A stretch of 52,191 nt of DNA from an uncultured Chryseobacterium sp. GTDB taxonomy: Bacteria; Bacteroidota; Bacteroidia; Flavobacteriales_F; PHOS-HE28. Where the stretch lies: the NCBI GenBank assembly GCA_964418285.1, contig CAYQMC010000001.1:1-52191 (forward strand). The letters are read 5' to 3'. The translations under genes were made by a program, and so were the position numbers. This document shows, piece after piece, positions 1 through 52,191 of this stretch. The notes beneath the pieces were generated by a model. That model saw only the letters and a program-made list of their open reading frames with translations, was not told the origin of the DNA and searched no databases. Position 1 is the stretch's first letter. Each line of letters starts with the position of its first letter.

Positions 1-1760
1 AAACCGGCAGGGTCCGATGACCACGAATAGGTGGGGATGGCTTCCCCATTCACCCGTACGTCGTCGATGAGCCAACCATAGTAGTTGATCGAGGCATCGG
101 AGGTGATCCGGAAACGGATCCGGAACGATGTGCTCGAGGCGAACTGCGCAAGGTCGAAGGTCTCCAACTGCCACAAGGCTGTTGCAGGGCCTGTTCCAGG
201 CGTCGAACCGGAACCTGTGAATTGATTCTGCCATGCGCTAACGCTATTGCGGGAGAAGCGCACGTTGCCGCCGGTGAAGTTGGAGGTGTTCACACCCTGG
301 TACGCGTTGGCCGGCAAGGGCGACCAGGAGCTTCCTCCGTTCAAGGAGTAGTCCACGAAACCGTAGTCGAAGCCTTGCTCCAGTCCACAGATGTGCTGGA
401 AGCTCAACACCGCGTTGGGTGTAAGTGCCAGGTTGATATCGGTGGTCATTCCGTACTGACCGCTTGCATCGATATCATGGGTCAGCCTCACCGATCGTTG
501 TCCTTCTGCAAAGTACTCCGTGTTGGTCGCTGCGGAAACGCTGTTGCCGCTGGTACCCCAGCCTGTGGCAGGGAAAGTCTCGAAACCCTGTTGTAGCGCC
601 TCGATGGACGTGGTCGCCTGGGCGCTTAGGTCCACACTGCCAGGACCACATAGGAGTGTTTCGCTGGCGGATGCATTGAGCCCGGTGGGTGGCAATGTCA
701 CCGTTGCAATGGTGGAGGTCGAGGACGATGAGCAGCCGGGGACTCCTGCACTGGCTGTCACCGAGTAGGCGCCTACGTTGGCGAGATCGAAGCCAGGGAT
801 CTCGGGGTTCTGCTCGGTGCTCGTGAATCCATTGGGACCAGTCCAAACGAAAGATGTTCCGCTGGTGGGGCCTGGGTCCAGCACCAGTGTGCCACCCTGG
901 CACACCGGAGAATTGGAGGTGGGTGTCACCACCACCACGGGCAGCGGGCAGCATGTAAGGTCCGCGGCCCATCCGGCCTGGGTGACCAACAGACTGTTGT
1001 AATTGAAGCGCAGTGTGATGCAGCCTGTGGGGTGCGTACTTTGGAATGAGCCTGGGAGGTTCGCATTCAGATTGCCACTGAAGGTGCCCAGCAATGGAGA
1101 ATTGATATCCGGACCGTTGTAGACACGAACGATATCCTCCCCCCTTGTATTGAACGCGGTGAATACAAGGTTGATCGCTTGTGTAGCATTGTCAGGGCAG
1201 TACGTGTAGACTTCCTGGTAAGGGAACAACCCGCCTGCGTAGTTCCCATTGGGTCCTCCTTCGTCGTACACGGTGTCACCACAGTCCGAATCGATCTCTG
1301 TCGCACTGAGGCAAATGCCAAGATCACCAGCGGCACCAAGGTCCGTGTTCGTGAACAGGCGTATGGTATAGTCCCCATTCGCCACAAGACCGGGTAGGAT
1401 CGTTGATGCCGGTGAGCCACCGTAGCAACCGACGAGTACACCATTGCATCCTCCCAGGAACAGTTGCATACCCCAGTGCCCGATGGTGCCTGCCGTGATA
1501 TCCACGGTGTAAGGACCTTCGAATCCTGCTGTATTGAAAGAGAACCAGATATCCTGTATCGTTCCAGTGCCATCACAGGTTGGCGCAGCACCTTCCGAAG
1601 TGGCCTCTACAGTTGTTGCTTGTACCGTGCCGTTCGCACAAGTACCACTGGCTACCAAGGCAAGGATAGTTGCGTCGGCGCATGCGTCATTGGCAGGTGC
1701 TTGGGCACTGACGCCAAGTGCCAGGAATACCATACTCAGAAGCGTAAAGATCCTTTTCAT
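1..1760 (-). CDS. Secreted multidomain protein, 3' end outside window (signal peptide, Cys-framed N-terminal module, CUB-like domain, MAM/choice-of-anchor-like domain)
   Basis: Absent from the ORF track because it runs off the left edge. The reverse complement from ATG (1760..1758) stays open to position 1: MKRIFTLLSMVFLALGVSAQAPANDACADATILALVASGTC... It contains a CUB-like block (CGDTVYDEGGPNGNYAGGLFPYQEVYTYCPDNATQAINLVFTAFNTRGEDIVRVYNGPDINSPLLGTFSG...CITLRFNYNSLLVTQAGWAADLTCC). It then continues ...GFETFPATGWGTSGNSVSAATNTEYFAEGQRSVRLTHD...GFVDYSLNGGSSWSPL. Confidence 0.75.
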   Translation of the reverse strand, partial: MKRIFTLLSMVFLALGVSAQAPANDACADATILALVASGTCANGTVQATTVEATSEGAAPTCDGTGTIQDIWFSFNTAGFEGPYTVDITAGTIGHWGMQLFLGGCNGVLVGCYGGSPASTILPGLVANGDYTIRLFTNTDLGAAGDLGICLSATEIDSDCGDTVYDEGGPNGNYAGGLFPYQEVYTYCPDNATQAINLVFTAFNTRGEDIVRVYNGPDINSPLLGTFSGNLNANLPGSFQSTHPTGCITLRFNYNSLLVTQAGWAADLTCCPLPVVVVTPTSNSPVCQGGTLVLDPGPTSGTSFVWTGPNGFTSTEQNPEIPGFDLANVGAYSVTASAGVPGCSSSSTSTIATVTLPPTGLNASASETLLCGPGSVDLSAQATTSIEALQQGFETFPATGWGTSGNSVSAATNTEYFAEGQRSVRLTHDIDASGQYGMTTDINLALTPNAVLSFQHICGLEQGFDYGFVDYSLNGGSSWSPLPANAYQGVNTSNFTGGNVRFSRNSVSAWQNQFTGSGSTPGTGPATALWQLETFDLAQFASSTSFRIRFRITSDASINYYGWLIDDVRVNGEAIPTYSWSSDPAG

Positions 1761-1878
1761 CGTGCTGGACTTTGGTTGAACGTGTGGAGGTCGGTTTTCG
1801 GGTAGGGGAAGAATAGTGGATTCAACGTTGGCGTGCGGTCACATGACAAGCTAGTGCGCGCGGTGCTGGTCTTTCCGG

Positions 1879-3756
1879 TCAGTCGGTGATCACGATGCGT
1901 GTGTGTCCAAACTCCCCCGAAATGGCCTGGAAGACCAATACATAAGTACCAGCGGATAGGCCTTGCACCGACAACGTCGAGCGGCCCTGCTGTGCACCGT
2001 AACTGGCTTGCCCTGCGATGCGTCCAGTGGGGTCGTGCAAAGTCAGGGAGCCTGGGCTCGGAGCATGCACGTACAACACGCCACCGGAAGCGGGATTGGG
2101 GTGTACGCGCACGTCGAGCACACTGTGCTCCGCGATGCCTGCGCAGGCATCCACCTCAAGCACTTGCATGGCGGATGCGGAACAACCGTTGGTATCAACC
2201 ACGGTGTATTCGATGGGATAGGAACCGAGACCCACCACCGGGTCGAAGGAGGTGATGGGTACACCGTTGAAGGTATAGGTGCCACCGGCGGGTGCCCCTC
2301 CCGTTAGTGACAGTGGAGGAGCCGATAGGCAGAGGAGGGCGAATTCGTCCAAGGTCACATCGGGTAGTGGTACCACCGTCACTTCGATCGAAGCAGCAGG
2401 GCCTTCTCCGCAACTGTTTGCGCCCACGATCGTGAGTGTTCCTCCCGGGGCGGCCACTATTACATCGATGGAATCGCCTTCCGCATCGCCGCTCCACGCC
2501 GTTGGCAGCGTCCAATCATAGGTTTCGCCGCCTACCGGATCCACGCTGAATGTGGCCTCCTCGCCGGCACAAATGACCAAGGGACCGGCAAGTCCACCCG
2601 GTGCCAAAGGAAGTCCCTGCACGACGATGTCCAAGGTACTGGCGCTGCTGTTGCATTCGCCAACGCTGACAACGCTAAGCATGCCGCTTGTCGCATTCGA
2701 TCCAAAGGTGATGGTCACCGTCGTTCCAACCTGGTCCAGGGTTACGTCGGTTCCGCTGTATGTCCATGCATAATCGGTCACACCAACCACTTCGTCGATG
2801 CTGTAACTCCCCTCGTCCGAGGGGCATACAAGGGCGATACCCGCGATCGCACCCGGCGCTGCTGGCGGCACGCAGGCCACGTCCACGTTCACATTATCGA
2901 ACAAGGCGATGTAGCCTGATGAGGCGTCGTCGCAATTGCCGATACACCCCGCTTGGAAATACCCCCCCGTAAAGTTCAGTGCAACGCCCGTATGCGTGCC
3001 ATCAACGCCAGTGGCAGTAGACGGGTAGGAGCCAGCGCTCGGGTCGGCGAACGAACCTGTTCCATCGCTGCGCACAGCCAATGTCCAAGTATCGGTAGTG
3101 GGGTCATAGGTCACTCTTATACTGTGGTAGTTGGCATAGTTCACCGTTTGGGATTCGGCGATGTTGGTGATGCTGCCATTGTGGATGCCGTTCTCGAACC
3201 GCACCAAACGGATCCTGTTGGTACCACCGTGCAGTACCGCGTACCCTATTGAGGTGCCGTTGGGGTTACAGTTGTTCGTGGCACTCAGTATTCCACTTGC
3301 CGAGTTGGTCGCAAGGATGTAGCCAAGTCCGATGGTCCGTCCGTTCTGGTTCGCTGAGCTGCTGCAATCGAAGCCCCCGTTCGTGGTGGCGTTGGAAGGG
3401 GATTTGCGCATGTTGAAGGTCCACGTGATCAGGGCGCCATTGGCTCCAAGCACGGGGTTGTATACCGCATTGTCGTACTGTGACCCCGGGCCGCCGCAGG
3501 CCACATAGGCGAAGCCTTGTCCATGGGCCGAAGAACTCCTTCGGTTGGTCACCTCCAAACGACCGTTGGTGATGCGGGAGCCGTGGTTGCCATTGGTATA
3601 GGTACTCCATGGCGAGGTATTGATGGGCACACCGCTCCCGAAGCTCCACGTGTTGGAACTTGGTGTGGTAAAGCTCTCGGCATATGCCGATATGGGTCTC
3701 GCTTCGCCCGGAATGAGCACTAGACCGAGAAGCGCCAATGCGTATTGTGCTTTCAA
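1879..3756 (-). CDS. T9SS-secreted protein: LamG/jellyroll-like N-domain, two PKD-like Ig repeats, SprB/HYR-like repeat, type-A CTD
   Basis: ORF 1879..3903. The C-terminus VRVHPNPASGGVLYVHAPSPGSLTLHDPTGRIAGQ...GTYVLVFQAISGEFGHTRIVITD is a typical T9SS CTD. There are two repeats of the pattern G.I.G...VC.....YS....G...Y.WT...G.L.V...N.CG.S. No ATG precedes the signal peptide. TTG at 3756 gives MKAQYALALLGLVLIPGEARPISAYA, and a near-consensus -7 box (TATCATTG, minus strand, 3781..3788) lies just upstream. The start is uncertain: the ORF is open to 3903. Confidence 0.8.
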   Translation of the reverse strand: MKAQYALALLGLVLIPGEARPISAYAESFTTPSSNTWSFGSGVPINTSPWSTYTNGNHGSRITNGRLEVTNRRSSSAHGQGFAYVACGGPGSQYDNAVYNPVLGANGALITWTFNMRKSPSNATTNGGFDCSSSANQNGRTIGLGYILATNSASGILSATNNCNPNGTSIGYAVLHGGTNRIRLVRFENGIHNGSITNIAESQTVNYANYHSIRVTYDPTTDTWTLAVRSDGTGSFADPSAGSYPSTATGVDGTHTGVALNFTGGYFQAGCIGNCDDASSGYIALFDNVNVDVACVPPAAPGAIAGIALVCPSDEGSYSIDEVVGVTDYAWTYSGTDVTLDQVGTTVTITFGSNATSGMLSVVSVGECNSSASTLDIVVQGLPLAPGGLAGPLVICAGEEATFSVDPVGGETYDWTLPTAWSGDAEGDSIDVIVAAPGGTLTIVGANSCGEGPAASIEVTVVPLPDVTLDEFALLCLSAPPLSLTGGAPAGGTYTFNGVPITSFDPVVGLGSYPIEYTVVDTNGCSASAMQVLEVDACAGIAEHSVLDVRVHPNPASGGVLYVHAPSPGSLTLHDPTGRIAGQASYGAQQGRSTLSVQGLSAGTYVLVFQAISGEFGHTRIVITD

Positions 3757-4006
3757 GAAGTAGGGGGGATGTGGTTGATACAATGATAAGCCGAAGACTT
3801 GGAAAGCCAGCTCGATCTCTCGCGGTCGATCAACACGTGGATGTTGATTGCATATGCTGTTGTTCGGTTGCTGTCCTTGGATGAGTTGGTCCCGGCCGAC
3901 CAAGGAATTCTTGCACGCTTTTCAGTCGAGGCGCGCGGTATGAGCGCCTGCTGATACGGGGCTACACCAGCCTTGGCTCGGCAGTGCTCACAGCTACCTT
4001 AGCGGC

Positions 4007-4927
4007 ATGGTACACCAGCATGTGCATGCACATGGGCCTTCGCATGGACATGCACACGGCCATGTGCATGCGGCCGGTGCTGGTGCACTGCGCACCGCAT
4101 TCTTCCTGAATCTGGCATTCACGGGCGTGGAACTGGCGGGCGGGTTATGGACCGGAAGTGTTGCGGTGCTCACCGATGCCGTGCACGATGCGGGCGACTG
4201 TCTTGTGCTGGGAGCAGCCTGGTACCTGCAACGTGTAGCCACCAAGGGGCGGGATGCCCGATATAGCTATGGATACGGCCGATACAGCATGTTGGGTGGT
4301 TGGCTCACCTCAATGGTCCTCATGGCAGGTGCTGTGTTCATGTTCTCCGTTTCCGTTCCTCGCTTGTGGGAGCCAGTGATGCCCCACACTACCGGTATGA
4401 TGGGACTTGCGGTCTTCGGGCTTGTCATGAATGGCTTGGCTGCGTGGAAACTGCACGGAGGAAGCACTCTGAACGAACGTGGTGCATACCTGCACCTGCT
4501 GGAAGATGTGCTTGGCTGGGCGGCCGTGCTCGGGGGTGCCATCGTCATACACCTCACCGGCTGGGCCATCGTGGATCCCTTGCTCAGCATGGCCATCAGT
4601 ATGTACATCCTGGTGAATGCCATCGGTACGTTCCGCAAGGGAACGGGTATCCTCATGCAGGAAGTTCCGAAGGACATCGACCTCGAAGCCATTTCCGGAC
4701 GACTGCTCGCCATTCCCGGGGTGATCGACCTGCACGACCAGCACACCTGGACACTGGACGGTAACTTTGTGGTGCATACCATCCATCTTGTTCTGGACGA
4801 TGTGGGTCTGGAACAGGCCTGGGCGACCAAGGCACAAGCACGCAAGGAGTTGCATGCCTTGGGTATCCAACACGCCACCATCGAACTGGAATGGAAGGGT
4901 GAGCAATGCGGGCTCGGGCAACACTAG
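4007..4927 (+). CDS. Cation diffusion facilitator (CDF) metal efflux transporter, CzcD/ZitB-like
   Basis: His-rich N-terminus MVHQHVHAHGPSHGHAHGHVHAAG, then FFLNLAFTGVELAGGLWTGSVAVLTDAVHDAGD (the CDF TM1/TM2 signature), six hydrophobic segments and a C-terminal cytoplasmic domain. Confidence 0.9.
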   Translation: MVHQHVHAHGPSHGHAHGHVHAAGAGALRTAFFLNLAFTGVELAGGLWTGSVAVLTDAVHDAGDCLVLGAAWYLQRVATKGRDARYSYGYGRYSMLGGWLTSMVLMAGAVFMFSVSVPRLWEPVMPHTTGMMGLAVFGLVMNGLAAWKLHGGSTLNERGAYLHLLEDVLGWAAVLGGAIVIHLTGWAIVDPLLSMAISMYILVNAIGTFRKGTGILMQEVPKDIDLEAISGRLLAIPGVIDLHDQHTWTLDGNFVVHTIHLVLDDVGLEQAWATKAQARKELHALGIQHATIELEWKGEQCGLGQH

Positions 4928-4958
4928 AGTACCTTTCGACATATACCGACCAAGACCC

Positions 4959-5780
4959 ATGCGCAACCCCTTCCTCATCCTGCTGGCTGCGACATTGCTG
5001 CTGCTTACATCCTGTGTGGCCAAGAAGAAATTCGTTGACGCCACCGACCATGTGCAACGCTTGAAGGCCGATAGTTTGGGCTTCGAGGAACAGGTGAAGG
5101 GCCTGATGAACGAACGGACCCAACTGCAGAACGCGCTGGCGGCCACCGAAGCGCGGCTTGCGAACAGCGAGGAGGAACGCGAAGCCGCACAAGCAAGCCT
5201 GCGCGATCGCGAAGCACTGCTTTCCCAAAAGGACGCCGAACTCCTGGACAAGGTGGAACGCATGGACGACCTGAACCGTCGTCTCGATGCCCAGACGGCT
5301 GCACTGAGCGGACTCCGCAAGCGGATCGCCGATGCCCTGGTGAATTTCAAGAGCGATGAACTTTCGGTTACCCAGAAGGACGGAAAGGTGTATGTATCGC
5401 TCAGCGAAAAACTCCTGTTCAAGAGTGGCAGTGCCGAGGTCGATCCCAAAGGCAAGGAGGCCATCGGCCAACTGGCCACGGTGCTCAAGGCCAACAGCGA
5501 TATCGGCGTGCTTGTCGAAGGTCACACAGATTCCATTCCCATCGCCAGTGGACGATTCAAGGACAACTGGGAACTGAGCACTGCCCGGGCTACGAGCATC
5601 GTGCGCCTGCTTACGGTCGACCATGACCTCCGACCCCAAAGTGTTACGGCTGCCGGCCGTAGCGAGTTCGTTCCGGTTGCCAGCAACACGGATGCCGATG
5701 GCCGGGCGCGCAACCGCCGCACGGAGATCATTCTCACGCCCGACCTGAAGGAACTCTTTGAATTGGTCGGGGAGCCTTGA
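4959..5780 (+). CDS. OmpA/MotB-family lipoprotein with N-terminal coiled coil
   Basis: Internal ATG at 4959 of ORF 4767..5780 gives MRNPFLILLAATLLLLTSC (lipobox LTSC). A coiled coil follows (QRLKADSLGFEEQVKGLMNERTQLQNALAATEARLANSEEEREAAQ...). The OmpA_C-like end reads VLVEGHTDSIPIASGRFKDNWELSTARATSIVRLL...NRRTEIIL. Confidence 0.85.
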   Translation: MRNPFLILLAATLLLLTSCVAKKKFVDATDHVQRLKADSLGFEEQVKGLMNERTQLQNALAATEARLANSEEEREAAQASLRDREALLSQKDAELLDKVERMDDLNRRLDAQTAALSGLRKRIADALVNFKSDELSVTQKDGKVYVSLSEKLLFKSGSAEVDPKGKEAIGQLATVLKANSDIGVLVEGHTDSIPIASGRFKDNWELSTARATSIVRLLTVDHDLRPQSVTAAGRSEFVPVASNTDADGRARNRRTEIILTPDLKELFELVGEP

Positions 5781-7891
5781 ACGAAACTCGGCTGCGACAG
5801 GGATCGACCTACTTTCGGCCGGTGAGATCGACGGTTGTTTGTTGCATGCTGGTGCTGGGCCTGGGTGCCTTGGCACAAGCGACACCGCGCATCAACGAAT
5901 TGCAGGCATCCAACTCCAGCATCGTTACCGGTGATCGGGGAGATACACCGGACTGGATCGAACTCTACAACCCTGCTGCGCACTCCATCGACCTCAAAGG
6001 GATGCGCTTCGTGGTGGCCGGTCGCCAGCACCGCTTCGAGCACAGCTTGATCATTGCGCCCCAAGGCTTCCTGGTGCTGTGGTGTGATGGCAAGCCCAAG
6101 CGCGGTATCCAACACATCGGCTTCAAGCTGTCCAAGCATGCAGGCTCGGTCCTGCTCGTTGCTCAGGATGGGGTCACCATCCTGGACGCGTTCACGTGGC
6201 AGGACCTACCGAACGGGTCGAGCATGGCCCGCATGCCGGACGGTGGACCAAGCTGGGGCTATGCCGATGATCCCACGCCCGGCAAGGCCAACTCCTTGCT
6301 GGCTCTGCGGACCCGACGTCTTGATACGCCTGAACTCCGGTTGGATACCCTTGCGGATGGAAGCATCCGTGTGTGTGCCGAAGCACAGGCTGGAGGTGTC
6401 GTCAGATACACCTTGGATGGATCTCCGGTCACGGACACCACAGCCGCGCTGCCCGAAGGGCCAATGACCCTTCCCCTGGGTTCGGTCATGCGTTTCAAGG
6501 CCACGGCCGACGACGCCCTGCCCAGCAGGGAGTGCATGATCACCCTGCCATGGATCCCCTCGGAGGAAGCGATCACATGTCTTGCCATGGATCCGGGAGC
6601 ATTGCATGGTGATAGCATGGGGATCGATACACCCGGCCGCTTTGCGAACAACACCCGCAGCGGTAAAGCGTGGGAGCGTCAAGCCTTGCTCGGTCTTGGG
6701 GATACCGACCCGATCAACGTGGGCATCCGGATCAGCGGAAGTGGATCGCGGGGATCGGCCAAGCGTTCATTCAAACTATACACACGAGGTCGGTATGATA
6801 GTCCTGAGGCAGGTATTCCCTTGGCGGAGGGGGGGCGCTTCGATGAAGCCATCCTGCGTGCCGATGCTTCGCCCTTCGCCTTTCTCCGCAATCGATTCAT
6901 CGAGACCATCGTGCAACGTCACGCATTGGCTGTGGATGTGCAGGTTTCGACGCCTACTGCCTTGTATTTGAATGGTCACTACTGGGGGCTTTACCGCTGG
7001 TTGCCGCCGAAGGATGCCGCTTGGTGCAAAGCCATCAGCGGGGCCGAAGCGGTGGATGTGTTGGCCGGTCCCGGCCACGTGCCGATCAGTGGCAGCGATG
7101 CGCATTTCATGCATGCCCGTGATGCCTTGTTCCGTTCGGCGCCCTTGGATAGTTTGGAGGAGCTTATGGACCTGAACAGTTTGGTGGATTTGGCTTGTCT
7201 GGATCTGTGGACCGGGCGCCCGGACCACGACCTGAACGTCCGTTGCTACCGCCCGCGCCGAACAGGCGGGCGCTGGCGCTGGATCCTCTACGATATGGAC
7301 CTATGGAGTCCGGTGGAACTGAACAGCGTGGAGGCCATGTGTGCGGCCGGTATGCCCGAAGCGCCTTACGTGCCACAACTGCTGGCCCACCCGGAGCTGC
7401 AGATGCGTCTCCTTGCACGCATGGTGGTGCTTCAGGCCACGGCATTCATGCCTGAGCATGCCACTGCGTTGGCCGATAGTATCCATGCTGCACATGAAGC
7501 CGAGCTGCTGGCCGACCATGACCGCTGGGAACCCGACCTCGGTGGTCCACACCCTTCCCTGGTGCGCGAAAGCATGCGGAACTTCATCGCCGAGCGAAGC
7601 CAGTATGTGATGGAGCATCTTGCCGAACACAGCGGACGGAAGCTTCGATCGCTCGCTGTGGATGTGCCTGAGGCCACCGAAGGCACCGTTTACTTGAACG
7701 GATGTGTCCTGCCTGCCGGTAGACAGCGGATCAGCTGTTTCAGCAGGGTGCCGCTGGAACTGCGCGCGGTACCTGCCACGGATATGGAGTTCGTTGGGTG
7801 GAAAGGGTCGCCAGACCAAGGGCCGCAGGTGATGGTGGATCCGGCGGAATACGCCCGTGTCCGGCCCCTGTTCAGGATCGTGGTGCCTTGA
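5777..7891 (+). CDS. Lamin-tail-domain (LTD) + CotH-family protein kinase-like secreted protein
   Basis: The LTD-like N-terminus is RINELQASNSSIVTGDRGDTPDWIELYNPAAHSIDLKGMRF...GFLVLWCDG. CotH-like motifs are RSFKLYTRGRYD, LRNRFIETIVQ, LYLNGHYWGLYRW and WRWILYDMDLW. The track start is TTG 5777, which overlaps the upstream stop by 4 nt. GTG 5822 (MRSTVVCCMLVLGLGALAQA) or ATG 5846 are plausible real starts. Confidence 0.8.
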   Translation: MNETRLRQGSTYFRPVRSTVVCCMLVLGLGALAQATPRINELQASNSSIVTGDRGDTPDWIELYNPAAHSIDLKGMRFVVAGRQHRFEHSLIIAPQGFLVLWCDGKPKRGIQHIGFKLSKHAGSVLLVAQDGVTILDAFTWQDLPNGSSMARMPDGGPSWGYADDPTPGKANSLLALRTRRLDTPELRLDTLADGSIRVCAEAQAGGVVRYTLDGSPVTDTTAALPEGPMTLPLGSVMRFKATADDALPSRECMITLPWIPSEEAITCLAMDPGALHGDSMGIDTPGRFANNTRSGKAWERQALLGLGDTDPINVGIRISGSGSRGSAKRSFKLYTRGRYDSPEAGIPLAEGGRFDEAILRADASPFAFLRNRFIETIVQRHALAVDVQVSTPTALYLNGHYWGLYRWLPPKDAAWCKAISGAEAVDVLAGPGHVPISGSDAHFMHARDALFRSAPLDSLEELMDLNSLVDLACLDLWTGRPDHDLNVRCYRPRRTGGRWRWILYDMDLWSPVELNSVEAMCAAGMPEAPYVPQLLAHPELQMRLLARMVVLQATAFMPEHATALADSIHAAHEAELLADHDRWEPDLGGPHPSLVRESMRNFIAERSQYVMEHLAEHSGRKLRSLAVDVPEATEGTVYLNGCVLPAGRQRISCFSRVPLELRAVPATDMEFVGWKGSPDQGPQVMVDPAEYARVRPLFRIVVP

Positions 7892-7916
7892 TCCGGCCGG
7901 CGTTCTGCCGTGCACG

Positions 7917-8606
7917 TTAAGCCGTGGTCAGGCTCAACAGGGATTCGAACAAGGAACGCCCGTCCGTATTTCCCAGGCGTTCGTCCGCGGCGCGCTCGGG
8001 GTGCGGCATCATGCCGAACACATTGCGACTGGCGTTGCACACCCCGGCAATGTTCTCCTTGCTCCCGTTGGGATTGGCCAGTTCGCTGATGCGGCCATCG
8101 GCATCGCAGTAGCGGAACAGTACCTGGTCATTCTCGTGCAAGCTCTTCAGCGTGGCAGCATCGGCATGGTAGCGGCCCTCGCCGTGTGCGACCGGTATCC
8201 GCAAGGCGCGGTCGGGTACCGCGCTGGTAAGGGCGGTGCGCTTGGTGGCCGGGCGGATGAAAACGTTCTTGGAGATGAACTTCTGCCCATCGTTGTGAAG
8301 CAATGCGCCGGGCAATAGCCCCGCTTCGCACAGGACCTGGAAACCGTTACAGACTCCAAGAACAAGTCCACCTTTCTGGGCGTGGGACACCACTTCCTGC
8401 ATGATCGGAGAGAAGCGTGCGATGGCGCCGCTGCGCAGGTAATCCCCGTACGAGAATCCACCGGGAAGCACCACCATGTCCACGCCCTTCAGGTCGTGGT
8501 CCTTGTGCCAGAGGCGCTCGACCGTGCTATCCGGAAGCGCTTCCAACACCTGCACCATGTCCTCGTCGCAGTTCGATCCCGGGAAGGTGACAACACCGAA
8601 TTTCAT
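7917..8606 (-). CDS. purQ: Phosphoribosylformylglycinamidine synthase, glutamine amidotransferase subunit (PurQ)
   Basis: Internal ATG at 8606 of ORF 7917..8720 gives MKFGVVTFPGSNCDEDM...MVVLPGGFSYGDYLRSGAIA...LVLGVCNGFQVLCEAGLLPG...MMPHPERA. This carries the class-I GATase Cys/His motifs typical of PurQ. Confidence 0.9.
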   Translation of the reverse strand: MKFGVVTFPGSNCDEDMVQVLEALPDSTVERLWHKDHDLKGVDMVVLPGGFSYGDYLRSGAIARFSPIMQEVVSHAQKGGLVLGVCNGFQVLCEAGLLPGALLHNDGQKFISKNVFIRPATKRTALTSAVPDRALRIPVAHGEGRYHADAATLKSLHENDQVLFRYCDADGRISELANPNGSKENIAGVCNASRNVFGMMPHPERAADERLGNTDGRSLFESLLSLTTA

Positions 8607-8644
8607 GCTTTCCACCTTGTGGCATGGTAGCCACAATGGTGGCG

Positions 8645-8652
8645 CAAAGGTA
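8645..8652 (-). promoter_or_regulatory. Candidate Bacteroidota -7 promoter box (TACCTTTG) for purQ
   Basis: The minus strand reads TACCTTTG, matching the TAnnTTTG consensus known for Bacteroidetes sigma-A promoters, about 38 nt upstream of the purQ ATG. Confidence 0.3.
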
Positions 8653-8914
8653 GGCAGTGTGCCCGGCCAATGCATGGATCGGCCGTGGACTCCCACTTCC
8701 TGATCCGCAAGAAGGATCACGGAATTCTCGGCGGTCCCACCCTCCGGGACCGATCACGTTCACCCCTTGCATAAAGGACACACGGCCCGGTGCATGGCAG
8801 TGCATGGCAACGCCGTGGAATAAATGGCTCGCCTGCGGAATTAGGGTTGAAGGCCCGACACTGGAGCACATCCAAGCCCATCGATCTGACGCCCGAGAGT
8901 CAAGAGAGGAATGT

Positions 8915-9892
8915 TCAACTCCAATTCACCCAGAGTGCCGATACAAGGAGAACCAGCACCGCGAGTTCGGAAAGCCAGGCACGACGCGTACCACGGATGG
9001 CGTGGCTTGCGAATACCGCCAGGGGAGCGGCCAGCAATACGGCCGGATAGGAGCCTTCCACAACCTCGTTGAGCGCAATGAGAACAGCAGACGCGAAGAA
9101 GAAGGCCATGAACGAGGCCTGCAGGTTCTTTTCGCGCATGACACCACGCTGGTAGAGGGACGTATAGGAGAGCAGGGATACCAGCACCATGATGATGAGC
9201 ACCGAACGTATCGCCCAGTGCAAGGCTGCTGGCACATGAAGGCTGCGTGCTGTGACAGGCAGGCCGCTCAGGACCGTCAACAAGGGCTGCCAGGCCCCGG
9301 CGTCCGACAAGCTGTGCAGCACCCAGGCGAAGTACAGCGGAAGCGCAACGCCCACGATCGGCAGGACGTACTCGCGCCACTGGAAAGGCCTGATCACCGA
9401 CACGGAGGCCCAGGCCACCACCAGCAGGAAGGCGAAAGGAAGGTGGAACAAGGCCGCAAGGCCCAGAAGGAAGCCGGCATCGAACAAGGCTGCCAAGACT
9501 TTGGTGCCACCCGCGATGGACCAGATACGCCCCATCGCTGCCAGCACGAAGGGCATGCCCAGCAGGGCTGGTTCAAGCACAAGCCCTTGGGACGACACAC
9601 CCATCAGGAGCGGGAAGAGCAGGGCTGGCAGGTGCGTGCGCTGGCCCATCAATTCCGCTTTGTTGGCCAGCAATGCCAACTGCACGGCGCATAGGCCAGT
9701 GACCATGAGGGCCAACGATCCGGGTAGCCAGGGAATCCCCGTGGTCACCGATACGACCAAGCGGTAGAAGGGCATCGCCGGGCCGTGCAACACATCCATC
9801 CGCCAGATGCCCGGAAGCGCAATGGCGGGTACCACCAGGAGCAACGCCAGCAAAACGGCGGGTCGGTTGCTGCGGAAAGCCTGAGCGAACAT
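8915..9892 (-). CDS. Polytopic integral membrane protein of unknown function
   Basis: 325 aa and almost entirely hydrophobic helices (about 8-9 predicted by eye), with an ATG start. No catalytic motif recognised. Confidence 0.7.
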   Translation of the reverse strand: MFAQAFRSNRPAVLLALLLVVPAIALPGIWRMDVLHGPAMPFYRLVVSVTTGIPWLPGSLALMVTGLCAVQLALLANKAELMGQRTHLPALLFPLLMGVSSQGLVLEPALLGMPFVLAAMGRIWSIAGGTKVLAALFDAGFLLGLAALFHLPFAFLLVVAWASVSVIRPFQWREYVLPIVGVALPLYFAWVLHSLSDAGAWQPLLTVLSGLPVTARSLHVPAALHWAIRSVLIIMVLVSLLSYTSLYQRGVMREKNLQASFMAFFFASAVLIALNEVVEGSYPAVLLAAPLAVFASHAIRGTRRAWLSELAVLVLLVSALWVNWS

Positions 9893-9919
9893 GGTGTTCC
9901 GTGGGTAAGGGGTACTGTC

Positions 9920-9927
9920 TATCTTTG
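9920..9927 (+). promoter_or_regulatory. Candidate -7 promoter box (TATCTTTG)
   Basis: Exact TAnnTTTG match 22 nt upstream of the ATG at 9950, in the divergent gap 9893..9949. Confidence 0.3.
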
Positions 9928-9949
9928 TGCGGCCCCAAGCTTACGCACG

Positions 9950-10129
9950 ATGCAACAGATCTCCTTCACCATCGCCCAACTTCTGGAAGCAACGTTCACC
10001 ATCCTGCCTGCATTGGGGTGGTTGCCCCCTGTGGCATTCACCGTGGTCATCTTCCTGGGCTTGGTCTATTGGATGATGTTGCAGGCCCGCTACGACCGCA
10101 AGGCCAAGCAGAACGGTACCCTGGCCTAA
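9950..10129 (+). CDS. Small (59 aa) membrane protein
   Basis: Internal ATG of ORF 9785..10129 gives MQQISFTIAQLLEATFTILPALGWLPPVAFTVVIFLGLVYWMMLQARYDRKAKQNGTLA. It has one or two TM helices and a basic tail. The upstream extension would overlap the divergent gene. It resembles small membrane proteins found next to purD in Flavobacteriia (from memory, unverified). Confidence 0.5.
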   Translation: MQQISFTIAQLLEATFTILPALGWLPPVAFTVVIFLGLVYWMMLQARYDRKAKQNGTLA

Positions 10130-10131
10130 GC

Positions 10132-11442
10132 TCAGGCTTTCTGCACGTTCGGTTTCACCGTTGGCACGCGGATCAGGTCGTGCCCGATGTCGCTCCGCAT
10201 CGTTTTCCCTTCGTAGGCAATGAGCGCCGCACTGCGGTATGCCGATGCGATGGCATGCTCCAGATCCTTCCCGAAAGCGGTTACCACCAGCACACGTCCG
10301 CCGTTGGTCACCAACTGATCTCCCTTCATGGCGGTGCCCGCTTGGAACACATAGGCGTCCCGCACCAGCTCCAGTCCCGCGATCGGTCTGCCCTTCTCGA
10401 AATCGCCGGGGTAGCCTTCCGATGCCAGCACCACGGTAACGGCGGTGCGGTCGTCCACATCCACATGGCCTTCGCTCAGGGTTCCTGTGGCGATACCCTC
10501 GAACAGGTCGAGCAGGTCACTGCGCAGGCGGGGTAGCACCGCTTCGGTCTCCGGATCGCCCATGCGCACGTTGTACTCGATCACGTAGGGCTCGCCGCCC
10601 ACGTTCATAAGCCCGATGAAGAGGAAGCCCTTGTAGGGAATGCCGTCCTTGCGCAGGCCGCGGATGGTGGGTGCCGCGATGCGGTCGTGGACCTTCTGCA
10701 TGAAGTCCTTGTCGGCGAAAGGCACGGGAGAAACAGCACCCATGCCGCCGGTGTTGGGGCCGGTGTCGCCATTGCCGATGCGTTTGTAGTCCTTGGCGCT
10801 GGGCAGCATCTTGAAGGATTCGCCATCGGTTACCAGGAATGCGGAGAGCTCGATGCCCTTGAGGAATTGCTCGATCACCACACGCTCGCCGGCATTGCCG
10901 AAACGGCCGCCCTCCAGCATGTCCTTCAGGGTGGATGCCGCTTCCTTCTTGTCGCTGGTGATCACCACGCCCTTGCCGGCCGCGAGGCCATCGGCCTTGA
11001 TCACGTAAGGTGCCTGGGCACGTTCCAGGTGTTCGATGGCCTCCTTCAGCTGGCCCTTCACGAAGGTGCGGTGGGCTGCCGTGGGTATGCTGTGGCGGAA
11101 CATGAACTCCTTGGCGAAGTCCTTGCTTCCTTCGAGCTGCGCGGCCTGCTTGCGCGGGCCGATCACCGTAACACCCGCCAGCTTGGGGTCATCGGCAATG
11201 CGGTCGTGCAGGCCGTCCACCAAGGGCGCTTCAGGACCTACCACCACGATGCGGATGCGCTTCTCCAGCAGGAAGGCGCGCAGTTTGGCGTGGTCCTTCA
11301 GGTCCAGGTCCACATTGCGACCATGGCGCACCGTGCCGGGGTTGCCCGGTGCTATGTACAGTTCGTCCAACAGGGAGCTCTGGGCGATCTTCCAGGCCAT
11401 GGCGTGCTCCCTTCCACCCCCACCGATCAACAGGACATTCAT
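10132..11442 (-). CDS. purD: Phosphoribosylamine--glycine ligase (PurD)
   Basis: MNVLLIGGGGREHAMAWKIAQSS...YIAPGNPGT...ATP-grasp core...GGMGAVSP...IEYNVRMGDPE. Full-length PurD signature. Confidence 0.95.
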   Translation of the reverse strand: MNVLLIGGGGREHAMAWKIAQSSLLDELYIAPGNPGTVRHGRNVDLDLKDHAKLRAFLLEKRIRIVVVGPEAPLVDGLHDRIADDPKLAGVTVIGPRKQAAQLEGSKDFAKEFMFRHSIPTAAHRTFVKGQLKEAIEHLERAQAPYVIKADGLAAGKGVVITSDKKEAASTLKDMLEGGRFGNAGERVVIEQFLKGIELSAFLVTDGESFKMLPSAKDYKRIGNGDTGPNTGGMGAVSPVPFADKDFMQKVHDRIAAPTIRGLRKDGIPYKGFLFIGLMNVGGEPYVIEYNVRMGDPETEAVLPRLRSDLLDLFEGIATGTLSEGHVDVDDRTAVTVVLASEGYPGDFEKGRPIAGLELVRDAYVFQAGTAMKGDQLVTNGGRVLVVTAFGKDLEHAIASAYRSAALIAYEGKTMRSDIGHDLIRVPTVKPNVQKA

Positions 11443-11587
11443 GCCGTTGCGCTTTCGTACAAAGGAACAGTGCAGGGCATGGGGGTTGAAATGTTCTTTT
11501 CAACAGGTGGTGGATACCGCCGTACATGAACGACGAACGCCGCGGCCCAGAATGGGTCGCGGCGTTCGCAGAATGTCGCTCGAACGA

Positions 11588-12220
11588 TCAGTGCTTGTGC
11601 GCTGTGCGCTTGATGCTGCAACCGGTGTTGCGCGTGGTGGCAGGGTCGACCGTTTCGCCAGCGGACACGGCAGCCATGGCGCGCTTCAGCCAATGCTCCT
11701 TCACTTCAGCGGCCTTGGCCACGTTGTCGTCGATGGCGCCCTTGTAGGCCAGCTTCATGCTCTTGTCGAATAGGAACACGTGCGGCGTGGTGCGCGCACC
11801 GAAGGCATCGGCCACCACATGGTCCTTGTCCAACAGGTAATAGCCGTCCAGGTTCTTCTCCTTGTAACGCTTCTGCATGTCCTCGAAGCTGTCGCCATCG
11901 TTGCGCTTGGCCTCGTTGCTGTTCACGAAGGCAACACCAATGCCCATGCGCTTGGCGTAGGCAGCCAGCTCGCGGTAACGCCCTTCCCAGCCTTCGCTGC
12001 CTTCGGAACCCACCACGAAGGGACTGGTGTTGCAGGAGAAGATCACCACCAGTCCATTGGCTCCGGCGGCATCCTTCAGGCTAAGTTCCTTGCCTGAAAC
12101 ATCCTTCATTTTCACCGTGGCGCCCGGCAGGTCGGCACCCAAGGTCAGGTCTGGCAAAGGGTCGTGGGTGGTGGTGGCCATCAGGCCGAAAGCGGCCAGT
12201 GAAGCGATCTTGATCAACAT
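11588..12220 (-). CDS. Secreted thioredoxin-fold protein (PRX-like/redoxin family, single active-site Cys)
   Basis: Internal ATG at 12220 gives MLIKIASLAAFGLMATT (signal peptide). Motifs are VVIFSCNTSPFV, where relatives have the CxxC/CNHCP position, and YLLDKDHVVADAFGARTTPHVFLFD...GCSIKR. Confidence 0.8.
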   Translation of the reverse strand: MLIKIASLAAFGLMATTTHDPLPDLTLGADLPGATVKMKDVSGKELSLKDAAGANGLVVIFSCNTSPFVVGSEGSEGWEGRYRELAAYAKRMGIGVAFVNSNEAKRNDGDSFEDMQKRYKEKNLDGYYLLDKDHVVADAFGARTTPHVFLFDKSMKLAYKGAIDDNVAKAAEVKEHWLKRAMAAVSAGETVDPATTRNTGCSIKRTAHKH

Positions 12221-12321
12221 GTTGCTTGGAGTTGTAGGTTCATTCGAGGGAGTACCAAAGTAACAACAAAGACCGTGCTGGGCACCCCACAGGTTGCCTG
12301 GCAAGCATCCGTCTATCTTGG

Positions 12322-13095
12322 ATGCCCATGGAAGTGCAGGATATCATGATCCCGTTGGTGGCCCTTGTGGCCTCCTTGCTCACGCTCATCAGCGGCTTTG
12401 GGCTGGGCACCCTGTTGCTTCCGGTCTTCGCGCTCTTCTTTCCGCTGGAACTGGCCGTGGCGCTTACTGCCGTGGTACACCTGCTGAACAACCTGTTCAA
12501 GTTCGGGCTGCTGTGGCGCGATGTGGATCGCGGCGTAGTGCTGCGTTTCGGACTCGCCGGTATCGTGGGCGCATGGCTGGGCGCACGGCTGCTTATGCGC
12601 ATGGATGACCTGCCCTACCTCTATCCCGGAGTGAACGGACCGGTAAGTACGACCCAAGCGGTGATCGCTTTGCTCATGGCCATCTTCGCCATCATCGAAT
12701 TGTTGCCCAACGCCAAGAAGTGGGCACTTCCACCCAAATGGCTGGTACCAGGCGGTGCGCTCAGCGGTTTCTTCGGCGGACTAAGCGGCCACCAAGGCGC
12801 ACTGCGCAGCATTTTCCTCTTGCGCAGCGGACTGGGCAAGGAGGCCTTCATCGCCACAGGCACTGCCATTGCCGTGCTGGTGGACCTTACCCGCATACCC
12901 GTTTACCTGCGCCGCATGCCGGAAGGACTGGTACAGGATCAATGGCCACTGCTCACACTTACCACGCTTGCTGCCTTCCTGGGGGCATGGTGGGGCAAGA
13001 GACTGATCCCAAAGATCACCTTCCGGGCGGTGCAGGTGGTGGTGGGGATGCTGTTGCTGGGGATCTCGGGTGCGTTGTTGGTGGGGGTGGTATAA
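12322..13095 (+). CDS. TauE/SafE (DUF81) family anion/sulfite exporter-like membrane protein
   Basis: SGFGLGTLLLPVFALFF...GIVGAWLGARLL... and a second-half repeat GALSGFFGGLSGHQGALRS...GAWWGKRL. This is the typical two-fold TauE architecture. Confidence 0.85.
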   Translation: MPMEVQDIMIPLVALVASLLTLISGFGLGTLLLPVFALFFPLELAVALTAVVHLLNNLFKFGLLWRDVDRGVVLRFGLAGIVGAWLGARLLMRMDDLPYLYPGVNGPVSTTQAVIALLMAIFAIIELLPNAKKWALPPKWLVPGGALSGFFGGLSGHQGALRSIFLLRSGLGKEAFIATGTAIAVLVDLTRIPVYLRRMPEGLVQDQWPLLTLTTLAAFLGAWWGKRLIPKITFRAVQVVVGMLLLGISGALLVGVV

Positions 13096-13221
13096 AGAAA
13101 TCCATGTTGCATGGCCACCCCGACCGGGTCCCGGCAGTGCCATCGGATGTGTTGCGGAGACTTCGAGGTCGTTATCCCTGGTGTTGACTTCGCAGTGGGG
13201 CAATACCTTCGCACATCCCCC

Positions 13222-14664
13222 ATGGAACGCATCCAGAACCTGATCGATGGCACCTTGCGCCCGGCCGAAAGCGGCGCCTGGCTTGATGTGCACGCCCCTG
13301 CCACCGGTGCCGTGCACGCGCATTTGCCGGACAGTGACGAACGCGATGTGCAAGCTGCTGTATCGGCGGCCGAACGGGCCTTTCCGAAGTGGAACGCCAT
13401 GGGGCGTGAAGGACGCAGCGCCGTGCTGTTGAAATTGGCCGAGCTGATCGAGCGAGACCTGGAACTTTTCGCCAAGGACGAATCGCGCGACAACGGCAAG
13501 CCGCTGAGCCTGGCACGCAAGGTGGACATACCGCGTGCGGTGGCCAACTTCCGCTTCTTCGCAACGGCCATCCTGCACTTCCCCAGCGAGGCGCACCTGA
13601 TGGACGATGTGGCGGTGAACTACACGGACCGGCAACCCATCGGCGTGGTGGGCTGCATCAGTCCATGGAATCTGCCGCTCTACCTCTTCACGTGGAAGAT
13701 CGCACCCGCGCTTGCGGCCGGCAATTGCGTGGTGGCCAAACCGAGCGAGGTAACGCCCATGACGGCCTTCCGAATGAGCGCATTGTGCGAAGAAGCGGGC
13801 ATGCCACCGGGTGTGCTCAACATCGTGCATGGCCTGGGGCCGAAGGTGGGTGCTGCGATAACTGCGCATCCGCGGATCACAGCCATTTCCTTTACCGGCG
13901 GTACACGCACCGGAGCCGAGATCGCCCGTGTGGCTGCCCCGATGTTCAAGAAGTTGAGCCTTGAGCTGGGCGGCAAGAACCCCGTCGTCATTTTCGCCGA
14001 CTGCGATTTCGAGGACATGCTGGCCACCACAGTGCGCAGCAGCTTCACCAACCAGGGCCAGATCTGTTTGTGCGGTTCGCGCATCTTGGTGCAGCGCAGT
14101 ATCTACGACCGTTTCAAGGAAGCCTTCGTGGAACGTGTGAAGGCCCTGCGCGTGGGCGATCCCGACGACGCATCGAGCGATCTGGGTGCCGTGGTATCGA
14201 AGGAACACATGGAGAAGGTGCTCAGCTATGTGGAGCTGGCGAAAGAGGAGGGAGGACGCGTGCTCTGCGGCGGCGAACGCGTGGTGCTGGAGGGTCCGCT
14301 GAAGGACGGTTGGTACCTGGCGCCCACGGTGATCGAAGGGCTCGATGCCGCCTGCCGCACCAACCAGGAGGAGATCTTCGGGCCGGTGGTAACACTGCAG
14401 CCCTTCGATGATGAGGAGCATGCGCTGGCCTTGGCCAACAGCACGCCGTACGGTTTGGCCGCGGTGCTCTGGACGCGCGATGTGAAACGCAGTCACCGCA
14501 TGGCGCGGGCGCTTCAGGCCGGTATCGTGTGGGTGAACTGCTGGATGATCCGCGATCTGCGCACACCCTTCGGCGGCATGAAGCAGAGCGGTGTGGGCCG
14601 CGAGGGTGGGGTGGATGCGTTGCGCTTCTTCACCGAGGCGAAGAACGTGTGCATCAGGCTTTAG
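13222..14664 (+). CDS. NAD(P)-dependent aldehyde dehydrogenase (ALDH8 / 2-hydroxy- or 2-aminomuconate-semialdehyde dehydrogenase-like)
   Basis: Internal ATG at 13222 gives MERIQNLIDG... Motifs are VDIPRAVANFRFFA, ISPWNLPL, catalytic ELGGKNP and QGQICLCGSR, and EEIFGPV. Confidence 0.9.
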   Translation: MERIQNLIDGTLRPAESGAWLDVHAPATGAVHAHLPDSDERDVQAAVSAAERAFPKWNAMGREGRSAVLLKLAELIERDLELFAKDESRDNGKPLSLARKVDIPRAVANFRFFATAILHFPSEAHLMDDVAVNYTDRQPIGVVGCISPWNLPLYLFTWKIAPALAAGNCVVAKPSEVTPMTAFRMSALCEEAGMPPGVLNIVHGLGPKVGAAITAHPRITAISFTGGTRTGAEIARVAAPMFKKLSLELGGKNPVVIFADCDFEDMLATTVRSSFTNQGQICLCGSRILVQRSIYDRFKEAFVERVKALRVGDPDDASSDLGAVVSKEHMEKVLSYVELAKEEGGRVLCGGERVVLEGPLKDGWYLAPTVIEGLDAACRTNQEEIFGPVVTLQPFDDEEHALALANSTPYGLAAVLWTRDVKRSHRMARALQAGIVWVNCWMIRDLRTPFGGMKQSGVGREGGVDALRFFTEAKNVCIRL

Positions 14665-14788
14665 GCCGCAGTCGTTCGACCTGCTGCTGCTCCTTCATAC
14701 CATTGGTGAAGAACCAACCGAAGTGTTTATCGAACCAACGTTCCAGTGCGGAAAAGCGTTCTGAGAGGCGGTGGAAGAGCGTGGCCAT
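14654..14788 (-). CDS. Candidate small ORF (44 aa), below the ORF-track size cut-off
   Basis: My translation is MATLFHRLSERFSALERWFDKHFGWFFTNGMKEQQQVERLRPKA*. It has an ATG start, lies 91 nt downstream of the SiaB-like gene on the same strand, and its 3' end overlaps the convergent ALDH stop by 11 nt. There is no homology evidence. Confidence 0.3.
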   Translation of the reverse strand: MATLFHRLSERFSALERWFDKHFGWFFTNGMKEQQQVERLRPKA

Positions 14789-14879
14789 GGCTTGCAGGTT
14801 TGTCCCTAAGAACTCCAAAGCCGTGCCGATCGTTGCGTCGGATCCGATGGTGATCCACGAACGGTAAGATGTACGCAGA

Positions 14880-15908
14880 TTACGGCTGCCCCACGGGAAT
14901 GGGGATCAGCATACGGGTCGTGCCATCGCCTGCAGGGGTGGTGGATACACGGAGAGGTTTTCCGGCCGCTCGTGCAAGGGCCAGGATGGCTTGCTGTGCA
15001 GGAGTGGCTCCACGTGGTGGATCGCCCATGGTATGGATGGTCCTGCTCGCCTGCTCGGCGTCCTCGACGGGTAAGCGCGCCAGCAGGCCGATGGACGTCC
15101 TGCCCTCATGTTGGAGCAGGGCGATGGCGTTGTGCCGGTGCTGGGATCCAAGCGAGCGCAGCACTTCCAGACCGACCCGTGCCAAAGGGGCGACCCGCCC
15201 TGAGAGGGTCCTGTCGTTCGCGGTCTCCTGATCGATGATGCGCAACAGCGATACCTCTGCCGCTGCATTGTCCAGGCCTTTGTAGAACAGCGTCACACCT
15301 GCTTCCGCAGCAGCGGAATGCCAGCGCTGCAGGTCCGCCGCACCGCTGGATGAGCTGGGGGCGGGGTCCACATCGAGGCTGAGGGTGAAACGCAAGTGCT
15401 CCGCATCGATGTCCGTGAAGCTGTGACGCAGGACGTTGCCCGATCGGCGAGCCATTTCGATGAGGCCCAGCCCGGCTCCCCCGCGCCGGGTGCGCCCCTC
15501 GCGTTGCAAGGTCTCCAGGTAGCGGGTCTTCAGTTGGTCGCGGTCCAAGGCACCGAGCCCCTTGAGTTCGGCGACCAGGTCCTCCGCGTCGCTGCGAATT
15601 ATCGGATTCATGGTGGTGACCTCGTTCAACCCCGGAGCGCTGCGAAGCAGCAGCAGGCATCGACACCCGCGGGAGGATGATCCAGCAAGGCTTGAAGGGC
15701 GGTGCCGGATCACATTCTGGTAGGCCTCCACCAGCACAAAGGCCAAGCGTGCACGCATGGACCGGTCGGCTTCCGTGCTGCCAACGACAGCTTCGCCCAA
15801 GGTGATCAAGCGTGCGGTGTGCGCGTCCAGGAACTGCCCGCTGTAGAGGAAGGTGTGCCGATCGCCTGCGAAGGCATCGTACAGCGAGTACAGGGGTGCG
15901 GCATCCAT
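14880..15908 (-). CDS. Tandem SiaB-like (DUF6272-type, HATPase-fold) putative protein kinase; second copy degenerate
   Basis: Internal ATG at 15908. The first half is FLYSGQFLDAHTARLITLGE...RARLAFVLVEAYQNVIRH...DQLKTRYLETLQ...GGAGLGLIEMARRSG...FTLSL, matching the SiaB-family pattern I recall (N-box-like QN.I.H, G-box GGAGLGL). The second half (TLFYKGLDNAAAEVSLLRII...) repeats the layout but lacks the G-box. Confidence 0.7.
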   Translation of the reverse strand: MDAAPLYSLYDAFAGDRHTFLYSGQFLDAHTARLITLGEAVVGSTEADRSMRARLAFVLVEAYQNVIRHRPSSLAGSSSRGCRCLLLLRSAPGLNEVTTMNPIIRSDAEDLVAELKGLGALDRDQLKTRYLETLQREGRTRRGGAGLGLIEMARRSGNVLRHSFTDIDAEHLRFTLSLDVDPAPSSSSGAADLQRWHSAAAEAGVTLFYKGLDNAAAEVSLLRIIDQETANDRTLSGRVAPLARVGLEVLRSLGSQHRHNAIALLQHEGRTSIGLLARLPVEDAEQASRTIHTMGDPPRGATPAQQAILALARAAGKPLRVSTTPAGDGTTRMLIPIPVGQP

Positions 15909-15921
15909 GCGCAGGGATAGC

Positions 15922-15929
15922 CAAAGATA
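15922..15929 (-). promoter_or_regulatory. Candidate -7 promoter box (TATCTTTG) for the SiaB-like gene
   Basis: The minus strand reads TATCTTTG, an exact TAnnTTTG match, 13 nt upstream of the ATG at 15908. This implies a very short leader. Confidence 0.3.
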
Positions 15930-16246
15930 GGATCCATGCCGGGGTAACCTAAGCTCCTCGGCAGGGCGAACACATCTGATCTCCGAGCACCGTTCATCCG
16001 TGACCCCGCTCGGGTCGGATCCCACGACGGCCGTGCTTTTCTATTACCTGTGCCCTTTCAGGATCCAGTTTCGTCAAGTCATGTTCGACCCTCAAAGGTC
16101 CACTGTGAAATGGACTGGGATCCACGCGCCATCCCACGACCGAACGGGTGGCAGATCAAGTAGCATGGGATGTGAACATGATCCCGATCGATGCGTTCGC
16201 CCTGAGCTCTTCGGCGTCCCGCTACCTTCGTCGCCCAAGCTTCACC

Positions 16247-18925
16247 ATGATCGACGAGCAGCTGTTGGATCGGACCCATTTGTACGTGAGGCGCTGGTTC
16301 GCCCGGCGCATGCCCCCGCACATGGTCTTCCATGACCTGGAGCACACGTTGGGAGTTGCGCGCGCGGCAGTCGCCATAGCGCGGGCCATGAAGCTTTCCG
16401 CCACGGACATCGCCTTGGTGGAAGTGGCTGCCTTGTTCCACGACACAGGCTACGCCTTGGGGTATGCCGGACACGAGGAGCACAGCGCCCGCCTGGCCGA
16501 GGACTTTCTGCAAAAGCACGGTGCATCCGCGCGCGAGATCACCCGTGTCCGCTCGCTCATCATGGCCACTCGGTTCGATGCCAAGCCACGCAGCACCCTG
16601 CAGAAGGTATTGCGCGATGCGGATTCCAACAAGGCGGGGCAGGCGGATTTCCGTGCCAGGAGCGAACTCCTTCGTCGTGAATTGGAGGTGGTCCGTGGTA
16701 CAGCCATCGATCCCCGTTCCTGGAATGCAGAGGATCTGGCCTACCTCAGTGGACACCGGTTCCATACCGCCTACGCCCAGCGTCGTTATAGTGCCCAGAA
16801 ACGCATCAACCTGCTGGACCTGCGCAAACGTGCGGCCATGCCGGAACGAAAGCTCAAGGCCAAGCGGGCCAAGGAGCGTTTCATGGACCGCGACATGAGC
16901 TGGTTGTCGTTCAACGAGCGTGTGCTCCAGGAGGCGCGGTCGTCCGCTGTTCCCCTGTTGGAACGCCTGAAATTCCTGGCCATCTACTCCAACAACCTGG
17001 ACGAGTTCTACCGGGTGCGTGTCGCTTCATTGCGCAGTTTGGGCAAATTGAACAAGGTCGTGCGCCAGGTGCTTGACGTACCGCCGGAGAAGTTGGTGGA
17101 CCGGCTCAACCGCAAGGCACTCCAACAGCAGAAGGAGTTCGGCGCATTGTACAGGGGCACCTTGTTGCCGGCCTTGGCCGACCAGGGCATCCGCATCCTG
17201 CGCGAGACCGAGCTCGATGCCGCTCAGCGCAAGGCGGTGCGGTCCTATTTCACCAAGCGCATCGCAGCGCTGCTGAACACAGCCGCAGTGCGGGAAGGAA
17301 ACGCACCCTTCATCGAGGACCGCAAGTTGTACTTCGTGGTACGGCTGCGCCAGAACGGCCAAAGGAAGAACCGGCTGGTACTCCTGAATATTCCCGCCGA
17401 AGAGGCCGGCCGTTTCCTGCGTCTCCCTTCGAAACAGGGCTCGACCGACGTGATCTTCCTGGATGATGTCATACGCGTGTGCCTTCCAGGGATCTTCGCA
17501 GGACATAAGGTGCTGGACTGTCACGCCGTCAAGCTTTCACGCGATGCGGAGTTGTATCTGGACGAGGAGTTCGGGGGTAACGTCAAGGACAAGGTGCGCA
17601 AGAGCCTTCGCAAGCGGCGTACCGGTGTGCCATCGCGATTCCTGTACGACAATGCCATGCCACCGGCCACGTTGCGCGCACTGCGTGCGCTGCTGGGCCT
17701 GTCCAAACAGGATGTGGTGGCCGGCGGTCGATACCACAACTTCAGTGATCTGATGAAACTACCCGTGGAAGGGTATGCACACCTGCGTGATGTGCCCTGG
17801 CCGGCGATCGATCATCCGGCATTCGGTAAAGGCGGGAATGCATTCCGCACCATCGCTTCGGGTGATCGTCTGCTGCACTTCCCCTACCACGATTTCGGCG
17901 CACTGGTCCATTGGTTGGAGCAGGCCGCCACCGATGCGGCAGTGGTGCACATCGCGATAACCTTGTACCGCGTTGCGGACGGCTCTGCGGTATGCCATGC
18001 CTTGTTGAAGGCCCTGGAGCAGGGCAAGCGCGTCACGGTCTTCGTGGAAGTGCAGGCCCGTTTCGATGAGACTTCGAACCTGTACTGGGGCGAACGCTTG
18101 GAGAAGGCCGGTGCGAACGTGCTGTACAGCTACGAGCGGCTCAAGGTGCATTGCAAACTGTGCCTTGTGGAACGCACCGAACGGGGGCGCATAAAACGAT
18201 ACGCCTACCTGGGTACCGGTAATTTCAACGAACGCACCTCGCGCCTCTATGTCGATTCCGCCTTGCTCACGGCCCGTGGATCCATCACCCGTGAAGTGGA
18301 GGGTGTCTTTGCGCACCTGAGGGACCGTCGACTGCGGCCTCATCAGGAGCACTTGATGGTGGCACCACTGACCTTGCGTACCCGGCTGGAACAGCTGATC
18401 GACAAGGAGATCGAACTGGCCCTGAGCGGACGTCCGGCAGAGATCATCCTGAAGCTGAACAGCATCGAGGACCGCGCCATGATCCGGAAGCTTTACGATG
18501 CCAGCAATGCCGGCGTGAACGTGCGCATCATCGTCCGAGGCATCTGTTGCCTGGTTCCTGGGGTGAAGGGCATGAGCGAGAACATCACCGCGATCAGTAT
18601 CGTGGACCGTTACCTGGAACACACGCGTGCCTACGTGTTCGGCAACAACGGCAAGACACTGGTGTACCTTTCCAGTGCCGACTGGATGGGGCGCAACCTG
18701 GACCGCCGGATCGAAGTGGCCTTCCCCATCCTGGATGCTGCGTTGAAACAAGAGGTACTCGACATCCTGGAGATCCAATGGAGCGATCGGGTGAAAGCCC
18801 GCTTGATCGATGCACGACAGACCAACCCGTATGTGGTGCCGGTGCACGGCGAGCGACAGGTACACTCGCAGGAGGCCACCCACACCTATCTGGCCAAGAA
18901 GGCGCAGCGGGAGGCAGGTTCGTGA
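16247..18925 (+). CDS. ppk1: Polyphosphate kinase 1 with an N-terminal HD-domain extension (HD::PPK1 fusion)
   Basis: A PPK1 N-terminal signature (MDRDMSWLSFNERVLQEA...LERLKFLAIYSNNLDEFYRVRV) begins about 210 residues after the ATG at 16247, followed by full PPK1 head and PLD-like C domains. The preceding ~210 aa carry HD motifs (FHDLEHT...AALFHDTGY...LRDADS). The start could also be 16148 or 16178. Confidence 0.9.
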   Translation: MIDEQLLDRTHLYVRRWFARRMPPHMVFHDLEHTLGVARAAVAIARAMKLSATDIALVEVAALFHDTGYALGYAGHEEHSARLAEDFLQKHGASAREITRVRSLIMATRFDAKPRSTLQKVLRDADSNKAGQADFRARSELLRRELEVVRGTAIDPRSWNAEDLAYLSGHRFHTAYAQRRYSAQKRINLLDLRKRAAMPERKLKAKRAKERFMDRDMSWLSFNERVLQEARSSAVPLLERLKFLAIYSNNLDEFYRVRVASLRSLGKLNKVVRQVLDVPPEKLVDRLNRKALQQQKEFGALYRGTLLPALADQGIRILRETELDAAQRKAVRSYFTKRIAALLNTAAVREGNAPFIEDRKLYFVVRLRQNGQRKNRLVLLNIPAEEAGRFLRLPSKQGSTDVIFLDDVIRVCLPGIFAGHKVLDCHAVKLSRDAELYLDEEFGGNVKDKVRKSLRKRRTGVPSRFLYDNAMPPATLRALRALLGLSKQDVVAGGRYHNFSDLMKLPVEGYAHLRDVPWPAIDHPAFGKGGNAFRTIASGDRLLHFPYHDFGALVHWLEQAATDAAVVHIAITLYRVADGSAVCHALLKALEQGKRVTVFVEVQARFDETSNLYWGERLEKAGANVLYSYERLKVHCKLCLVERTERGRIKRYAYLGTGNFNERTSRLYVDSALLTARGSITREVEGVFAHLRDRRLRPHQEHLMVAPLTLRTRLEQLIDKEIELALSGRPAEIILKLNSIEDRAMIRKLYDASNAGVNVRIIVRGICCLVPGVKGMSENITAISIVDRYLEHTRAYVFGNNGKTLVYLSSADWMGRNLDRRIEVAFPILDAALKQEVLDILEIQWSDRVKARLIDARQTNPYVVPVHGERQVHSQEATHTYLAKKAQREAGS

Positions 18926-18933
18926 TCGGACGT

Positions 18934-19839
18934 TTAGGAGTTGCGCACTGGGATCGCCAGTACAGGGCAGTGTACGCGTCGTAATACGCGTTCCGTGGTA
19001 CTGCCCAACAAGGCATCCCAGGTACCCGTTCGGCCGTGGGTGCTCATCACCACCAGATCATGCGCTTGCGCGGCTTCAACGATCCCGTGCACCACATCAT
19101 CCGTCTCTACGACGTGCTCACGCCACTGCAGGTGTGGGGTATCCGCTGGCAATACATCGGGCATTTCCGCGCGGCGTCCGACGTGGAACAAGGTCAAAGA
19201 GACCGGATCTTTGGCCAACATGCGGCATACCTCCATGGCAGCATTCAGAGCGGCTTGAGGAGCTGGATCGCGTGCAATGGGGATCAGCACCTTGGAAAGT
19301 GTGGTGTTGCCATCGGCAAGCACCAGGCCTTCGCTATCGTGGGGAATAAGGATGCTGGGGCGTTCGCTTGCGCGCGCCAAGTGCTCGGCCACGGAACTGT
19401 GCGGCCAGCCCAGCGGACCTTCGCGCTGGCTGGTGCCCATCACCAGAAGATCGGCCGAATGACGTTCCAAGTGGTCCAGGCAGACGGCTACGGGGTCGCC
19501 ACCACGTGCGCTCACCTTGCGGATGCGCAGGCCCACACCGGAGAGTTCGTCCATTGTGGAGCCATGCGGTAGCACGCCCCAACGCTCCAGTTGGTCACGC
19601 ACTCCGGGAAAGGCTCCCCAGTCCTCCTCTTCCTGATCCTCATCGCTCACATGCAGTATACTGAGCTTCGCCTTTGTGGTCAAAGCCAGTTTCAAGGCAT
19701 GCCGGAATGCGGTGCGACTGGCCACGGAAAGGTCCGTAGGGTGCAGGATCCCGCTAAGGCGGGACAGATCGTGGGGAATGGATCGGTCCATGGGCGCAAG
19801 ATGGTATGCCGGGATGGAATTCCGACCAATGATCATCAT
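18934..19839 (-). CDS. Tandem universal stress protein (UspA-family, two domains)
   Basis: There are two Usp-like halves, each ending in the ATP-site-like motif: LLVMGTSQREG...SVAEHLARASERPSILIP and LVVMSTHGRTGTWDALLGSTTERVLRRVHCPVLAIP. ATG 19791 (MDRSIPHD) is an alternative start. Confidence 0.8.
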   Translation of the reverse strand: MMIIGRNSIPAYHLAPMDRSIPHDLSRLSGILHPTDLSVASRTAFRHALKLALTTKAKLSILHVSDEDQEEEDWGAFPGVRDQLERWGVLPHGSTMDELSGVGLRIRKVSARGGDPVAVCLDHLERHSADLLVMGTSQREGPLGWPHSSVAEHLARASERPSILIPHDSEGLVLADGNTTLSKVLIPIARDPAPQAALNAAMEVCRMLAKDPVSLTLFHVGRRAEMPDVLPADTPHLQWREHVVETDDVVHGIVEAAQAHDLVVMSTHGRTGTWDALLGSTTERVLRRVHCPVLAIPVRNS

Positions 19840-19848
19840 ATTGGAGTT

Positions 19849-19881
19849 CTTGGAAGGAGTGTCCTACTTTCTTTACATTTG
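19849..19881 (+). promoter_or_regulatory. Candidate promoter of tRNA-Ala (-33 TTG ... -7 TACATTTG)
   Basis: TACATTTG at 19874..19881 is an exact TAnnTTTG match 31 nt upstream of the tRNA 5' end. A TTG lies at 19849..19851, 22 nt upstream of the box. Confidence 0.4.
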
Positions 19882-19910
19882 CAGCCCGTTCGCAAGACCG
19901 GGTTTCCATA

Positions 19911-19987
<77 letters not shown>

Positions 19988-19989
19988 GA

Positions 19990-20018
19990 AAGGCGGTTCG
20001 CATGGACCGCCTTTTTTC
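19990..20018 (+). terminator. Rho-independent terminator after tRNA-Ala
   Basis: AAGGCGGT-tcgcatgg-ACCGCCTT followed by TTTTT. Confidence 0.6.
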
Positions 20019-20052
20019 GTTCCGAGGTCAGGAGGTGGCGCACCTTTGCCAC

Positions 20053-20937
20053 ATGCCTCTGCCCGGATCCCTCATCGAACAGCTCGCCGAGCATCTTTCG
20101 GCCCATTCCGGGCAGCCGGTGGACATCGAGGAAGCCTTTCCCGTGGGTGGCGGCTCCATCAACGATGCGTGGCGCTTGGAGACCGATTCCGGGCGTTTCT
20201 TCCTGAAGACCAACAGCGCCGACCGCTTCCCCAGCATGTTCGAAGCCGAGGCCGATGGGCTGCAGCGCTTGCGTGAAGCCGGGCCATTGCATGTACCCGA
20301 GGTGATCGCCCACGGTGAGGACCACAGCGACGGCTTCCTCCTGCTCGAATGGGTCGAAGGTGGCATCAAGGGGCCGGGGTTCTGGGCCGAATTCGGGCGG
20401 GGACTCGCACAACTGCACCGGCATACGCAGGAGCATTTCGGGTTGGATCGTGACAACTACATCGGCAGCTTGGTGCAGCGGAACACACCGGAGCGCGACT
20501 GGCCCTCCTTCTTCATCCACCAGCGCTTGGAGCCGCAGCTCAAGATGGCTCGGGACCGCAAACGCGTTGATGCCGGCATGGCCTTTCGTTTCGAGCGGCT
20601 GTTCCACCAACTGGACAGGCTCTTCCCGGCCGAACCTCCCGCTCTGCTGCACGGTGACCTTTGGACCGGTAATTTCCTTTGCGATGACGCAGGCCGTCCG
20701 GTGCTCATCGATCCCGCCGTGTACTATGGACACCGGGAGATGGACCTGGCCATGACCAAGCTGTTCGGCGGATCCGATGATGCCCTGTACACCGCCTACC
20801 ACGCTGAGTGGTCGTTGGAGCAGGGCTGGAAAGAGCGCGTCGACCTGTGCAACCTGTATCCGCTGATGGTCCATGTGAACCTCTTCGGCGGGGGCTACAT
20901 GGCGCAGGTGGAGGGGGTGCTCAAGCGCTTCGCATAG
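20053..20937 (+). CDS. Fructosamine/ketosamine-3-kinase family protein
   Basis: Internal ATG at 20053; the track ORF start at 19945 lies inside the tRNA. Motifs are GGGSINDAWRLETDSGRFFLKTN, LLHGDLWTGNF and IDPAVYYGHREMDLAM. Confidence 0.9.
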   Translation: MPLPGSLIEQLAEHLSAHSGQPVDIEEAFPVGGGSINDAWRLETDSGRFFLKTNSADRFPSMFEAEADGLQRLREAGPLHVPEVIAHGEDHSDGFLLLEWVEGGIKGPGFWAEFGRGLAQLHRHTQEHFGLDRDNYIGSLVQRNTPERDWPSFFIHQRLEPQLKMARDRKRVDAGMAFRFERLFHQLDRLFPAEPPALLHGDLWTGNFLCDDAGRPVLIDPAVYYGHREMDLAMTKLFGGSDDALYTAYHAEWSLEQGWKERVDLCNLYPLMVHVNLFGGGYMAQVEGVLKRFA

Positions 20938-21058
20938 CAATGGTTCCCAAGCGAAAGTCTCGGAACACGTTGGGACGCATCCGAGGCTTTCGCCAAAGGC
21001 CGGGGCAACTGGTGAACAAACCCCTTTGCAGACCATTCCCCGGCCAGGGGGCTCCTGG

Positions 21059-24000
21059 TCACTCCACGATGAGCCGCTGCTGCTTCATGATACCGTTCGT
21101 GTACACCACCTGCACGATGTACACACCAGGGCTGATCCCGTCCAGTGCGTAGTGCTCATCCGGGAGCATTTCATGGACCTCTCGCCCGCTGGCATCCAAG
21201 AGCAGCACATGCCGCAAAGCATCCTTGCCCAGTATTCGGAACATTCCGCTTGCCGGGTTCGGGAAGATGGTAGGTCCGGTCATCCTATCCGTACCACGCA
21301 CGGCCATTGTGGGGCTCCAAGAAAACTCCCCGTTGTGGTCCACCTGTTTGATCCGGTAATAGGAAATGCGATCGCTCGGATTAGGGTCAAGGTGGGTGTA
21401 ATCCGATAGCTGTTGTGTGGTTCCCTGGCCATCCACCCAGGCGATCTGTCGGAGATCCACCTCGCCATCGATCATGCGCCATACCTCGAAACCGGCATTG
21501 TCGAGTTCGGTGGCGGTGGTCCACTGCATCAATACTTCGCCTTCGGTGATACGTTCAGCAGAGAAGGAAAGCAGCTCCACCGGCAGTGGTAGACCGAAGG
21601 TGGTGATGTACAGTTCACCGTCGTCATCCAATACAGCGGTATAACCGTGCGTTCCCCCGTTGCCTTGGATACGTGGCTCCAATGCCGGAGCTGCCGGGTA
21701 TAAAGGCGTCCATATGTTGCCCGGTGGGTTGTTCATCAAGGAGCAATCCTCCATCGGACCTGCATAATGGGCCACCCCGGCATCTGCAGGGACACCTACG
21801 GCGGGATCCGCCGTGGCATAAGTGCCGAATTCATCCCCGCTGTGGAAGAGCCGCACGATGGCACCGGTGGTGATGGGGAGCTGTGTGCTGAGCTGCCAGT
21901 TGCGATCCAGGTAGTGTTGGCCGATGAGGCTTTGACGCACCGGGCCGTTGTTCACGTATACGTTCATGTTAACAGTACCGAGCACCTGGCCATTGTCGTT
22001 GAAGCGCGCCACCACCTTGCGGTCTTTGTAGATCCATTGGTCCTGTCCGCCGCCTGTACTGGTGATGGGGTCGGCCGGACCACAGGTGTTGAAGGCTTCG
22101 TTCCAGAGCTCGGGCGTGAATTCGTAGGCACCCATGTCCGGCAGTGTGGGGTCGCGCGGCAGGCCATCCTTGTCCGTGGTCACACCGGGGAAGGGTTGTG
22201 CCGCATCGTTGATCTCCATGCCGTATGCATGCAGGTCGTTGTTCCCATCGTAATACTTGGGGTCCGCAATGATCGAGTTCGCATTCGTGCCGGTGGCCAG
22301 GCTGAGCGTGGCGATGTCGGTATGGGTCCCACCCCACAATATCGCCAGTGGAAAGAAGCCAGTGGTATGGAAGCAGTTGTGATCGCCTTGTACCCCCGTA
22401 TTGGTGACATACACAGGGTTGGTGCCGGTGCCGGAGAACACATTGTTCCTGACATTGACCTCGGTGCCAGTGCCGGATGCCGCGTACAAAGCGTACCCAT
22501 CGTAGCGCTGCATGTGGAAGCTGTTGTGGACGACATCGATGCGCTCCAGATCTCCACCGATGTTGATCCCCAAGCGGCCTCGATAGAGGAATTCGTTGTT
22601 CGCGATCAATGCTCTGGAAGGCGCCAACGGCGCCACGTTGTACAGTGTCAAGCCCGATGCTGTGGTTGACGCTATGCTGTGCACCTTGTTCTTCGTGAAG
22701 GTGAACGGCCCCGTACAGTTGGAGAGGGCGACCGCGAACTGGTCGCGGCCTTCGAGCTGGTTGCCGCTCATGGTCAAGGTTCCAGCGAAGTTCGCGAAGT
22801 AGAATCCCGCATTCGGAGTGGTGCGGATGCAATCCGTGATCGATATGTGTTCCATGGGTCCTCCGGTGGTCCACCACATAGCGGAATAGCCTCCGCTCAA
22901 ATGACATGCCTCCAATTCGAGCTGTGGTTCTCCCGGACCGTTCTCCCTTTCGATCAAATGGCCGTTATTGTTGGTCGCAAAGATGTACAGTACAGCGCAG
23001 TTCCGAAGCCTCAGGTATTGATCGCCGGTCGCATTCGGATCCACGTACACGACCCGCTTGTACTGTGACCCACCGGGCCTGTTGAAGGTGATGTGTTCCA
23101 TGCTGACCCACTCCATACCGCGCCAATGCATCAAGTGATTGTTCGCAGGAGTGAAACTCGCGGGCCACTCCACACGCACCAACGAGCTGTCCATGGACAT
23201 CCCCCTGAAGGTGATCGTGTTCACACTGCTGTTCCCTGACACCGGTGCAAGGTCCAACTGTTCGTTGTATGTGCCATCCTCCACTTCAAAGACCACCGGG
23301 CCGTTGATCCCGCAGTTCTGCATCTTGCGGATTGCCGAGGTGAACGACGGGAAATCAGCAACCACCGATGGGCCAATGGTGTAGGTGCCGTTCAGGGTGA
23401 AGCAGTACTCCGTGGTCTCATCCGCGCCGATATCGGGCATGGTGGCCACCGGCTGTGGTCGCGGCTCACCATCGGCATCCGCCGTAACGCTGGCAAGGGG
23501 GGTGCCGTTCCCGGCGCAGGGGGATCCGCTCTGGAGGTGCAGATCGCTTACGGCGTTCACGTACAACGGGTCCTGGTTCCTGGAATTCGCATCGAATCCC
23601 GTGGCCGCGTTCAGGTCGGCGATCGTGGAATGCGTTCCATTCCACGTTGCGAAGGAGCTGCCGCTGCCGAGGTAATAGCAGTTGTAGTCGGCTTCGGAAA
23701 CAGCGGTCAGGTCCTGCACTCGTATCGCTAGAAAGGTGGGCGAGAAGAAACTATTGTTGATCAGACGGACCTCCGCGCCTGGTCCACCCGTGATGTCGAC
23801 CCTGCCCGAGCAACTGTTGTGGAGCATGTCCACGTACTGAACGGTCTGGAGGACGCACGCCGCACCCGTGCCTCGCATGAAGTTGTTCACGAGCAGGCCC
23901 TTGTTCGTGGGTGTGCCTACGCAGTTGCTGATCAGGAGCGCCGTTGAAGCGTTGGAGTACATGCGATTGCCGCGGAATTCGAAGCCGCCATCGCAATCGC

Positions 24001-24760
24001 TGAGCACATTGTTCAGGAAGAGGGCGGAGACCACCGTGTTGCTCGTGAAGAGATTATCGATCAGATGGACGCCGCCATCCACCGCATTGAACAGGATGCC
24101 TGAGTTGTACAGGACATTGCCCTCCATCCGGATCTCATCCGCCAACGAAGAGCCCCTCCAGTACACGGAATAGCGTCCATTTTCAAAGCGGTTCTCCGTG
24201 AACCGGATACCGGTCTGCAGCACCGCATCATCCACGTGGACCAGGTTCTGGTTCGCCGGTGCCGGAGCTGGGTTCACCACCCCTTGGAAACGACAACGTC
24301 GGAAGGTGATGTCCGCTGCGGGACCCTGGATCGACACCACATGTGCGTAGGTGGCCGATCCGGCGCGTCGAAAGGAAAGGTGCTCGAAGGTGATGTGCTG
24401 CGCGCCATTGATCCGTACCGCATAGTTCGGGTTGAAGGTGGTGCTGGTGGACGTGGATACGATGACGTTGGCCAGGGTGCTGTCCAGGGCCTGCCCCCGA
24501 AAGGTGATGGTGTTGGTCGCGGATGCGCCGGCTATCGGGGAGACGACGACCCGTTGGAAATAGCTCCCATTCGCCACCTCCATCACCACGGGACCGTTCA
24601 CCCCGAGTGTATTCAGGTCGGCGATGGCGGCCGCGAAGGAAATGTAGTCACCACCACCTCCGGGATCGATCACATACGTGCCGCTCATTTGGGCATGCAC
24701 CGGGGTCATCGTGAACACGAACAAGAAGAGCGCTGCACTGTGCCGAAGTTGGGAGAACAT
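21059..24760 (-). CDS. Giant T9SS-secreted protein with two right-handed parallel beta-helix modules and a type-A CTD
   Basis: ATG 24760 gives MFSQLRHSAALFLFVFTMTPVHAQ (signal peptide); the track start at 24784 is a TTG. There are two homologous modules, starting GTYVIDPGGGGDYISFAAAIADLNTLGVNGPVVMEV...NTITFRG and GTYTIGPSVVADFPSFTSAIRKMQNCGINGPVVFEV...NTITFRG. Each is followed by N-rich beta-helix repeats and a D.DG.PR...DIGA.E end. An Ig-like domain and the CTD (IFPNPASGMFRILGKDA...GVYIVQVVYTNGIMKQQRLIVE) follow. Confidence 0.85.
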   Translation of the reverse strand: MFSQLRHSAALFLFVFTMTPVHAQMSGTYVIDPGGGGDYISFAAAIADLNTLGVNGPVVMEVANGSYFQRVVVSPIAGASATNTITFRGQALDSTLANVIVSTSTSTTFNPNYAVRINGAQHITFEHLSFRRAGSATYAHVVSIQGPAADITFRRCRFQGVVNPAPAPANQNLVHVDDAVLQTGIRFTENRFENGRYSVYWRGSSLADEIRMEGNVLYNSGILFNAVDGGVHLIDNLFTSNTVVSALFLNNVLSDCDGGFEFRGNRMYSNASTALLISNCVGTPTNKGLLVNNFMRGTGAACVLQTVQYVDMLHNSCSGRVDITGGPGAEVRLINNSFFSPTFLAIRVQDLTAVSEADYNCYYLGSGSSFATWNGTHSTIADLNAATGFDANSRNQDPLYVNAVSDLHLQSGSPCAGNGTPLASVTADADGEPRPQPVATMPDIGADETTEYCFTLNGTYTIGPSVVADFPSFTSAIRKMQNCGINGPVVFEVEDGTYNEQLDLAPVSGNSSVNTITFRGMSMDSSLVRVEWPASFTPANNHLMHWRGMEWVSMEHITFNRPGGSQYKRVVYVDPNATGDQYLRLRNCAVLYIFATNNNGHLIERENGPGEPQLELEACHLSGGYSAMWWTTGGPMEHISITDCIRTTPNAGFYFANFAGTLTMSGNQLEGRDQFAVALSNCTGPFTFTKNKVHSIASTTASGLTLYNVAPLAPSRALIANNEFLYRGRLGINIGGDLERIDVVHNSFHMQRYDGYALYAASGTGTEVNVRNNVFSGTGTNPVYVTNTGVQGDHNCFHTTGFFPLAILWGGTHTDIATLSLATGTNANSIIADPKYYDGNNDLHAYGMEINDAAQPFPGVTTDKDGLPRDPTLPDMGAYEFTPELWNEAFNTCGPADPITSTGGGQDQWIYKDRKVVARFNDNGQVLGTVNMNVYVNNGPVRQSLIGQHYLDRNWQLSTQLPITTGAIVRLFHSGDEFGTYATADPAVGVPADAGVAHYAGPMEDCSLMNNPPGNIWTPLYPAAPALEPRIQGNGGTHGYTAVLDDDGELYITTFGLPLPVELLSFSAERITEGEVLMQWTTATELDNAGFEVWRMIDGEVDLRQIAWVDGQGTTQQLSDYTHLDPNPSDRISYYRIKQVDHNGEFSWSPTMAVRGTDRMTGPTIFPNPASGMFRILGKDALRHVLLLDASGREVHEMLPDEHYALDGISPGVYIVQVVYTNGIMKQQRLIVE

Positions 24761-24819
24761 GGCCGAAATCGCTTTGGTGTGCAAATTCCCACATCACCAT
24801 CGCGCAGTTCAAGTCGCAA

Positions 24820-24852
24820 TGGGTGAACGACCGATCCTGTTGGGTGAACGAC
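24820..24852 (-). promoter_or_regulatory. Candidate LytTR-regulator operator: exact 12-bp direct repeat TGGGTGAACGAC x2, 21-bp period
   Basis: Copies lie at 24820..24831 and 24841..24852 (plus strand). On the gene-sense strand this reads GTCGTTCACCCA-N9-GTCGTTCACCCA, immediately upstream of a TTG(-33-like)...TTTG promoter-like stretch. The proximal copy ends 59 nt before ATG 24760. The same core with the same period occurs at 26557..26589. Confidence 0.55.
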
Positions 24853-25167
24853 ACAGGGTAAGTCCAAAGGGAAGGAACAGGACTTGGTGGAGCATTGGTC
24901 CCCCGAGGACCTTCGCCGGTCAGCAGCAATGATCCCATTGCCCCGCACTTGGCCAGCTCTGCAAAGCAACGCGGGGCACAGGCCTCCATTCCCGGTATCG
25001 GCTGTTCGAAGAAGTCCGGGGTGCCCGTAGCCTCCCTTCGCTCCTCAACTCATCCACCGGTGGTGCAAGCAGCCCATGGTCCGGGGCTACCATCACGGAC
25101 GGTGCAAGGTCCGTTCAGTTCAGCCCTGAAATGGAAGAAGAAGTTCCGTTGGGGAGCAGTAGCGCCT

Positions 25168-26508
25168 TCACGGCGCAGTGAACTTGTTCAGCAGGCCCTT
25201 GCCCTTCTTGAGGATGTCGTTGGGGCCGTTGGAGGTGGAGTTCGTGGTGGACGATCCGCTCGTGGTGTTGGGCGCTGTGGCTTGTTGCACCGCTTTCTGT
25301 GCCCCGGATGTCGGCTTGCAGAGCATGCCCGGCTCGTAGCTGTTGATGCGCGCGATATCATCCGGACTGGTCAGCATCCACACTTCCAGCGCGCTGATCT
25401 TGTAGGTCTCGCCGGTCTTCTGGCCGTTCTTCCAAGTGCCGCCACCTTTGGTGAGGGCCATGCGCGTGTGGGCGTCCTGCGTGGCGTTCCACCATTCCAT
25501 CATATCGGCTTGCTGATGCTTCACGCCGGGATCCGCGCAGTACTGTTGTGCATAGGTGCTTTTTCCTTTGAAAGCGTTGTTCACGGCCTTGTTCACCAGG
25601 TCCGCACCGCGCTCTGTCAAGCGGATCGTGCTTCCCTCCACGAAGTGGTGCGGCGCAAGCATGCGCATCAGGTAGGCCTCGAACTGTTCTGCCGTGCTTT
25701 CTCGAAGCAGCTTGTGTGTGTACATGAACACGTCCACGTCACGCGCGAACTCCGGGATGGTCACCTCGCCCAAGGCTGCCAAGGCTGCGGCAGCCTGCTC
25801 TTCTTCCACACGACTGCCGATGGTGGGCATGGCGCGGATCTCCTCCGAAGTGAAGGTGCGTTTGTTCTCCTCCTTCGTTTCCTTTTGCGTGGTGATGAGG
25901 TTGGGTTTCCATGGACCGCTTACTTCATCGCGGTAGAAGCGTGTTTCCTGGATCACGGTCTCGGTGGCCACCTCGGTGTTGCTCACGATCCGATCCCCGA
26001 CCACTTCGAACTGCATGCTGAAAGACAATGGTGAGTGCCACTCGGTCTTCGGTTCGTCGGCCACGCGGATGCTCTTCAGGTCCACCATGCTATTGTACCG
26101 GTACGAGCTGAGGAAGGCTTTGAGGTTCGCTTTCGCATGGGCCAGGATGTCCGCCTCCGAAGGTGTGGGGATGCCTTCGTAGGTGTTGTTGGTGGTCTTC
26201 CATTCCCGGTAGCTCGGCGGGTTGCCTGTGTGGTAGCGGGCGAACCCGGATACCACCACCTGCGCGTTGGGGTATTCCGCGATCCCGGCAGGTAACCAGA
26301 TGGTGGCACCTCGCTCCCAGAACCACTGCGTGTGCGCATCGCTCCATGACTTCTTGGTGGTTCCCTTGGAGAGTTCCACCTTGAGTTGCTTGGGACTGGC
26401 GATGTCCTTCAGTATCTGGGCATCACTGGGTTGTGCGAACGCAGCGATCGCCGTAAGGCTGATGGCCGCAACAAGGAGGGCAAGCCGGATACGCATCTTC
26501 GTGGACAT
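25168..26508 (-). CDS. Secreted protein of unknown function (446 aa)
   Basis: Signal peptide MSTKMRIRLALLVAAISLTAIAAFAQ, balanced K/E/N/T composition unlike the R/G/H-rich antisense ORF 24895..26034, and a Ser/Thr/Asn-rich C-terminal tail. No domain recognised. Confidence 0.75.
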   Translation of the reverse strand: MSTKMRIRLALLVAAISLTAIAAFAQPSDAQILKDIASPKQLKVELSKGTTKKSWSDAHTQWFWERGATIWLPAGIAEYPNAQVVVSGFARYHTGNPPSYREWKTTNNTYEGIPTPSEADILAHAKANLKAFLSSYRYNSMVDLKSIRVADEPKTEWHSPLSFSMQFEVVGDRIVSNTEVATETVIQETRFYRDEVSGPWKPNLITTQKETKEENKRTFTSEEIRAMPTIGSRVEEEQAAAALAALGEVTIPEFARDVDVFMYTHKLLRESTAEQFEAYLMRMLAPHHFVEGSTIRLTERGADLVNKAVNNAFKGKSTYAQQYCADPGVKHQQADMMEWWNATQDAHTRMALTKGGGTWKNGQKTGETYKISALEVWMLTSPDDIARINSYEPGMLCKPTSGAQKAVQQATAPNTTSGSSTTNSTSNGPNDILKKGKGLLNKFTAP

Positions 26509-26556
26509 TTGGGTTCACGAACTTGCGACGGATCCATGGTATAGTGCCGTCCCGAT

Positions 26557-26589
26557 CGGGTGAACGTCGGAATGGGTTGGGTGAACGGA
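26557..26589 (-). promoter_or_regulatory. Candidate LytTR-regulator operator: direct repeat with GGGTGAACG core x2, 21-bp period
   Basis: CGGGTGAACGTC lies at 26557..26568 and TGGGTGAACGGA at 26578..26589 (plus strand). The site abuts the stop codon of the LytTR regulator gene (26590) and ends 48 nt upstream of ATG 26508 of the secreted-protein gene. Confidence 0.55.
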
Positions 26590-27330
26590 TCAGAGCGTAC
26601 GGATCCGCGCCATCAGCGCCTCCTTGTACGTCTTCCCCACGGGGATCACCTGCGTGCCCATGCGCACACAGCCGTCCTCCACAGCGGTCACCTTGCGGAG
26701 GTCCACCACGTAGCTGCGGTGTATCCGCACGTGGTGCGGACTGTTCAACTTCTCTTCCACGGCTGCGAGGGTGCTGGTGATCACGTACTTCTTCGTCGGT
26801 GTGTGCAAGGTCACATAGTTGTCGTCCGCTTCCGCCAACCGGATCTCGGCCAGGGGCACTTTCACCAAGCGGCCTTTGTCGCGTACGAAGATGCTGTCGT
26901 CGATCACGAAATCGCTCCGTTGGGCGGTTTCGGGCTGGGTGCTCACGTCCAGCTTTCCGGCGGTGCGTGCAAGGGCCACTTCGATCTGTGTGTGCAGGTC
27001 GTTCTCATCGAAGGGTTTGATGATGAACCCGGCTGGCCGCACTTCCTTGACACGATCCAGGGTCGCCTTGTCCGCGTGGCTGGTCACGAAGATGAAGGGC
27101 GTGGGATGCTTCGCGTTGATGGTGGACGCCAGTTGGACGCCGTCGGCACCATCGCCCAGGTTGATGTCCAGGAGCAAGAGGTCCGGCTTATGCGTGATCA
27201 GTTCGGACATCGCATCCAAGGCGTTGTCGCATACGGCGCACACGGCGTAGCCGAGCTCGTCCAGATGGGCGCGCAGGTCCTCCGCGATAAGCGGTTCGTC
27301 CTCCACCACGATGATGCGTACCGCGTTCAT
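26590..27330 (-). CDS. LytR/AlgR-family response regulator (REC + LytTR DNA-binding domain)
   Basis: REC domain: IIVVEDEPLIAEDL...PDLLLLDINLGDG...FVTSH...GFIIKPF. LytTR domain: IFVRDKGRLVKVPLAEIRLAEADDNYVTLHT...FVRIHRSYVVDL. The start overlaps the kinase stop (ATGA). Confidence 0.9.
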   Translation of the reverse strand: MNAVRIIVVEDEPLIAEDLRAHLDELGYAVCAVCDNALDAMSELITHKPDLLLLDINLGDGADGVQLASTINAKHPTPFIFVTSHADKATLDRVKEVRPAGFIIKPFDENDLHTQIEVALARTAGKLDVSTQPETAQRSDFVIDDSIFVRDKGRLVKVPLAEIRLAEADDNYVTLHTPTKKYVITSTLAAVEEKLNSPHHVRIHRSYVVDLRKVTAVEDGCVRMGTQVIPVGKTYKEALMARIRTL

Positions 27331-29159
27331 TGGACCTTCTTGTACTTGCGGATGATGAGCCGGGCCAAGGTACCACCGTCCCGGATCACGCTGTGCTCGG
27401 CGCCCAACTTCGAGGAGAACGACCTGATCATGTTCAGCCCGAATCCGGTGCCCTCGGCATTGCGGGGTGCAGCCGGATCATAGCCGATGCCATCGTCGTG
27501 CACATCGAGTATCAGCACATCGGCGGGTCGCCCCTGCGGGTCAACGCCACTGTTGCCTTCCCCAGCGGTCTCGTACATGGCTATCGATAGCACTCCCTTC
27601 CTTCCGTCGGGCCACGCGTATTTCAGCGCGTTGGTGATCAGCTCGTTCAGGATCAAGCCCAGTGGGATCGCGGTGTCCACATCCAAGGTCATGGGTTGCA
27701 CCTCCATGTTCAGCGCAACGCGATCGGCCTGCACCTGGTGGCTGCTCATGAGGCTGCGCGCAAGCTTCTCCACATAACCTGGCATGCTGATCCCGGTGAG
27801 GTCATCCTCCTTGTACAGGTCCTGGTGGATCAGTGCCATGCTCTTCACACGGTCGCGTCCATCGCGCACGGCACCGCGCGCCTTCTCATCGGTGATACCA
27901 CGGCCTTGTATGCTCAACAAGCTGCTCACCACTTGCAGGTTGTTCTTCACGCGGTGGTGGATCTCGCGCAACAGCAGTTCCTTCTCCTTCAGTTGCTCCT
28001 CGATGATCGCGTTCTTCTTGGCCAGTTCTCCTTCGGCTTTGCGCTTCACACGGTACGCGCGGTAGGCGAACACAGCCGCCAAGAGCAGCAGGACCGCACC
28101 CACCACCACGGCCCGTATCGTGATCGCGCGTTGCTCCAGGGCGGCGGCGCGCTCGGCCAATAGCGCATCCTTCTTCCCGCTTTCGTATTTCTCGCGCACC
28201 TCGGCGATCTGTGCACTGCGTTCGGCATTGAGCAACGTGTCGTTCAAGGCCGTCATCTCCTTGTAGTGGATCAAGGCGGAATCCATGCGGCCGATCGCTT
28301 CGAAGTGCTCGCTCAAATGTCCTTCACCATCGGCCGCCACTTTCGACCCGCCGTTGGCGCGTGCGATGCGCACCCCTTCACGCAGGTGGATCAACGCACT
28401 GTCGCGAATGCCGTTCGCATCCATCATTCGGCCCAAGTTGATCAGCAGGCTTGCGCGGTTCAGCTCATCTTCGCCCACGGGATGCACCGCCAGTGCAGAG
28501 CGAATGGTGGCCAGGGCCAGCTCGGGGTCGCCTCGGTCCAAGTAGCACACGGCCAGGTTCATGCGCACCTGGGCGATGGATGACCGCTCACCGAGTTCGG
28601 TAAGCATGCGATCCGCCAATTCATAGTAGACCACTGCACTGTCCTTTTCACCCTCATAGAAGTGGATGTTGCCCAGGTTGTTGCCCACGTTGGCGATCCA
28701 TGCGGTATCCCCCAGCGCTTCGAATCCGTCCAGCGCAGTGCGGTATTCACGTGTGGCCTCCGCGAAACGGGAATCGTGCTCCAGTACGCTGCCCACGTTG
28801 TTGTGCGCCATGGCCGTGTACCAAGGGTCATCGCCCTGCTCGAAATGCGATAGGGCAGCTACGTAGTGTCGCAAGGCACCATCCTGTTCCCCCTTGGCGG
28901 AATAGCACATGCCGGTGTAATTGTGGCCTTTGCCGATCTCCAAGGCCACCCCGCTGGCCTCCGCTAGTTCCACATATTGCCTTGCGAAGAACAAACCGCT
29001 ATCCGGATCGCTGAATACCGTGGCACGCAACAGTGCAGTGAGCACCGGTAGTCGCGCGGTGTCGTTGGGCAAGCTGTTCAGCACGCGGAGCAGGCTGTCC
29101 AATTGGGCTTCACTGGACAGCGAAGCCGAGCAGGCAAGAACGATCAGGAGCCAACGCAT
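27327..29159 (-). CDS. Sensor histidine kinase: signal peptide, extracytoplasmic TPR repeats, one TM, HisKA_2 + HATPase_c
   Basis: MRWLLIVLACSASLSSEAQ, multiple TPR-like repeats, TM segment AVVVGAVLLLLAAVFAYRAY, H-box EIHHRVKNNLQVVSSLLSIQ, N-box LNELITNALKYAW and G-box DDGIGY...GFGL. Confidence 0.9.
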   Translation of the reverse strand: MRWLLIVLACSASLSSEAQLDSLLRVLNSLPNDTARLPVLTALLRATVFSDPDSGLFFARQYVELAEASGVALEIGKGHNYTGMCYSAKGEQDGALRHYVAALSHFEQGDDPWYTAMAHNNVGSVLEHDSRFAEATREYRTALDGFEALGDTAWIANVGNNLGNIHFYEGEKDSAVVYYELADRMLTELGERSSIAQVRMNLAVCYLDRGDPELALATIRSALAVHPVGEDELNRASLLINLGRMMDANGIRDSALIHLREGVRIARANGGSKVAADGEGHLSEHFEAIGRMDSALIHYKEMTALNDTLLNAERSAQIAEVREKYESGKKDALLAERAAALEQRAITIRAVVVGAVLLLLAAVFAYRAYRVKRKAEGELAKKNAIIEEQLKEKELLLREIHHRVKNNLQVVSSLLSIQGRGITDEKARGAVRDGRDRVKSMALIHQDLYKEDDLTGISMPGYVEKLARSLMSSHQVQADRVALNMEVQPMTLDVDTAIPLGLILNELITNALKYAWPDGRKGVLSIAMYETAGEGNSGVDPQGRPADVLILDVHDDGIGYDPAAPRNAEGTGFGLNMIRSFSSKLGAEHSVIRDGGTLARLIIRKYKKVQ

Positions 29160-29181
29160 GCCGCAAGGTGCGGAAGTTCGA

Positions 29182-30168
29182 TCAGAACTGCGGTCTTTCC
29201 GGCTCGTTGTCCAGCACCTTGGCGATGCGCGCCAGCACTTCAGGGGTGAGCAGGTCCTGCGCCTCGCTCGCCTTGAGGTTCTCCTTGAGCTGCGCCTCCT
29301 TGCTGGCGCCCAGGATCACGGTGCTCACATTGGGGTTCTTCAGGCACCAGGCAAGGGCCATCACCGGCAGCGAGAGCCCAAGACCATCAGCGATCTTGTT
29401 CAGCTTCTCCACGGTCTTCAAGCGGGCGGGTGTGAGCTCGCGTTCGCGCAACCAGTCGAGTCCTGCCATGGTAAGGCGCGTGCCTTTCGCGGCCTTGATG
29501 TCGCGGTGCTTGCCGGTGAGAATGCCACTGGCCAGAGGGCTCCAGATCGTGGTGCCCAGGCCTACGGTCTTGTACACCTGGTCGAACTCCACCTCCACCT
29601 TGTCGCGGTGGAACATGTTGTATTGCGGCTGTTCCATGACGGGGGCGATCAGGTGGTGTTGATTCGCCACCATATGTGCTTCCATGATCTCCTGCGCGCT
29701 CCATTCACTGGTGCCCCAGTAGAGGATCTTGCCGCTCATGATCAGCTGGTGCATCGTCCACACGGTTTCGGCAATGGGCGTATTCTTGTCCGGGCGGTGG
29801 CAGAAGTAGAGGTCGAGATAGTCCACTTGCAGCCGCTGCAGCGCGGCGTTGCACGCCTCCACCAAGTGCTTGCGGTGCAGACCCACCTGGGTCGGCAATT
29901 TGCCGCCGGTGCCGAAGAAGGCCTTGCTGCTCACGATCCAGGTGTCGCGCGACCACTTGGTCTTCTTCAGGATCTTCCCCATCACCTTCTCGCTCTCGCC
30001 ACGAGCGTATATCTCGGCGTTGTCGAAGAAGTTGACCCCGTTGTCATAGGCGGTCTTCATCAGCTTCTCAGCAGTAGCATCGCTGATCTGTTTGCCGAAG
30101 GTGAGCCAGCTGCCCAGGGAGAGTTCTGAGACTTGAAGACCGGAGGTGCCGAGGCGACGGTAGCGCAT
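29182..30168 (-). CDS. Aldo/keto reductase, Kv-channel beta-subunit-like (AKR6-like)
   Basis: Internal ATG at 30168 gives MRYRRLGTSGLQVSELSLGSWLTFGKQISDATAEKLMKTAYDNGVNFFDNAEIYARGESEKVMGKILKK, which closely parallels Kv-beta/AKR N-termini. Confidence 0.9.
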   Translation of the reverse strand: MRYRRLGTSGLQVSELSLGSWLTFGKQISDATAEKLMKTAYDNGVNFFDNAEIYARGESEKVMGKILKKTKWSRDTWIVSSKAFFGTGGKLPTQVGLHRKHLVEACNAALQRLQVDYLDLYFCHRPDKNTPIAETVWTMHQLIMSGKILYWGTSEWSAQEIMEAHMVANQHHLIAPVMEQPQYNMFHRDKVEVEFDQVYKTVGLGTTIWSPLASGILTGKHRDIKAAKGTRLTMAGLDWLRERELTPARLKTVEKLNKIADGLGLSLPVMALAWCLKNPNVSTVILGASKEAQLKENLKASEAQDLLTPEVLARIAKVLDNEPERPQF

Positions 30169-30314
30169 GGTGGTGGAGTTGAAGGGTATGGTTTGCCGAT
30201 GCGGACGTTGATGGAACAAAGGTCGGGGCTTAAGGTGGGCCGTTGGCAATTGAAGGAGGGGTCCTTGCGCATATGTGCTTTCCGGATATCTTTCACCACC
30301 ACGATACACCTCCC

Positions 30315-32090
30315 ATGACCCCATCCTTACCCGCGCGATACCTCGTTATCGCTTTGTTGTGCGTCAGTGTGCGTTCCCTCGCCCAGTGCCCCAATTGTGT
30401 GGCCGAGGTCACCTGTACGGCTTCTCCGGCGTACCCCACGTTATGTCCCGCCCAGCCACCTGATGCCACTGCCGGCGAGTTCTACGAGTCGGACATCACG
30501 TTCTGGTTGCCCACCCAGTTCACCGATCCGGGCACCGGCTTCGATGTCACCTTCCAGCAGATGACCATCACCAGCGTTACAGGGCTGCCCTTCGGACTCA
30601 CCTTGGAAACGAGTTCGCCGGATGGCATCTATTTCCCACAGCAAAGCCAGTATGGCTGCGGCCGCATCTGCGGCACGCCCGTTGGCCCTGGCACGTTCGA
30701 TATCACCATCAGTATCATCGCTGGTGTCACCTTTTCGGGCATCGATATCGATGCGCCTGAGCAGTTCACCATACCGCTGGTCGTGCTACCGGGCAGCGGT
30801 GGCAACAGCAGTTTCACCTTTGGTCCCACCTCCGGCTGCGGCAGCGTGGAGGTCGCTTTCGAGGCACTTATCGATGCCACCCCTTCGCCCATGAGCTACG
30901 ACTGGGACTTCGGCAACGGTGTTTCAAGCACGGAGCAGGACCCTATTGTCACCTTCGATGAGCCCGGATCCTACACGGTCGAACTGGAGACCACGATACT
31001 GGGTTATGTGCTCGATGCGGTCAACGTGAACGGGTTGAACGGAAACTGGTGTGGCGATGTGGAAGAGGCCTTCTGCAACTGCGGAACCCCGATCATCGGC
31101 ACCTGTCCGGATCTCTACTTTGTGCTAAGCAATGCCAATGGCCCCGTGTACACCAGTCCTACGAACGGCGGGGGCACCAGTACGTCATGGTCGGGCCTGG
31201 GGATCGCGTTGCAGGATCCTCCTTATGCGATAACCGTGTGGGACGAGGATCCTGTGAGCCAGGACGACAACCTCGGCACCTACGCTATCGTTCTTGATCC
31301 AGGTGCCACGTATGGGTTCAATGTGGCCGGTGGAACCAACGGTGTGCTGACCATCGACCTGGTAGCCCTGCAGACGTTCAACGACACCGATGTGGTCGAG
31401 GTGTTCGACCTGCCGGAGGTTGTCGTGGAAGCGCAGCCCAATGGCCAACTCTGCGTGGCCGATACTGCCCTGGTGGCCTACACCTGGTTCCTCGATGGCG
31501 ATACCGTGCCGGATGCTTTCGGACCTTGTGTCGTCCCCACAGGCCCCGGCTTGTGGTGGGTGGTGGCCACCAACGGGTTCGGTTGCACGACCCAGAGCGA
31601 TACGCTCGTTGTTTGCCCTCAGGTGGCAGTGGTCCAGACCGGGGCGGTCCTCTCGGTTCCTGCAGGATTCAACAACTATGTGTGGAGCTATGGCGGTATT
31701 GCACTGCCCAATGGCAATGGACCGGCCATAACCGCTGGTGCCGATGGCCTCTACACCGTAGTGGTGCAAGCCGAGAACGACTGTGAGATCACGGCAACCT
31801 ACATGTACAGCACGGTCGGTATCGCCGAGCTGGAAGCTGCAGGAGGTGGGATCCTGGTCTACCCCGTTCCCAACGATGGTGTGTTCACCGTGGAGGCCGC
31901 CGGGCTTACCGGCGCCAGCGCAGGCCTGCGCATTTCCGATATGAGCGGGCGTATCGTGTACGAGTCCCGGGAACGGATCGCCTTGGGCCGCTTGCGTGCA
32001 GCGCTGATGCTCGATACGGCCCCAGGACCGTATGTGGTCCAGGTATGGGACGAAACACGGAGCTTCACCCAGCGGATCATGGTGCGGTAG
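30315..32090 (+). CDS. T9SS-secreted protein with PKD domain and type-A CTD
   Basis: Internal ATG at 30315 gives MTPSLPARYLVIALLCVSVRSLAQ. The PKD-like segment is YDWDFGNGVSSTEQDPIVTFDEPGSYTVELETT. The CTD is VYPVPNDGVFTVEAAGL...LRISDMSGRIVYES...GPYVVQVWDETRSFTQRIMVR. Confidence 0.8.
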   Translation: MTPSLPARYLVIALLCVSVRSLAQCPNCVAEVTCTASPAYPTLCPAQPPDATAGEFYESDITFWLPTQFTDPGTGFDVTFQQMTITSVTGLPFGLTLETSSPDGIYFPQQSQYGCGRICGTPVGPGTFDITISIIAGVTFSGIDIDAPEQFTIPLVVLPGSGGNSSFTFGPTSGCGSVEVAFEALIDATPSPMSYDWDFGNGVSSTEQDPIVTFDEPGSYTVELETTILGYVLDAVNVNGLNGNWCGDVEEAFCNCGTPIIGTCPDLYFVLSNANGPVYTSPTNGGGTSTSWSGLGIALQDPPYAITVWDEDPVSQDDNLGTYAIVLDPGATYGFNVAGGTNGVLTIDLVALQTFNDTDVVEVFDLPEVVVEAQPNGQLCVADTALVAYTWFLDGDTVPDAFGPCVVPTGPGLWWVVATNGFGCTTQSDTLVVCPQVAVVQTGAVLSVPAGFNNYVWSYGGIALPNGNGPAITAGADGLYTVVVQAENDCEITATYMYSTVGIAELEAAGGGILVYPVPNDGVFTVEAAGLTGASAGLRISDMSGRIVYESRERIALGRLRAALMLDTAPGPYVVQVWDETRSFTQRIMVR

Positions 32091-32138
32091 GTCATGAAGA
32101 GGCATCCCGTAATGCAACGCATGCGGCCGCGACTGCCG

Positions 32139-32146
32139 TAGCTTTG
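32139..32146 (+). promoter_or_regulatory. Candidate -7 promoter box (TAGCTTTG)
   Basis: Exact TAnnTTTG match 49 nt upstream of ATG 32196. Confidence 0.3.
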
Positions 32147-32195
32147 TTCGTGCAACAAGCCCCCGGCACGGGCGTTGCTGTTCCCAGATCCTACC

Positions 32196-35100
32196 ATGCG
32201 CTCCGACTACGACCTTCTGATCTCCAAGCTGGACGCCTTCATCCGGAAGTACTACAAGGACCGGCTGATCCGGGGTGCGCTGTATAGCATAGGCCTGCTG
32301 GTGGCGGTGTTCCTTGCGGTCTCACTACTGGAACACCTTGGTCGCTTTGGGATACTGGCCCGCACCTTGCTTTTTTGGGGTGCCTTGGCAGCCATGGCAA
32401 TGGTGATCGTTCGTTTCGTGGCGATCCCCCTGGTCAAACTGTTCCGCTTGGGTTCCCTCATCAGCCACGAAGAGGCTGCACGCATCGTGGGCACCCACTT
32501 CACCGAAGTGCGGGATAAACTGCTGAACACCCTGCAGTTGCGGGGAATGGCCCAGGACACGCCGGAGCAACGCGATCTGATCGAAGCGGCCATTGCCCAG
32601 CGGAGCAGGGAGTTGGGGCCTGTGCCCTTCACCAACGCCATCGATCTTGGTCGCAACACCCGTTACCTGCGTTATGCCCTGCCACCTTTGGCCGTGTTGC
32701 TCATACTGCTCTTCGCAGCCCCAAGCCTGATCACCGGTCCCACACAGCGCCTCATCCGCCATGGTAGTGAGTTCATCCCCGAAGCTCCGTTCCGTTTTGT
32801 GCTTGTGAACGAGGAACTCACCGTGCCTGAGCAGCAGGATATCGAGGTGGTGGTGGAGCTTACCGGCGATGTGGTGCCCCAGCAGGTGGAGTTGGAAGTG
32901 GCTGGACAGCGCATTCCCCTTGTCAAGAAGGATGCCCGGCGATTCGCTCATCGATTCCGAAACGTGCAAAAGGATATCAGCTTCCACTTCACTGCAGAAG
33001 GCTTCCGCAGCGAGGACCACGAATTGCGTGTGGTGCCACACCCCATGCTGCTTGATTTCAGGCTTGCGTTGGACTTCCCCGATTACTTGGGAATGCCGGA
33101 TGAGACCATCGACAATTCGGGCGACGTCACCGTGCCGGCAGGAACGCGGATCACATGGGACCTCAATGCGCGCAGTAGCGATCGCCTCGACCTGGTGTTC
33201 GATGACACCACCCTGGTGCTGGAACCTGCGGCCAGGACCACCGGTGGCCAGTTGTTCCGGAGCACGCGTCGTTTCATGGCCGGCCACAGCTACCGCATGA
33301 CGGCCCGCAATGGTGAACGCGTGGCCGACGATGCCTTGCAGTATCGGGTGGAAGTGGTGCCGGACCTGTACCCCACCATCCAGGTCGAGACCCGTGCCGA
33401 TAGCACGGCCCCCAAGCGCCTGTTCTACCGGGGCGATATCGGTGATGACCACGGGTTCAAGCGCCTGCTGTTCCACTACCGCTTCGTGCAGGGTGGCGAT
33501 AGTGTGCCGCCGGAACTGCGCAGCGGAGCCAAGGAACTGCGGATCGCTCCGCGCGAAACGCGCCAGGAGTTCTTCCACAGTTGGGAGTTGTACGGACTTA
33601 CCGTGCTGCCCGGGGACCGCATAGAGCATTGGTTCGAAGTGTGGGACAACGATGGCGTCAATGGAAGTAAGAGCACACGCAGCGCCACCCAGGTATTTTC
33701 CGCACCCACCCTCAAGGAACTCGCTGATCAGCAGGACATGGATAGCGACGCGCTCAAGAGCGCCATGGAGGAAAGCATCCGCGAGGCGCGCGACATACAG
33801 CGTGAATTGGACAAGCTGCGGCGGGAACTCCTCGAGAAGAAGGAGCTCAACTGGCAGGACCAGCAGAAGCTGGAGAGTGTGATGGAGCGTCAGCAGGAAC
33901 TGCAGAAGAACATCGAACGCAGTACCGAGCAGTTGCGCCAGACCCAACAGCAACAGCGGGAGTTCAGACAGATGGATGAACGGCTTCTGGAGAAGCAGCA
34001 GCAGGTGCAGGAGCTCTTCGAGAACATCCTGAACGAGGAAATGAAGGAACTCTATCGGCAGATGGAGGAGCTCATGGAAAAGCTGGACAAGGACCTGTTG
34101 CAGGAACAGCTCGAGGACATGAAACTGGACCAGGAGGATGTGGAAAAGGAGCTGGACCGCGCCCTGGAAATGTTCAAGCGCATGGAGGTGGAGCAGAAGG
34201 CCGAGGACATCGCCAAGCAGTTGGAGGACCTGGCGCGTGAACAAGAGAAGTTGAGCGAGGAGAGCAAGAAGGGTGATACCCCGACCGAGGAACTAAAGGA
34301 AAAGCAGGAGGAATTGAACAAGGCCTTCGAAGAGTTGCGCAAGGACATGGACGACCTGGAGGAAAAGAACGAAGCACTGGAGCAGCCCATGGACCTGCCC
34401 GAAACCGAGAGTGCCGAGGACGAGATCCAGAAGGACCAGGAGCAGAGCAGTGAGCAACTGGACAAGAAGCAGAACCAGAAGGCCTCGGACAAGCAGAAGA
34501 GTGCTGCCGAGAAGATGGAACAGCTCGCCTTCCAAATGCAAAGTGCGATGGCGAACAATGCCGAAGAGCAGCAAGAGGAGGATATGGATGCGCTGCGGCA
34601 GCTGTTGGAGAACATCGTCCACTTGAGCTTTGAGCAGGAGGGCCTGATGGACCAAGTGACCACCACCAACATCCGCGATCCACGCTTCATAGAACATGGC
34701 CGTACCCAGCGCAAATTGCGCGACGATGCCAAAGTGATCGAGGATTCGCTCTTCGCACTGAGCAAGCGCGTACCCCAATTGGAAAGCATCGTGAACCGCG
34801 AGATGAACGCTGTGAACGCCAACATGGACGATGCCACCAACTACATGGGCGAAGCACGCGCCAACGAGCGTTTCCGTCCCATGGCAGCCGACAAGCAACA
34901 GTACGCCATGACCTCCTTGAACAACCTTGCCCTGCTTCTGGATGAAGCGCTGCAGCAGATGATGCAACAAATGCAGCAGCAGGGCAATGGCAGTTGCGAC
35001 AAACCGGGGAAACCGGGCAAACCCGGCCAGGGCAAGGCGGGCATGTCCAAGATGAAGGCCCAGCAGGAAGCACTCCAGAAGCAGTTGGAGGAAATGCGGA

Positions 35101-35603
35101 AGGCCATGGAGAAGGGGAAGAAACCCGGCGAAAAGCCCGGTGAACAGAACCCCGGAGGGATGGGCATGCCCGGCATGAGCAAACAATTGGCGCAAATGGC
35201 TGCACAACAGGCGGCCATCCGCAAGGAAATGCAGCGCATTGCACAGGACCTGAACAAGGATGGAAGCGGGGCCGGCAACGAATTGAACAAGCTGGCCGAG
35301 GAGATGGAGAAGCAGGAGAGGGACATCGTGAACAAGAACCTGAGCCCTGAGACCATGCGCCGCCAGCAGGATATCATGACACGCCTGTTGGAACACGAAA
35401 AAGCGGAACGGGAACGCGAACAGGACAATAAGCGTACAAGCAACGAAGGGCGCGATCAGCCACCACCGGATCCTGCCAAATACTTCGACTACCAGCGTCG
35501 GAAAGCACGCGAGGCGGAATTGCTCCGCACGGTGCCCCCCGGCCTTAAGCCATACTACCGCGATCGGGTGAATGCCTATTTCGGTACATTTGACCGACCC
35601 TGA
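32196..35603 (+). CDS. Giant membrane-anchored protein, DUF4175-like, with a ~590-aa E/K/Q-rich coiled-coil/low-complexity region
   Basis: ATG 32196 gives MRSDYDLLISKLDAFIRKYYKDRL. There are two N-terminal TM helices and a third at ALPPLAVLLILLFAAP, then a beta-rich middle (WFEVWDNDGVNGSKSTRS). A long charged coiled coil follows, with a proline/glycine/lysine patch (CDKPGKPGKPGQGKAG) and the C-terminal PPGLKPYYRDRVNAYFGTF. The family name is from memory. Confidence 0.8.
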   Translation: MRSDYDLLISKLDAFIRKYYKDRLIRGALYSIGLLVAVFLAVSLLEHLGRFGILARTLLFWGALAAMAMVIVRFVAIPLVKLFRLGSLISHEEAARIVGTHFTEVRDKLLNTLQLRGMAQDTPEQRDLIEAAIAQRSRELGPVPFTNAIDLGRNTRYLRYALPPLAVLLILLFAAPSLITGPTQRLIRHGSEFIPEAPFRFVLVNEELTVPEQQDIEVVVELTGDVVPQQVELEVAGQRIPLVKKDARRFAHRFRNVQKDISFHFTAEGFRSEDHELRVVPHPMLLDFRLALDFPDYLGMPDETIDNSGDVTVPAGTRITWDLNARSSDRLDLVFDDTTLVLEPAARTTGGQLFRSTRRFMAGHSYRMTARNGERVADDALQYRVEVVPDLYPTIQVETRADSTAPKRLFYRGDIGDDHGFKRLLFHYRFVQGGDSVPPELRSGAKELRIAPRETRQEFFHSWELYGLTVLPGDRIEHWFEVWDNDGVNGSKSTRSATQVFSAPTLKELADQQDMDSDALKSAMEESIREARDIQRELDKLRRELLEKKELNWQDQQKLESVMERQQELQKNIERSTEQLRQTQQQQREFRQMDERLLEKQQQVQELFENILNEEMKELYRQMEELMEKLDKDLLQEQLEDMKLDQEDVEKELDRALEMFKRMEVEQKAEDIAKQLEDLAREQEKLSEESKKGDTPTEELKEKQEELNKAFEELRKDMDDLEEKNEALEQPMDLPETESAEDEIQKDQEQSSEQLDKKQNQKASDKQKSAAEKMEQLAFQMQSAMANNAEEQQEEDMDALRQLLENIVHLSFEQEGLMDQVTTTNIRDPRFIEHGRTQRKLRDDAKVIEDSLFALSKRVPQLESIVNREMNAVNANMDDATNYMGEARANERFRPMAADKQQYAMTSLNNLALLLDEALQQMMQQMQQQGNGSCDKPGKPGKPGQGKAGMSKMKAQQEALQKQLEEMRKAMEKGKKPGEKPGEQNPGGMGMPGMSKQLAQMAAQQAAIRKEMQRIAQDLNKDGSGAGNELNKLAEEMEKQERDIVNKNLSPETMRRQQDIMTRLLEHEKAEREREQDNKRTSNEGRDQPPPDPAKYFDYQRRKAREAELLRTVPPGLKPYYRDRVNAYFGTFDRP

Positions 35604-35610
35604 ACAGCCC

Positions 35611-36051
35611 ATGGGAGCCTTGACCGAAGAGTTGGAATTCACCCAACGCATAGACTTTCCCGCCAAGGCGGAGAACATCGCGTTGGCCGAGAAACTGATC
35701 GATGAAGCCTGCGCCCGGCACAATGTGCACGAGAGCCGCTATGGCAACATCCTGATCGCGCTTACCGAAGCGGTGAACAATGCCATCCATCATGGCAATC
35801 GTCTCGATGCGACCAAGACCGTATCCCTCGGTTACCAGGCCAAGGATGATAGTCTGGTGTTCATGGTACAGGACCAGGGCCCTGGATTCGATTTCGAGCA
35901 TCTGCCCGATCCCACCGACCCCCAGAACATCGAGAAACCCCATGGGCGCGGCGTGTTCCTGATGCGTGCGTTGGCCGACGATGTGGAGTTCGCCGATCAA
36001 GGTGCCACCGTGGTCTTGGCGTTCAACCGGGCACCTGCCGAAGACAAATGA
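35611..36051 (+). CDS. RsbW/SpoIIAB-like anti-sigma-factor-type serine kinase (HATPase_c_2)
   Basis: ATG 35611, 7 nt after the upstream stop. N-box LTEAVNNAIHHGN, G-box VQDQGPGFD, and KPHGRGVFLMRALADDVEF. Confidence 0.8.
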   Translation: MGALTEELEFTQRIDFPAKAENIALAEKLIDEACARHNVHESRYGNILIALTEAVNNAIHHGNRLDATKTVSLGYQAKDDSLVFMVQDQGPGFDFEHLPDPTDPQNIEKPHGRGVFLMRALADDVEFADQGATVVLAFNRAPAEDK

Positions 36052-36491
36052 TCGGTGCCATGCCGAGCGTCGCGTTCAAGGTCATGGATGTCCCGAACGC
36101 CTTTCGCCAGCGCGAAGTCTTGCGTACATGGCTCGGCGCTGTAGCAAAGGATCATGGTCTGGATATCCATGAGCTGAACTTCGTCCTGCTTACCGACGAT
36201 GCCTTATTGGACTATAACAGACGGTATCTGGACCACGACGAATACACCGATGTGATCACTTTCGATGGTCAAACGGGGACGGGCGTTTCCGGTGATGTGC
36301 TCATCAGCTACGACCGGGTCAGGGAGAATGCGGCCACGTTCGGTGTCAGCCCCCGGCACGAGTTGCGCCGTGTGATGGTGCATGGGCTGTTGCATCTATT
36401 GGGCCACCAGGACAAGACCAAGGCCCAGCGTGAGGCCATGCGTGGTCTTGAGGACAGGTACTTGCAACTCCTCGACCGAGCGAAGACCTGA
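36048..36491 (+). CDS. ybeY: Endoribonuclease YbeY (rRNA maturation factor)
   Basis: Zinc motif VMVHGLLHLLGHQD (H...H.....H), typical length, and an ATGA overlap with the upstream gene. Confidence 0.9.
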   Translation: MIGAMPSVAFKVMDVPNAFRQREVLRTWLGAVAKDHGLDIHELNFVLLTDDALLDYNRRYLDHDEYTDVITFDGQTGTGVSGDVLISYDRVRENAATFGVSPRHELRRVMVHGLLHLLGHQDKTKAQREAMRGLEDRYLQLLDRAKT

Positions 36492-36530
36492 TCTCAACCA
36501 CCAGCGGACCGCGTGGCGGAATCCTTGGAG

Positions 36531-36944
36531 CTACTTATCGCCGTACGCCTCCGAAAGGCCTTTCGTGCGTGCTGATACACTGGTCCTCATCTCCTTCTCA
36601 AGCAGAACGAATTCCTCCTTGGAAGCTGCCCAGGCTTGGGGCTCCATACCGGACATGCTGGTCAGCGCGCCCTCCACCTTGGAGATGTCGGCTTTGATGT
36701 CGCTTTGAATCTCCACAAAGCGCTTCGCGGCAATGCGATCGGTGGTCTCGCTCAGCTTGCTGACGGCATTCAACTGGTTGTTCAGATCACCGTACAGTTC
36801 CTTTAGGGAGCTGGCCACTATGCGCATTTCCACCAAGGCGGGATCCTCCACCTGTTGTAGCCCGGAATTGGTCGGGGCCTGTGCGCGAAGAAATCCACTA
36901 GTGAGGACCAGAGCGGCGAAAATAGGGAGCAGTAAGTATTTCAT
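36531..36944 (-). CDS. Secreted helical protein of unknown function (137 aa)
   Basis: Signal peptide MKYLLLPIFAALVLTSGFLRAQA, normal composition and an ATG start. Confidence 0.6.
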   Translation of the reverse strand: MKYLLLPIFAALVLTSGFLRAQAPTNSGLQQVEDPALVEMRIVASSLKELYGDLNNQLNAVSKLSETTDRIAAKRFVEIQSDIKADISKVEGALTSMSGMEPQAWAASKEEFVLLEKEMRTSVSARTKGLSEAYGDK

Positions 36945-37122
36945 GATGGTTCAATGGGTAGCAGACGGCGATGTGCAGCACGTGCGATTTGCACGCTGCA
37001 AGATAAGGCGATGCGATGGGAGCACAGTGTAAAACGGGATCGAGCTTTGGGTGAACAGAAATGGGCCGGAATCGGACTTGCTCGTTAGCGTCGTTCATAC
37101 CTTTCCCCCCTTCCCAAAAAGT

Positions 37123-38010
37123 ATGATCGAGGCAAAGAAGGCCCTGGACCTGGTACAGAACAAATTGGTGGCCTGGCTGGAAGCCATTGTCGAAATGCTG
37201 CCGAACATGGCACTGGCAGCTGTGATCGTGGTGGCTTTCTGGTTGCTGGCGCGCGGCGTAAGGCATCTTGCCAACAGGGTGCTGATCCGCTTCTTCCAAA
37301 GCAGCACGCTCCAGCGCTTGTTCAGCGGTGCATTGTATGTCACCATTGTGCTTGTCGGGGCATTCGTGGCGCTCAGTATCCTGCATCTGGACAAGACCGT
37401 TACTTCACTTCTTGCCGGTGCTGGAATCCTAGGCCTGGCCTTGGGTTTTGCATTCCAGGACATTGCCAGTAATTTCATTGCAGGTGTGCTCATGGCGGCG
37501 CAACGTCCGCTGGCGGTCGGCGATCTGGTCGAGACCTCCGGAGAAACCGGTGTTGTGCAGCGGATCGATCTGCGGACCACGGAGTTGCGCAGCCTACAGG
37601 GCTTGCAGGTCATTATTCCCAACAAGGAGGTCTTCCAAAGTGTGCTTATCAACTACACCCGCAACGGAACGCGCCGCGTGGACCTGGCGGTGGGGGTCAG
37701 CTATGGCGAGGACCTGGAGCATGTGAAGCAGGTCACCATCGCTGCGGTGAAGGGTGTCCGGGATGTCCTCTTGGACGATGGCGTTGACCTGTTCTACCAA
37801 GGGTATGGGGACAGCAGCATCGATCTGGAGGTGCGATTCTGGATCACATCCTCAAGCAACAACCACTTTCAAACGGTACGCAGCAATGCCATCATGGCCG
37901 TGAAGGCCGCTTACGATAAGGAGGGCATCACCATTCCATTCCCCATTCGCACGCTCGACTTCGGCATCAAAGGTGGTGAGCGACTGGATAGCATGTTGGG
38001 TGGCCGATGA
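37123..38010 (+). CDS. Small-conductance mechanosensitive channel (MscS family)
   Basis: Internal ATG at 37123. Pore-helix region LLAGAGILGLALGFAFQDIASNFIAGVLM, then the beta domain GDLVETSGETGVVQRIDLRTTELRS...IIPNKEVF and ITIPFPIRTLDF. Confidence 0.9.
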   Translation: MIEAKKALDLVQNKLVAWLEAIVEMLPNMALAAVIVVAFWLLARGVRHLANRVLIRFFQSSTLQRLFSGALYVTIVLVGAFVALSILHLDKTVTSLLAGAGILGLALGFAFQDIASNFIAGVLMAAQRPLAVGDLVETSGETGVVQRIDLRTTELRSLQGLQVIIPNKEVFQSVLINYTRNGTRRVDLAVGVSYGEDLEHVKQVTIAAVKGVRDVLLDDGVDLFYQGYGDSSIDLEVRFWITSSSNNHFQTVRSNAIMAVKAAYDKEGITIPFPIRTLDFGIKGGERLDSMLGGR

Positions 38011-38115
38011 GGATCGAGATCCTCGCGGGTCGTTGAGCGAAGGTGCATATTTGCACAGGTCGGCTACCACCTACCTGAGCGCAAACCCGCGCGAATACAA
38101 CTTCCACCTCCTGCC

Positions 38116-38646
38116 ATGAGCAATGTCCTTACTCCTGTTCACACTGTCTTGCTGTGCTTGTTCGCCTTGGTCGGGTACACGCAGGACCCCACCCAGGTCC
38201 GGACCAAAGAGAGCCTGCAGGATCTATACTCCACCTACCTGACCGAGGAAGGATACAAGCCGGAGATCGACGAGGACGGCGATGTGCGTTTCAAGCGCGA
38301 GGGCAAGACCTATTTCATCAATGTGGATGCCGGGGATACCGCTTCTTTCAGGCTGGTGTTGGCGAACATCTGGCCCATCGAGAGCGAAGAGGAACGTGCA
38401 GAGGTACGCCTGGCCATGGACCATTGCAACGCCCTGGCCAAGGTTGCGAAGGCATACATGGTACGCGATAATGTGTGGGTAGCCATCGAGACCTTCATCG
38501 CGAGGCCCGAGGATTTCAAGGTCATTTTCGAACGCTCACTTTCTGCCATGGACCATGGCGTGGGACTTTTTGCCCGCCGGATGCGTACCGAGCGGTCCGC
38601 ACCGGATCCGCAGATACAGGAAGCCCCGCCACCGGGTGTCCGGTAG
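38116..38646 (+). CDS. Secreted YbjN-like (putative sensory-transduction/chaperone-fold) protein
   Basis: Signal-like N-terminus MSNVLTPVHTVLLCLFALVGYTQ. The pattern EEGYKPEIDEDGDVRFKREGKTYFINVD...FRLVL...VAIETF resembles the YbjN domain, a low-certainty family call. Confidence 0.55.
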   Translation: MSNVLTPVHTVLLCLFALVGYTQDPTQVRTKESLQDLYSTYLTEEGYKPEIDEDGDVRFKREGKTYFINVDAGDTASFRLVLANIWPIESEEERAEVRLAMDHCNALAKVAKAYMVRDNVWVAIETFIARPEDFKVIFERSLSAMDHGVGLFARRMRTERSAPDPQIQEAPPPGVR

Positions 38647-38655
38647 CGGGGCTTC
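38620..38655. terminator. Nested GC-rich hairpin between convergent genes (candidate bidirectional terminator)
   Basis: GAAGCCCCGC (38620..38629) pairs with GCGGGGCTTC (38646..38655), and the loop holds an inner hairpin ACCGG-gtgt-CCGGT. It overlaps the stop of 38116..38646 and has no clear U-tract. Confidence 0.4.
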
Positions 38656-38673
38656 CTGCTGGGCGGGGTCCGC

Positions 38674-40677
38674 TTATTCCTTGGTGAATTTGCGGGATAC
38701 CACTTTGCCTTTTCCGATCAGTTGCAGCGTATAGTTGCCAGGAACCAGGCGGGATACATCCAGCGACCCGTTCTGCAGGTTGCTTTCCAACACCAGGCGG
38801 CCTGTGGCGTCCAAGATCAGCACGGTACGTTGCGTGGTCACCGAGTTGCCTTCAACCCGGAGGGTCCCGGTCGTGGGGTTCGGGAATATCCGTAGTTCAT
38901 CGGCTTGTGCCTCTTCCACGATATCCGTGGTGATCGTGTTCTCCGTGATGTTCAGTGTGGTGTTGATGTCGGGGTTGCTCACCACGCTCACCAAACCTGA
39001 AGGCCAGTACACCACGACCTCTTCGATCTCGGTATCCTCCCCGATACCGAAGTGTGCCGTAAGGCTGCTCATGTGACGGAAGCCATCACCGCTTTTCACA
39101 TCGCGCATCTGGTTGCCCATGGCGCTGGTGATCGCTACTCGTGCACCGATGCCGTGTTTGTTGCTCTGGACACCGATCGTATTGATCTTGATCCAGTTGT
39201 TGCCGTTCGGCACGTTCATGCGGATGGTGCCACCGTTCACCACGTCCAGGAAACCATCGTTATTGAGGTCGCCCACCCCGCCAGCGCTTACACCCGTGTT
39301 CACCGGCGTGAAGGTCCAGTCGCCGTTGTTCAGCATGACCACACCTCCACCACCAAGCACGTCGATGTAGCCGTTGTTATCGAAGTCGTGGGCCACATGT
39401 TCGATGCTGGTGCTGAAGAAATCCTCCCAACCGGTGCCTGCGGTCACGTCATCGAATGTGCTGCCGTTGTTGCGCATCACCTTGTGGCCTCCGGCTGCGA
39501 ACGAGCTTGCGCCCACGATCACATCCTTGTTACCATCGTTGTCGAAGTCGCCCCAGGCTGCTGACCAGGTCTGGACATCATCGGCGAGACCCAGTTGCTC
39601 TCCGACCTCGGTGAAGGTGCCATCGCCGTTGTTGCGGTGCATTTGGTTGGTGCTCGCCACGGAGTTGCCACCGCGGCACTTGGCGATGAAAAGGTCGACA
39701 TCTCCATCACTGTCATAATCGATCCAAATGGATCCGTAGTTGCCTCCGTTCGGGGTGTCGCCAAGGCCACCTTGGTAGAAGGTGAGGTTGCCTTCTCCAT
39801 CGTTCAGGTAGTACACATTGGGTTGCACATCGTGGCAAACGAAGGCATCCAGGTGACCATCGTTGTTGATGTCCACGAAGTTCGAACGCTGCGAGAACAC
39901 GTATTCCGGACCAGCCACTTGGGTATAACCGGTTCCATCGGCATTGGCCATCATGAAGGAAACGCCGTTTCCGCCACCATACAACAGGTCCATATGTCCG
40001 TTCGCATCGATATCGCCAACGGCCATGCTCCAAGAAGGGGAGTTCACCGCTTGGGGTGTCGGCGTGTCCACCACATCGAATACGCCGTTGGCCTGTTGCT
40101 GGGCCACTCGTACGTTGGTGCCGGTCACGCTGACCACATCATCCAGGTAGTCACCGTTCATGTCCACCACGGCCAAACTGCTGCCACTGGTGCTCACCGG
40201 AACATTCATGAAGGTCAAAGCCCCGGTCGGTATGGGTCCTTCGTTCAGGAGGAAGTCGAAGCCGTTGGATGTCCAGCGGTTGTCGAACGCTATACGGTAG
40301 TTCGTACCCGCCTCGGCGAACCAGGTCACCAAGGAGGTGTAGTCCACACCACCGTCGTCATCGCCGGCTACACATACCAAGGCATCGCAAGGGCCGGCGT
40401 AGATGTGCACACGTGTATCCGTGTTCCCATTCTGCGGCAGGCTGGTGGAGATCGTCACCGAGATACTGACACTGGGGGTGTAGCTGTACCACATGCCAGC
40501 GGAGGTTTCGCCGGCCCCGTTCTGGGCGCAGATCGGGTCGGGTATTTCCAAGCCGTTCACTTGGGCCACGGTATAAGTGCCGGCAGTGATCGTGATCGGG
40601 GTCGCACAAGTGCTTTGAGCGTGAGCGTGAACACCCAGGCCAAGTGCGAGCAGAAGAGTAAGGCTTTGTTTCATCAT
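38674..40677 (-). CDS. T9SS-secreted FG-GAP/VCBS-repeat protein with ASPIC/UnbV-like domain (CRTAC1-like) and type-A CTD
   Basis: Signal MMKQSLTLLLALGLGVHAHAQ. There are repeated Ca-binding FG-GAP loops (DMNGDYLDDV, DIDANGHMDL, DINNDGHLDA, DYDSDGDVDL, DFDNDGNKDV, DFDNNGYIDV, DLNNDGFLDV). UnbV-like segment NWIKINTIGVQSNKHGIGARV...DGFRHMSS. CTD RIFPNPTTGTLRVEG...GNYTLQLIGKGKVVSRKFTKE. Confidence 0.85.
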   Translation of the reverse strand: MMKQSLTLLLALGLGVHAHAQSTCATPITITAGTYTVAQVNGLEIPDPICAQNGAGETSAGMWYSYTPSVSISVTISTSLPQNGNTDTRVHIYAGPCDALVCVAGDDDGGVDYTSLVTWFAEAGTNYRIAFDNRWTSNGFDFLLNEGPIPTGALTFMNVPVSTSGSSLAVVDMNGDYLDDVVSVTGTNVRVAQQQANGVFDVVDTPTPQAVNSPSWSMAVGDIDANGHMDLLYGGGNGVSFMMANADGTGYTQVAGPEYVFSQRSNFVDINNDGHLDAFVCHDVQPNVYYLNDGEGNLTFYQGGLGDTPNGGNYGSIWIDYDSDGDVDLFIAKCRGGNSVASTNQMHRNNGDGTFTEVGEQLGLADDVQTWSAAWGDFDNDGNKDVIVGASSFAAGGHKVMRNNGSTFDDVTAGTGWEDFFSTSIEHVAHDFDNNGYIDVLGGGGVVMLNNGDWTFTPVNTGVSAGGVGDLNNDGFLDVVNGGTIRMNVPNGNNWIKINTIGVQSNKHGIGARVAITSAMGNQMRDVKSGDGFRHMSSLTAHFGIGEDTEIEEVVVYWPSGLVSVVSNPDINTTLNITENTITTDIVEEAQADELRIFPNPTTGTLRVEGNSVTTQRTVLILDATGRLVLESNLQNGSLDVSRLVPGNYTLQLIGKGKVVSRKFTKE

Positions 40678-40691
40678 GAGGCGGTTTTCAT

Positions 40692-41798
40692 TCAGTTGCA
40701 GGCAGGTTCAAGACTTTCTATCCAAGCGGTGATCAGGGCCAAGCCTTCTTGGTGTACCACGGACCGGCCCAACAGCGGCATACGCACGCTTTCATCCGTG
40801 GAAGCAAGGCGATGGTGCATCATGCTCCGTCCGGGAACACCGGACGAAACGATGTGCGTCAACGAGGGCCCCAGATCCTCCTCCGGAGCAACGCACACGC
40901 CCAGGTTCACCGGGTCCACGGTCTCGCTCCAGGCGAAGCGCATGGGGCGGTAGTCGCAGTGGCTTCCTTCCGCATGGCAGTGTGCGCAGTTCATGTCCAC
41001 ATAAGCACGCACCCGGTCGGTCAGGCTTGCGGTCATGTCATCCCAGCGCACCGTGGCGTTGATCGCCGTGGGCGTGCCCTGGGCCAGGTAGCCCACCTGG
41101 GTCCACTTGCCCAGTTGGTCCATGCTGCCATCCACGAAGGGGTACGCCATTTTCAAGTTCTGGGGCTTGGGGCCGATGGGCATGGCGATCAGGTCGTCCT
41201 TGTGGCAAACGAAACACTCTCCCTCGGAAGGGATCCGGTAGTTCACCTGCTTGGTCAGTCCGTTCTCGTCGATCCAGTCCACCATGGTATAGCCTCCGCC
41301 CATGTTCAACACGGCTTCGGTCTGCGCATCGTTCCACACGTATTCGGCGAATCGCCAAGTGCCGTCCAGCTTGTACAACAGGCGGGTCTCCACGATCCTG
41401 CGGCTGTCGCTGGGCTGCACCCGGTCGTAATAGAAGTTCTTGATGAGCACGGTGCCATCCGGGAAGTCCAAGATGTTGTGGTCCCCGGCATAGCTGGCCT
41501 GTACGCCGGGCATCATCCAGATGAAGCGTTGCTTTTTGGCGTAGTCGCTGAACAAGGGCGTGATCACTTCGTACGGCAGAACTCCTTCAACGGGCTGCAT
41601 CTGTGCCATCGGGCCCTCGAAGAAGTTGTAGTCCGACAGGACCGGGTAGGGAAGCGCCTGTGGGTCGAAGACCACCGGAGATGACCCTCCCTCAGGAACC
41701 GGGGCAGCAGGCTCTGGTACATCCTTACGGCACGACAAGAACAGCCCCAATACCGAAGCGAGGAGCAGAAGAATGCTGTGCGTACGCGATAGACCCAT
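40692..41798 (-). CDS. Lipoprotein with two CxxCH haem-c-type motifs (putative dihaem cytochrome-like protein)
   Basis: The real start is ATG 41798 (MGLSRTHSILLLLASVLGLFLSC, lipobox). The track ORF continues to 44660 only as an antisense shadow of polA. Motif ECFVCH lies at ~41203..41217 and NCAHCH at ~40974..40988. The C-terminal ...RMPLLGRSVVHQEGLALITAWI resembles planctomycete-type cytochrome domains (from memory). Confidence 0.75.
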   Translation of the reverse strand: MGLSRTHSILLLLASVLGLFLSCRKDVPEPAAPVPEGGSSPVVFDPQALPYPVLSDYNFFEGPMAQMQPVEGVLPYEVITPLFSDYAKKQRFIWMMPGVQASYAGDHNILDFPDGTVLIKNFYYDRVQPSDSRRIVETRLLYKLDGTWRFAEYVWNDAQTEAVLNMGGGYTMVDWIDENGLTKQVNYRIPSEGECFVCHKDDLIAMPIGPKPQNLKMAYPFVDGSMDQLGKWTQVGYLAQGTPTAINATVRWDDMTASLTDRVRAYVDMNCAHCHAEGSHCDYRPMRFAWSETVDPVNLGVCVAPEEDLGPSLTHIVSSGVPGRSMMHHRLASTDESVRMPLLGRSVVHQEGLALITAWIESLEPACN

Positions 41799-41987
41799 TT
41801 TGAGCAGGATGCCGAAGCTAAGGCCTTGACACGATCCAGGGACCCGACGTTGCTTGGCTGGATCCTTCTGTTGTTGAACTCCTGATCGTGCTGGTCCGCT
41901 GCAAAGCCCCGGTTTGGAAGGGCGGGTCACCGGCTGGCTAACTTGCCGCCCCTCCGCCGGGACCCATTGCACCGCGGAGTTGTTCGT

Positions 41988-44855
41988 ATGGCCGACCACG
42001 ACACCGATCCAGCTACAGCCCTGCCTCCAGGGCCCGATGCCGATAAGCGCCTCTTCCTGCTCGATGCCTACGCCCTGATCTACCGGGCCTACTTCAGCTT
42101 CATCAAGGCTCCGCGCATCAACAGCCAACGCCTCAACACCAGTGCGTCCTTCGGTTTCACCCTGACCTTGCTTGACTTGATCAAGCGCGAGAAGCCCACC
42201 CACATCGCGGTGGTGTTCGATACCGCCGCGCCCACCGACAGGCACATCGAGCACGTGGAGTACAAGGCGAACAGGGAGGAGATGCCCGATGACATCCGCA
42301 ACAACATCCCCTACATCCGCCGCATCATCGAAGCGTTCAATATCCCGGTCATCGAGAGCGATGGCTATGAAGCGGACGACGTGATCGGGACGTTGGCCAA
42401 GAAGGCCGAGCAGGAGGGCTACACCACCTACATGGTAACGCCCGACAAGGATTTCGGGCAGCTGGTGACCGACAAGGTCCTGATGTATAAACCGGGTCGC
42501 GCAGGCTCGCCACCCGAAGTGCTCGGCCCCAAAGAGATCTGCGCGCGCTGGGGGCTCCAGAATACCGATCAGGTCAGGGATATCCTGGGCTTGATGGGTG
42601 ACGCGGTGGACAACATACCCGGGATCCCGGGCGTAGGGGAGAAGACCGCCATGAAACTGGTGCAGGAATACGGCAGCCTGGAAGCTGCCATTGCCAGCGC
42701 CGGGGGGATCAAGGGCAAGCTGGGCGAGCGCCTCTTGGAGCACCAGGAGCAAGGCAGACTTTCCAAGAAATTGGCCACCATCCTGATCGATGCGCCGGTG
42801 GAGATCGATCACACGGCCTTGCATCTGGACCCACCTGACAAGGACAAGGTGCTGGAGGTGTTCAGCGAACTGGAGTTCCGCAACCTGCTGAAGACCGTGC
42901 TGGGCGAAGAGGCCCAGCCCAATACGCCCGCCACAGCACCCAGGCGCAGGGCAAAAGGCAACGAGGACCAGATGGACATGTTCTCCGGAGGTGATGCTTC
43001 CGACACCGGTGATGCCGCACCCATGACCACCAGCCTGGCCACGCTGGAGACCACCGAGCACGAGTACCGCATCGCCGCTACGCAGGAAGAGCAGGAAGCC
43101 TTGGCCAAAGAACTCGCAGCCCAGGAGCGTTTCTGCTTCGACACCGAGACCACCAGTGTGGACGAGCGCCGCGCGGAGCTTGTTGGCCTGGCCTTCAGCT
43201 GGAAGACCCACGCGGGCTGGTATGTTCCGGTGCCTGCCGACCGTGCCGAAGCCGATGCCGTGGTGGCGCGTTTCAAGGCCGTGCTGGAGGACGAGCGGAT
43301 CGTGAAGGTGGGGCAGAACATCAAGTACGACCTGGTGGTGCTGGAGAGCTACGGCGTGAAGCTGGCCGGACCACAGTTCGACACCATGCTGGCCCACTAC
43401 CTGCTGCAGCCCGAGTTGCGCCATGGCATGGACTTCATGGCCGAGACCGTTTTGGGTTATCGCCCCGTTAGCATCACCGCATTGATCGGTCCGAAGGGTA
43501 AGAACCAGCGGAGCATGCGCGATGTGCCCATGGAGCAGGTGGCCGAGTACGCCGTGGAAGATGCCGACATCACCTGGCAGCTCTACGAGGCCTTTGCGCC
43601 GAAGCTGAAGGAGGACGGCTTGGAGACGCTTTTCGCCGACTTGGAAATGCCCTTGGTGCGGGTGCTGGCCGACATGGAGATGGAAGGGATCCGCTTGGAC
43701 GTTGATGCTTTGAAAGCCTTCAGCGAAGAGCTGGGTGCCGACATCCTTCGCTTGCAGGATGAGATCCGCGCGGCCTGCGGCGGCGTCGCCTTCAACATCG
43801 ATTCCCCCAAGCAGCTTGGTGATGTGCTCTTCGAGACCCTGAAGATCGGGGGCGACAAGCCCAAGCGCACCAAGACCGGCCAATACCAGACCAGCGAGGA
43901 TGTGCTTTCGGAACTGGCCCAGGCGCACCCCGTTGTGCCCTTGATCCTGGACTACCGCAGCCTGCGCAAGCTGAAGGGCACCTATGTGGACACATTGCCC
44001 ACCATGGTGGACCCCCGCACCGGGCGGGTACACACCAACTACCGCCAGGCCGTGGCCGCCACCGGTCGCCTCAGCAGCGATGACCCGAACCTCCAGAACA
44101 TCCCCATCCGCACGGAGAAGGGGAGGGAGATCCGCAAGGCCTTCGTGCCACGCGATGCCGACCACTTGCTGCTCAGCGCCGACTACAGCCAGATCGAACT
44201 GCGCGTGATCGCGCACATGAGCGGCGATGCGAACATGCAGGAGGCCTTTCGCAAGGGCCTCGATATCCATGCGGCCACAGCGGCCAAGGTCTTCAACGTG
44301 GACCTTGCCGAGGTGAGCCGCGAACAACGGAGCCGCGCCAAGGCCGTGAACTTCGGCATCGCCTATGGACAGGGCGCCTTCGGCCTGAGCCAGAACCTGG
44401 GCATTCCGCGGGGCGAGGCCAAGCAGATCATCGATGACTACTTCGCCCAGTTCCCTGGTGTGCGCGGCTACATGGACGAGCAGATCGCCTATGCCCGCGA
44501 ACATGGCTACGTGAAGACCATGCTGGGCCGCCGGCGTTACCTGCCGGACATCACCAGCGCCAACCAGACCGTGCGCGCAGCGGCGGAACGGGTGGCCATC
44601 AACGCGCCCATGCAGGGCACGGCGGCCGACATCATCAAGCTGGCCATGGTGCGGATACACCTCCGCATGCAGCAGGAAAAGCTCCGCAGCCGCCTACTGT
44701 TGCAGGTGCATGACGAATTGGTCTTCGATGTGCAACTTGACGAGGCCGATGCCGTACAAAACCTCGTTCGTGAATTGATGGAAGGCGCGTTGAAGCTGGA
44801 AGTCCCCCTTGTTGTTGACATGAACATGGGGAAAAACTGGCTCGAGGCACATTGA
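41988..44855 (+). CDS. polA: DNA polymerase I
   Basis: ATG 41988 gives MADHDTD...KRLFLLDAYALIYRAYF (5'-nuclease domain), a 3'-5' exonuclease-like region (FCFDTETTS), and polymerase motifs (LLSADYSQIELRVIAH, RSRAKAVNFGIAYG, LLLQVHDELVF). Confidence 0.95.
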   Translation: MADHDTDPATALPPGPDADKRLFLLDAYALIYRAYFSFIKAPRINSQRLNTSASFGFTLTLLDLIKREKPTHIAVVFDTAAPTDRHIEHVEYKANREEMPDDIRNNIPYIRRIIEAFNIPVIESDGYEADDVIGTLAKKAEQEGYTTYMVTPDKDFGQLVTDKVLMYKPGRAGSPPEVLGPKEICARWGLQNTDQVRDILGLMGDAVDNIPGIPGVGEKTAMKLVQEYGSLEAAIASAGGIKGKLGERLLEHQEQGRLSKKLATILIDAPVEIDHTALHLDPPDKDKVLEVFSELEFRNLLKTVLGEEAQPNTPATAPRRRAKGNEDQMDMFSGGDASDTGDAAPMTTSLATLETTEHEYRIAATQEEQEALAKELAAQERFCFDTETTSVDERRAELVGLAFSWKTHAGWYVPVPADRAEADAVVARFKAVLEDERIVKVGQNIKYDLVVLESYGVKLAGPQFDTMLAHYLLQPELRHGMDFMAETVLGYRPVSITALIGPKGKNQRSMRDVPMEQVAEYAVEDADITWQLYEAFAPKLKEDGLETLFADLEMPLVRVLADMEMEGIRLDVDALKAFSEELGADILRLQDEIRAACGGVAFNIDSPKQLGDVLFETLKIGGDKPKRTKTGQYQTSEDVLSELAQAHPVVPLILDYRSLRKLKGTYVDTLPTMVDPRTGRVHTNYRQAVAATGRLSSDDPNLQNIPIRTEKGREIRKAFVPRDADHLLLSADYSQIELRVIAHMSGDANMQEAFRKGLDIHAATAAKVFNVDLAEVSREQRSRAKAVNFGIAYGQGAFGLSQNLGIPRGEAKQIIDDYFAQFPGVRGYMDEQIAYAREHGYVKTMLGRRRYLPDITSANQTVRAAAERVAINAPMQGTAADIIKLAMVRIHLRMQQEKLRSRLLLQVHDELVFDVQLDEADAVQNLVRELMEGALKLEVPLVVDMNMGKNWLEAH

Positions 44856-44915
44856 TCCGGCCATCCGTTCAGGGCACCTTTACACGACTCACCCCAAACT
44901 CCCCAGACCACGCCC

Positions 44916-45803
44916 ATGCGCACCTCGAAATGGTCCTTGATCCTCGCCTTCATTCCGCTTTTTGCGGCATGTTCGGGAGGCTCGTCCGAACAGGATGAAC
45001 TCGATACCACCACAACCACGGATCCAGCCCAGGACGCCCGCTTGGAGAAGACCCGGAACATCTTCTACAATGTACCCTCCCCCATGGAGACCGCAGCGCT
45101 GCTGAAGAAAGCCGGTGCACAGTACAATGCGGGGATCCTCAACGATGTGAAGAACGTGGACAACTACACATCGGCGAGCAAACAGGCCCTCAACCTGGGT
45201 GTGTATGGTGCCGACCTGAGCTATGCCAGCGTCTTCAACCAGACCCAGGAGAGCATGTTCTACACTTCATGCTCCAAGAAACTGGCCGACCGCCTTGGTG
45301 TCATCCACGCCTTCAACGACAGCACGTTGGAGGCCATGGAAAGCAACATGAACGACCGCGATGCCTTGCTCGACATCATCAGCGAGACCTACTGGAGCAT
45401 GGATGCGTATCTCAAGGAGAACGAACGCGAGAACATCAGTGTTTTGATGATCGCCGGTGGATGGGTGGAAGGCCTGTATATCGCCACCCAGGTATCCAAA
45501 ACGAACGATGCCCCCGAACTGCGCCAGCGCATCGCCGAGCAGAAACTCTCCCTGGGCGACCTGATCGGTCTGGTGGGTAGTTACGAAGGCGAGGAAGAGA
45601 TCGTGGGCAATGTGAAGGCCGACCTTGAGTCGTTGGCCGCCTTGTTCGCCGATGTGAATGTCGGTGGAGGTGGGGCCACCTTGACCGAAGAGAACGGTGT
45701 TGCCGTGATCGGCGGTGATAGCCCGGCCGCGGCCCTCACCGATGAGCAACTGGAAGCCATTCGCGCGAAGGCCGAAGCCATCCGCACCAACTACATCAAT
45801 TAA
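44916..45803 (+). CDS. Lipoprotein of unknown function (295 aa)
   Basis: MRTSKWSLILAFIPLFAACSGG (lipobox FAAC), normal composition and no recognised domain. Confidence 0.7.
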   Translation: MRTSKWSLILAFIPLFAACSGGSSEQDELDTTTTTDPAQDARLEKTRNIFYNVPSPMETAALLKKAGAQYNAGILNDVKNVDNYTSASKQALNLGVYGADLSYASVFNQTQESMFYTSCSKKLADRLGVIHAFNDSTLEAMESNMNDRDALLDIISETYWSMDAYLKENERENISVLMIAGGWVEGLYIATQVSKTNDAPELRQRIAEQKLSLGDLIGLVGSYEGEEEIVGNVKADLESLAALFADVNVGGGGATLTEENGVAVIGGDSPAAALTDEQLEAIRAKAEAIRTNYIN

Positions 45804-45811
45804 GAGCCACC

Positions 45812-46255
45812 ATGCTGAACAGGAACATTCTGATGAACGCGGCCTTGGTGGGCGCCTTCCTGCTGACCGCATCGGCTGCGCAGGCACAGTGCCGCAGCTT
45901 TGCCAAGAACAAATGTGTGCCTGAATTGGCACCCTACAAGTTCAACGAGTCTTTCAACGGTGCCCAACTAGCACCGGGCGAAGAGGCCGAGGTGAACCTG
46001 ACCTTCTTCTCCGGTCAGGAGTACCGTGTGCTCGTTTGCGCACACCCCATCCTGGGTGAGGTGAACTGGAAGCTGGTGGACAACAACAACAAGATCGTCT
46101 TCGAAAGCCTCGCGGACAAACCCAAGAAGAACTTCGACTTCAAGGCTGCGAGCACCACGCAGATGAAGGTGGTGGTCTGGGTGCCACCGATGAGCGGAAA
46201 GAGCGACATGGTGCACGTGGGTTGCGTGGCCATCATGCTCGGCTTCAAGGAATAG
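45812..46255 (+). CDS. Secreted protein of unknown function (147 aa)
   Basis: Signal MLNRNILMNAALVGAFLLTASAAQAQ. It lies 8 nt after the preceding gene, so it is probably co-transcribed. Confidence 0.65.
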   Translation: MLNRNILMNAALVGAFLLTASAAQAQCRSFAKNKCVPELAPYKFNESFNGAQLAPGEEAEVNLTFFSGQEYRVLVCAHPILGEVNWKLVDNNNKIVFESLADKPKKNFDFKAASTTQMKVVVWVPPMSGKSDMVHVGCVAIMLGFKE

Positions 46256-46307
46256 TAAGACGTGCCCCCTGGCCTGCGGCAACAAAGGACCCAGCGGTAC
46301 ACGTGGA

Positions 46308-46336
46308 AGGTCCCGGTCGAAAGGCCGGGACTTTTC
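46308..46336. terminator. Hairpin terminator between convergent genes
   Basis: GTCCCGG-tcgaaagg-CCGGGAC followed by TTTTC. It sits between the stops at 46255 (+) and 46341 (-). Confidence 0.5.
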
Positions 46337-46340
46337 ATTT

Positions 46341-46796
46341 TCAGCGGATCAGTACCCGGCTTTTGCGTTCCAGGTCCGTGCGCTCCTGGAACCGCAGTTC
46401 ATAGTGGTTCCCGGAATTGGGTGGGGCATCGACCACCAAGGTCGTGCGGCCCATTTCCAGCATGTCCTTGTCCAAGGCGATGGCCGACAGTGTATCGCGC
46501 AGACCCTGGTCGGTGCTCAAGTAGACCACAAGGCGGTTGTCCCTGCCGTGCTCGTCGCTGACCACTTGTGTGCGGCCCAACCGGAGGCCGCGGGCTTGCA
46601 ACCCGGCGCTGAGTTCCACATCGACCTTCCACGTGCGTTCAACGCCTTTGGTGACCCCTTCGATGACCTCCGTGGCCGCGCTCCCAGCGATCTCGCCACC
46701 CTTGTTCAAGGCCTCCTTCGTCTTCTTTTCGGCCCAGTTGCAGCTGCCGGCAAGCAGTGCCACGGCAACAAGCGCGGTGGTCATCCTGGCATTCAT
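46341..46796 (-). CDS. Lipoprotein of unknown function (151 aa)
   Basis: Internal ATG at 46796 gives MNARMTTALVAVALLAGSC (lipobox). Confidence 0.65.
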   Translation of the reverse strand: MNARMTTALVAVALLAGSCNWAEKKTKEALNKGGEIAGSAATEVIEGVTKGVERTWKVDVELSAGLQARGLRLGRTQVVSDEHGRDNRLVVYLSTDQGLRDTLSAIALDKDMLEMGRTTLVVDAPPNSGNHYELRFQERTDLERKSRVLIR

Positions 46797-46846
46797 GCGC
46801 TCGAAGATAGGCTGTTGCACAACGCTTAGTTTCACACCCCGGACCA

Positions 46847-48010
46847 ATGAGCAACGCTACCCGAACCATCCACTTGGCGGACAAACTGCCCCATGTTGGA
46901 ACCACGATCTTCTCGGTCATGAGCCAATTGGCGCATGAGACCGGTGCCATCAACCTGTCGCAAGGCTTCCCTGACTTTCCGCTGGATGGGGAGTTGTTCG
47001 ATCTGGTGGATGCGGCCATGCGTGCAGGCCACAACCAGTACGCACCCATGCCGGGCCTGCCTGCCTTGCGGGAGGCACTTGTGGCCAAGGCGCAACGCCT
47101 GTACGACCATGCCTATGATCCCGCTACCGAAGTGACGGTGACCGCCGGGGCCACACAGGCCCTGTTCACCGCACTGGCAGCATTGGTCCGCCCGGGCGAT
47201 GAGGTCATCATCATCGATCCGGCCTACGACTGTTATGCGCCCACGGTGGAACTCTTCGGTGGGGTGCCCGTCCATGTGCGCTTGAACGATGCCATGGGCT
47301 TCGATGCCGATGCTGTGCAGGCCGCACTTACATCGCGCACCCGTGTCCTTATGATCAACACGCCACACAACCCGGGTGGCGGTATCCTGCGCGATGCCGA
47401 CATGCAACGCATCGCCGCTATGTTGCGCGATACCGATGTGGTGTTGATCAGCGACGAGGTCTACGAACACCTCCTCTTCGACGGGGAACGCCATGCTTCG
47501 GCGATCCGTTATCCGGAGTTGCGCGGTCGGGCATTCGTGGTCTTCTCCTTCGGGAAGGTGTTCCATGCCACAGGCTGGAAGCTGGGGTACGTGTTCGCTC
47601 CCAAGGCGCTCATGGCACTGTTCCGAAAGGTGCATCAGTTCAACGTCTTCAGTGTGAATACGCCCATGCAGCATGCCTTGGCCCAGTACCTCCGTGAGCC
47701 CGGCCATTACGAAGGACTGCCGGCCTTCTTCCAGGCCAAGCGCGATCGTTTCGCACACGGTCTTTCGGGTTCGCGCTTCAAACTGTTGCCTTGCGCGGGG
47801 TCGTATTTCCAGGTGGTGGACTACAGTGCGATCAGTGCGGAGCCGGACCTTGCTTTCGCGGAACGCTTGTGCCGGGAACATGGGGTGGCGGCAATACCCC
47901 TTTCTCCCTTCTACAAGGACCCACCAACCGAACCCCGTTTGTTGCGCTTCTGCTTCGCCAAACAGGATGCTACATTGGACGCGGCCACCGCCCTGCTATG
48001 CAAGATCTAA
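46847..48010 (+). CDS. PLP-dependent class-I aminotransferase (YbdL / glutamine-transaminase-K / kynurenine aminotransferase-like)
   Basis: INLSQGFPDFP, NQYAPMPG, TAGATQALF, INTPHNPGG, SDEVYEHL, and SFGKVFHATGWKLGY (PLP lysine). Confidence 0.9.
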   Translation: MSNATRTIHLADKLPHVGTTIFSVMSQLAHETGAINLSQGFPDFPLDGELFDLVDAAMRAGHNQYAPMPGLPALREALVAKAQRLYDHAYDPATEVTVTAGATQALFTALAALVRPGDEVIIIDPAYDCYAPTVELFGGVPVHVRLNDAMGFDADAVQAALTSRTRVLMINTPHNPGGGILRDADMQRIAAMLRDTDVVLISDEVYEHLLFDGERHASAIRYPELRGRAFVVFSFGKVFHATGWKLGYVFAPKALMALFRKVHQFNVFSVNTPMQHALAQYLREPGHYEGLPAFFQAKRDRFAHGLSGSRFKLLPCAGSYFQVVDYSAISAEPDLAFAERLCREHGVAAIPLSPFYKDPPTEPRLLRFCFAKQDATLDAATALLCKI

Positions 48011-48774
48011 GGACCACCCTTGTGCAGTGCATGCTCCACTGGGAGGATGCGGCCGCCAACCGCCAGCACTTCAGCGAGCGCCTCGCATCGCTGGCCGGCA
48101 CCACGGACCTGGTGGTATTGCCGGAGATGTTCAGTACGGGCTTCACCATGCACGGCGCCGCTGTGGCCGAGACCATGGATGGCCCAACCGTGCAGTGGAT
48201 GCGCGAACAGGCCGCAGCGCTGGATGCCGCCATCTACGGAAGCCTGGTCATCACCTCCGAAAGTGGCATCACCAACCGCGGGCTCTTCGTTTGCCCTGAC
48301 GGGACCGTTACCCACTACGACAAGCGACACCTGTTCCGGATGGCGAACGAGCACGACCACTATGCCGCAGGCAGGGATCGTGTGGTGGTGGAGTGGCGCG
48401 GCTGGCGCATCCTCCTCCAAGTGTGCTACGATCTACGCTTCCCCGTTTTCAGCCGTAACCGTAACGATTACGACCTGGCCCTCTACGTGGCCAACTGGCC
48501 GGAAGCAAGGCGGTACCCGTGGTCGCAGTTGTTGGTGGCCCGGGCCATCGAGAACCTGGCCTATGTGGTGGGCGTGAACCGTGTGGGCATGGACGGCAAG
48601 GGCATCCATTACAGTGGCGACTCCGCCGTGGTGGACTTCAAGGGCGAGCATGTGGTGCAGCTGGAAGCAGGCCGTGAACTGGTGCGAACGCTGCGCCTGC
48701 AAGGCCAGGCCTTGGTGGATTTTCGCACGCGCTTCCCGGCCCACTTGGATGCCGATGCCTTCGACCTGCATTAG
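47998..48774 (+). CDS. Nitrilase-superfamily omega-amidase (YafV-like)
   Basis: Internal ATG at 47998 overlaps the aminotransferase 3' end by 13 nt. The catalytic E-K-C context is LVVLPEMF, HYDKRHLF and ILLQVCYDLRFP. Confidence 0.9.
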   Translation: MQDLRTTLVQCMLHWEDAAANRQHFSERLASLAGTTDLVVLPEMFSTGFTMHGAAVAETMDGPTVQWMREQAAALDAAIYGSLVITSESGITNRGLFVCPDGTVTHYDKRHLFRMANEHDHYAAGRDRVVVEWRGWRILLQVCYDLRFPVFSRNRNDYDLALYVANWPEARRYPWSQLLVARAIENLAYVVGVNRVGMDGKGIHYSGDSAVVDFKGEHVVQLEAGRELVRTLRLQGQALVDFRTRFPAHLDADAFDLH

Positions 48775-50669
48775 TGGGTCACCACCAGCCTGCGCATGGC
48801 GAACAGGCTTCCGCTGCTGATGCGCACCAGGTATGCCCCGGCAGGCAGGTCTCCCACGGGAATGGATTGTCTTACGCCCACTTGCCCAAAGCTGCGTACC
48901 AAGCGACCTTCCAAGGAGAACAGCTCCACGTCCTGTTGCGTGAAATGACCTTCGATCTGGAAGCTTTCGGTGCTGGGGTTGGGGTGGATGCTCCAACTGT
49001 CCGCGAGTTGCTCCGGTACGTTCAATGCGTCCACATCCACGATGTTGATGTCGTCGATGTAGAGATCGTTGCCACCGCCGCTGAAGAACTCGAACTCGAT
49101 CAACACGTTGTCGGTCTGGTAGCTTGGAGGAATATTGCTCACGAGCACTTCGGCCCAGTCCTCGGCACCGGGGACAAAGGTTCCGTTCACGGTGCCATCG
49201 ACCGTGGGTAGTTCCGATCCGGCCAGGGTTCGACGAACGATCCAGGTCCTGCCGCAATCGCGGCTTACACGAACCAGGAGTTGATCCGTGTCGGCGGTAT
49301 CGCGCTGTGCGAAGGCATAGCGGAAACGCAGCACGGGGTTGGGCGTTTGGGTCATGTCCAAACGCGGAGTGGAAACGGTATGGCGCAGTCCTGGTGCATT
49401 GTTCTCCATGCGCATGGAACGCAGACCTGTGGCCGCAGGCCCTTCTGCCACGCCGAAGCAGGTGGCTCCCTCGCATGCTTCAAAAAGTTCGGTATCGGTC
49501 AGGTCGTTCGCGCCCTCGAAGCCTTCCATGTACGGAAGCAACTGGCCAGTGGCCGGAAGTACGCGCATGAAACGCGACTTGGTCACGCTCACTTGGTCGG
49601 TGCCATTGGAGACGTTGAGGGTTACATCGAAGATCCCCGGGGTGCTGTAGCTCAAGGCGGGGTTCTGCTGGGTGGAGTTTTGCCCGCCGCCCAATTCCCA
49701 CGTCCATTCCGTTGCACCATGGTAGGAGCCGTCGAAGAACTGGAGCGGCTCGGTGGTGCAGACGGTCCGGCGTGTTGCGTTGAAGTCCGCTGCGCATAGT
49801 ACGGGCGTGGAACCCAGTCCCGTGGCATTCAGGTTGGCCGCCGTCCAGAGGTTGTTGCGCTGCGCCAGTGGGCTGTTCAAGGCGGCATGCACACGTTGCT
49901 TCTGCCCTTCGGTGAACATGCGTGCGCAATAAGCGTAGTCCATGAAGTTCTGCACGTTGTCCAGTTCCCCATCGCAGGAGATGCCGTTCAGGTTGCAGTT
50001 GCTCCAGCCGATGGTGTTCGGGGTATCGTCCACCTCGTCGCCGATGTCGCAGTTGTCCTGCTGGCCCACAGGGAGGTAATAGAATTCGGGCACGTTATTG
50101 CCGCCCCAGATGTGGTACAGGTCCAGGTAGTGCCCCAACTCGTGGGAGAGTACCACCGAGCGTAGATCGTTGCTTGTGCCGGTGTTTCCGAAGTAGCTGC
50201 CCTGGATCACGATGCCGTCCTTTTCCGGTATGCTGTCCGCTTGGAAGGGCATCAATGCATGGCCGGCCAATCCGGCGGCGTTGCGCACGATGTAGACGTT
50301 GAGGTACTTGTCTCGTGGCCAGTGTATAAGGGTCTTTACATTGTGCGTTCCGGTGCTGGTCATGGCACTGCGGATGCGGTTGATGCCACTGGTGCAGTTG
50401 CCCTCGGGATCGAGTCGTGCCAGCTCGAACTCCACCTCCATGTCCGCCGCGATGGGCTGGAAGTTGGGCACGATATCCACCGTGTCGGGATTTTGTTTCC
50501 GGTAGTTGCGCGTAAGGATCTCGATCCCATTGCGGATCTGCGCAGCGGAGATGTTCTCCGGTCCATCGAAGTGGATAACATGCACCACCACAGGGATGCG
50601 GTAAGGTGATTGTCCGAAAAGGCCGATGGATAGGACGATGGCTAGAAGGGAGGGCAGTGCGCGTTGCAT
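48771..50669 (-). CDS. T9SS-secreted zinc metalloprotease, M43 (pappalysin/cytophagalysin-like), with PKD domain and type-A CTD
   Basis: Signal MQRALPSLLAIVLSIGLFGQ, zinc motif HELGHYLDLYH, and downstream NFMDY. The PKD-like segment is EWTWELGGGQNSTQQNPALSYSTPGIFDVTLNV. The CTD is SIHPNPSTESFQIEG...GAYLVRISSGSLFAMRRLVVTH. Its stop overlaps the convergent yafV-like stop. Confidence 0.85.
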   Translation of the reverse strand: MQRALPSLLAIVLSIGLFGQSPYRIPVVVHVIHFDGPENISAAQIRNGIEILTRNYRKQNPDTVDIVPNFQPIAADMEVEFELARLDPEGNCTSGINRIRSAMTSTGTHNVKTLIHWPRDKYLNVYIVRNAAGLAGHALMPFQADSIPEKDGIVIQGSYFGNTGTSNDLRSVVLSHELGHYLDLYHIWGGNNVPEFYYLPVGQQDNCDIGDEVDDTPNTIGWSNCNLNGISCDGELDNVQNFMDYAYCARMFTEGQKQRVHAALNSPLAQRNNLWTAANLNATGLGSTPVLCAADFNATRRTVCTTEPLQFFDGSYHGATEWTWELGGGQNSTQQNPALSYSTPGIFDVTLNVSNGTDQVSVTKSRFMRVLPATGQLLPYMEGFEGANDLTDTELFEACEGATCFGVAEGPAATGLRSMRMENNAPGLRHTVSTPRLDMTQTPNPVLRFRYAFAQRDTADTDQLLVRVSRDCGRTWIVRRTLAGSELPTVDGTVNGTFVPGAEDWAEVLVSNIPPSYQTDNVLIEFEFFSGGGNDLYIDDINIVDVDALNVPEQLADSWSIHPNPSTESFQIEGHFTQQDVELFSLEGRLVRSFGQVGVRQSIPVGDLPAGAYLVRISSGSLFAMRRLVVTH

Positions 50670-50706
50670 CCCGAAAAATAGGCTGCTTCCAGCGATCGGA
50701 ACAGTT

Positions 50707-50964
50707 CCATGGTGTGGTGGTGATCAGCTGCGGATCGACCTCAAGGGTGTCGAAGATCGTGTGTAAGCCGATACGTATCGGACAGTGGCCGTGGAGATCT
50801 TCGACCTGACCGGCAAGCAGATCGTGACCCGGATGATCCCCACCCAGGGTGATCGTTTGAACACGGTGCTGGACCTGCAGGGTGAGCTCGCCACGGGCAT
50901 GTACCTGGTGAACATCACCGCCGGTGAGAAGCGCTACACCGAGCGTCTGGTGATCGCGAACTAA
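50707..50964 (+). pseudogene. Orphan T9SS type-A C-terminal domain fragment (gene remnant with in-frame stop, no upstream body)
   Basis: My translation of one frame is ...VPWCGGDQLRIDLKGVEDRV*ADTYRTVAVEIFDLTGKQIVTRMIPTQGDRLNTVLDLQGELATGMYLVNITAGEKRYTERLVIAN* (TAA at 50764..50766, final stop at 50962..50964). It has the layout of a T9SS CTD. It sits only ~40 nt from the divergent protease start, with no signal peptide or cargo domain upstream. Confidence 0.55.
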
Positions 50965-50987
50965 GGCGACTACCAGCAAAGAAGCGG

Positions 50988-51037
50988 AAGCCCCGCCCCG
51001 GTCCGATAGCCATCGGACATCGGGGCGGGGCTTTTTC
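50988..51037 (+). terminator. Strong rho-independent terminator (long interrupted GC stem + T-tract)
   Basis: AAGCCCCGCCCCG (50988..51000) pairs with CGGGGCGGGGCTT (51021..51033). An inner hairpin GTCCGAT-agcc-ATCGGAC lies between them, followed by TTTT. Confidence 0.6.
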
Positions 51038-51588
51038 GTTGACAGGCGGGTACCTCGAAGAACCCCGCTCCGGCGGCGATGGAGGCAGGGGCGCTTTCCA
51101 TGTGCACTTGCTCTCGGCCGGCCATATTTCGTTGCCTACCGGCCAGGCAGGCAGGTTGTCTGGCCGAACGCTGATCATGCGTGCCTCCCGATAGGCTTCG
51201 GGACGTTCGAGGTTCTTCGAGGCACCCAAGTGCATATTGCCGAGGTATTTCATCCACTTCGTTCATCGACTTTTATGCCGCTTTGGTGGAAAAAGAACCG
51301 ATGTATTTTTCACGGGTAGCCACTTGTTCGGAAGCTCCAACATGGAGCTAAGATGTCCGCAATACCCTATTGAAAGGCACGATCGGCGGGCAGAGCTGGC
51401 AAGAAACATCCTCTGGCAGAAACGATCCGATAGACCCGATACGAATTCATGACCACTTGACACGCGGAGTCTGACGCATCTACATTGCGCCGATTTCCAA
51501 CGCTTTCCGAGCCTGCCAACATCCCTTTCATGACGCTGGTACCGGGCGGCTCATCCACCGAGCCCTGACCCATCAACACTCAAAACCC

Positions 51589-52191
51589 ATGAACCGCCCA
51601 TCCCTTCTCCCAATATTGCCGGCACTTCTTCTAGCCACGGCACTATACGCTCAAACCCCCGTTCTCAATGAAAATTTCTGGGTAACCAATGGCACGGTTG
51701 AAGCTGTTGCACACGACGAAGCCAATGACCTTGTGTACATCGGGGGTAGTTTCACCTACGTAGGCCCCAACGAACCGTACGGCGCAGGCATTGATGAGAC
51801 CTCCGGTGCGGTGGACTTTAGTTTTGCCAATCCGAATGGAACCGTAAACACCTCGGTGCCTGATGGCAACGGTGGCTGGTTCATTGGTGGAGGCTTCACC
51901 GAAGTTGGTGGTATGCCTCGCAACTGCTTGGCGCAGATCGATGCTTCAGGCCAAGTTACGGCGTGGAACCCGAACGCAAATAACACAGTCCGTGCCCTTG
52001 CCGTCTCGGGCGGCACGGTGTATGCGGGAGGTGGTTTCACCTCGATAGGCGGTCAAACCCGCAATAATATAGCAGCATTGGACGCCACTACAGGCGCTGC
52101 CACGGCGTGGAACCCGAATGCAAGTGGCATAGTCTTTGCCCTTGCCGTCTCGGGCGGCACGGTGTATGCGGGAGGTAGTTTTACCTCGATA
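51589..52191 (+). CDS. Secreted beta-propeller repeat protein (delta-60/DUF5122-like repeats), 3' end outside window
   Basis: Absent from the ORF track because it runs off the right edge. ATG 51589 gives MNRPSLLPILPALLLATALYAQ. Repeats follow: ...WFIGGGFTEVGGMPRNCLAQIDASGQVTAWNPNANNTVRALAVSGGTVYAGGGFTSIGGQTRNNIAALDATTGAATAWNPNASGIVFALAVSGGTVYAGGSFTSI. Confidence 0.8.
   Translation, partial: MNRPSLLPILPALLLATALYAQTPVLNENFWVTNGTVEAVAHDEANDLVYIGGSFTYVGPNEPYGAGIDETSGAVDFSFANPNGTVNTSVPDGNGGWFIGGGFTEVGGMPRNCLAQIDASGQVTAWNPNANNTVRALAVSGGTVYAGGGFTSIGGQTRNNIAALDATTGAATAWNPNASGIVFALAVSGGTVYAGGSFTSI
51961..52191 (+). repeat. Intragenic tandem repeat, 144-nt (48-aa) period
   Basis: The unit starting GCGTGGAACCCGAA at 51961 recurs at 52105. 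A 39-nt stretch GCCCTTGCCGTCTCGGGCGGCACGGTGTATGCGGGAGGT is identical at 51994 and 52138. Confidence 0.7.

Follow-up and report, generated by a model that had tools for sequence, protein, structure and literature searches.

A putative LytTR two-component module with a local regulon of two exported-protein genes in an uncultured Flavobacteriales bacterium

The analysed DNA, a stretch of 52,191 nt from an uncultured Flavobacteriales bacterium (hereafter the window), carries at positions 21059–29159 four consecutive minus-strand genes for a sensor kinase, a response regulator, a protein of 446 aa (P446) and a giant beta-helix protein. The kinase–regulator pair thus adjoins two exported-protein genes, and every element of the four-gene module proposed in the original prediction was found in place. 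The gene next to the kinase–regulator pair encodes an aldo/keto reductase. A fifth minus-strand reading frame (19960–21036, 358 aa) was rejected as the antisense shadow of a convergent plus-strand fructosamine-kinase gene (PF03881, E 3e-88), which its apparent synteny merely mirrors.

Based on Pfam and NCBIfam matches and on hydropathy, the first gene (27327..29159, minus strand) encodes a sensor histidine kinase of 610 aa, in which an N-terminal signal, ~320 aa of TPR repeats and one transmembrane segment precede a HisKA_2 domain (PF07568, 92.6 bits, E 1.7e-26) and an HATPase_c domain (PF02518, 30 bits). Both domains scored above the Pfam cutoff and together mark a HisKA_2-type sensor kinase; the best NCBIfam matches of the kinase core were HisKA_2/PhyK-like models. 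The hydropathy profile displayed a single strong transmembrane segment at residues 343–371 and a short signal-like N-terminal segment, and because of these two segments the TPR array is taken to be extracytoplasmic, probably periplasmic. A weak match to NF053520, the FimS model of NCBIfam, also covered residues 6–405 (E 2e-16); at 59.3 bits, compared with an equivalog cutoff of 600 bits, the kinase was rejected as a FimS orthologue.

The start codon of the second gene (26590..27330, minus strand) overlaps the kinase stop codon in the sequence ATGA. Its product, a response regulator of 246 aa, contains Response_reg (PF00072, E 5.2e-23) and LytTR (PF04397, E 4.6e-18) domains, both above their gathering scores, and its conserved receiver aspartate is read as D55. 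The predicted coupling of a TPR HisKA_2 kinase to a LytTR regulator was therefore borne out by the domain matches and by the overlap. This regulator is the only LytTR protein encoded in the 52-kb window. It has the adjacent cognate kinase expected of a LytTR response regulator, and the pair is kept in relatives, where the kinase orthologues occupy the same position with 49–79% identity and the regulator orthologues are 55–92% identical. LytTR regulators are abundant in Bacteroidota. Our literature search returned only genome surveys and incidental mentions, among which there was no Bacteroidota LytTR system that had been characterised and whose operator was defined, in agreement with the suggestion that such a version would be uncharacterised.

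P446 (25168..26508, minus strand) has a hydrophobic N-terminal signal and is predicted to be Sec-exported. Its start codon is likely ATG 26496, giving 442 aa, because homologues begin at residues aligning with M5 of the window protein. The earlier description of P446 as secreted could be supported as far as the periplasm, to which its only export signal, a Sec-type signal peptide, would direct it. Searches of Pfam, NCBIfam and, with a profile, PDB sequences gave no match, as anticipated for a protein said to lack a recognisable domain. P446 comprises a folded core, a disordered S/T/G linker and a conserved basic C-terminal tail, ILKKGKGLLNKFTAP; the fold of its AF2 model (pLDDT 85.4) had no PDB match at E≤0.001 in Foldseek. 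Assignment to an NTF2-like/LDB or capping-protein fold was rejected, since the Foldseek matches concerned were weak (TM ~0.1). The family includes 45 close clusters and 291 representative clusters; in distant members there are additional Tudor/Agenet-like barrels, which are uninformative as to function.

The fourth gene (21059..24760, minus strand) encodes a giant T9SS cargo protein of 1233 aa, characterised with Pfam, NCBIfam, AF2 and Foldseek. ATG 24760 is the likely start; the alternative start, TTG 24784, sits inside a conserved promoter-like box described below. A signal peptide opens the protein and a T9SS type A C-terminal domain closes it; between them are two right-handed beta-helix modules, each with a choice-of-anchor Q motif at its end, and a middle region. 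A Beta_helix match (E 4.4e-12) and a choice-of-anchor Q domain were found with Pfam and NCBIfam. The sorting domain TIGR04183 scored 24.4 bits against a cutoff of 23; PF18962 reached 21.3, below its cutoff of 27, yet it is listed for the giant protein and many of its orthologues. Combined with a signal peptide read from the sequence, these features are those of a T9SS type A cargo, and another cargo gene at 38674–40677 shows that the organism uses this system. The two modules of ~430 aa are 30% identical (E 3e-51), and this, together with the TIGR04183 score, substantiates the proposed duplicated beta-helix cargo; orthologues have 2–4 modules.

For module 1, the AF2 model (pLDDT 80, pTM 0.84) shows a right-handed parallel beta-helix. 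Its 34 Foldseek matches in the PDB (E≤0.001) were almost exclusively to polysaccharide-active enzymes and phage tailspikes/depolymerases, including PL6/PL9 lyases, pectin methylesterases, the AlgE4 epimerase and RbmB. Each beta-helix module resembles lyases, esterases and epimerases acting on polysaccharides. Most of the invariant residues belong to an Asn ladder or to the choice-of-anchor Q motif, and an adhesin would fit the tandem modules, choice-of-anchor Q motifs and T9SS tail equally well. The original label "adhesin/glycanase-like" could be narrowed to a predicted beta-helix fold like that of polysaccharide enzymes, and no further.

We compared the gene order in 24 genome loci encoding P446 relatives (41–77% identity to the window P446). 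A LytTR regulator lies immediately upstream of the P446 relative in 21 of the 24, the TPR kinase is present too wherever the sequence of these regulator-bearing loci reaches, and beta-helix T9SS genes follow downstream in most. The arrangement around an 87%-identical P446 relative is the same. The predicted linkage of the regulator, P446 and beta-helix genes is therefore found in other genomes as well. Some relatives (L014, L017) carry paralogous kinase–regulator pairs with similar sites, and cross-talk is therefore possible.

In the window the locus is reduced; its ancestral form additionally encodes a 611-aa beta-helix T9SS protein and a 108-aa LytTR-only protein. In relatives these two genes lie between P446 and the giant gene, the former translationally coupled to P446; the window has a 317-nt spacer (24851..25167, minus strand) in their place. 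Homology to the 87% relative stops just past the P446 stop codon, and blastn and tblastn detected no remnants of the two genes in the 383-bp gap. No Rfam match at E≤1 was found over 20000–30500 that would indicate an RNA element in the gap, the folding of which was not better than that of shuffled sequences (z −0.9).

A direct repeat of the form CGTTCACCC-N12-CGTTCACCC is present in exactly two copies in the 52 kb, and since each exported-protein gene has one of them upstream, we regard both as predicted operators. Operator 1 (26558..26587, minus strand) begins 3 nt past the regulator stop codon and is conserved in relatives; operator 2 (24821..24850, minus strand) has counterparts upstream of the giant beta-helix genes of relatives. 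Each site comprises two 9-bp direct repeats separated by a 12-bp spacer, with a period of 21 bp. A scan with GTTCACCC-N13-GTTCACCC, allowing up to 2 mismatches, matched only 24821–24849 and 26558–26586, both on the minus strand. Shuffled sequence gave a mean of 0.07 matches, and two or more in 0 of 100 shuffles. The claim that the same operator precedes each exported-protein gene was thus upheld.

Across relatives whose P446 is 41–87% identical, the sites occupy the same two positions, i.e. the gap between the regulator stop codon and P446, where operator 1 begins 1–3 nt after the stop codon in nearly all loci, and the region upstream of the giant beta-helix genes. Of the outcomes that the original prediction named as refuting it, the two that can be computed, a lack of synteny and a non-conserved operator, were thus contradicted. 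In relatives with extra beta-helix genes (L001, L002, L004 and L015), each extra gene has its own operator copy. The mean major-base frequency was 0.95–0.99 in the half-sites, compared with 0.53–0.55 in the 12-nt spacer and 0.51–0.60 in the flanks; for operator 1 the half-sites reached 0.97 and 0.99 and the spacer 0.55. A metagenome-wide scan matched at least 120 stretches. Among the matches listed, five belong to this clade and fall without exception on the two positions just described; the others, in unrelated genomes of 37–76% GC, reflect chance or 21-bp tandem repeats. Beta-helix genes at P446 loci are frequently duplicated and lost, so the repeats might have been co-copied with upstream sequence and be a structural or recombination remnant, or a chance similarity, of no regulatory importance. 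This reading is already disfavoured and we consider it very improbable: P446 is unrelated to the beta-helix genes and yet has the same site, divergence between genomes affects spacer and flanks but leaves the half-sites invariant, chance would give a mean of 0.07 matches, and both spacing and position follow the LytTR rule of 9 bp–12 bp–9 bp direct repeats a few bp upstream of a promoter (PMC6193735).

Both sites also have promoter-like elements at the distance required by this rule. Downstream of operator 2 (24782..24813, minus strand; fixed register in 15 distinct sites) lie CTTGAAC (24813–24807; cTGGAC in relatives), read as a −33-like element, and GGAATTTG (24789–24782), read as a −7-like element; together they are candidate promoter elements. 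Downstream of operator 1, a conserved CAAGTTCG box (26518..26525, minus strand; fixed register in 18 distinct sites) is found ~32 nt away and is proposed as the −7-like element of P446. The −33-like TTG/TGG lies ~8 bp downstream of the proximal repeat, with the −7-like box in fixed register behind it, and an ATG follows that box after 20–21 nt at both P446 and the giant gene. The Bacteroidota −7 box is TAnnTTTG (PMC9723704), which CAAGTTCG appears to resemble, although both it and GGAATTTG deviate from the consensus. A sigma-70 promoter scan gave no match, this model being uninformative for Bacteroidota, and no intrinsic terminator was found on the minus strand, the regulator-to-P446 interval included. 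No operator was found upstream of the kinase gene in the site scan of the window, and classic LytTR autoregulation is therefore absent.

If the adjacent regulator binds the two sites, as the position and geometry of the repeats suggest, it would more plausibly activate than repress. Repression of both promoters, or a different action at each, is an alternative to which we give little credence: sequence alone cannot give the direction of control, and read-through across the terminator-free regulator–P446 interval could supply basal expression, but the sites are placed upstream of the −33-like element with no overlap, where LytTR activators bind (PMC6193735), and the −7-like boxes match their consensus poorly, as those of activator-dependent promoters would.

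The main occupant of the repeats could also be a different LytTR protein, for example a receiver-less paralogue encoded elsewhere, with the adjacent regulator having other targets or only a modulating role. The LytTR-only gene of relatives closes the operator-1 operon in most of them, its stop codon abutting operator 2; its 108-aa product is 35% identical to the LytTR domain of the regulator, and binding to 9-12-9 repeats is documented for receiver-less LytTR regulators (PMC6193735). That this protein, encoded in the same locus, could bind the same repeats counts against the module as we describe it. The window, however, lacks the LytTR-only gene and still keeps a perfect operator 2, and the close junction of operator 1 with the regulator stop codon in nearly all loci ties the site to the adjacent regulator, so that we judge a different main occupant to be unlikely.

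We therefore read the locus as a two-component module that controls a local regulon, leading from kinase to regulator to the two operators and on to P446 and the giant beta-helix protein, and consider this reading likely. The membrane kinase would use its extracytoplasmic TPR array to sense a cue from the envelope or the extracellular space and would phosphorylate the neighbouring REC-LytTR regulator, a dimer of which would bind both 9-bp direct repeats of each site just upstream of two Bacteroidota-type promoters. Once bound, the regulator would activate transcription of P446 and of the T9SS-secreted tandem beta-helix protein. With a polysaccharide-enzyme-like T9SS protein and P446 as putative effectors, the cell would therefore change its surface or matrix in response to the cue, by binding or processing polysaccharides. 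The term "self-contained" in the original prediction is supported for the ~0.5 Mb of sequence in which the regulon was sampled.

P446 may itself take part in sensing. Its tail (consensus [LI]xKKGKGLLNKxxxP-COOH), carried on the disordered linker, is kept by every intact homologue linked to a kinase–regulator pair and is absent from the three without the pair, a correlation that is confounded by phylogeny. In a speculative and rather doubtful extension, the tail would be a ligand of the periplasmic TPR array of the kinase, and the system would keep watch on the protein it exports or on the status of T9SS cargo export, feeding back on beta-helix production.

For one Bacteroidota LytTR system, the locus supplies a precise operator and promoter geometry derived by phylogenetic footprinting, and it connects, by prediction, a TPR-type sensor kinase to the expression of T9SS cargo. 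It also brings to light, in P446, a family of conserved envelope proteins whose fold is predicted with confidence and has no PDB match. Environmental Flavobacteriales are common in activated sludge and, if the proposed module is correct, it provides a testable model of how such bacteria turn the production of proteins that modify their surface or matrix on and off.

LytTR two-component systems with direct-repeat operators beside genes for secreted products include AgrCA, ComDE, PlnBCD/BlpRH and FsrCA. In these, as in the window, a REC-LytTR regulator is encoded beside a kinase and paired direct repeats mark the promoters of adjacent exported products. The 9-12-9 geometry is documented (PMC6193735). 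In comparison with the polytopic, peptide-sensing kinases of Agr, Com and Blp, the window kinase is a single-pass TPR/HisKA_2 protein. The locus contains no peptide pheromone or processing/export genes and no operator before the kinase–regulator pair, its predicted promoters are of the Bacteroidota −33/−7 type, and it would produce a T9SS beta-helix protein together with an envelope protein. A peptide quorum-sensing system of this type was rejected on the basis of the one transmembrane segment, the TPR/HisKA_2 architecture and the operator-free kinase upstream region. HdrRM/BrsRM share the 9-12-9 repeat architecture and, with the relatives of the window, a receiver-less LytTR protein (PMC6193735); the window, in contrast, has no such gene and a full kinase–regulator pair, and the LytTR-only gene of relatives follows a beta-helix gene, precedes operator 2 and has no membrane inhibitor partner. 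An HdrRM-type system, which combines a receiver-less regulator with a membrane inhibitor, was accordingly rejected for the window.

Among beta-helix polysaccharide enzymes, PL6/PL9 lyases, CE8 pectin methylesterases, AlgE4 and Vibrio RbmB share the fold of module 1 with a Foldseek probability of 1.0 and a best TM-score of 0.52 (AlgE4), although identity is only 8–15% and a PDB sequence match was lacking. FimS controls a surface structure. FimS-type kinases of Porphyromonas gingivalis likewise combine a periplasmic TPR array, one transmembrane segment and a cytoplasmic kinase, whereas the window kinase has a LytTR regulator as its partner and a HisKA_2/PhyK-like core. Overall, the circuit is predicted to be of a type familiar among bacteria, and the locus not to represent a new kind of system.

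Four minus-strand genes lie in a row at 21059-29159, as the original prediction held. The first (29159..27327) encodes a 610-aa sensor kinase with several TPR, a HisKA_2 domain (E 1.7e-26) and HATPase_c. Because its hydropathy profile combines a single strong hydrophobic segment (residues 343-371) with a short N-terminal signal-like segment, the TPR array probably faces the periplasm. The kinase stop codon and the ATG of the 246-aa response regulator (27330..26590; REC and LytTR domains) overlap as ATGA. P446, the 446-aa exported protein encoded next (26508..25168), has a signal peptide, and the claim that it has no recognisable domain held in both Pfam and NCBIfam, neither of which gave a match. 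The last gene (24760..21059) encodes a beta-helix protein of 1233 aa from ATG. Its predicted duplication was recovered as two modules with 30% identity (E 3e-51), together with a choice-of-anchor Q motif and a T9SS type A C-terminal domain exceeding the NCBIfam cutoff.

Downstream, the module is bounded by a convergent fructosamine-kinase gene and tRNA-Ala. The listed start of the plus-strand fructosamine-kinase ORF overlaps tRNA-Ala(GGC) (19913-19987), and the true start therefore lies further downstream; a 358-aa minus-strand ORF at 19945-21036 was rejected as an antisense shadow of this gene (PF03881, E 3e-88). Upstream, the boundary is an aldo/keto reductase gene (29182-30324) on the same minus strand as the kinase, with 22 nt between its stop codon and the kinase start codon. 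The two genes may be co-transcribed with the regulator gene, and reductase-kinase synteny is kept in many relatives (L001, L010-L013 and L024, among 24 genome loci encoding P446 relatives, L001-L024; and L145, the locus of an 87%-identical relative).

The repeat CGTTCACCC-N12-CGTTCACCC occurs on the minus strand at 26587-26558 (operator 1) and 24850-24821 (operator 2), so that each secreted-protein gene is preceded by the same operator, as had been proposed. With two mismatches allowed, the whole 52 kb gave no match but these two, compared with a mean of 0.07 in shuffled sequences. Operator 1 starts 3 nt past the regulator stop codon and ends 49 nt ahead of the annotated P446 ATG, and operator 2 ends 60 nt ahead of ATG 24760. 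On the 3' side of operator 2, relatives share cTGGAC, starting ~8 nt past the proximal repeat (CTTGAAC in the window, 24813-24807), and GGGAnnTTG (GGAATTTG in the window, 24789-24782). The 3' side of operator 1 has a conserved GATC followed by cAAGTTCG (26525-26518). The boxes 3' of both operators are similar to TAnnTTTG, the -7 box of flavobacterial sigma-A promoters, which spans -12 to -5 (PMC9723704); transcription would then probably begin close to 26513 and 24777. As TTG 24784 falls within the -7-like box, the giant gene probably starts at ATG 24760; P446 homologues start at residues aligning with M5 of the window protein, which places the P446 start at ATG 26496. With these two codons, box-to-ATG spacing is 20-21 nt at both genes.

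The characteristic target of LytTR regulators is a pair of 9-bp repeats 12 bp apart, with 4-11 bp between the pair and the -35 element downstream of it (PMC6193735), and the layout predicted here from sequence matches this rule. The best reading is that of a LytTR two-component module predicted to activate two adjacent promoters via a defined operator; its outputs would be the envelope protein P446 and a T9SS beta-helix protein of the cell surface or matrix. The regulator could instead be a repressor, but where the sites lie speaks against repression.

P446 has 45 close homologue clusters, none with a functional name; those with a named source all come from MAGs and carry the label Flavobacteriales or Bacteroidota. 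A scan of one genome per species returned 24 loci, and we compared gene order by tblastn with the window proteins. The expected co-occurrence of the kinase-regulator pair, P446 and beta-helix genes was borne out. The conserved order is aldo/keto reductase, kinase, regulator and P446, followed by a ~611-aa beta-helix protein that has one module and a T9SS tail, a 108-aa LytTR-only protein and a giant 2-4-module beta-helix T9SS protein. The regulator is directly upstream of P446 in 21/24 loci; the three exceptions, L018, L020 and L023, belong to the most divergent loci, at 45-47% identity. Stop-to-start overlaps join the three genes 3' of operator 1 in L024. In L145 the order is kinase, regulator, operator 1, P446 and a 614-aa beta-helix gene, and homology to the window ends just past the P446 stop codon.

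Two genes absent from the window were seen at L024:11335-13493 (also in L001, L004, L006, L010-L013 and L021). In relatives, the ~611-aa beta-helix gene is translationally coupled to P446, and the LytTR-only gene lies under operator 1, its stop codon abutting operator 2. Its position under operator 1 is suggestive of a cascade or a feedback step, lost from the window genome. The window keeps operator 2 and the giant gene, with no remnant of either the 611-aa beta-helix gene or the LytTR-only gene; since relatives carry both, the window locus is a reduced form. A second LytTR protein might be the actual operator binder, but its gene is absent from the window and operator 2 is nonetheless kept. 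A second TPR kinase gene follows the LytTR-only gene at L002:3834-5618, L004:13964-15745 and L015:3922-5694; that of L004 is nearer the window kinase (57%) than is the kinase upstream of the regulator (49%). The P446 homologue at L015:381-1694, from a long-read-derived MAG, is frameshifted (a pseudogene or an assembly indel), and operator spacing in L015 departs by 1-2 nt.

The operator is conserved along with the genes, at the same two positions in the relatives' loci. Across 18 distinct operator-1 and 15 distinct operator-2 sites, compared gapless in a fixed register, the half-sites had a mean major-base frequency of 0.95-0.99, compared with 0.53-0.55 for the 12-nt spacer and 0.51-0.60 for the flanks. 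This footprint argues strongly against the repeats being functionless. Additional beta-helix genes in L001, L002, L004 and L015 each have their own operator copy. The original prediction of a self-contained regulon stood within the sampled sequence alone: the window has no other sites, and off-locus sites are few in the ~430 kb covered by related loci. Two off-locus sites precede a secreted SBBP-repeat protein adjoining a paralogous kinase-regulator pair. In this paralogous module, at L014:1941-6790 and L017:824-5553, an operator-like repeat (1-2 mismatches) is followed first by a ~730-aa secreted SBBP beta-propeller-repeat protein and then by another TPR kinase with a LytTR regulator, which share 37-52% identity with the pair in the window; the modules might cross-talk in these two genomes. 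In a metagenome operator scan, chance matches predominated among the matches listed.

P446 was modelled with confidence (pLDDT 85.4, residues 30-400 mostly >90), and neither its fold (E<=0.001) nor its sequence matched a PDB entry. Searching 1.84 billion representatives with a profile gave 291 clusters, and the family is new; Tudor/Agenet-like barrels occur at the C-terminus of some of its distant members. The C-terminus of P446 (25168-25260) consists of a disordered S/T/G linker and a conserved basic tail, ILKKGKGLLNKFTAP. All intact homologues linked to the kinase-regulator pair have this tail, and the three homologues without the pair lack it. Module 1 of the giant protein gave a right-handed beta-helix model (pTM 0.84), with pectin methylesterases, PL6/PL9 lyases, the AlgE4 epimerase (TM 0.52), RbmB and phage depolymerases as structural neighbours. 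The modelled fold fits a role in polysaccharide binding or processing and leaves catalysis unproven.

Elsewhere in the window, the polyphosphate kinase ORF (16148-18925, plus strand) has an N-terminal HD-domain match at residues 64-160 ahead of PPK1 domains from residue 245, which reflects either a gene fusion or an ORF called too long. The AT skew of 0.36 at 34000-36000 (plus strand) is due to a 1142-aa DUF4175-like protein (32175-35603) whose C-terminal half is coiled-coil-like and rich in Glu, Lys and Gln; the region has no tandem repeat. A 1322-aa minus-strand ORF without a Pfam match (40692-44660) adjoins the gene of an FG-GAP/ASPIC protein (38674-40677, minus strand) with a clear T9SS C-terminal domain (E 3.7e-10).

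The kinase scored 59 bits on the FimS model, where the cutoff is 600, and was rejected as an orthologue; no characterised Bacteroidota LytTR operator was found in the literature searched. The logic of the circuit brings no surprise, but its operator is defined unusually well. At the DNA level the module looks like Agr/Com/Blp-type LytTR systems, but it differs from them in its single-pass TPR/HisKA_2 kinase, its lack of peptide-signal genes and of an autoregulatory site, its promoter type and its outputs.

Follow-up and report, generated by a model that had tools for sequence, protein, structure and literature searches.

The analysed stretch of DNA (hereafter the window, 52,191 nucleotides) carries two pairs of exact direct repeats that are probably the operators of an adjacent LytTR regulator (26590-27330), through which two transcription units would be activated. 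The initial annotation had already read the repeats as the binding site of this neighbouring regulator, and every computational test, based on protein domains, layout, conservation and density, agrees with that reading. The identity of the bound protein, the transcription starts and the activating effect we infer from the sequence.

Repeat pairs and neighbouring genes

On the plus strand, the 12-mer TGGGTGAACGAC is present at 24820-24831 and 24841-24852, and the 9-mer GGGTGAACG at 26558-26566 and 26579-26587. The copies of each pair start 21 bp apart, and both the coordinates and the spacing are as the initial annotation had given them. Read on the minus strand, which is the sense strand of the genes, both pairs take the form CGTTCACCC-N12-CGTTCACCC with a 21-bp period, found twice in the 52-kb window and each time with a spacer of exactly 12. 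The putative operator of the beta-helix gene consists of a distal half-site CGTTCACCC at 24842-24850 and a proximal one at 24821-24829 (minus strand), and the exact repeat extends here to 12 bp (24841-24852 and 24820-24831, respectively). In the second putative operator, belonging to the gene of a 442-aa protein, the distal half-site (26579-26587, minus strand) is again CGTTCACCC and begins 3 nt past the TGA stop of the regulator gene (26592-26590), while the proximal half-site (26558-26566, minus strand) is followed by a conserved GATC at 26557-26554. Repeated bases account for 12 of the 21 positions of each unit in the pair 24820-24852 and for 9-10 of 21 in the pair 26558-26587.

Counting both strands, the window contains six copies of the 9-mer GGGTGAACG, compared with 0.73 +/- 0.86 expected from dinucleotide-preserving shuffles, and a count of six was reached in 0 of 100 such shuffles. 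The earlier estimate of about 0.6 chance copies was thus sound, and all six copies that had been counted by eye, four paired and two isolated in reverse orientation (8757-8765 and 24595-24603), were recovered. The 9-N12-9 pattern has two exact matches in the window against 0.03 expected even at three mismatches. A PWM trained on 35 unique sites, all from other genomes, gave 42.5 bits for 26554-26590 and 40.9 bits for 24817-24853; the third-best position in the 52 kb (both strands) reached 5.7 bits, and the maximum over 20 shuffled windows was 10.3. No other site was found in the window by this density check.

Several further candidates were rejected. A third pair at 39213-39242, with three mismatches, scored 1.1 bits with the PWM and was attributed to chance, and the isolated inverted half-sites at 8757-8765 and 24595-24603, being two singles within chance expectation, were not accepted as functional. 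The copy at 24595-24603 falls within the beta-helix gene, where it codes for the GVNG in LNTLGVNGPV, a conserved N-terminal motif. This explains why four orthologues show a similar match at an identical offset, and the copy is a coding coincidence and not a third site. The Rfam scan of the window detected tRNA only and no known RNA element at the repeats.

All relevant genes lie on the minus strand, and their order in the direction of transcription is reductase, kinase, regulator, operator, 442-aa gene, operator and 1233-aa gene. The first is an aldo/keto reductase gene (29182-30324, minus strand). It is followed by the gene of a sensor histidine kinase with TPR repeats, HisKA_2 and HATPase_c domains (27327-29159, minus strand; Pfam HisKA_2 1.7e-26, TPR_12 2.4e-19 and HATPase_c 7.5e-07), which overlaps the regulator gene by 4 nt. 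The kinase is presumed to be the cognate partner of the regulator, and the pair of genes is conserved in orthologous loci. The regulator (26590-27330, minus strand) combines a receiver domain (Pfam Response_reg 5.2e-23, 81.8 bits), in which the motifs LLLLD and IIKP are present, with a LytTR domain (4.6e-18, 65.7 bits against a cut-off of 22.6), which bears out the initial assignment of the gene next to the second pair. It is the sole LytTR-domain gene detectable in the window. A PDB sequence search with the whole regulator returned matches to the receiver domain only and nothing useful on the LytTR domain.

Both presumed target genes encode secreted or surface proteins. The 1233-aa protein (21059-24760, minus strand) has a signal peptide, a right-handed beta-helix (Pfam Beta_helix 4.8e-12), a choice-of-anchor Q domain and a C-terminal sorting domain of type A of the type IX secretion system (T9SS; NCBIfam TIGR04183 Por_Secre_tail, 24.4 bits against a cut-off of 23); NCBIfam NF041518 was matched too. 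The second target gene (25168-26496, minus strand) encodes the 442-aa protein, which has a signal peptide and belongs to no known family: it had no Pfam or NCBIfam match, its 80 homologues, almost all from Flavobacteriales MAGs, are all annotated as hypothetical, and its AlphaFold model, a confident one (pLDDT 87), resembled no PDB fold significantly (best E 0.02, TM about 0.1). The listed reading frame of this gene starts at 26508 (446 aa). The tblastn alignments of the 442-446-aa protein mostly begin at residue 3-5, and a start at 26496 agrees with the ATG spacing at related sites and would give predicted leaders of equal length (17 nt) in front of both target genes; ATG 26496 (Met5) is therefore favoured and is most likely the start, rather than 26508.

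Beyond the 1233-aa gene, a tRNA-Ala (GGC) gene at 19913-19987 (plus strand) overlaps the initial codons of the minus-strand reading frame listed at 19960-21036, and the real start of that frame must therefore lie further downstream. Homologues of its 358-aa product come after the giant beta-helix gene in several relatives.

Conservation in related genomes and the probable binding protein

A scan with the regulator protein against one genome per species returned 45 loci, of which about 25 are orthologous. These belong to uncultured Flavobacteriales MAGs, several of them bearing wastewater-plant isolate names, with regulators 61-92% identical at the amino acid level. The related DNA examined amounts to 786 kb, about 20 kb per related genome. 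In almost all orthologous loci the exact pair is present right after the regulator stop and again 2-6 kb downstream, always on the strand of the regulator.

The initial annotation had proposed looking for the repeat in orthologous intergenic regions. In an analysis made without motif selection, i.e., of the 75 nt past the last codon of every distinct full-length regulator orthologue (n = 20), a pair with at most two mismatches started 3-12 nt past the last codon in 17 of the 20, often as TGA|CGTTCACCC, and the three exceptions had an insertion or a degenerate copy. In a de novo count of 9-mers in the upstream regions of target-gene homologues, CGTTCACCC ranked first, with 33 of 46 unique regions containing it. 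All 52 pairs found in the 786 kb at up to two mismatches lie on the gene-sense strand. Nearly all of these 52 related sites have a spacer of length 12 whose sequence is variable, and in an alignment anchored on the sites the columns of the half-sites hardly vary and those of the spacer carry 0.05-0.8 bits. For downstream genes identified as homologues of either target gene, the distance from the proximal half-site to the ATG is usually 55-62 nt. At the divergence of the orthologues, the surrounding intergenic DNA can otherwise no longer be aligned. We regard this as strong evidence that two half-sites at a fixed helical phase are under purifying selection.

The genes behind the pair in relatives encode homologues of the 442-aa protein and beta-helix proteins that are 450-1700 aa long and carry T9SS sorting domains, and further SBBP beta-propeller proteins, some with T9SS sorting, and one small LytTR protein. 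The regulon thus seems to be made up of proteins that are secreted or located at the surface.

In most relatives, the 442-aa gene and the giant gene are separated by two extra genes. One encodes a beta-helix T9SS protein of 460-614 aa and the other a small stand-alone LytTR protein (about 100 aa) whose identity to the LytTR domain of the regulator is 30-39%. The stand-alone LytTR gene lies, among others, at 14026-14340 in L001, 14007-14309 in L014, 8865-9182 in L167 and 8454-8783 in L023. Its TGA abuts the beta-helix operator, mirroring the junction between the regulator stop and its operator, which suggests that a cassette made of a LytTR 3' end plus operator was duplicated in the relatives and that a two-step cascade may operate there.

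In the window, neither the small LytTR gene nor remnants of it were found, and the 442-aa and 1233-aa genes are only 315 bp apart, compared with the two extra genes in most relatives. Homology to the close relative L166 extends about 35 nt past the stop of the 442-aa gene, into the start of the gene for a 614-aa beta-helix/T9SS protein, and breaks at 25135, where a 19-codon remnant, VKALLLPNGTSSSISGLN*, is left at 25171-25115 (minus strand). The approximately 280 bp after the break (24853-25135) had no match in L001 or L166. The lineage of the window has evidently lost both extra genes by deletion and kept a perfect operator before the giant gene.

The arrangement in the relatives also bears on the identity of the bound protein. 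The operators might be real and yet be bound by another protein, i.e., a stand-alone LytTR protein or an unlinked regulator encoded outside the window, which is probably a complete MAG contig. As the TGA of the LytTR-only gene directly abuts the beta-helix operator in most orthologous loci, the operators there could be bound by the regulator, by the small protein or by both of them, and because both operators share their core the sequence cannot tell the regulator and the small LytTR protein apart. The window, however, retains both operators perfectly with no second LytTR gene, and the operator adjoining the regulator co-occurs with it in 17 of the 20 orthologous loci, so that we consider binding by a different protein unlikely. 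Since the operator has stayed perfect despite the loss of the small LytTR gene, the adjacent regulator can presumably act on the giant-gene operator directly.

One relative, L167, differs in the arrangement of its locus. A Fic-domain gene (4442-5500) is inserted there between the regulator and the 442-aa gene, and CGTTCACCC and GTTTCACCC lie upstream of the latter (5550-5620), 33 nt apart instead of 12. The resulting period of 42 bp corresponds to four helical turns, and the helical phase is kept.

Predicted promoters and proposed mode of action

Promoters of Bacteroidota have a -33 element TTTG, a -7 element TANNTTTG and a G at -5 (PMC6847099). In the promoter of the beta-helix gene, a putative -33-like CTTG (24810-24813, minus strand) lies 7 bp downstream of the proximal half-site and a putative -7-like GGAATTTG is found at 24782-24789 (minus strand), with TTTG kept and TA missing. 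The start predicted from this -7 element lies at about 24777 and would give a 17-nt leader to ATG 24760. As the initial annotation had stated, the proximal copy ends 59 nt before this ATG, and the promoter-like stretch that it had placed in between is present as CTTG (24813-24810) and TTTG (24785-24782).

For the 442-aa gene, a putative -7-like CAAGTTCG (26518-26525, minus strand) corresponds to AAGTTCG, which stands at a fixed distance in 21 promoters, and the start is predicted at about 26513, again with a 17-nt leader (to ATG 26496); the -33-like element is a poor match. The -33/-7 matches are generally weak, especially in the promoter next to the pair 26558-26587. The missing TA of the -7-like elements fits what is expected of activator-dependent promoters. 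By the predicted start, the half-sites are centred near -69 and -48, with the proximal one at 24821-24829 covering about -52 to -44.

Promoter alignments anchored on the sites (17 of the beta-helix type and 21 of the 442-aa class) revealed further conserved positions. About 80% of sites have GATC directly past the proximal half-site, (G)CTGG(AC) occupies the position 7 bp downstream of it in orthologues, and 31-40 bp downstream there is either AAGTTCG (442-aa class) or GGnAnnTTGC (beta-helix class). Counted from the distal half-site, the columns +61 to +69 are conserved, with a T at +66 in 97% of sites. A sigma-70 promoter and terminator scan of 24500-27000 yielded no promoter and one plus-strand terminator-like site inside a gene; it is uninformative because Bacteroidota use -33/-7 promoters.

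The half-site starts are 21 bp, i.e., two helical turns, apart, which places both half-sites on one face of the helix. In the proposed mechanism, the TPR/HisKA_2 kinase (27327-29159) would phosphorylate the regulator (26590-27330), of which two molecules would then sit on the two half-sites near -69 and -48 and help RNA polymerase to use the weak Bacteroidota-type promoter immediately downstream. This would switch on two transcription units, one for the secreted 442-aa protein (25168-26496) and one for the beta-helix protein of 1233 aa (21059-24760), which would be exported by the type IX secretion system. The PWM scan of the window found no operator before the kinase-regulator operon, including the region upstream of the reductase, kinase and regulator genes (26590-30324).

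The position of the pair next to the regulator gene would also suit a different effect of the same protein, in which the adjacent regulator binds and represses or acts as a roadblock, e.g., by stopping read-through from the kinase-regulator operon. Read-through is plausible, as the pair 26558-26587 follows the regulator stop after 3 nt with no terminator-like site between them on that strand; a bound dimer could block it, and the -33/-7 assignments are predictions. The half-sites, however, lie upstream of the promoter-like elements and do not overlap them, which is the position of activators in characterised LytTR systems, an identical geometry is seen at the beta-helix operator (24821-24850), which has no regulator gene upstream, and the -7-like elements lack the consensus TA as activator-dependent promoters would. 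Repression or a roadblock therefore appears quite improbable next to activation by the adjacent regulator.

That the repeats are not regulatory at all, but were left behind by a local duplication or a mobile element, form a short tandem repeat of 21 bp or represent a promoter of the ECF-sigma type on the opposite strand, is very improbable: CGTTCACCC does occur at a 21-bp period in many unrelated 21-bp tandem arrays among the listed metagenome matches, but only cores of 9-12 bp are repeated here and the spacers differ within and between genomes, unlike in a tandem repeat or minisatellite, the cores are invariant across regulators only 61-76% identical, and the orientation and the distance to the downstream ATG are fixed. 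The plus-strand TGAAC...CGAC, which loosely resembles ECF -35/-10 boxes, was rejected as such a promoter. GAAC and CGAC are 20 nt apart, and the promoter would point away from any gene; ECF promoters typically have a shorter distance of 16-17 nt between their boxes.

Comparison with characterised LytTR systems

The sites bound by LytTR regulators are paired direct repeats, each of about 9 bp and about 12 bp apart, a rule which the initial annotation had named and which is documented (PMC6193735, PMC5600425). For AgrA, the consensus is [TA][AC][CA]GTTN[AG][TG] and the repeats lie 12-13 bp apart upstream of the -35 element (PMC5600425). The operators of the stand-alone LytTR regulators (LRS) of Streptococcus mutans and their homologues have 9-bp repeats 12 bp apart (rarely 11 or 13), positioned 4-11 bp upstream of -35; the length, spacing and position of these repeats are conserved, their sequence is poorly conserved, and they are reported to diverge from the AgrA consensus (PMC6193735).

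Both pairs of the window have this architecture, i.e., 9-bp direct repeats, a spacer of 12 and a LytTR gene in the locus. In the beta-helix promoter, 7 bp separate the pair from the putative -33-like element, compared with the documented 4-11 bp. In the register GACGTTCAC, about six of the eight specified positions match the consensus; this partial fit keeps the central CGTT-A and has mismatches at the first and last positions.

The likeness to the AgrA, ComE and PlnC systems of Firmicutes comprises the two 9-bp direct repeats with a 12-bp gap in sense orientation just upstream of the promoter (PMC5600425), which in the window is a predicted one, a REC-LytTR regulator with a kinase encoded alongside, and a core (C)GTTnA that fits the family consensus in part. 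The host of the window, in contrast, belongs to Bacteroidota, and its predicted promoters are of the -33/-7 rather than the -35/-10 type. The half-sites of AgrA, ComE and PlnC are imperfect and A+T-rich, whereas those of the window, CGTTCACCC, are perfect and G+C-rich. AgrC and ComD are membrane peptide receptors, whereas the kinase of the window is of a soluble-looking TPR/HisKA_2 type; no peptide pheromone gene is evident in the window, and the presumed targets are T9SS cargo proteins. Moreover, agr, com and LRS have an operator before their own operon, providing positive feedback, whereas both operators of the window lie downstream of the regulator gene.

The HdrRM and BrsRM systems of S. 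mutans, which are of the LRS type, share the 9-bp repeats, the 12-bp gap and, by the predicted promoters, the upstream position (PMC6193735), and stand-alone LytTR proteins like theirs are also encoded in relatives of the window locus. In LRS, a membrane inhibitor protein holds the regulator, which has no receiver domain and activates its own operon; in the window, the regulator possesses a receiver domain and a partner kinase, and no inhibitor gene was seen.

The initial annotation had also likened the core to the 9-mer of AlgR, a LytTR-domain response regulator of Pseudomonas aeruginosa. The 9-mer had been given correctly as CCGTTCGTC and shares the core CGTTC with (A)CGTTCACC (PMC4787818). 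The resemblance is limited, as six of nine positions are common to CCGTTCGTC and ACGTTCACC and the two are not identical; they differ at the last four positions (GTC versus ACCC), and the regulators share domains only, with no orthology beyond these. AlgR sites are usually described as single 9-11-mers at variable distance and orientation, not obligate pairs with a 21-bp period.

LytTR regulators are common in Bacteroidota. In open-access full text, no paper was found that describes the operator or regulon of a Bacteroidota LytTR regulator, and searches of the same literature for LytTR with Bacteroidetes or T9SS returned genome-description papers only and no operator study. The canonical operator architecture is known from other LytTR systems, and the half-site sequence, the Bacteroidota host and the wiring to T9SS cargo appear to be new. 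No new mechanism is revealed, and the regulator class is poorly studied. The 9-N12-9 rule established in Firmicutes appears to hold together with the unusual -33/-7 promoters of Bacteroidota, and the locus yields a precise, testable prediction of half-site, spacing, promoter geometry and target genes for a lineage represented solely by MAGs of wastewater and environmental origin. The motif could serve for regulon prediction in these genomes and for inducible expression tools.

A further-reaching and rather speculative interpretation, which we put forward tentatively, is that the element represents the first readable code of a Bacteroidota-wide kinase/REC-LytTR/T9SS module and that a cascade present in the relatives has been short-circuited here by the deletion. 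If so, TPR/HisKA_2 kinases and REC-LytTR regulators would drive T9SS cargo genes via (T)TCACC(C) repeats with a 21-bp period that sit directly past the stop codon of a LytTR gene, and the cascade of the relatives would run from the regulator through the small LytTR protein to the giant adhesin-like protein.

Variant pairs were found at loci whose regulators are paralogous or distant, with 33-52% identity to that of the window (L022, L029, L020 and L030). The low-G+C locus L030 (regulator 33% identical) has the same plan, with a TPR/HisKA_2 kinase and a REC-LytTR regulator: the pair TTTCACCT-N12-GATTCACCC is located 18 nt past the regulator stop (10705-10734) and is followed by TTTG-N19-TAATCTTG and then by a gene whose 705-aa product carries a T9SS sorting domain. 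In L022, a paralogous regulator (46% identical) is followed by CGGTCACCC-N12-CATCCACCC at about 6970-7010. Pairs with a 21-bp period also follow REC-LytTR regulators in L029 (TGTTCACCC/CGTTCGCCC, 6696-6725) and L020 (CGTTCACAC/CGTTCGCCC, 4547-4576). These variants hint that regulator and half-site co-vary.

A scan of metagenome contigs for the exact pair gave at least 120 loci. Nearly all of the listed matches were coincidences in G+C-rich DNA or 21-bp tandem arrays with no relation to the locus, and five were true orthologues (L057, L058, L082, L094 and L156). Unrelated contigs (L049, L052/L101, L053/L114 and L056/L073) carry (A)CCGTTCACCC pairs with non-repeated spacers in seemingly intergenic A+T-rich stretches, which could be LytTR-type operators in other organisms.

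Follow-up and report, generated by a model that had tools for sequence, protein, structure and literature searches.

The 33-bp interval at 26557-26589 of the window (the whole stretch of DNA analysed, 52,191 nucleotides) is, judging from its sequence and with a probability that we put at roughly 0.8, an operator of the adjacent REC-LytTR response regulator, from which an internal promoter of the downstream gene for a 446-aa secreted protein would be activated. A first-pass annotation had already proposed this regulator as the binding protein, and the proposal appears well founded: the gene encodes a receiver and a LytTR domain, the layout of the site follows published precedent, the repeats are conserved, and the site is kept together with the 446-aa gene. 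LytTR sites consist of two direct repeats of 9-11 nt that lie 11-13 nt apart, with no universal consensus and with flanks that matter (PMC4847170), and a review of AlgZR describes repeats of 8-13 bp about 12 bp apart, the exact spacing of which is crucial (PMC4064291). The features of the locus are the following.

29182-30324, minus strand: aldo/keto reductase gene.
27327..29159, minus strand: sensor kinase gene (signal peptide, TPR, HisKA_2, HATPase).
26590..27330, minus strand: gene of the REC-LytTR response regulator, the presumed binder (Pfam Response_reg 5.2e-23, LytTR 4.6e-18).
26579..26587, minus strand: distal half-site R1, core CGTTCACCC, within the 12-mer TCCGTTCACCCA (26589-26578).
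26567..26578, minus strand: 12-nt spacer between the cores, AACCCATTCCGA, kept in length and variable in sequence.
26554..26566, minus strand: proximal half-site R2, core CGTTCACCC (26566-26558) with its GATC flank (26557-26554).
26547..26549, minus strand: expected -33 (TTG) position, which reads CGG here and TGG in several relatives; weak or absent.
26518..26525, minus strand: predicted -7 box CAAGTTCG, agreeing with the Bacteroidota sigma-A element TAnnTTTG at 4/6 specified positions.
26510..26515, minus strand: predicted transcription start zone, around 26513, extrapolated from a -7 box at -12 to -5.
25168..26508, minus strand: target gene, 446-aa secreted protein, conserved start ATG 26496.
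24821..24850, minus strand: sister site (site 2), CGTTCACCC-N12-CGTTCACCC.
21059-24760, minus strand: gene of a beta-helix protein of about 1233 aa (right-handed beta-helix, choice-of-anchor Q, T9SS C-terminal sorting domain).

On the plus strand the interval contains CGGGTGAACGTC (26557-26568) and TGGGTGAACGGA (26578-26589), and re-reading returned the two repeats reported at these positions, starting 21 bp apart, with text and coordinates exact. On the minus strand, which is the sense strand of the gene, the core CGTTCACCC is present in two exact copies of the same orientation (26587-26579 and 26566-26558) with a 12-nt spacer and a 21-bp period, an arrangement that corresponds to the two direct repeats of about 9-11 nt found in LytTR operators. 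Past the regulator stop codon TGA (26592-26590) this strand runs TC-CGTTCACCC-AACCCATTCCGA-CGTTCACCC-GATC, the R1 core beginning 2 nt past the stop codon, so that the distal repeat abuts it. The repeats had been said to fill the space between this stop codon and a point 48 nt before ATG 26508; the coordinates stand, but the distance has to be revised, since orthologues start at a codon aligning with the second ATG (26496-26494, M5, nearly invariant) and the repeats thus probably end 60 nt before the real start. The likeness that the first-pass annotation saw to a second site at 24820..24852 in architecture, orientation and core was reproduced, both sites reading exactly CGTTCACCC-N12-CGTTCACCC on the sense strand of the downstream gene.

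The 9-mer CGTTCACCC occurs six times in the 52-kb window versus 0.90 expected, a count reached in 0/100 shuffles, and four of the six copies belong to this pair and to the pair at 24850-24821. The two lone copies, at 8757-8765 and 24595-24603 (both plus strand), are a chance-level number (0.9 per window); the one at 24595-24603 is inverted and sits within the beta-helix gene, about 160 nt in. The pattern 9-mer/N12/9-mer, when up to 3 mismatches are allowed, matches three times in the window against an expectation of 0.07, and the matches comprise two exact ones (the present site and 24821-24850) and a third with 3 mismatches inside a 667-aa ORF. A weight matrix built from 34 sites and trained on sites of other genomes only gives 44.9 bits to the present site and 39.5 bits to its sister, compared with 8.7 bits for the next best position in the window and maxima of -1.9 to 12.1 in 10 shuffles. 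The copy counts, the pair pattern and the matrix scores together indicate that the 52 kb hold exactly two sites. The first-pass argument that two such sites speak for function rather than chance is therefore strengthened by the excess of exact pairs and by the matrix scores, and also by conservation in relatives.

A scan of species-representative genomes with an alignment of the 446-aa protein returned 32 loci. From these, 22 distinct intergenic regions between regulator and 446-aa gene, all from Flavobacteriales MAGs, were anchored on the proximal repeat, 21-22 of them being used per analysis; we refer to sites before the 446-aa gene as class A and to sites before beta-helix genes as class B. 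The consensus of the 22 anchored regions is CGTTCACCC-N12-CGTTCACCCGATC. Mean pairwise identity in these 22 distinct orthologous regions amounts to 0.90 for R1, 0.39 for the 12-nt spacer and 1.00 for R2, whose core is identical in 22/22 regions, as is the GATC after it (1.00); further along the orthologous regions the values are 0.36 for the 28 nt following GATC, 0.71 for a box cA[A/C]GTTCG and 0.43 beyond this box. Because the downstream 446-aa protein is only 38-88% identical across those loci, the repeats and their 12-nt spacing appear to be under strong purifying selection, with the spacer sequence free to vary. The spacer is 12 nt long in the window, at the sister site and in all class A loci except L015, an error-prone and frameshift-ridden assembly, and this length falls within the constrained 11-13 nt of LytTR operators. 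Moreover, 35 distinct sites show hardly any variation in the GTT core, and every site detected in the related loci lies on the gene-sense strand.

The order kinase, regulator, site and 446-aa gene is conserved in Flavobacteriales MAGs, where the genes that typically come next encode a 613-aa beta-helix protein, a standalone LytTR-only protein of 105 aa and a large beta-helix protein. No motif was found in loci of other lineages that carry a distant 446-aa homologue and lack such a regulator (L017, L019, L027, L028, L030-L032). L014, L016 and L022 have a gene other than the regulator upstream but retain the site, the GATC and the downstream box before the 446-aa gene; the element should accordingly be assigned to the promoter of this gene rather than to the regulator gene's 3' end. 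In six related sites (L006 5942, L010 5939, L013 5938, L024 283, L025 5932 and L026 5944) a degenerate third half-site GCGTTC[G/A] follows R2 by about 20 nt and overlaps the place where a -33 element is expected; a good third half-site is missing from the window, which reads CACTATACC there.

One might suppose that the pair is a chance repeat or a functionless leftover of a local duplication, and the bare pair pattern is indeed common in metagenomes, mostly as unrelated 21-bp tandem arrays. A metagenome-wide scan for the bare 30-nt pattern gave at least 120 matches, and among the matches listed only L044, L045, L069, L081 and L143 are members of the family; since the matches are mostly unrelated tandem repeats or chance hits, the bare pattern is not diagnostic without its context. 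In a number of unrelated metagenome contigs (L048, L058, L063, L079, L082, L107, L129, L131, L148 and L151) CGTTCACCC recurs every 21 bp in long tandem arrays in which the entire 21-nt unit is repeated, a different kind of element. Against chance stand, however, the two exact pairs where 0.07 would be expected per window even with up to 3 mismatches, the 44.9 bits obtained with an independent weight matrix, and a site that is near-invariant where the flanking protein is only 38-60% identical, and against local duplication stands the fact that the two intergenic regions share no similarity outside the sites. We give this explanation practically no weight; as far as a chance origin is concerned, it is excluded for practical purposes by the conservation data.

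Downstream of the repeats, the box cA[A/C]GTTCG lies at +40/+41 from the start of R2 in 21/21 class A loci, the offset from the first base of R2 being 40 nt in 19 loci and 41 nt in the window and its closest relative, L001. Some related sites carry CACGTTTG at the box position, which matches TAnnTTTG at 5/6 positions, and class B boxes, located at +39/+40, read GGAATTTG, GGATCTTG or GGAACTTG, with GCTGGAC, CTTGAAC or TTTACA at the expected -33 position (about +15 to +22 from the R2 start). At +19 from the start of R2, a G shows moderate conservation. The sigma-A promoter of Bacteroidota is composed of a -33 TTG and, about 20 nt downstream of it, a -7 TAnnTTTG, and in Flavobacterium psychrophilum the latter box spans -12 to -5 (PMC9723704). 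Taking the box of the window as such a -7-like element would place 26589-26557 at about -76 to -44, with the distal core at -74 to -66 and the proximal core at -53 to -45, in good agreement with the -40 to -75 anticipated in the first-pass annotation. The predicted start zone includes a conserved CCAA. In all 38 sites examined, 64-72 nt separate the first base of R2 from the start codon, the value being 70 nt here (ATG 26496) and 69 nt at the sister site (ATG 24760). As the -33 position reads CGG, the promoter looks intrinsically poor, which is expected if it depends on an activator. A sigma-70 promoter scan, which is not designed for Bacteroidota promoters, found none. The GTTCGT box was also considered as an ECF-sigma element, a reading that found no support, as no conserved AAC-type -35 element accompanies it.

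The GTTCG box could also be a third, weaker LytTR half-site rather than a -7 box. It fits the generic LytTR consensus too, and as a -7 element it matches TAnnTTTG at only 4/6 positions, with the -33 element essentially missing in the window; its distance from R2 in the window is, however, 43 nt and not 42.

A terminator scan found none between the regulator gene and the site, and the sole terminator-like site in the scan lies inside the 446-aa gene on the opposite strand. Without an intervening terminator, read-through from the kinase and regulator genes probably adds to any internal promoter and could even account for most of the expression of the 446-aa gene. The conserved element could in principle exert its effect in the transcript instead, be it as a structure in the 3'-UTR or between the cistrons, as an attenuator or as a leader of the mRNA of the next gene. 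A single-sequence fold of 26490-26600 gives z = -2.5, and in many orthologues the stretch between the -7-like box and the ATG is able to fold into a short hairpin (21 loci, mean z -0.79). Nevertheless, an Rfam search of 24000-27500 returned no match at E <= 1, RNAalifold found no consensus pairs in 21 orthologous regions, and class B sites show no such inclination to form a hairpin (mean z -0.25); together with the lack of an intergenic terminator, nothing that would mark a structured RNA or a terminator was found. Besides, identical direct repeats with a freely varying spacer are the signature of protein-DNA half-sites and not of a helix, and we judge an RNA element very improbable. The class A leader hairpins (26494-26525 in the window; L003, L004, L007, L009, L016) have 5-7 bp, differing stems and a CCAA-containing loop. 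An apparently covarying leader hairpin was judged not convincing on the per-sequence folding scores given above for the two classes, and neither this weak hairpin tendency nor the z of -2.5 finds support in covariation.

The binder presumed in the operator reading, the full-length regulator, has an intact receiver as read from its sequence (ED at 10-11, D55, T83, K105). A LytTR gene is thus directly linked to the site, and the linkage is conserved across MAGs. A sequence comparison of the LytTR domain alone with the PDB gave no significant match, and AgrA was not retrieved. The kinase consists of about 320 aa of extracytoplasmic TPR sequence, one transmembrane segment (about 345-367) and then HisKA_2 and HATPase. 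The kinase stop and the regulator start overlap at 27327-27330 (ATGA), suggesting translational coupling of the two genes. The aldo/keto reductase gene is separated from the kinase gene by 22 nt and is syntenic in several relatives. Upstream of the kinase gene, neither the window nor the relatives showed a site with up to 3 mismatches, and autoregulation is accordingly not evident.

Might the repeats be bound by a different protein, either another LytTR protein, such as the standalone one of 105 aa in relatives, or an unrelated factor? The LytTR-only gene is present in most related loci, and its stop codon directly precedes the class B site in L010, L020, L025 and L026. The 52 kb of the window lack the standalone gene but have both sites intact, and the full-length regulator is the constant neighbour in site-bearing loci; we hold a different binder to be quite unlikely.

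A somewhat less remote option, albeit still an improbable one, is that the LytTR regulator binds the repeats but represses or brakes expression, either by blocking the path of polymerases that read through from the kinase and regulator genes or by repressing in the manner of PlnD. Only 2 nt and no terminator separate the regulator stop from the site, and polymerase arriving from upstream must therefore cross it; in addition, LytTR regulators with a repressing action on repeats of this type are known, PlnD being one (PMC2714321). What speaks against repression is the fixed distance to the promoter-like box, which is kept in L014, L016 and L022 where no regulator gene lies upstream, and which is also kept at the sister site behind 315 nt of non-coding DNA. 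Moreover, activators typically sit at positions such as -76 to -44 (PMC5600425). We thus infer that the regulator binds the pair, activates rather than represses, and sets transcription off at the predicted start zone.

The product of the target gene has a Sec signal peptide (...AIAAFA/QP) and only 45 detectable homologues; those with a source name come nearly all from Flavobacteriales MAGs. No Pfam or NCBIfam family matched the protein. A confident AlphaFold2 model with a mean pLDDT of 85 found no fold match in the PDB, the best E being 0.028 and TM-scores by query length reaching at most 0.14 among the matches listed. The tail (about 401-446) is disordered and comprises a variable low-complexity linker rich in Ser/Thr/Asn/Gly, and the C-terminus carries a conserved peptide ND[IL]LKKGKGLLNK[LF]TxP.

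At the sister site, a TTG (24812-24810) and GGAATTTG (24789-24782), with a spacing of 20 nt between the two, follow the repeats before ATG 24760; GGAATTTG is as far from R2 as the predicted -7 box is at the present site. The beta-helix gene most likely starts at this ATG and not at TTG 24784, which overlaps the predicted -7 box. The non-coding DNA in front of this site (24853-25167) was searched for a remnant of a standalone LytTR or a 613-aa beta-helix gene and contains none, nor does it resemble any related locus except in the site. In most related MAGs the 613-aa beta-helix and 105-aa LytTR-only genes lie between the 446-aa and the large beta-helix genes (for example L001 7338-11400 and L006 7338-9519); the window lacks both and has the 315 nt of non-coding DNA in that place. 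In class B of L010 (9182-9517), L020, L025 and L026, CGTTCACCC begins right behind the TGA with which the standalone LytTR gene ends; the same arrangement of stop and repeat is found at the response-regulator gene, TGACGTTCACCC. That both LytTR genes end on a site could go back to an ancient duplication of a unit comprising LytTR domain and operator.

We propose that the TPR/HisKA_2 kinase senses an extracytoplasmic cue and phosphorylates the regulator at D55, upon which the regulator would dimerise and its two LytTR domains would bind the two CGTTCACCC half-sites. With 21 bp, or two helical turns, from one half-site to the other, both domains would sit on the same face of the DNA. The proximal half-site with its GATC would end about 4 nt before the degenerate -33 position and 31-32 nt before the weak predicted -7 box CAAGTTCG, so that a dimer bound at about -76 to -44 could recruit or stabilise RNA polymerase on an intrinsically poor promoter, the transcript starting about 17 nt upstream of the conserved ATG 26496. 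The same regulator may use 24850-24821 to drive production of the T9SS-secreted beta-helix protein. With two exported targets, the regulon would be a small set of exported proteins, and through this system the production of such proteins appears to be tied to an extracytoplasmic signal.

A more adventurous idea is that the locus is an autoinduction circuit of a new type, in which the C-terminal peptide of the 446-aa protein, or the whole protein, is the ligand of the kinase TPR domain. TPR domains are reputed peptide binders. Beyond this reputation, the idea draws on gene linkage and secretion with no further specific support, and we consider it a long shot; if true, Bacteroidota would have a counterpart of the peptide quorum-sensing loops under LytTR control (Agr, Com, Pln).

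We know of no LytTR operator that has been characterised in Bacteroidota. A search of open-access text found no LytTR binding site described for this phylum, and a search for the motif string returned primers and unrelated sequences only. The site at 26557-26589 is best described as a clean, conserved candidate LytTR operator with a probable Bacteroidota-type promoter in an unstudied lineage, of a kind that is already known and hence not surprising, and it leaves the general view of how LytTR regulators act unchanged. It nonetheless provides a testable operator/promoter model for an uncharacterised TPR/HisKA_2 and REC-LytTR system of uncultured, GC-rich Flavobacteriales, and it defines a compact putative regulon of exported proteins, comprising an orphan-fold secreted protein and T9SS beta-helix proteins. 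The CGTTCACCC-N12-CGTTCACCC motif and the 34-site weight matrix can be used for regulon annotation in metagenome-assembled genomes.

Among known systems, a close parallel is offered by the P2 and P3 promoters of AgrA in Staphylococcus aureus, where two 9-nt direct repeats with a spacing of 12-13 bp lie just upstream of the -35 region, a REC-LytTR regulator is bound and a weak promoter is activated; the GTT core is common to these sites and the window (PMC5600425). The AgrA consensus is [TA][AC][CA]GTTN[AG][TG], with repeats 12-13 bp apart and upstream of -35 (PMC5600425), and compared with it TCCGTTCAC of the window agrees at 7/8 and GACGTTCAC at 6/8 specified positions, both being recognisable as LytTR half-sites. 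The differences are also clear. The half-site here is CGTTCACCC(GATC), which probably has a length of 12-13 nt, is rich in GC and is essentially perfect where the AgrA repeats are imperfect; the promoter appears to be of the Bacteroidota -33/-7 type; the kinase is of the TPR/HisKA_2 kind and not an AgrC-type HPK10 kinase; and, unlike in Agr, neither an autoinducer peptide nor an AgrB-like gene is evident, nor was a site found upstream of the kinase and regulator genes.

AlgR of Pseudomonas aeruginosa, which also belongs to the LytTR family (PMC4064291), recognises the core CCGTTCGTC, the first six bases of which, CCGTTC, are identical to those in the distal half-site of the window (tCCGTTCACC). 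AlgR sites are often single 9-mers at variable, distant positions and in either orientation, whereas the two repeats here stand strictly in tandem, with their distance from the predicted promoter fixed. ComE, PlnC/PlnD, BlpR, VirR and YpdB/BtsR differ from the present case in their half-site sequences, in their origin from Firmicutes or Proteobacteria and in having known signals, but share with it repeats of 9-11 nt, a spacer of 11-13 nt, a critical spacing and important flanks (PMC4847170; PMC4064291).
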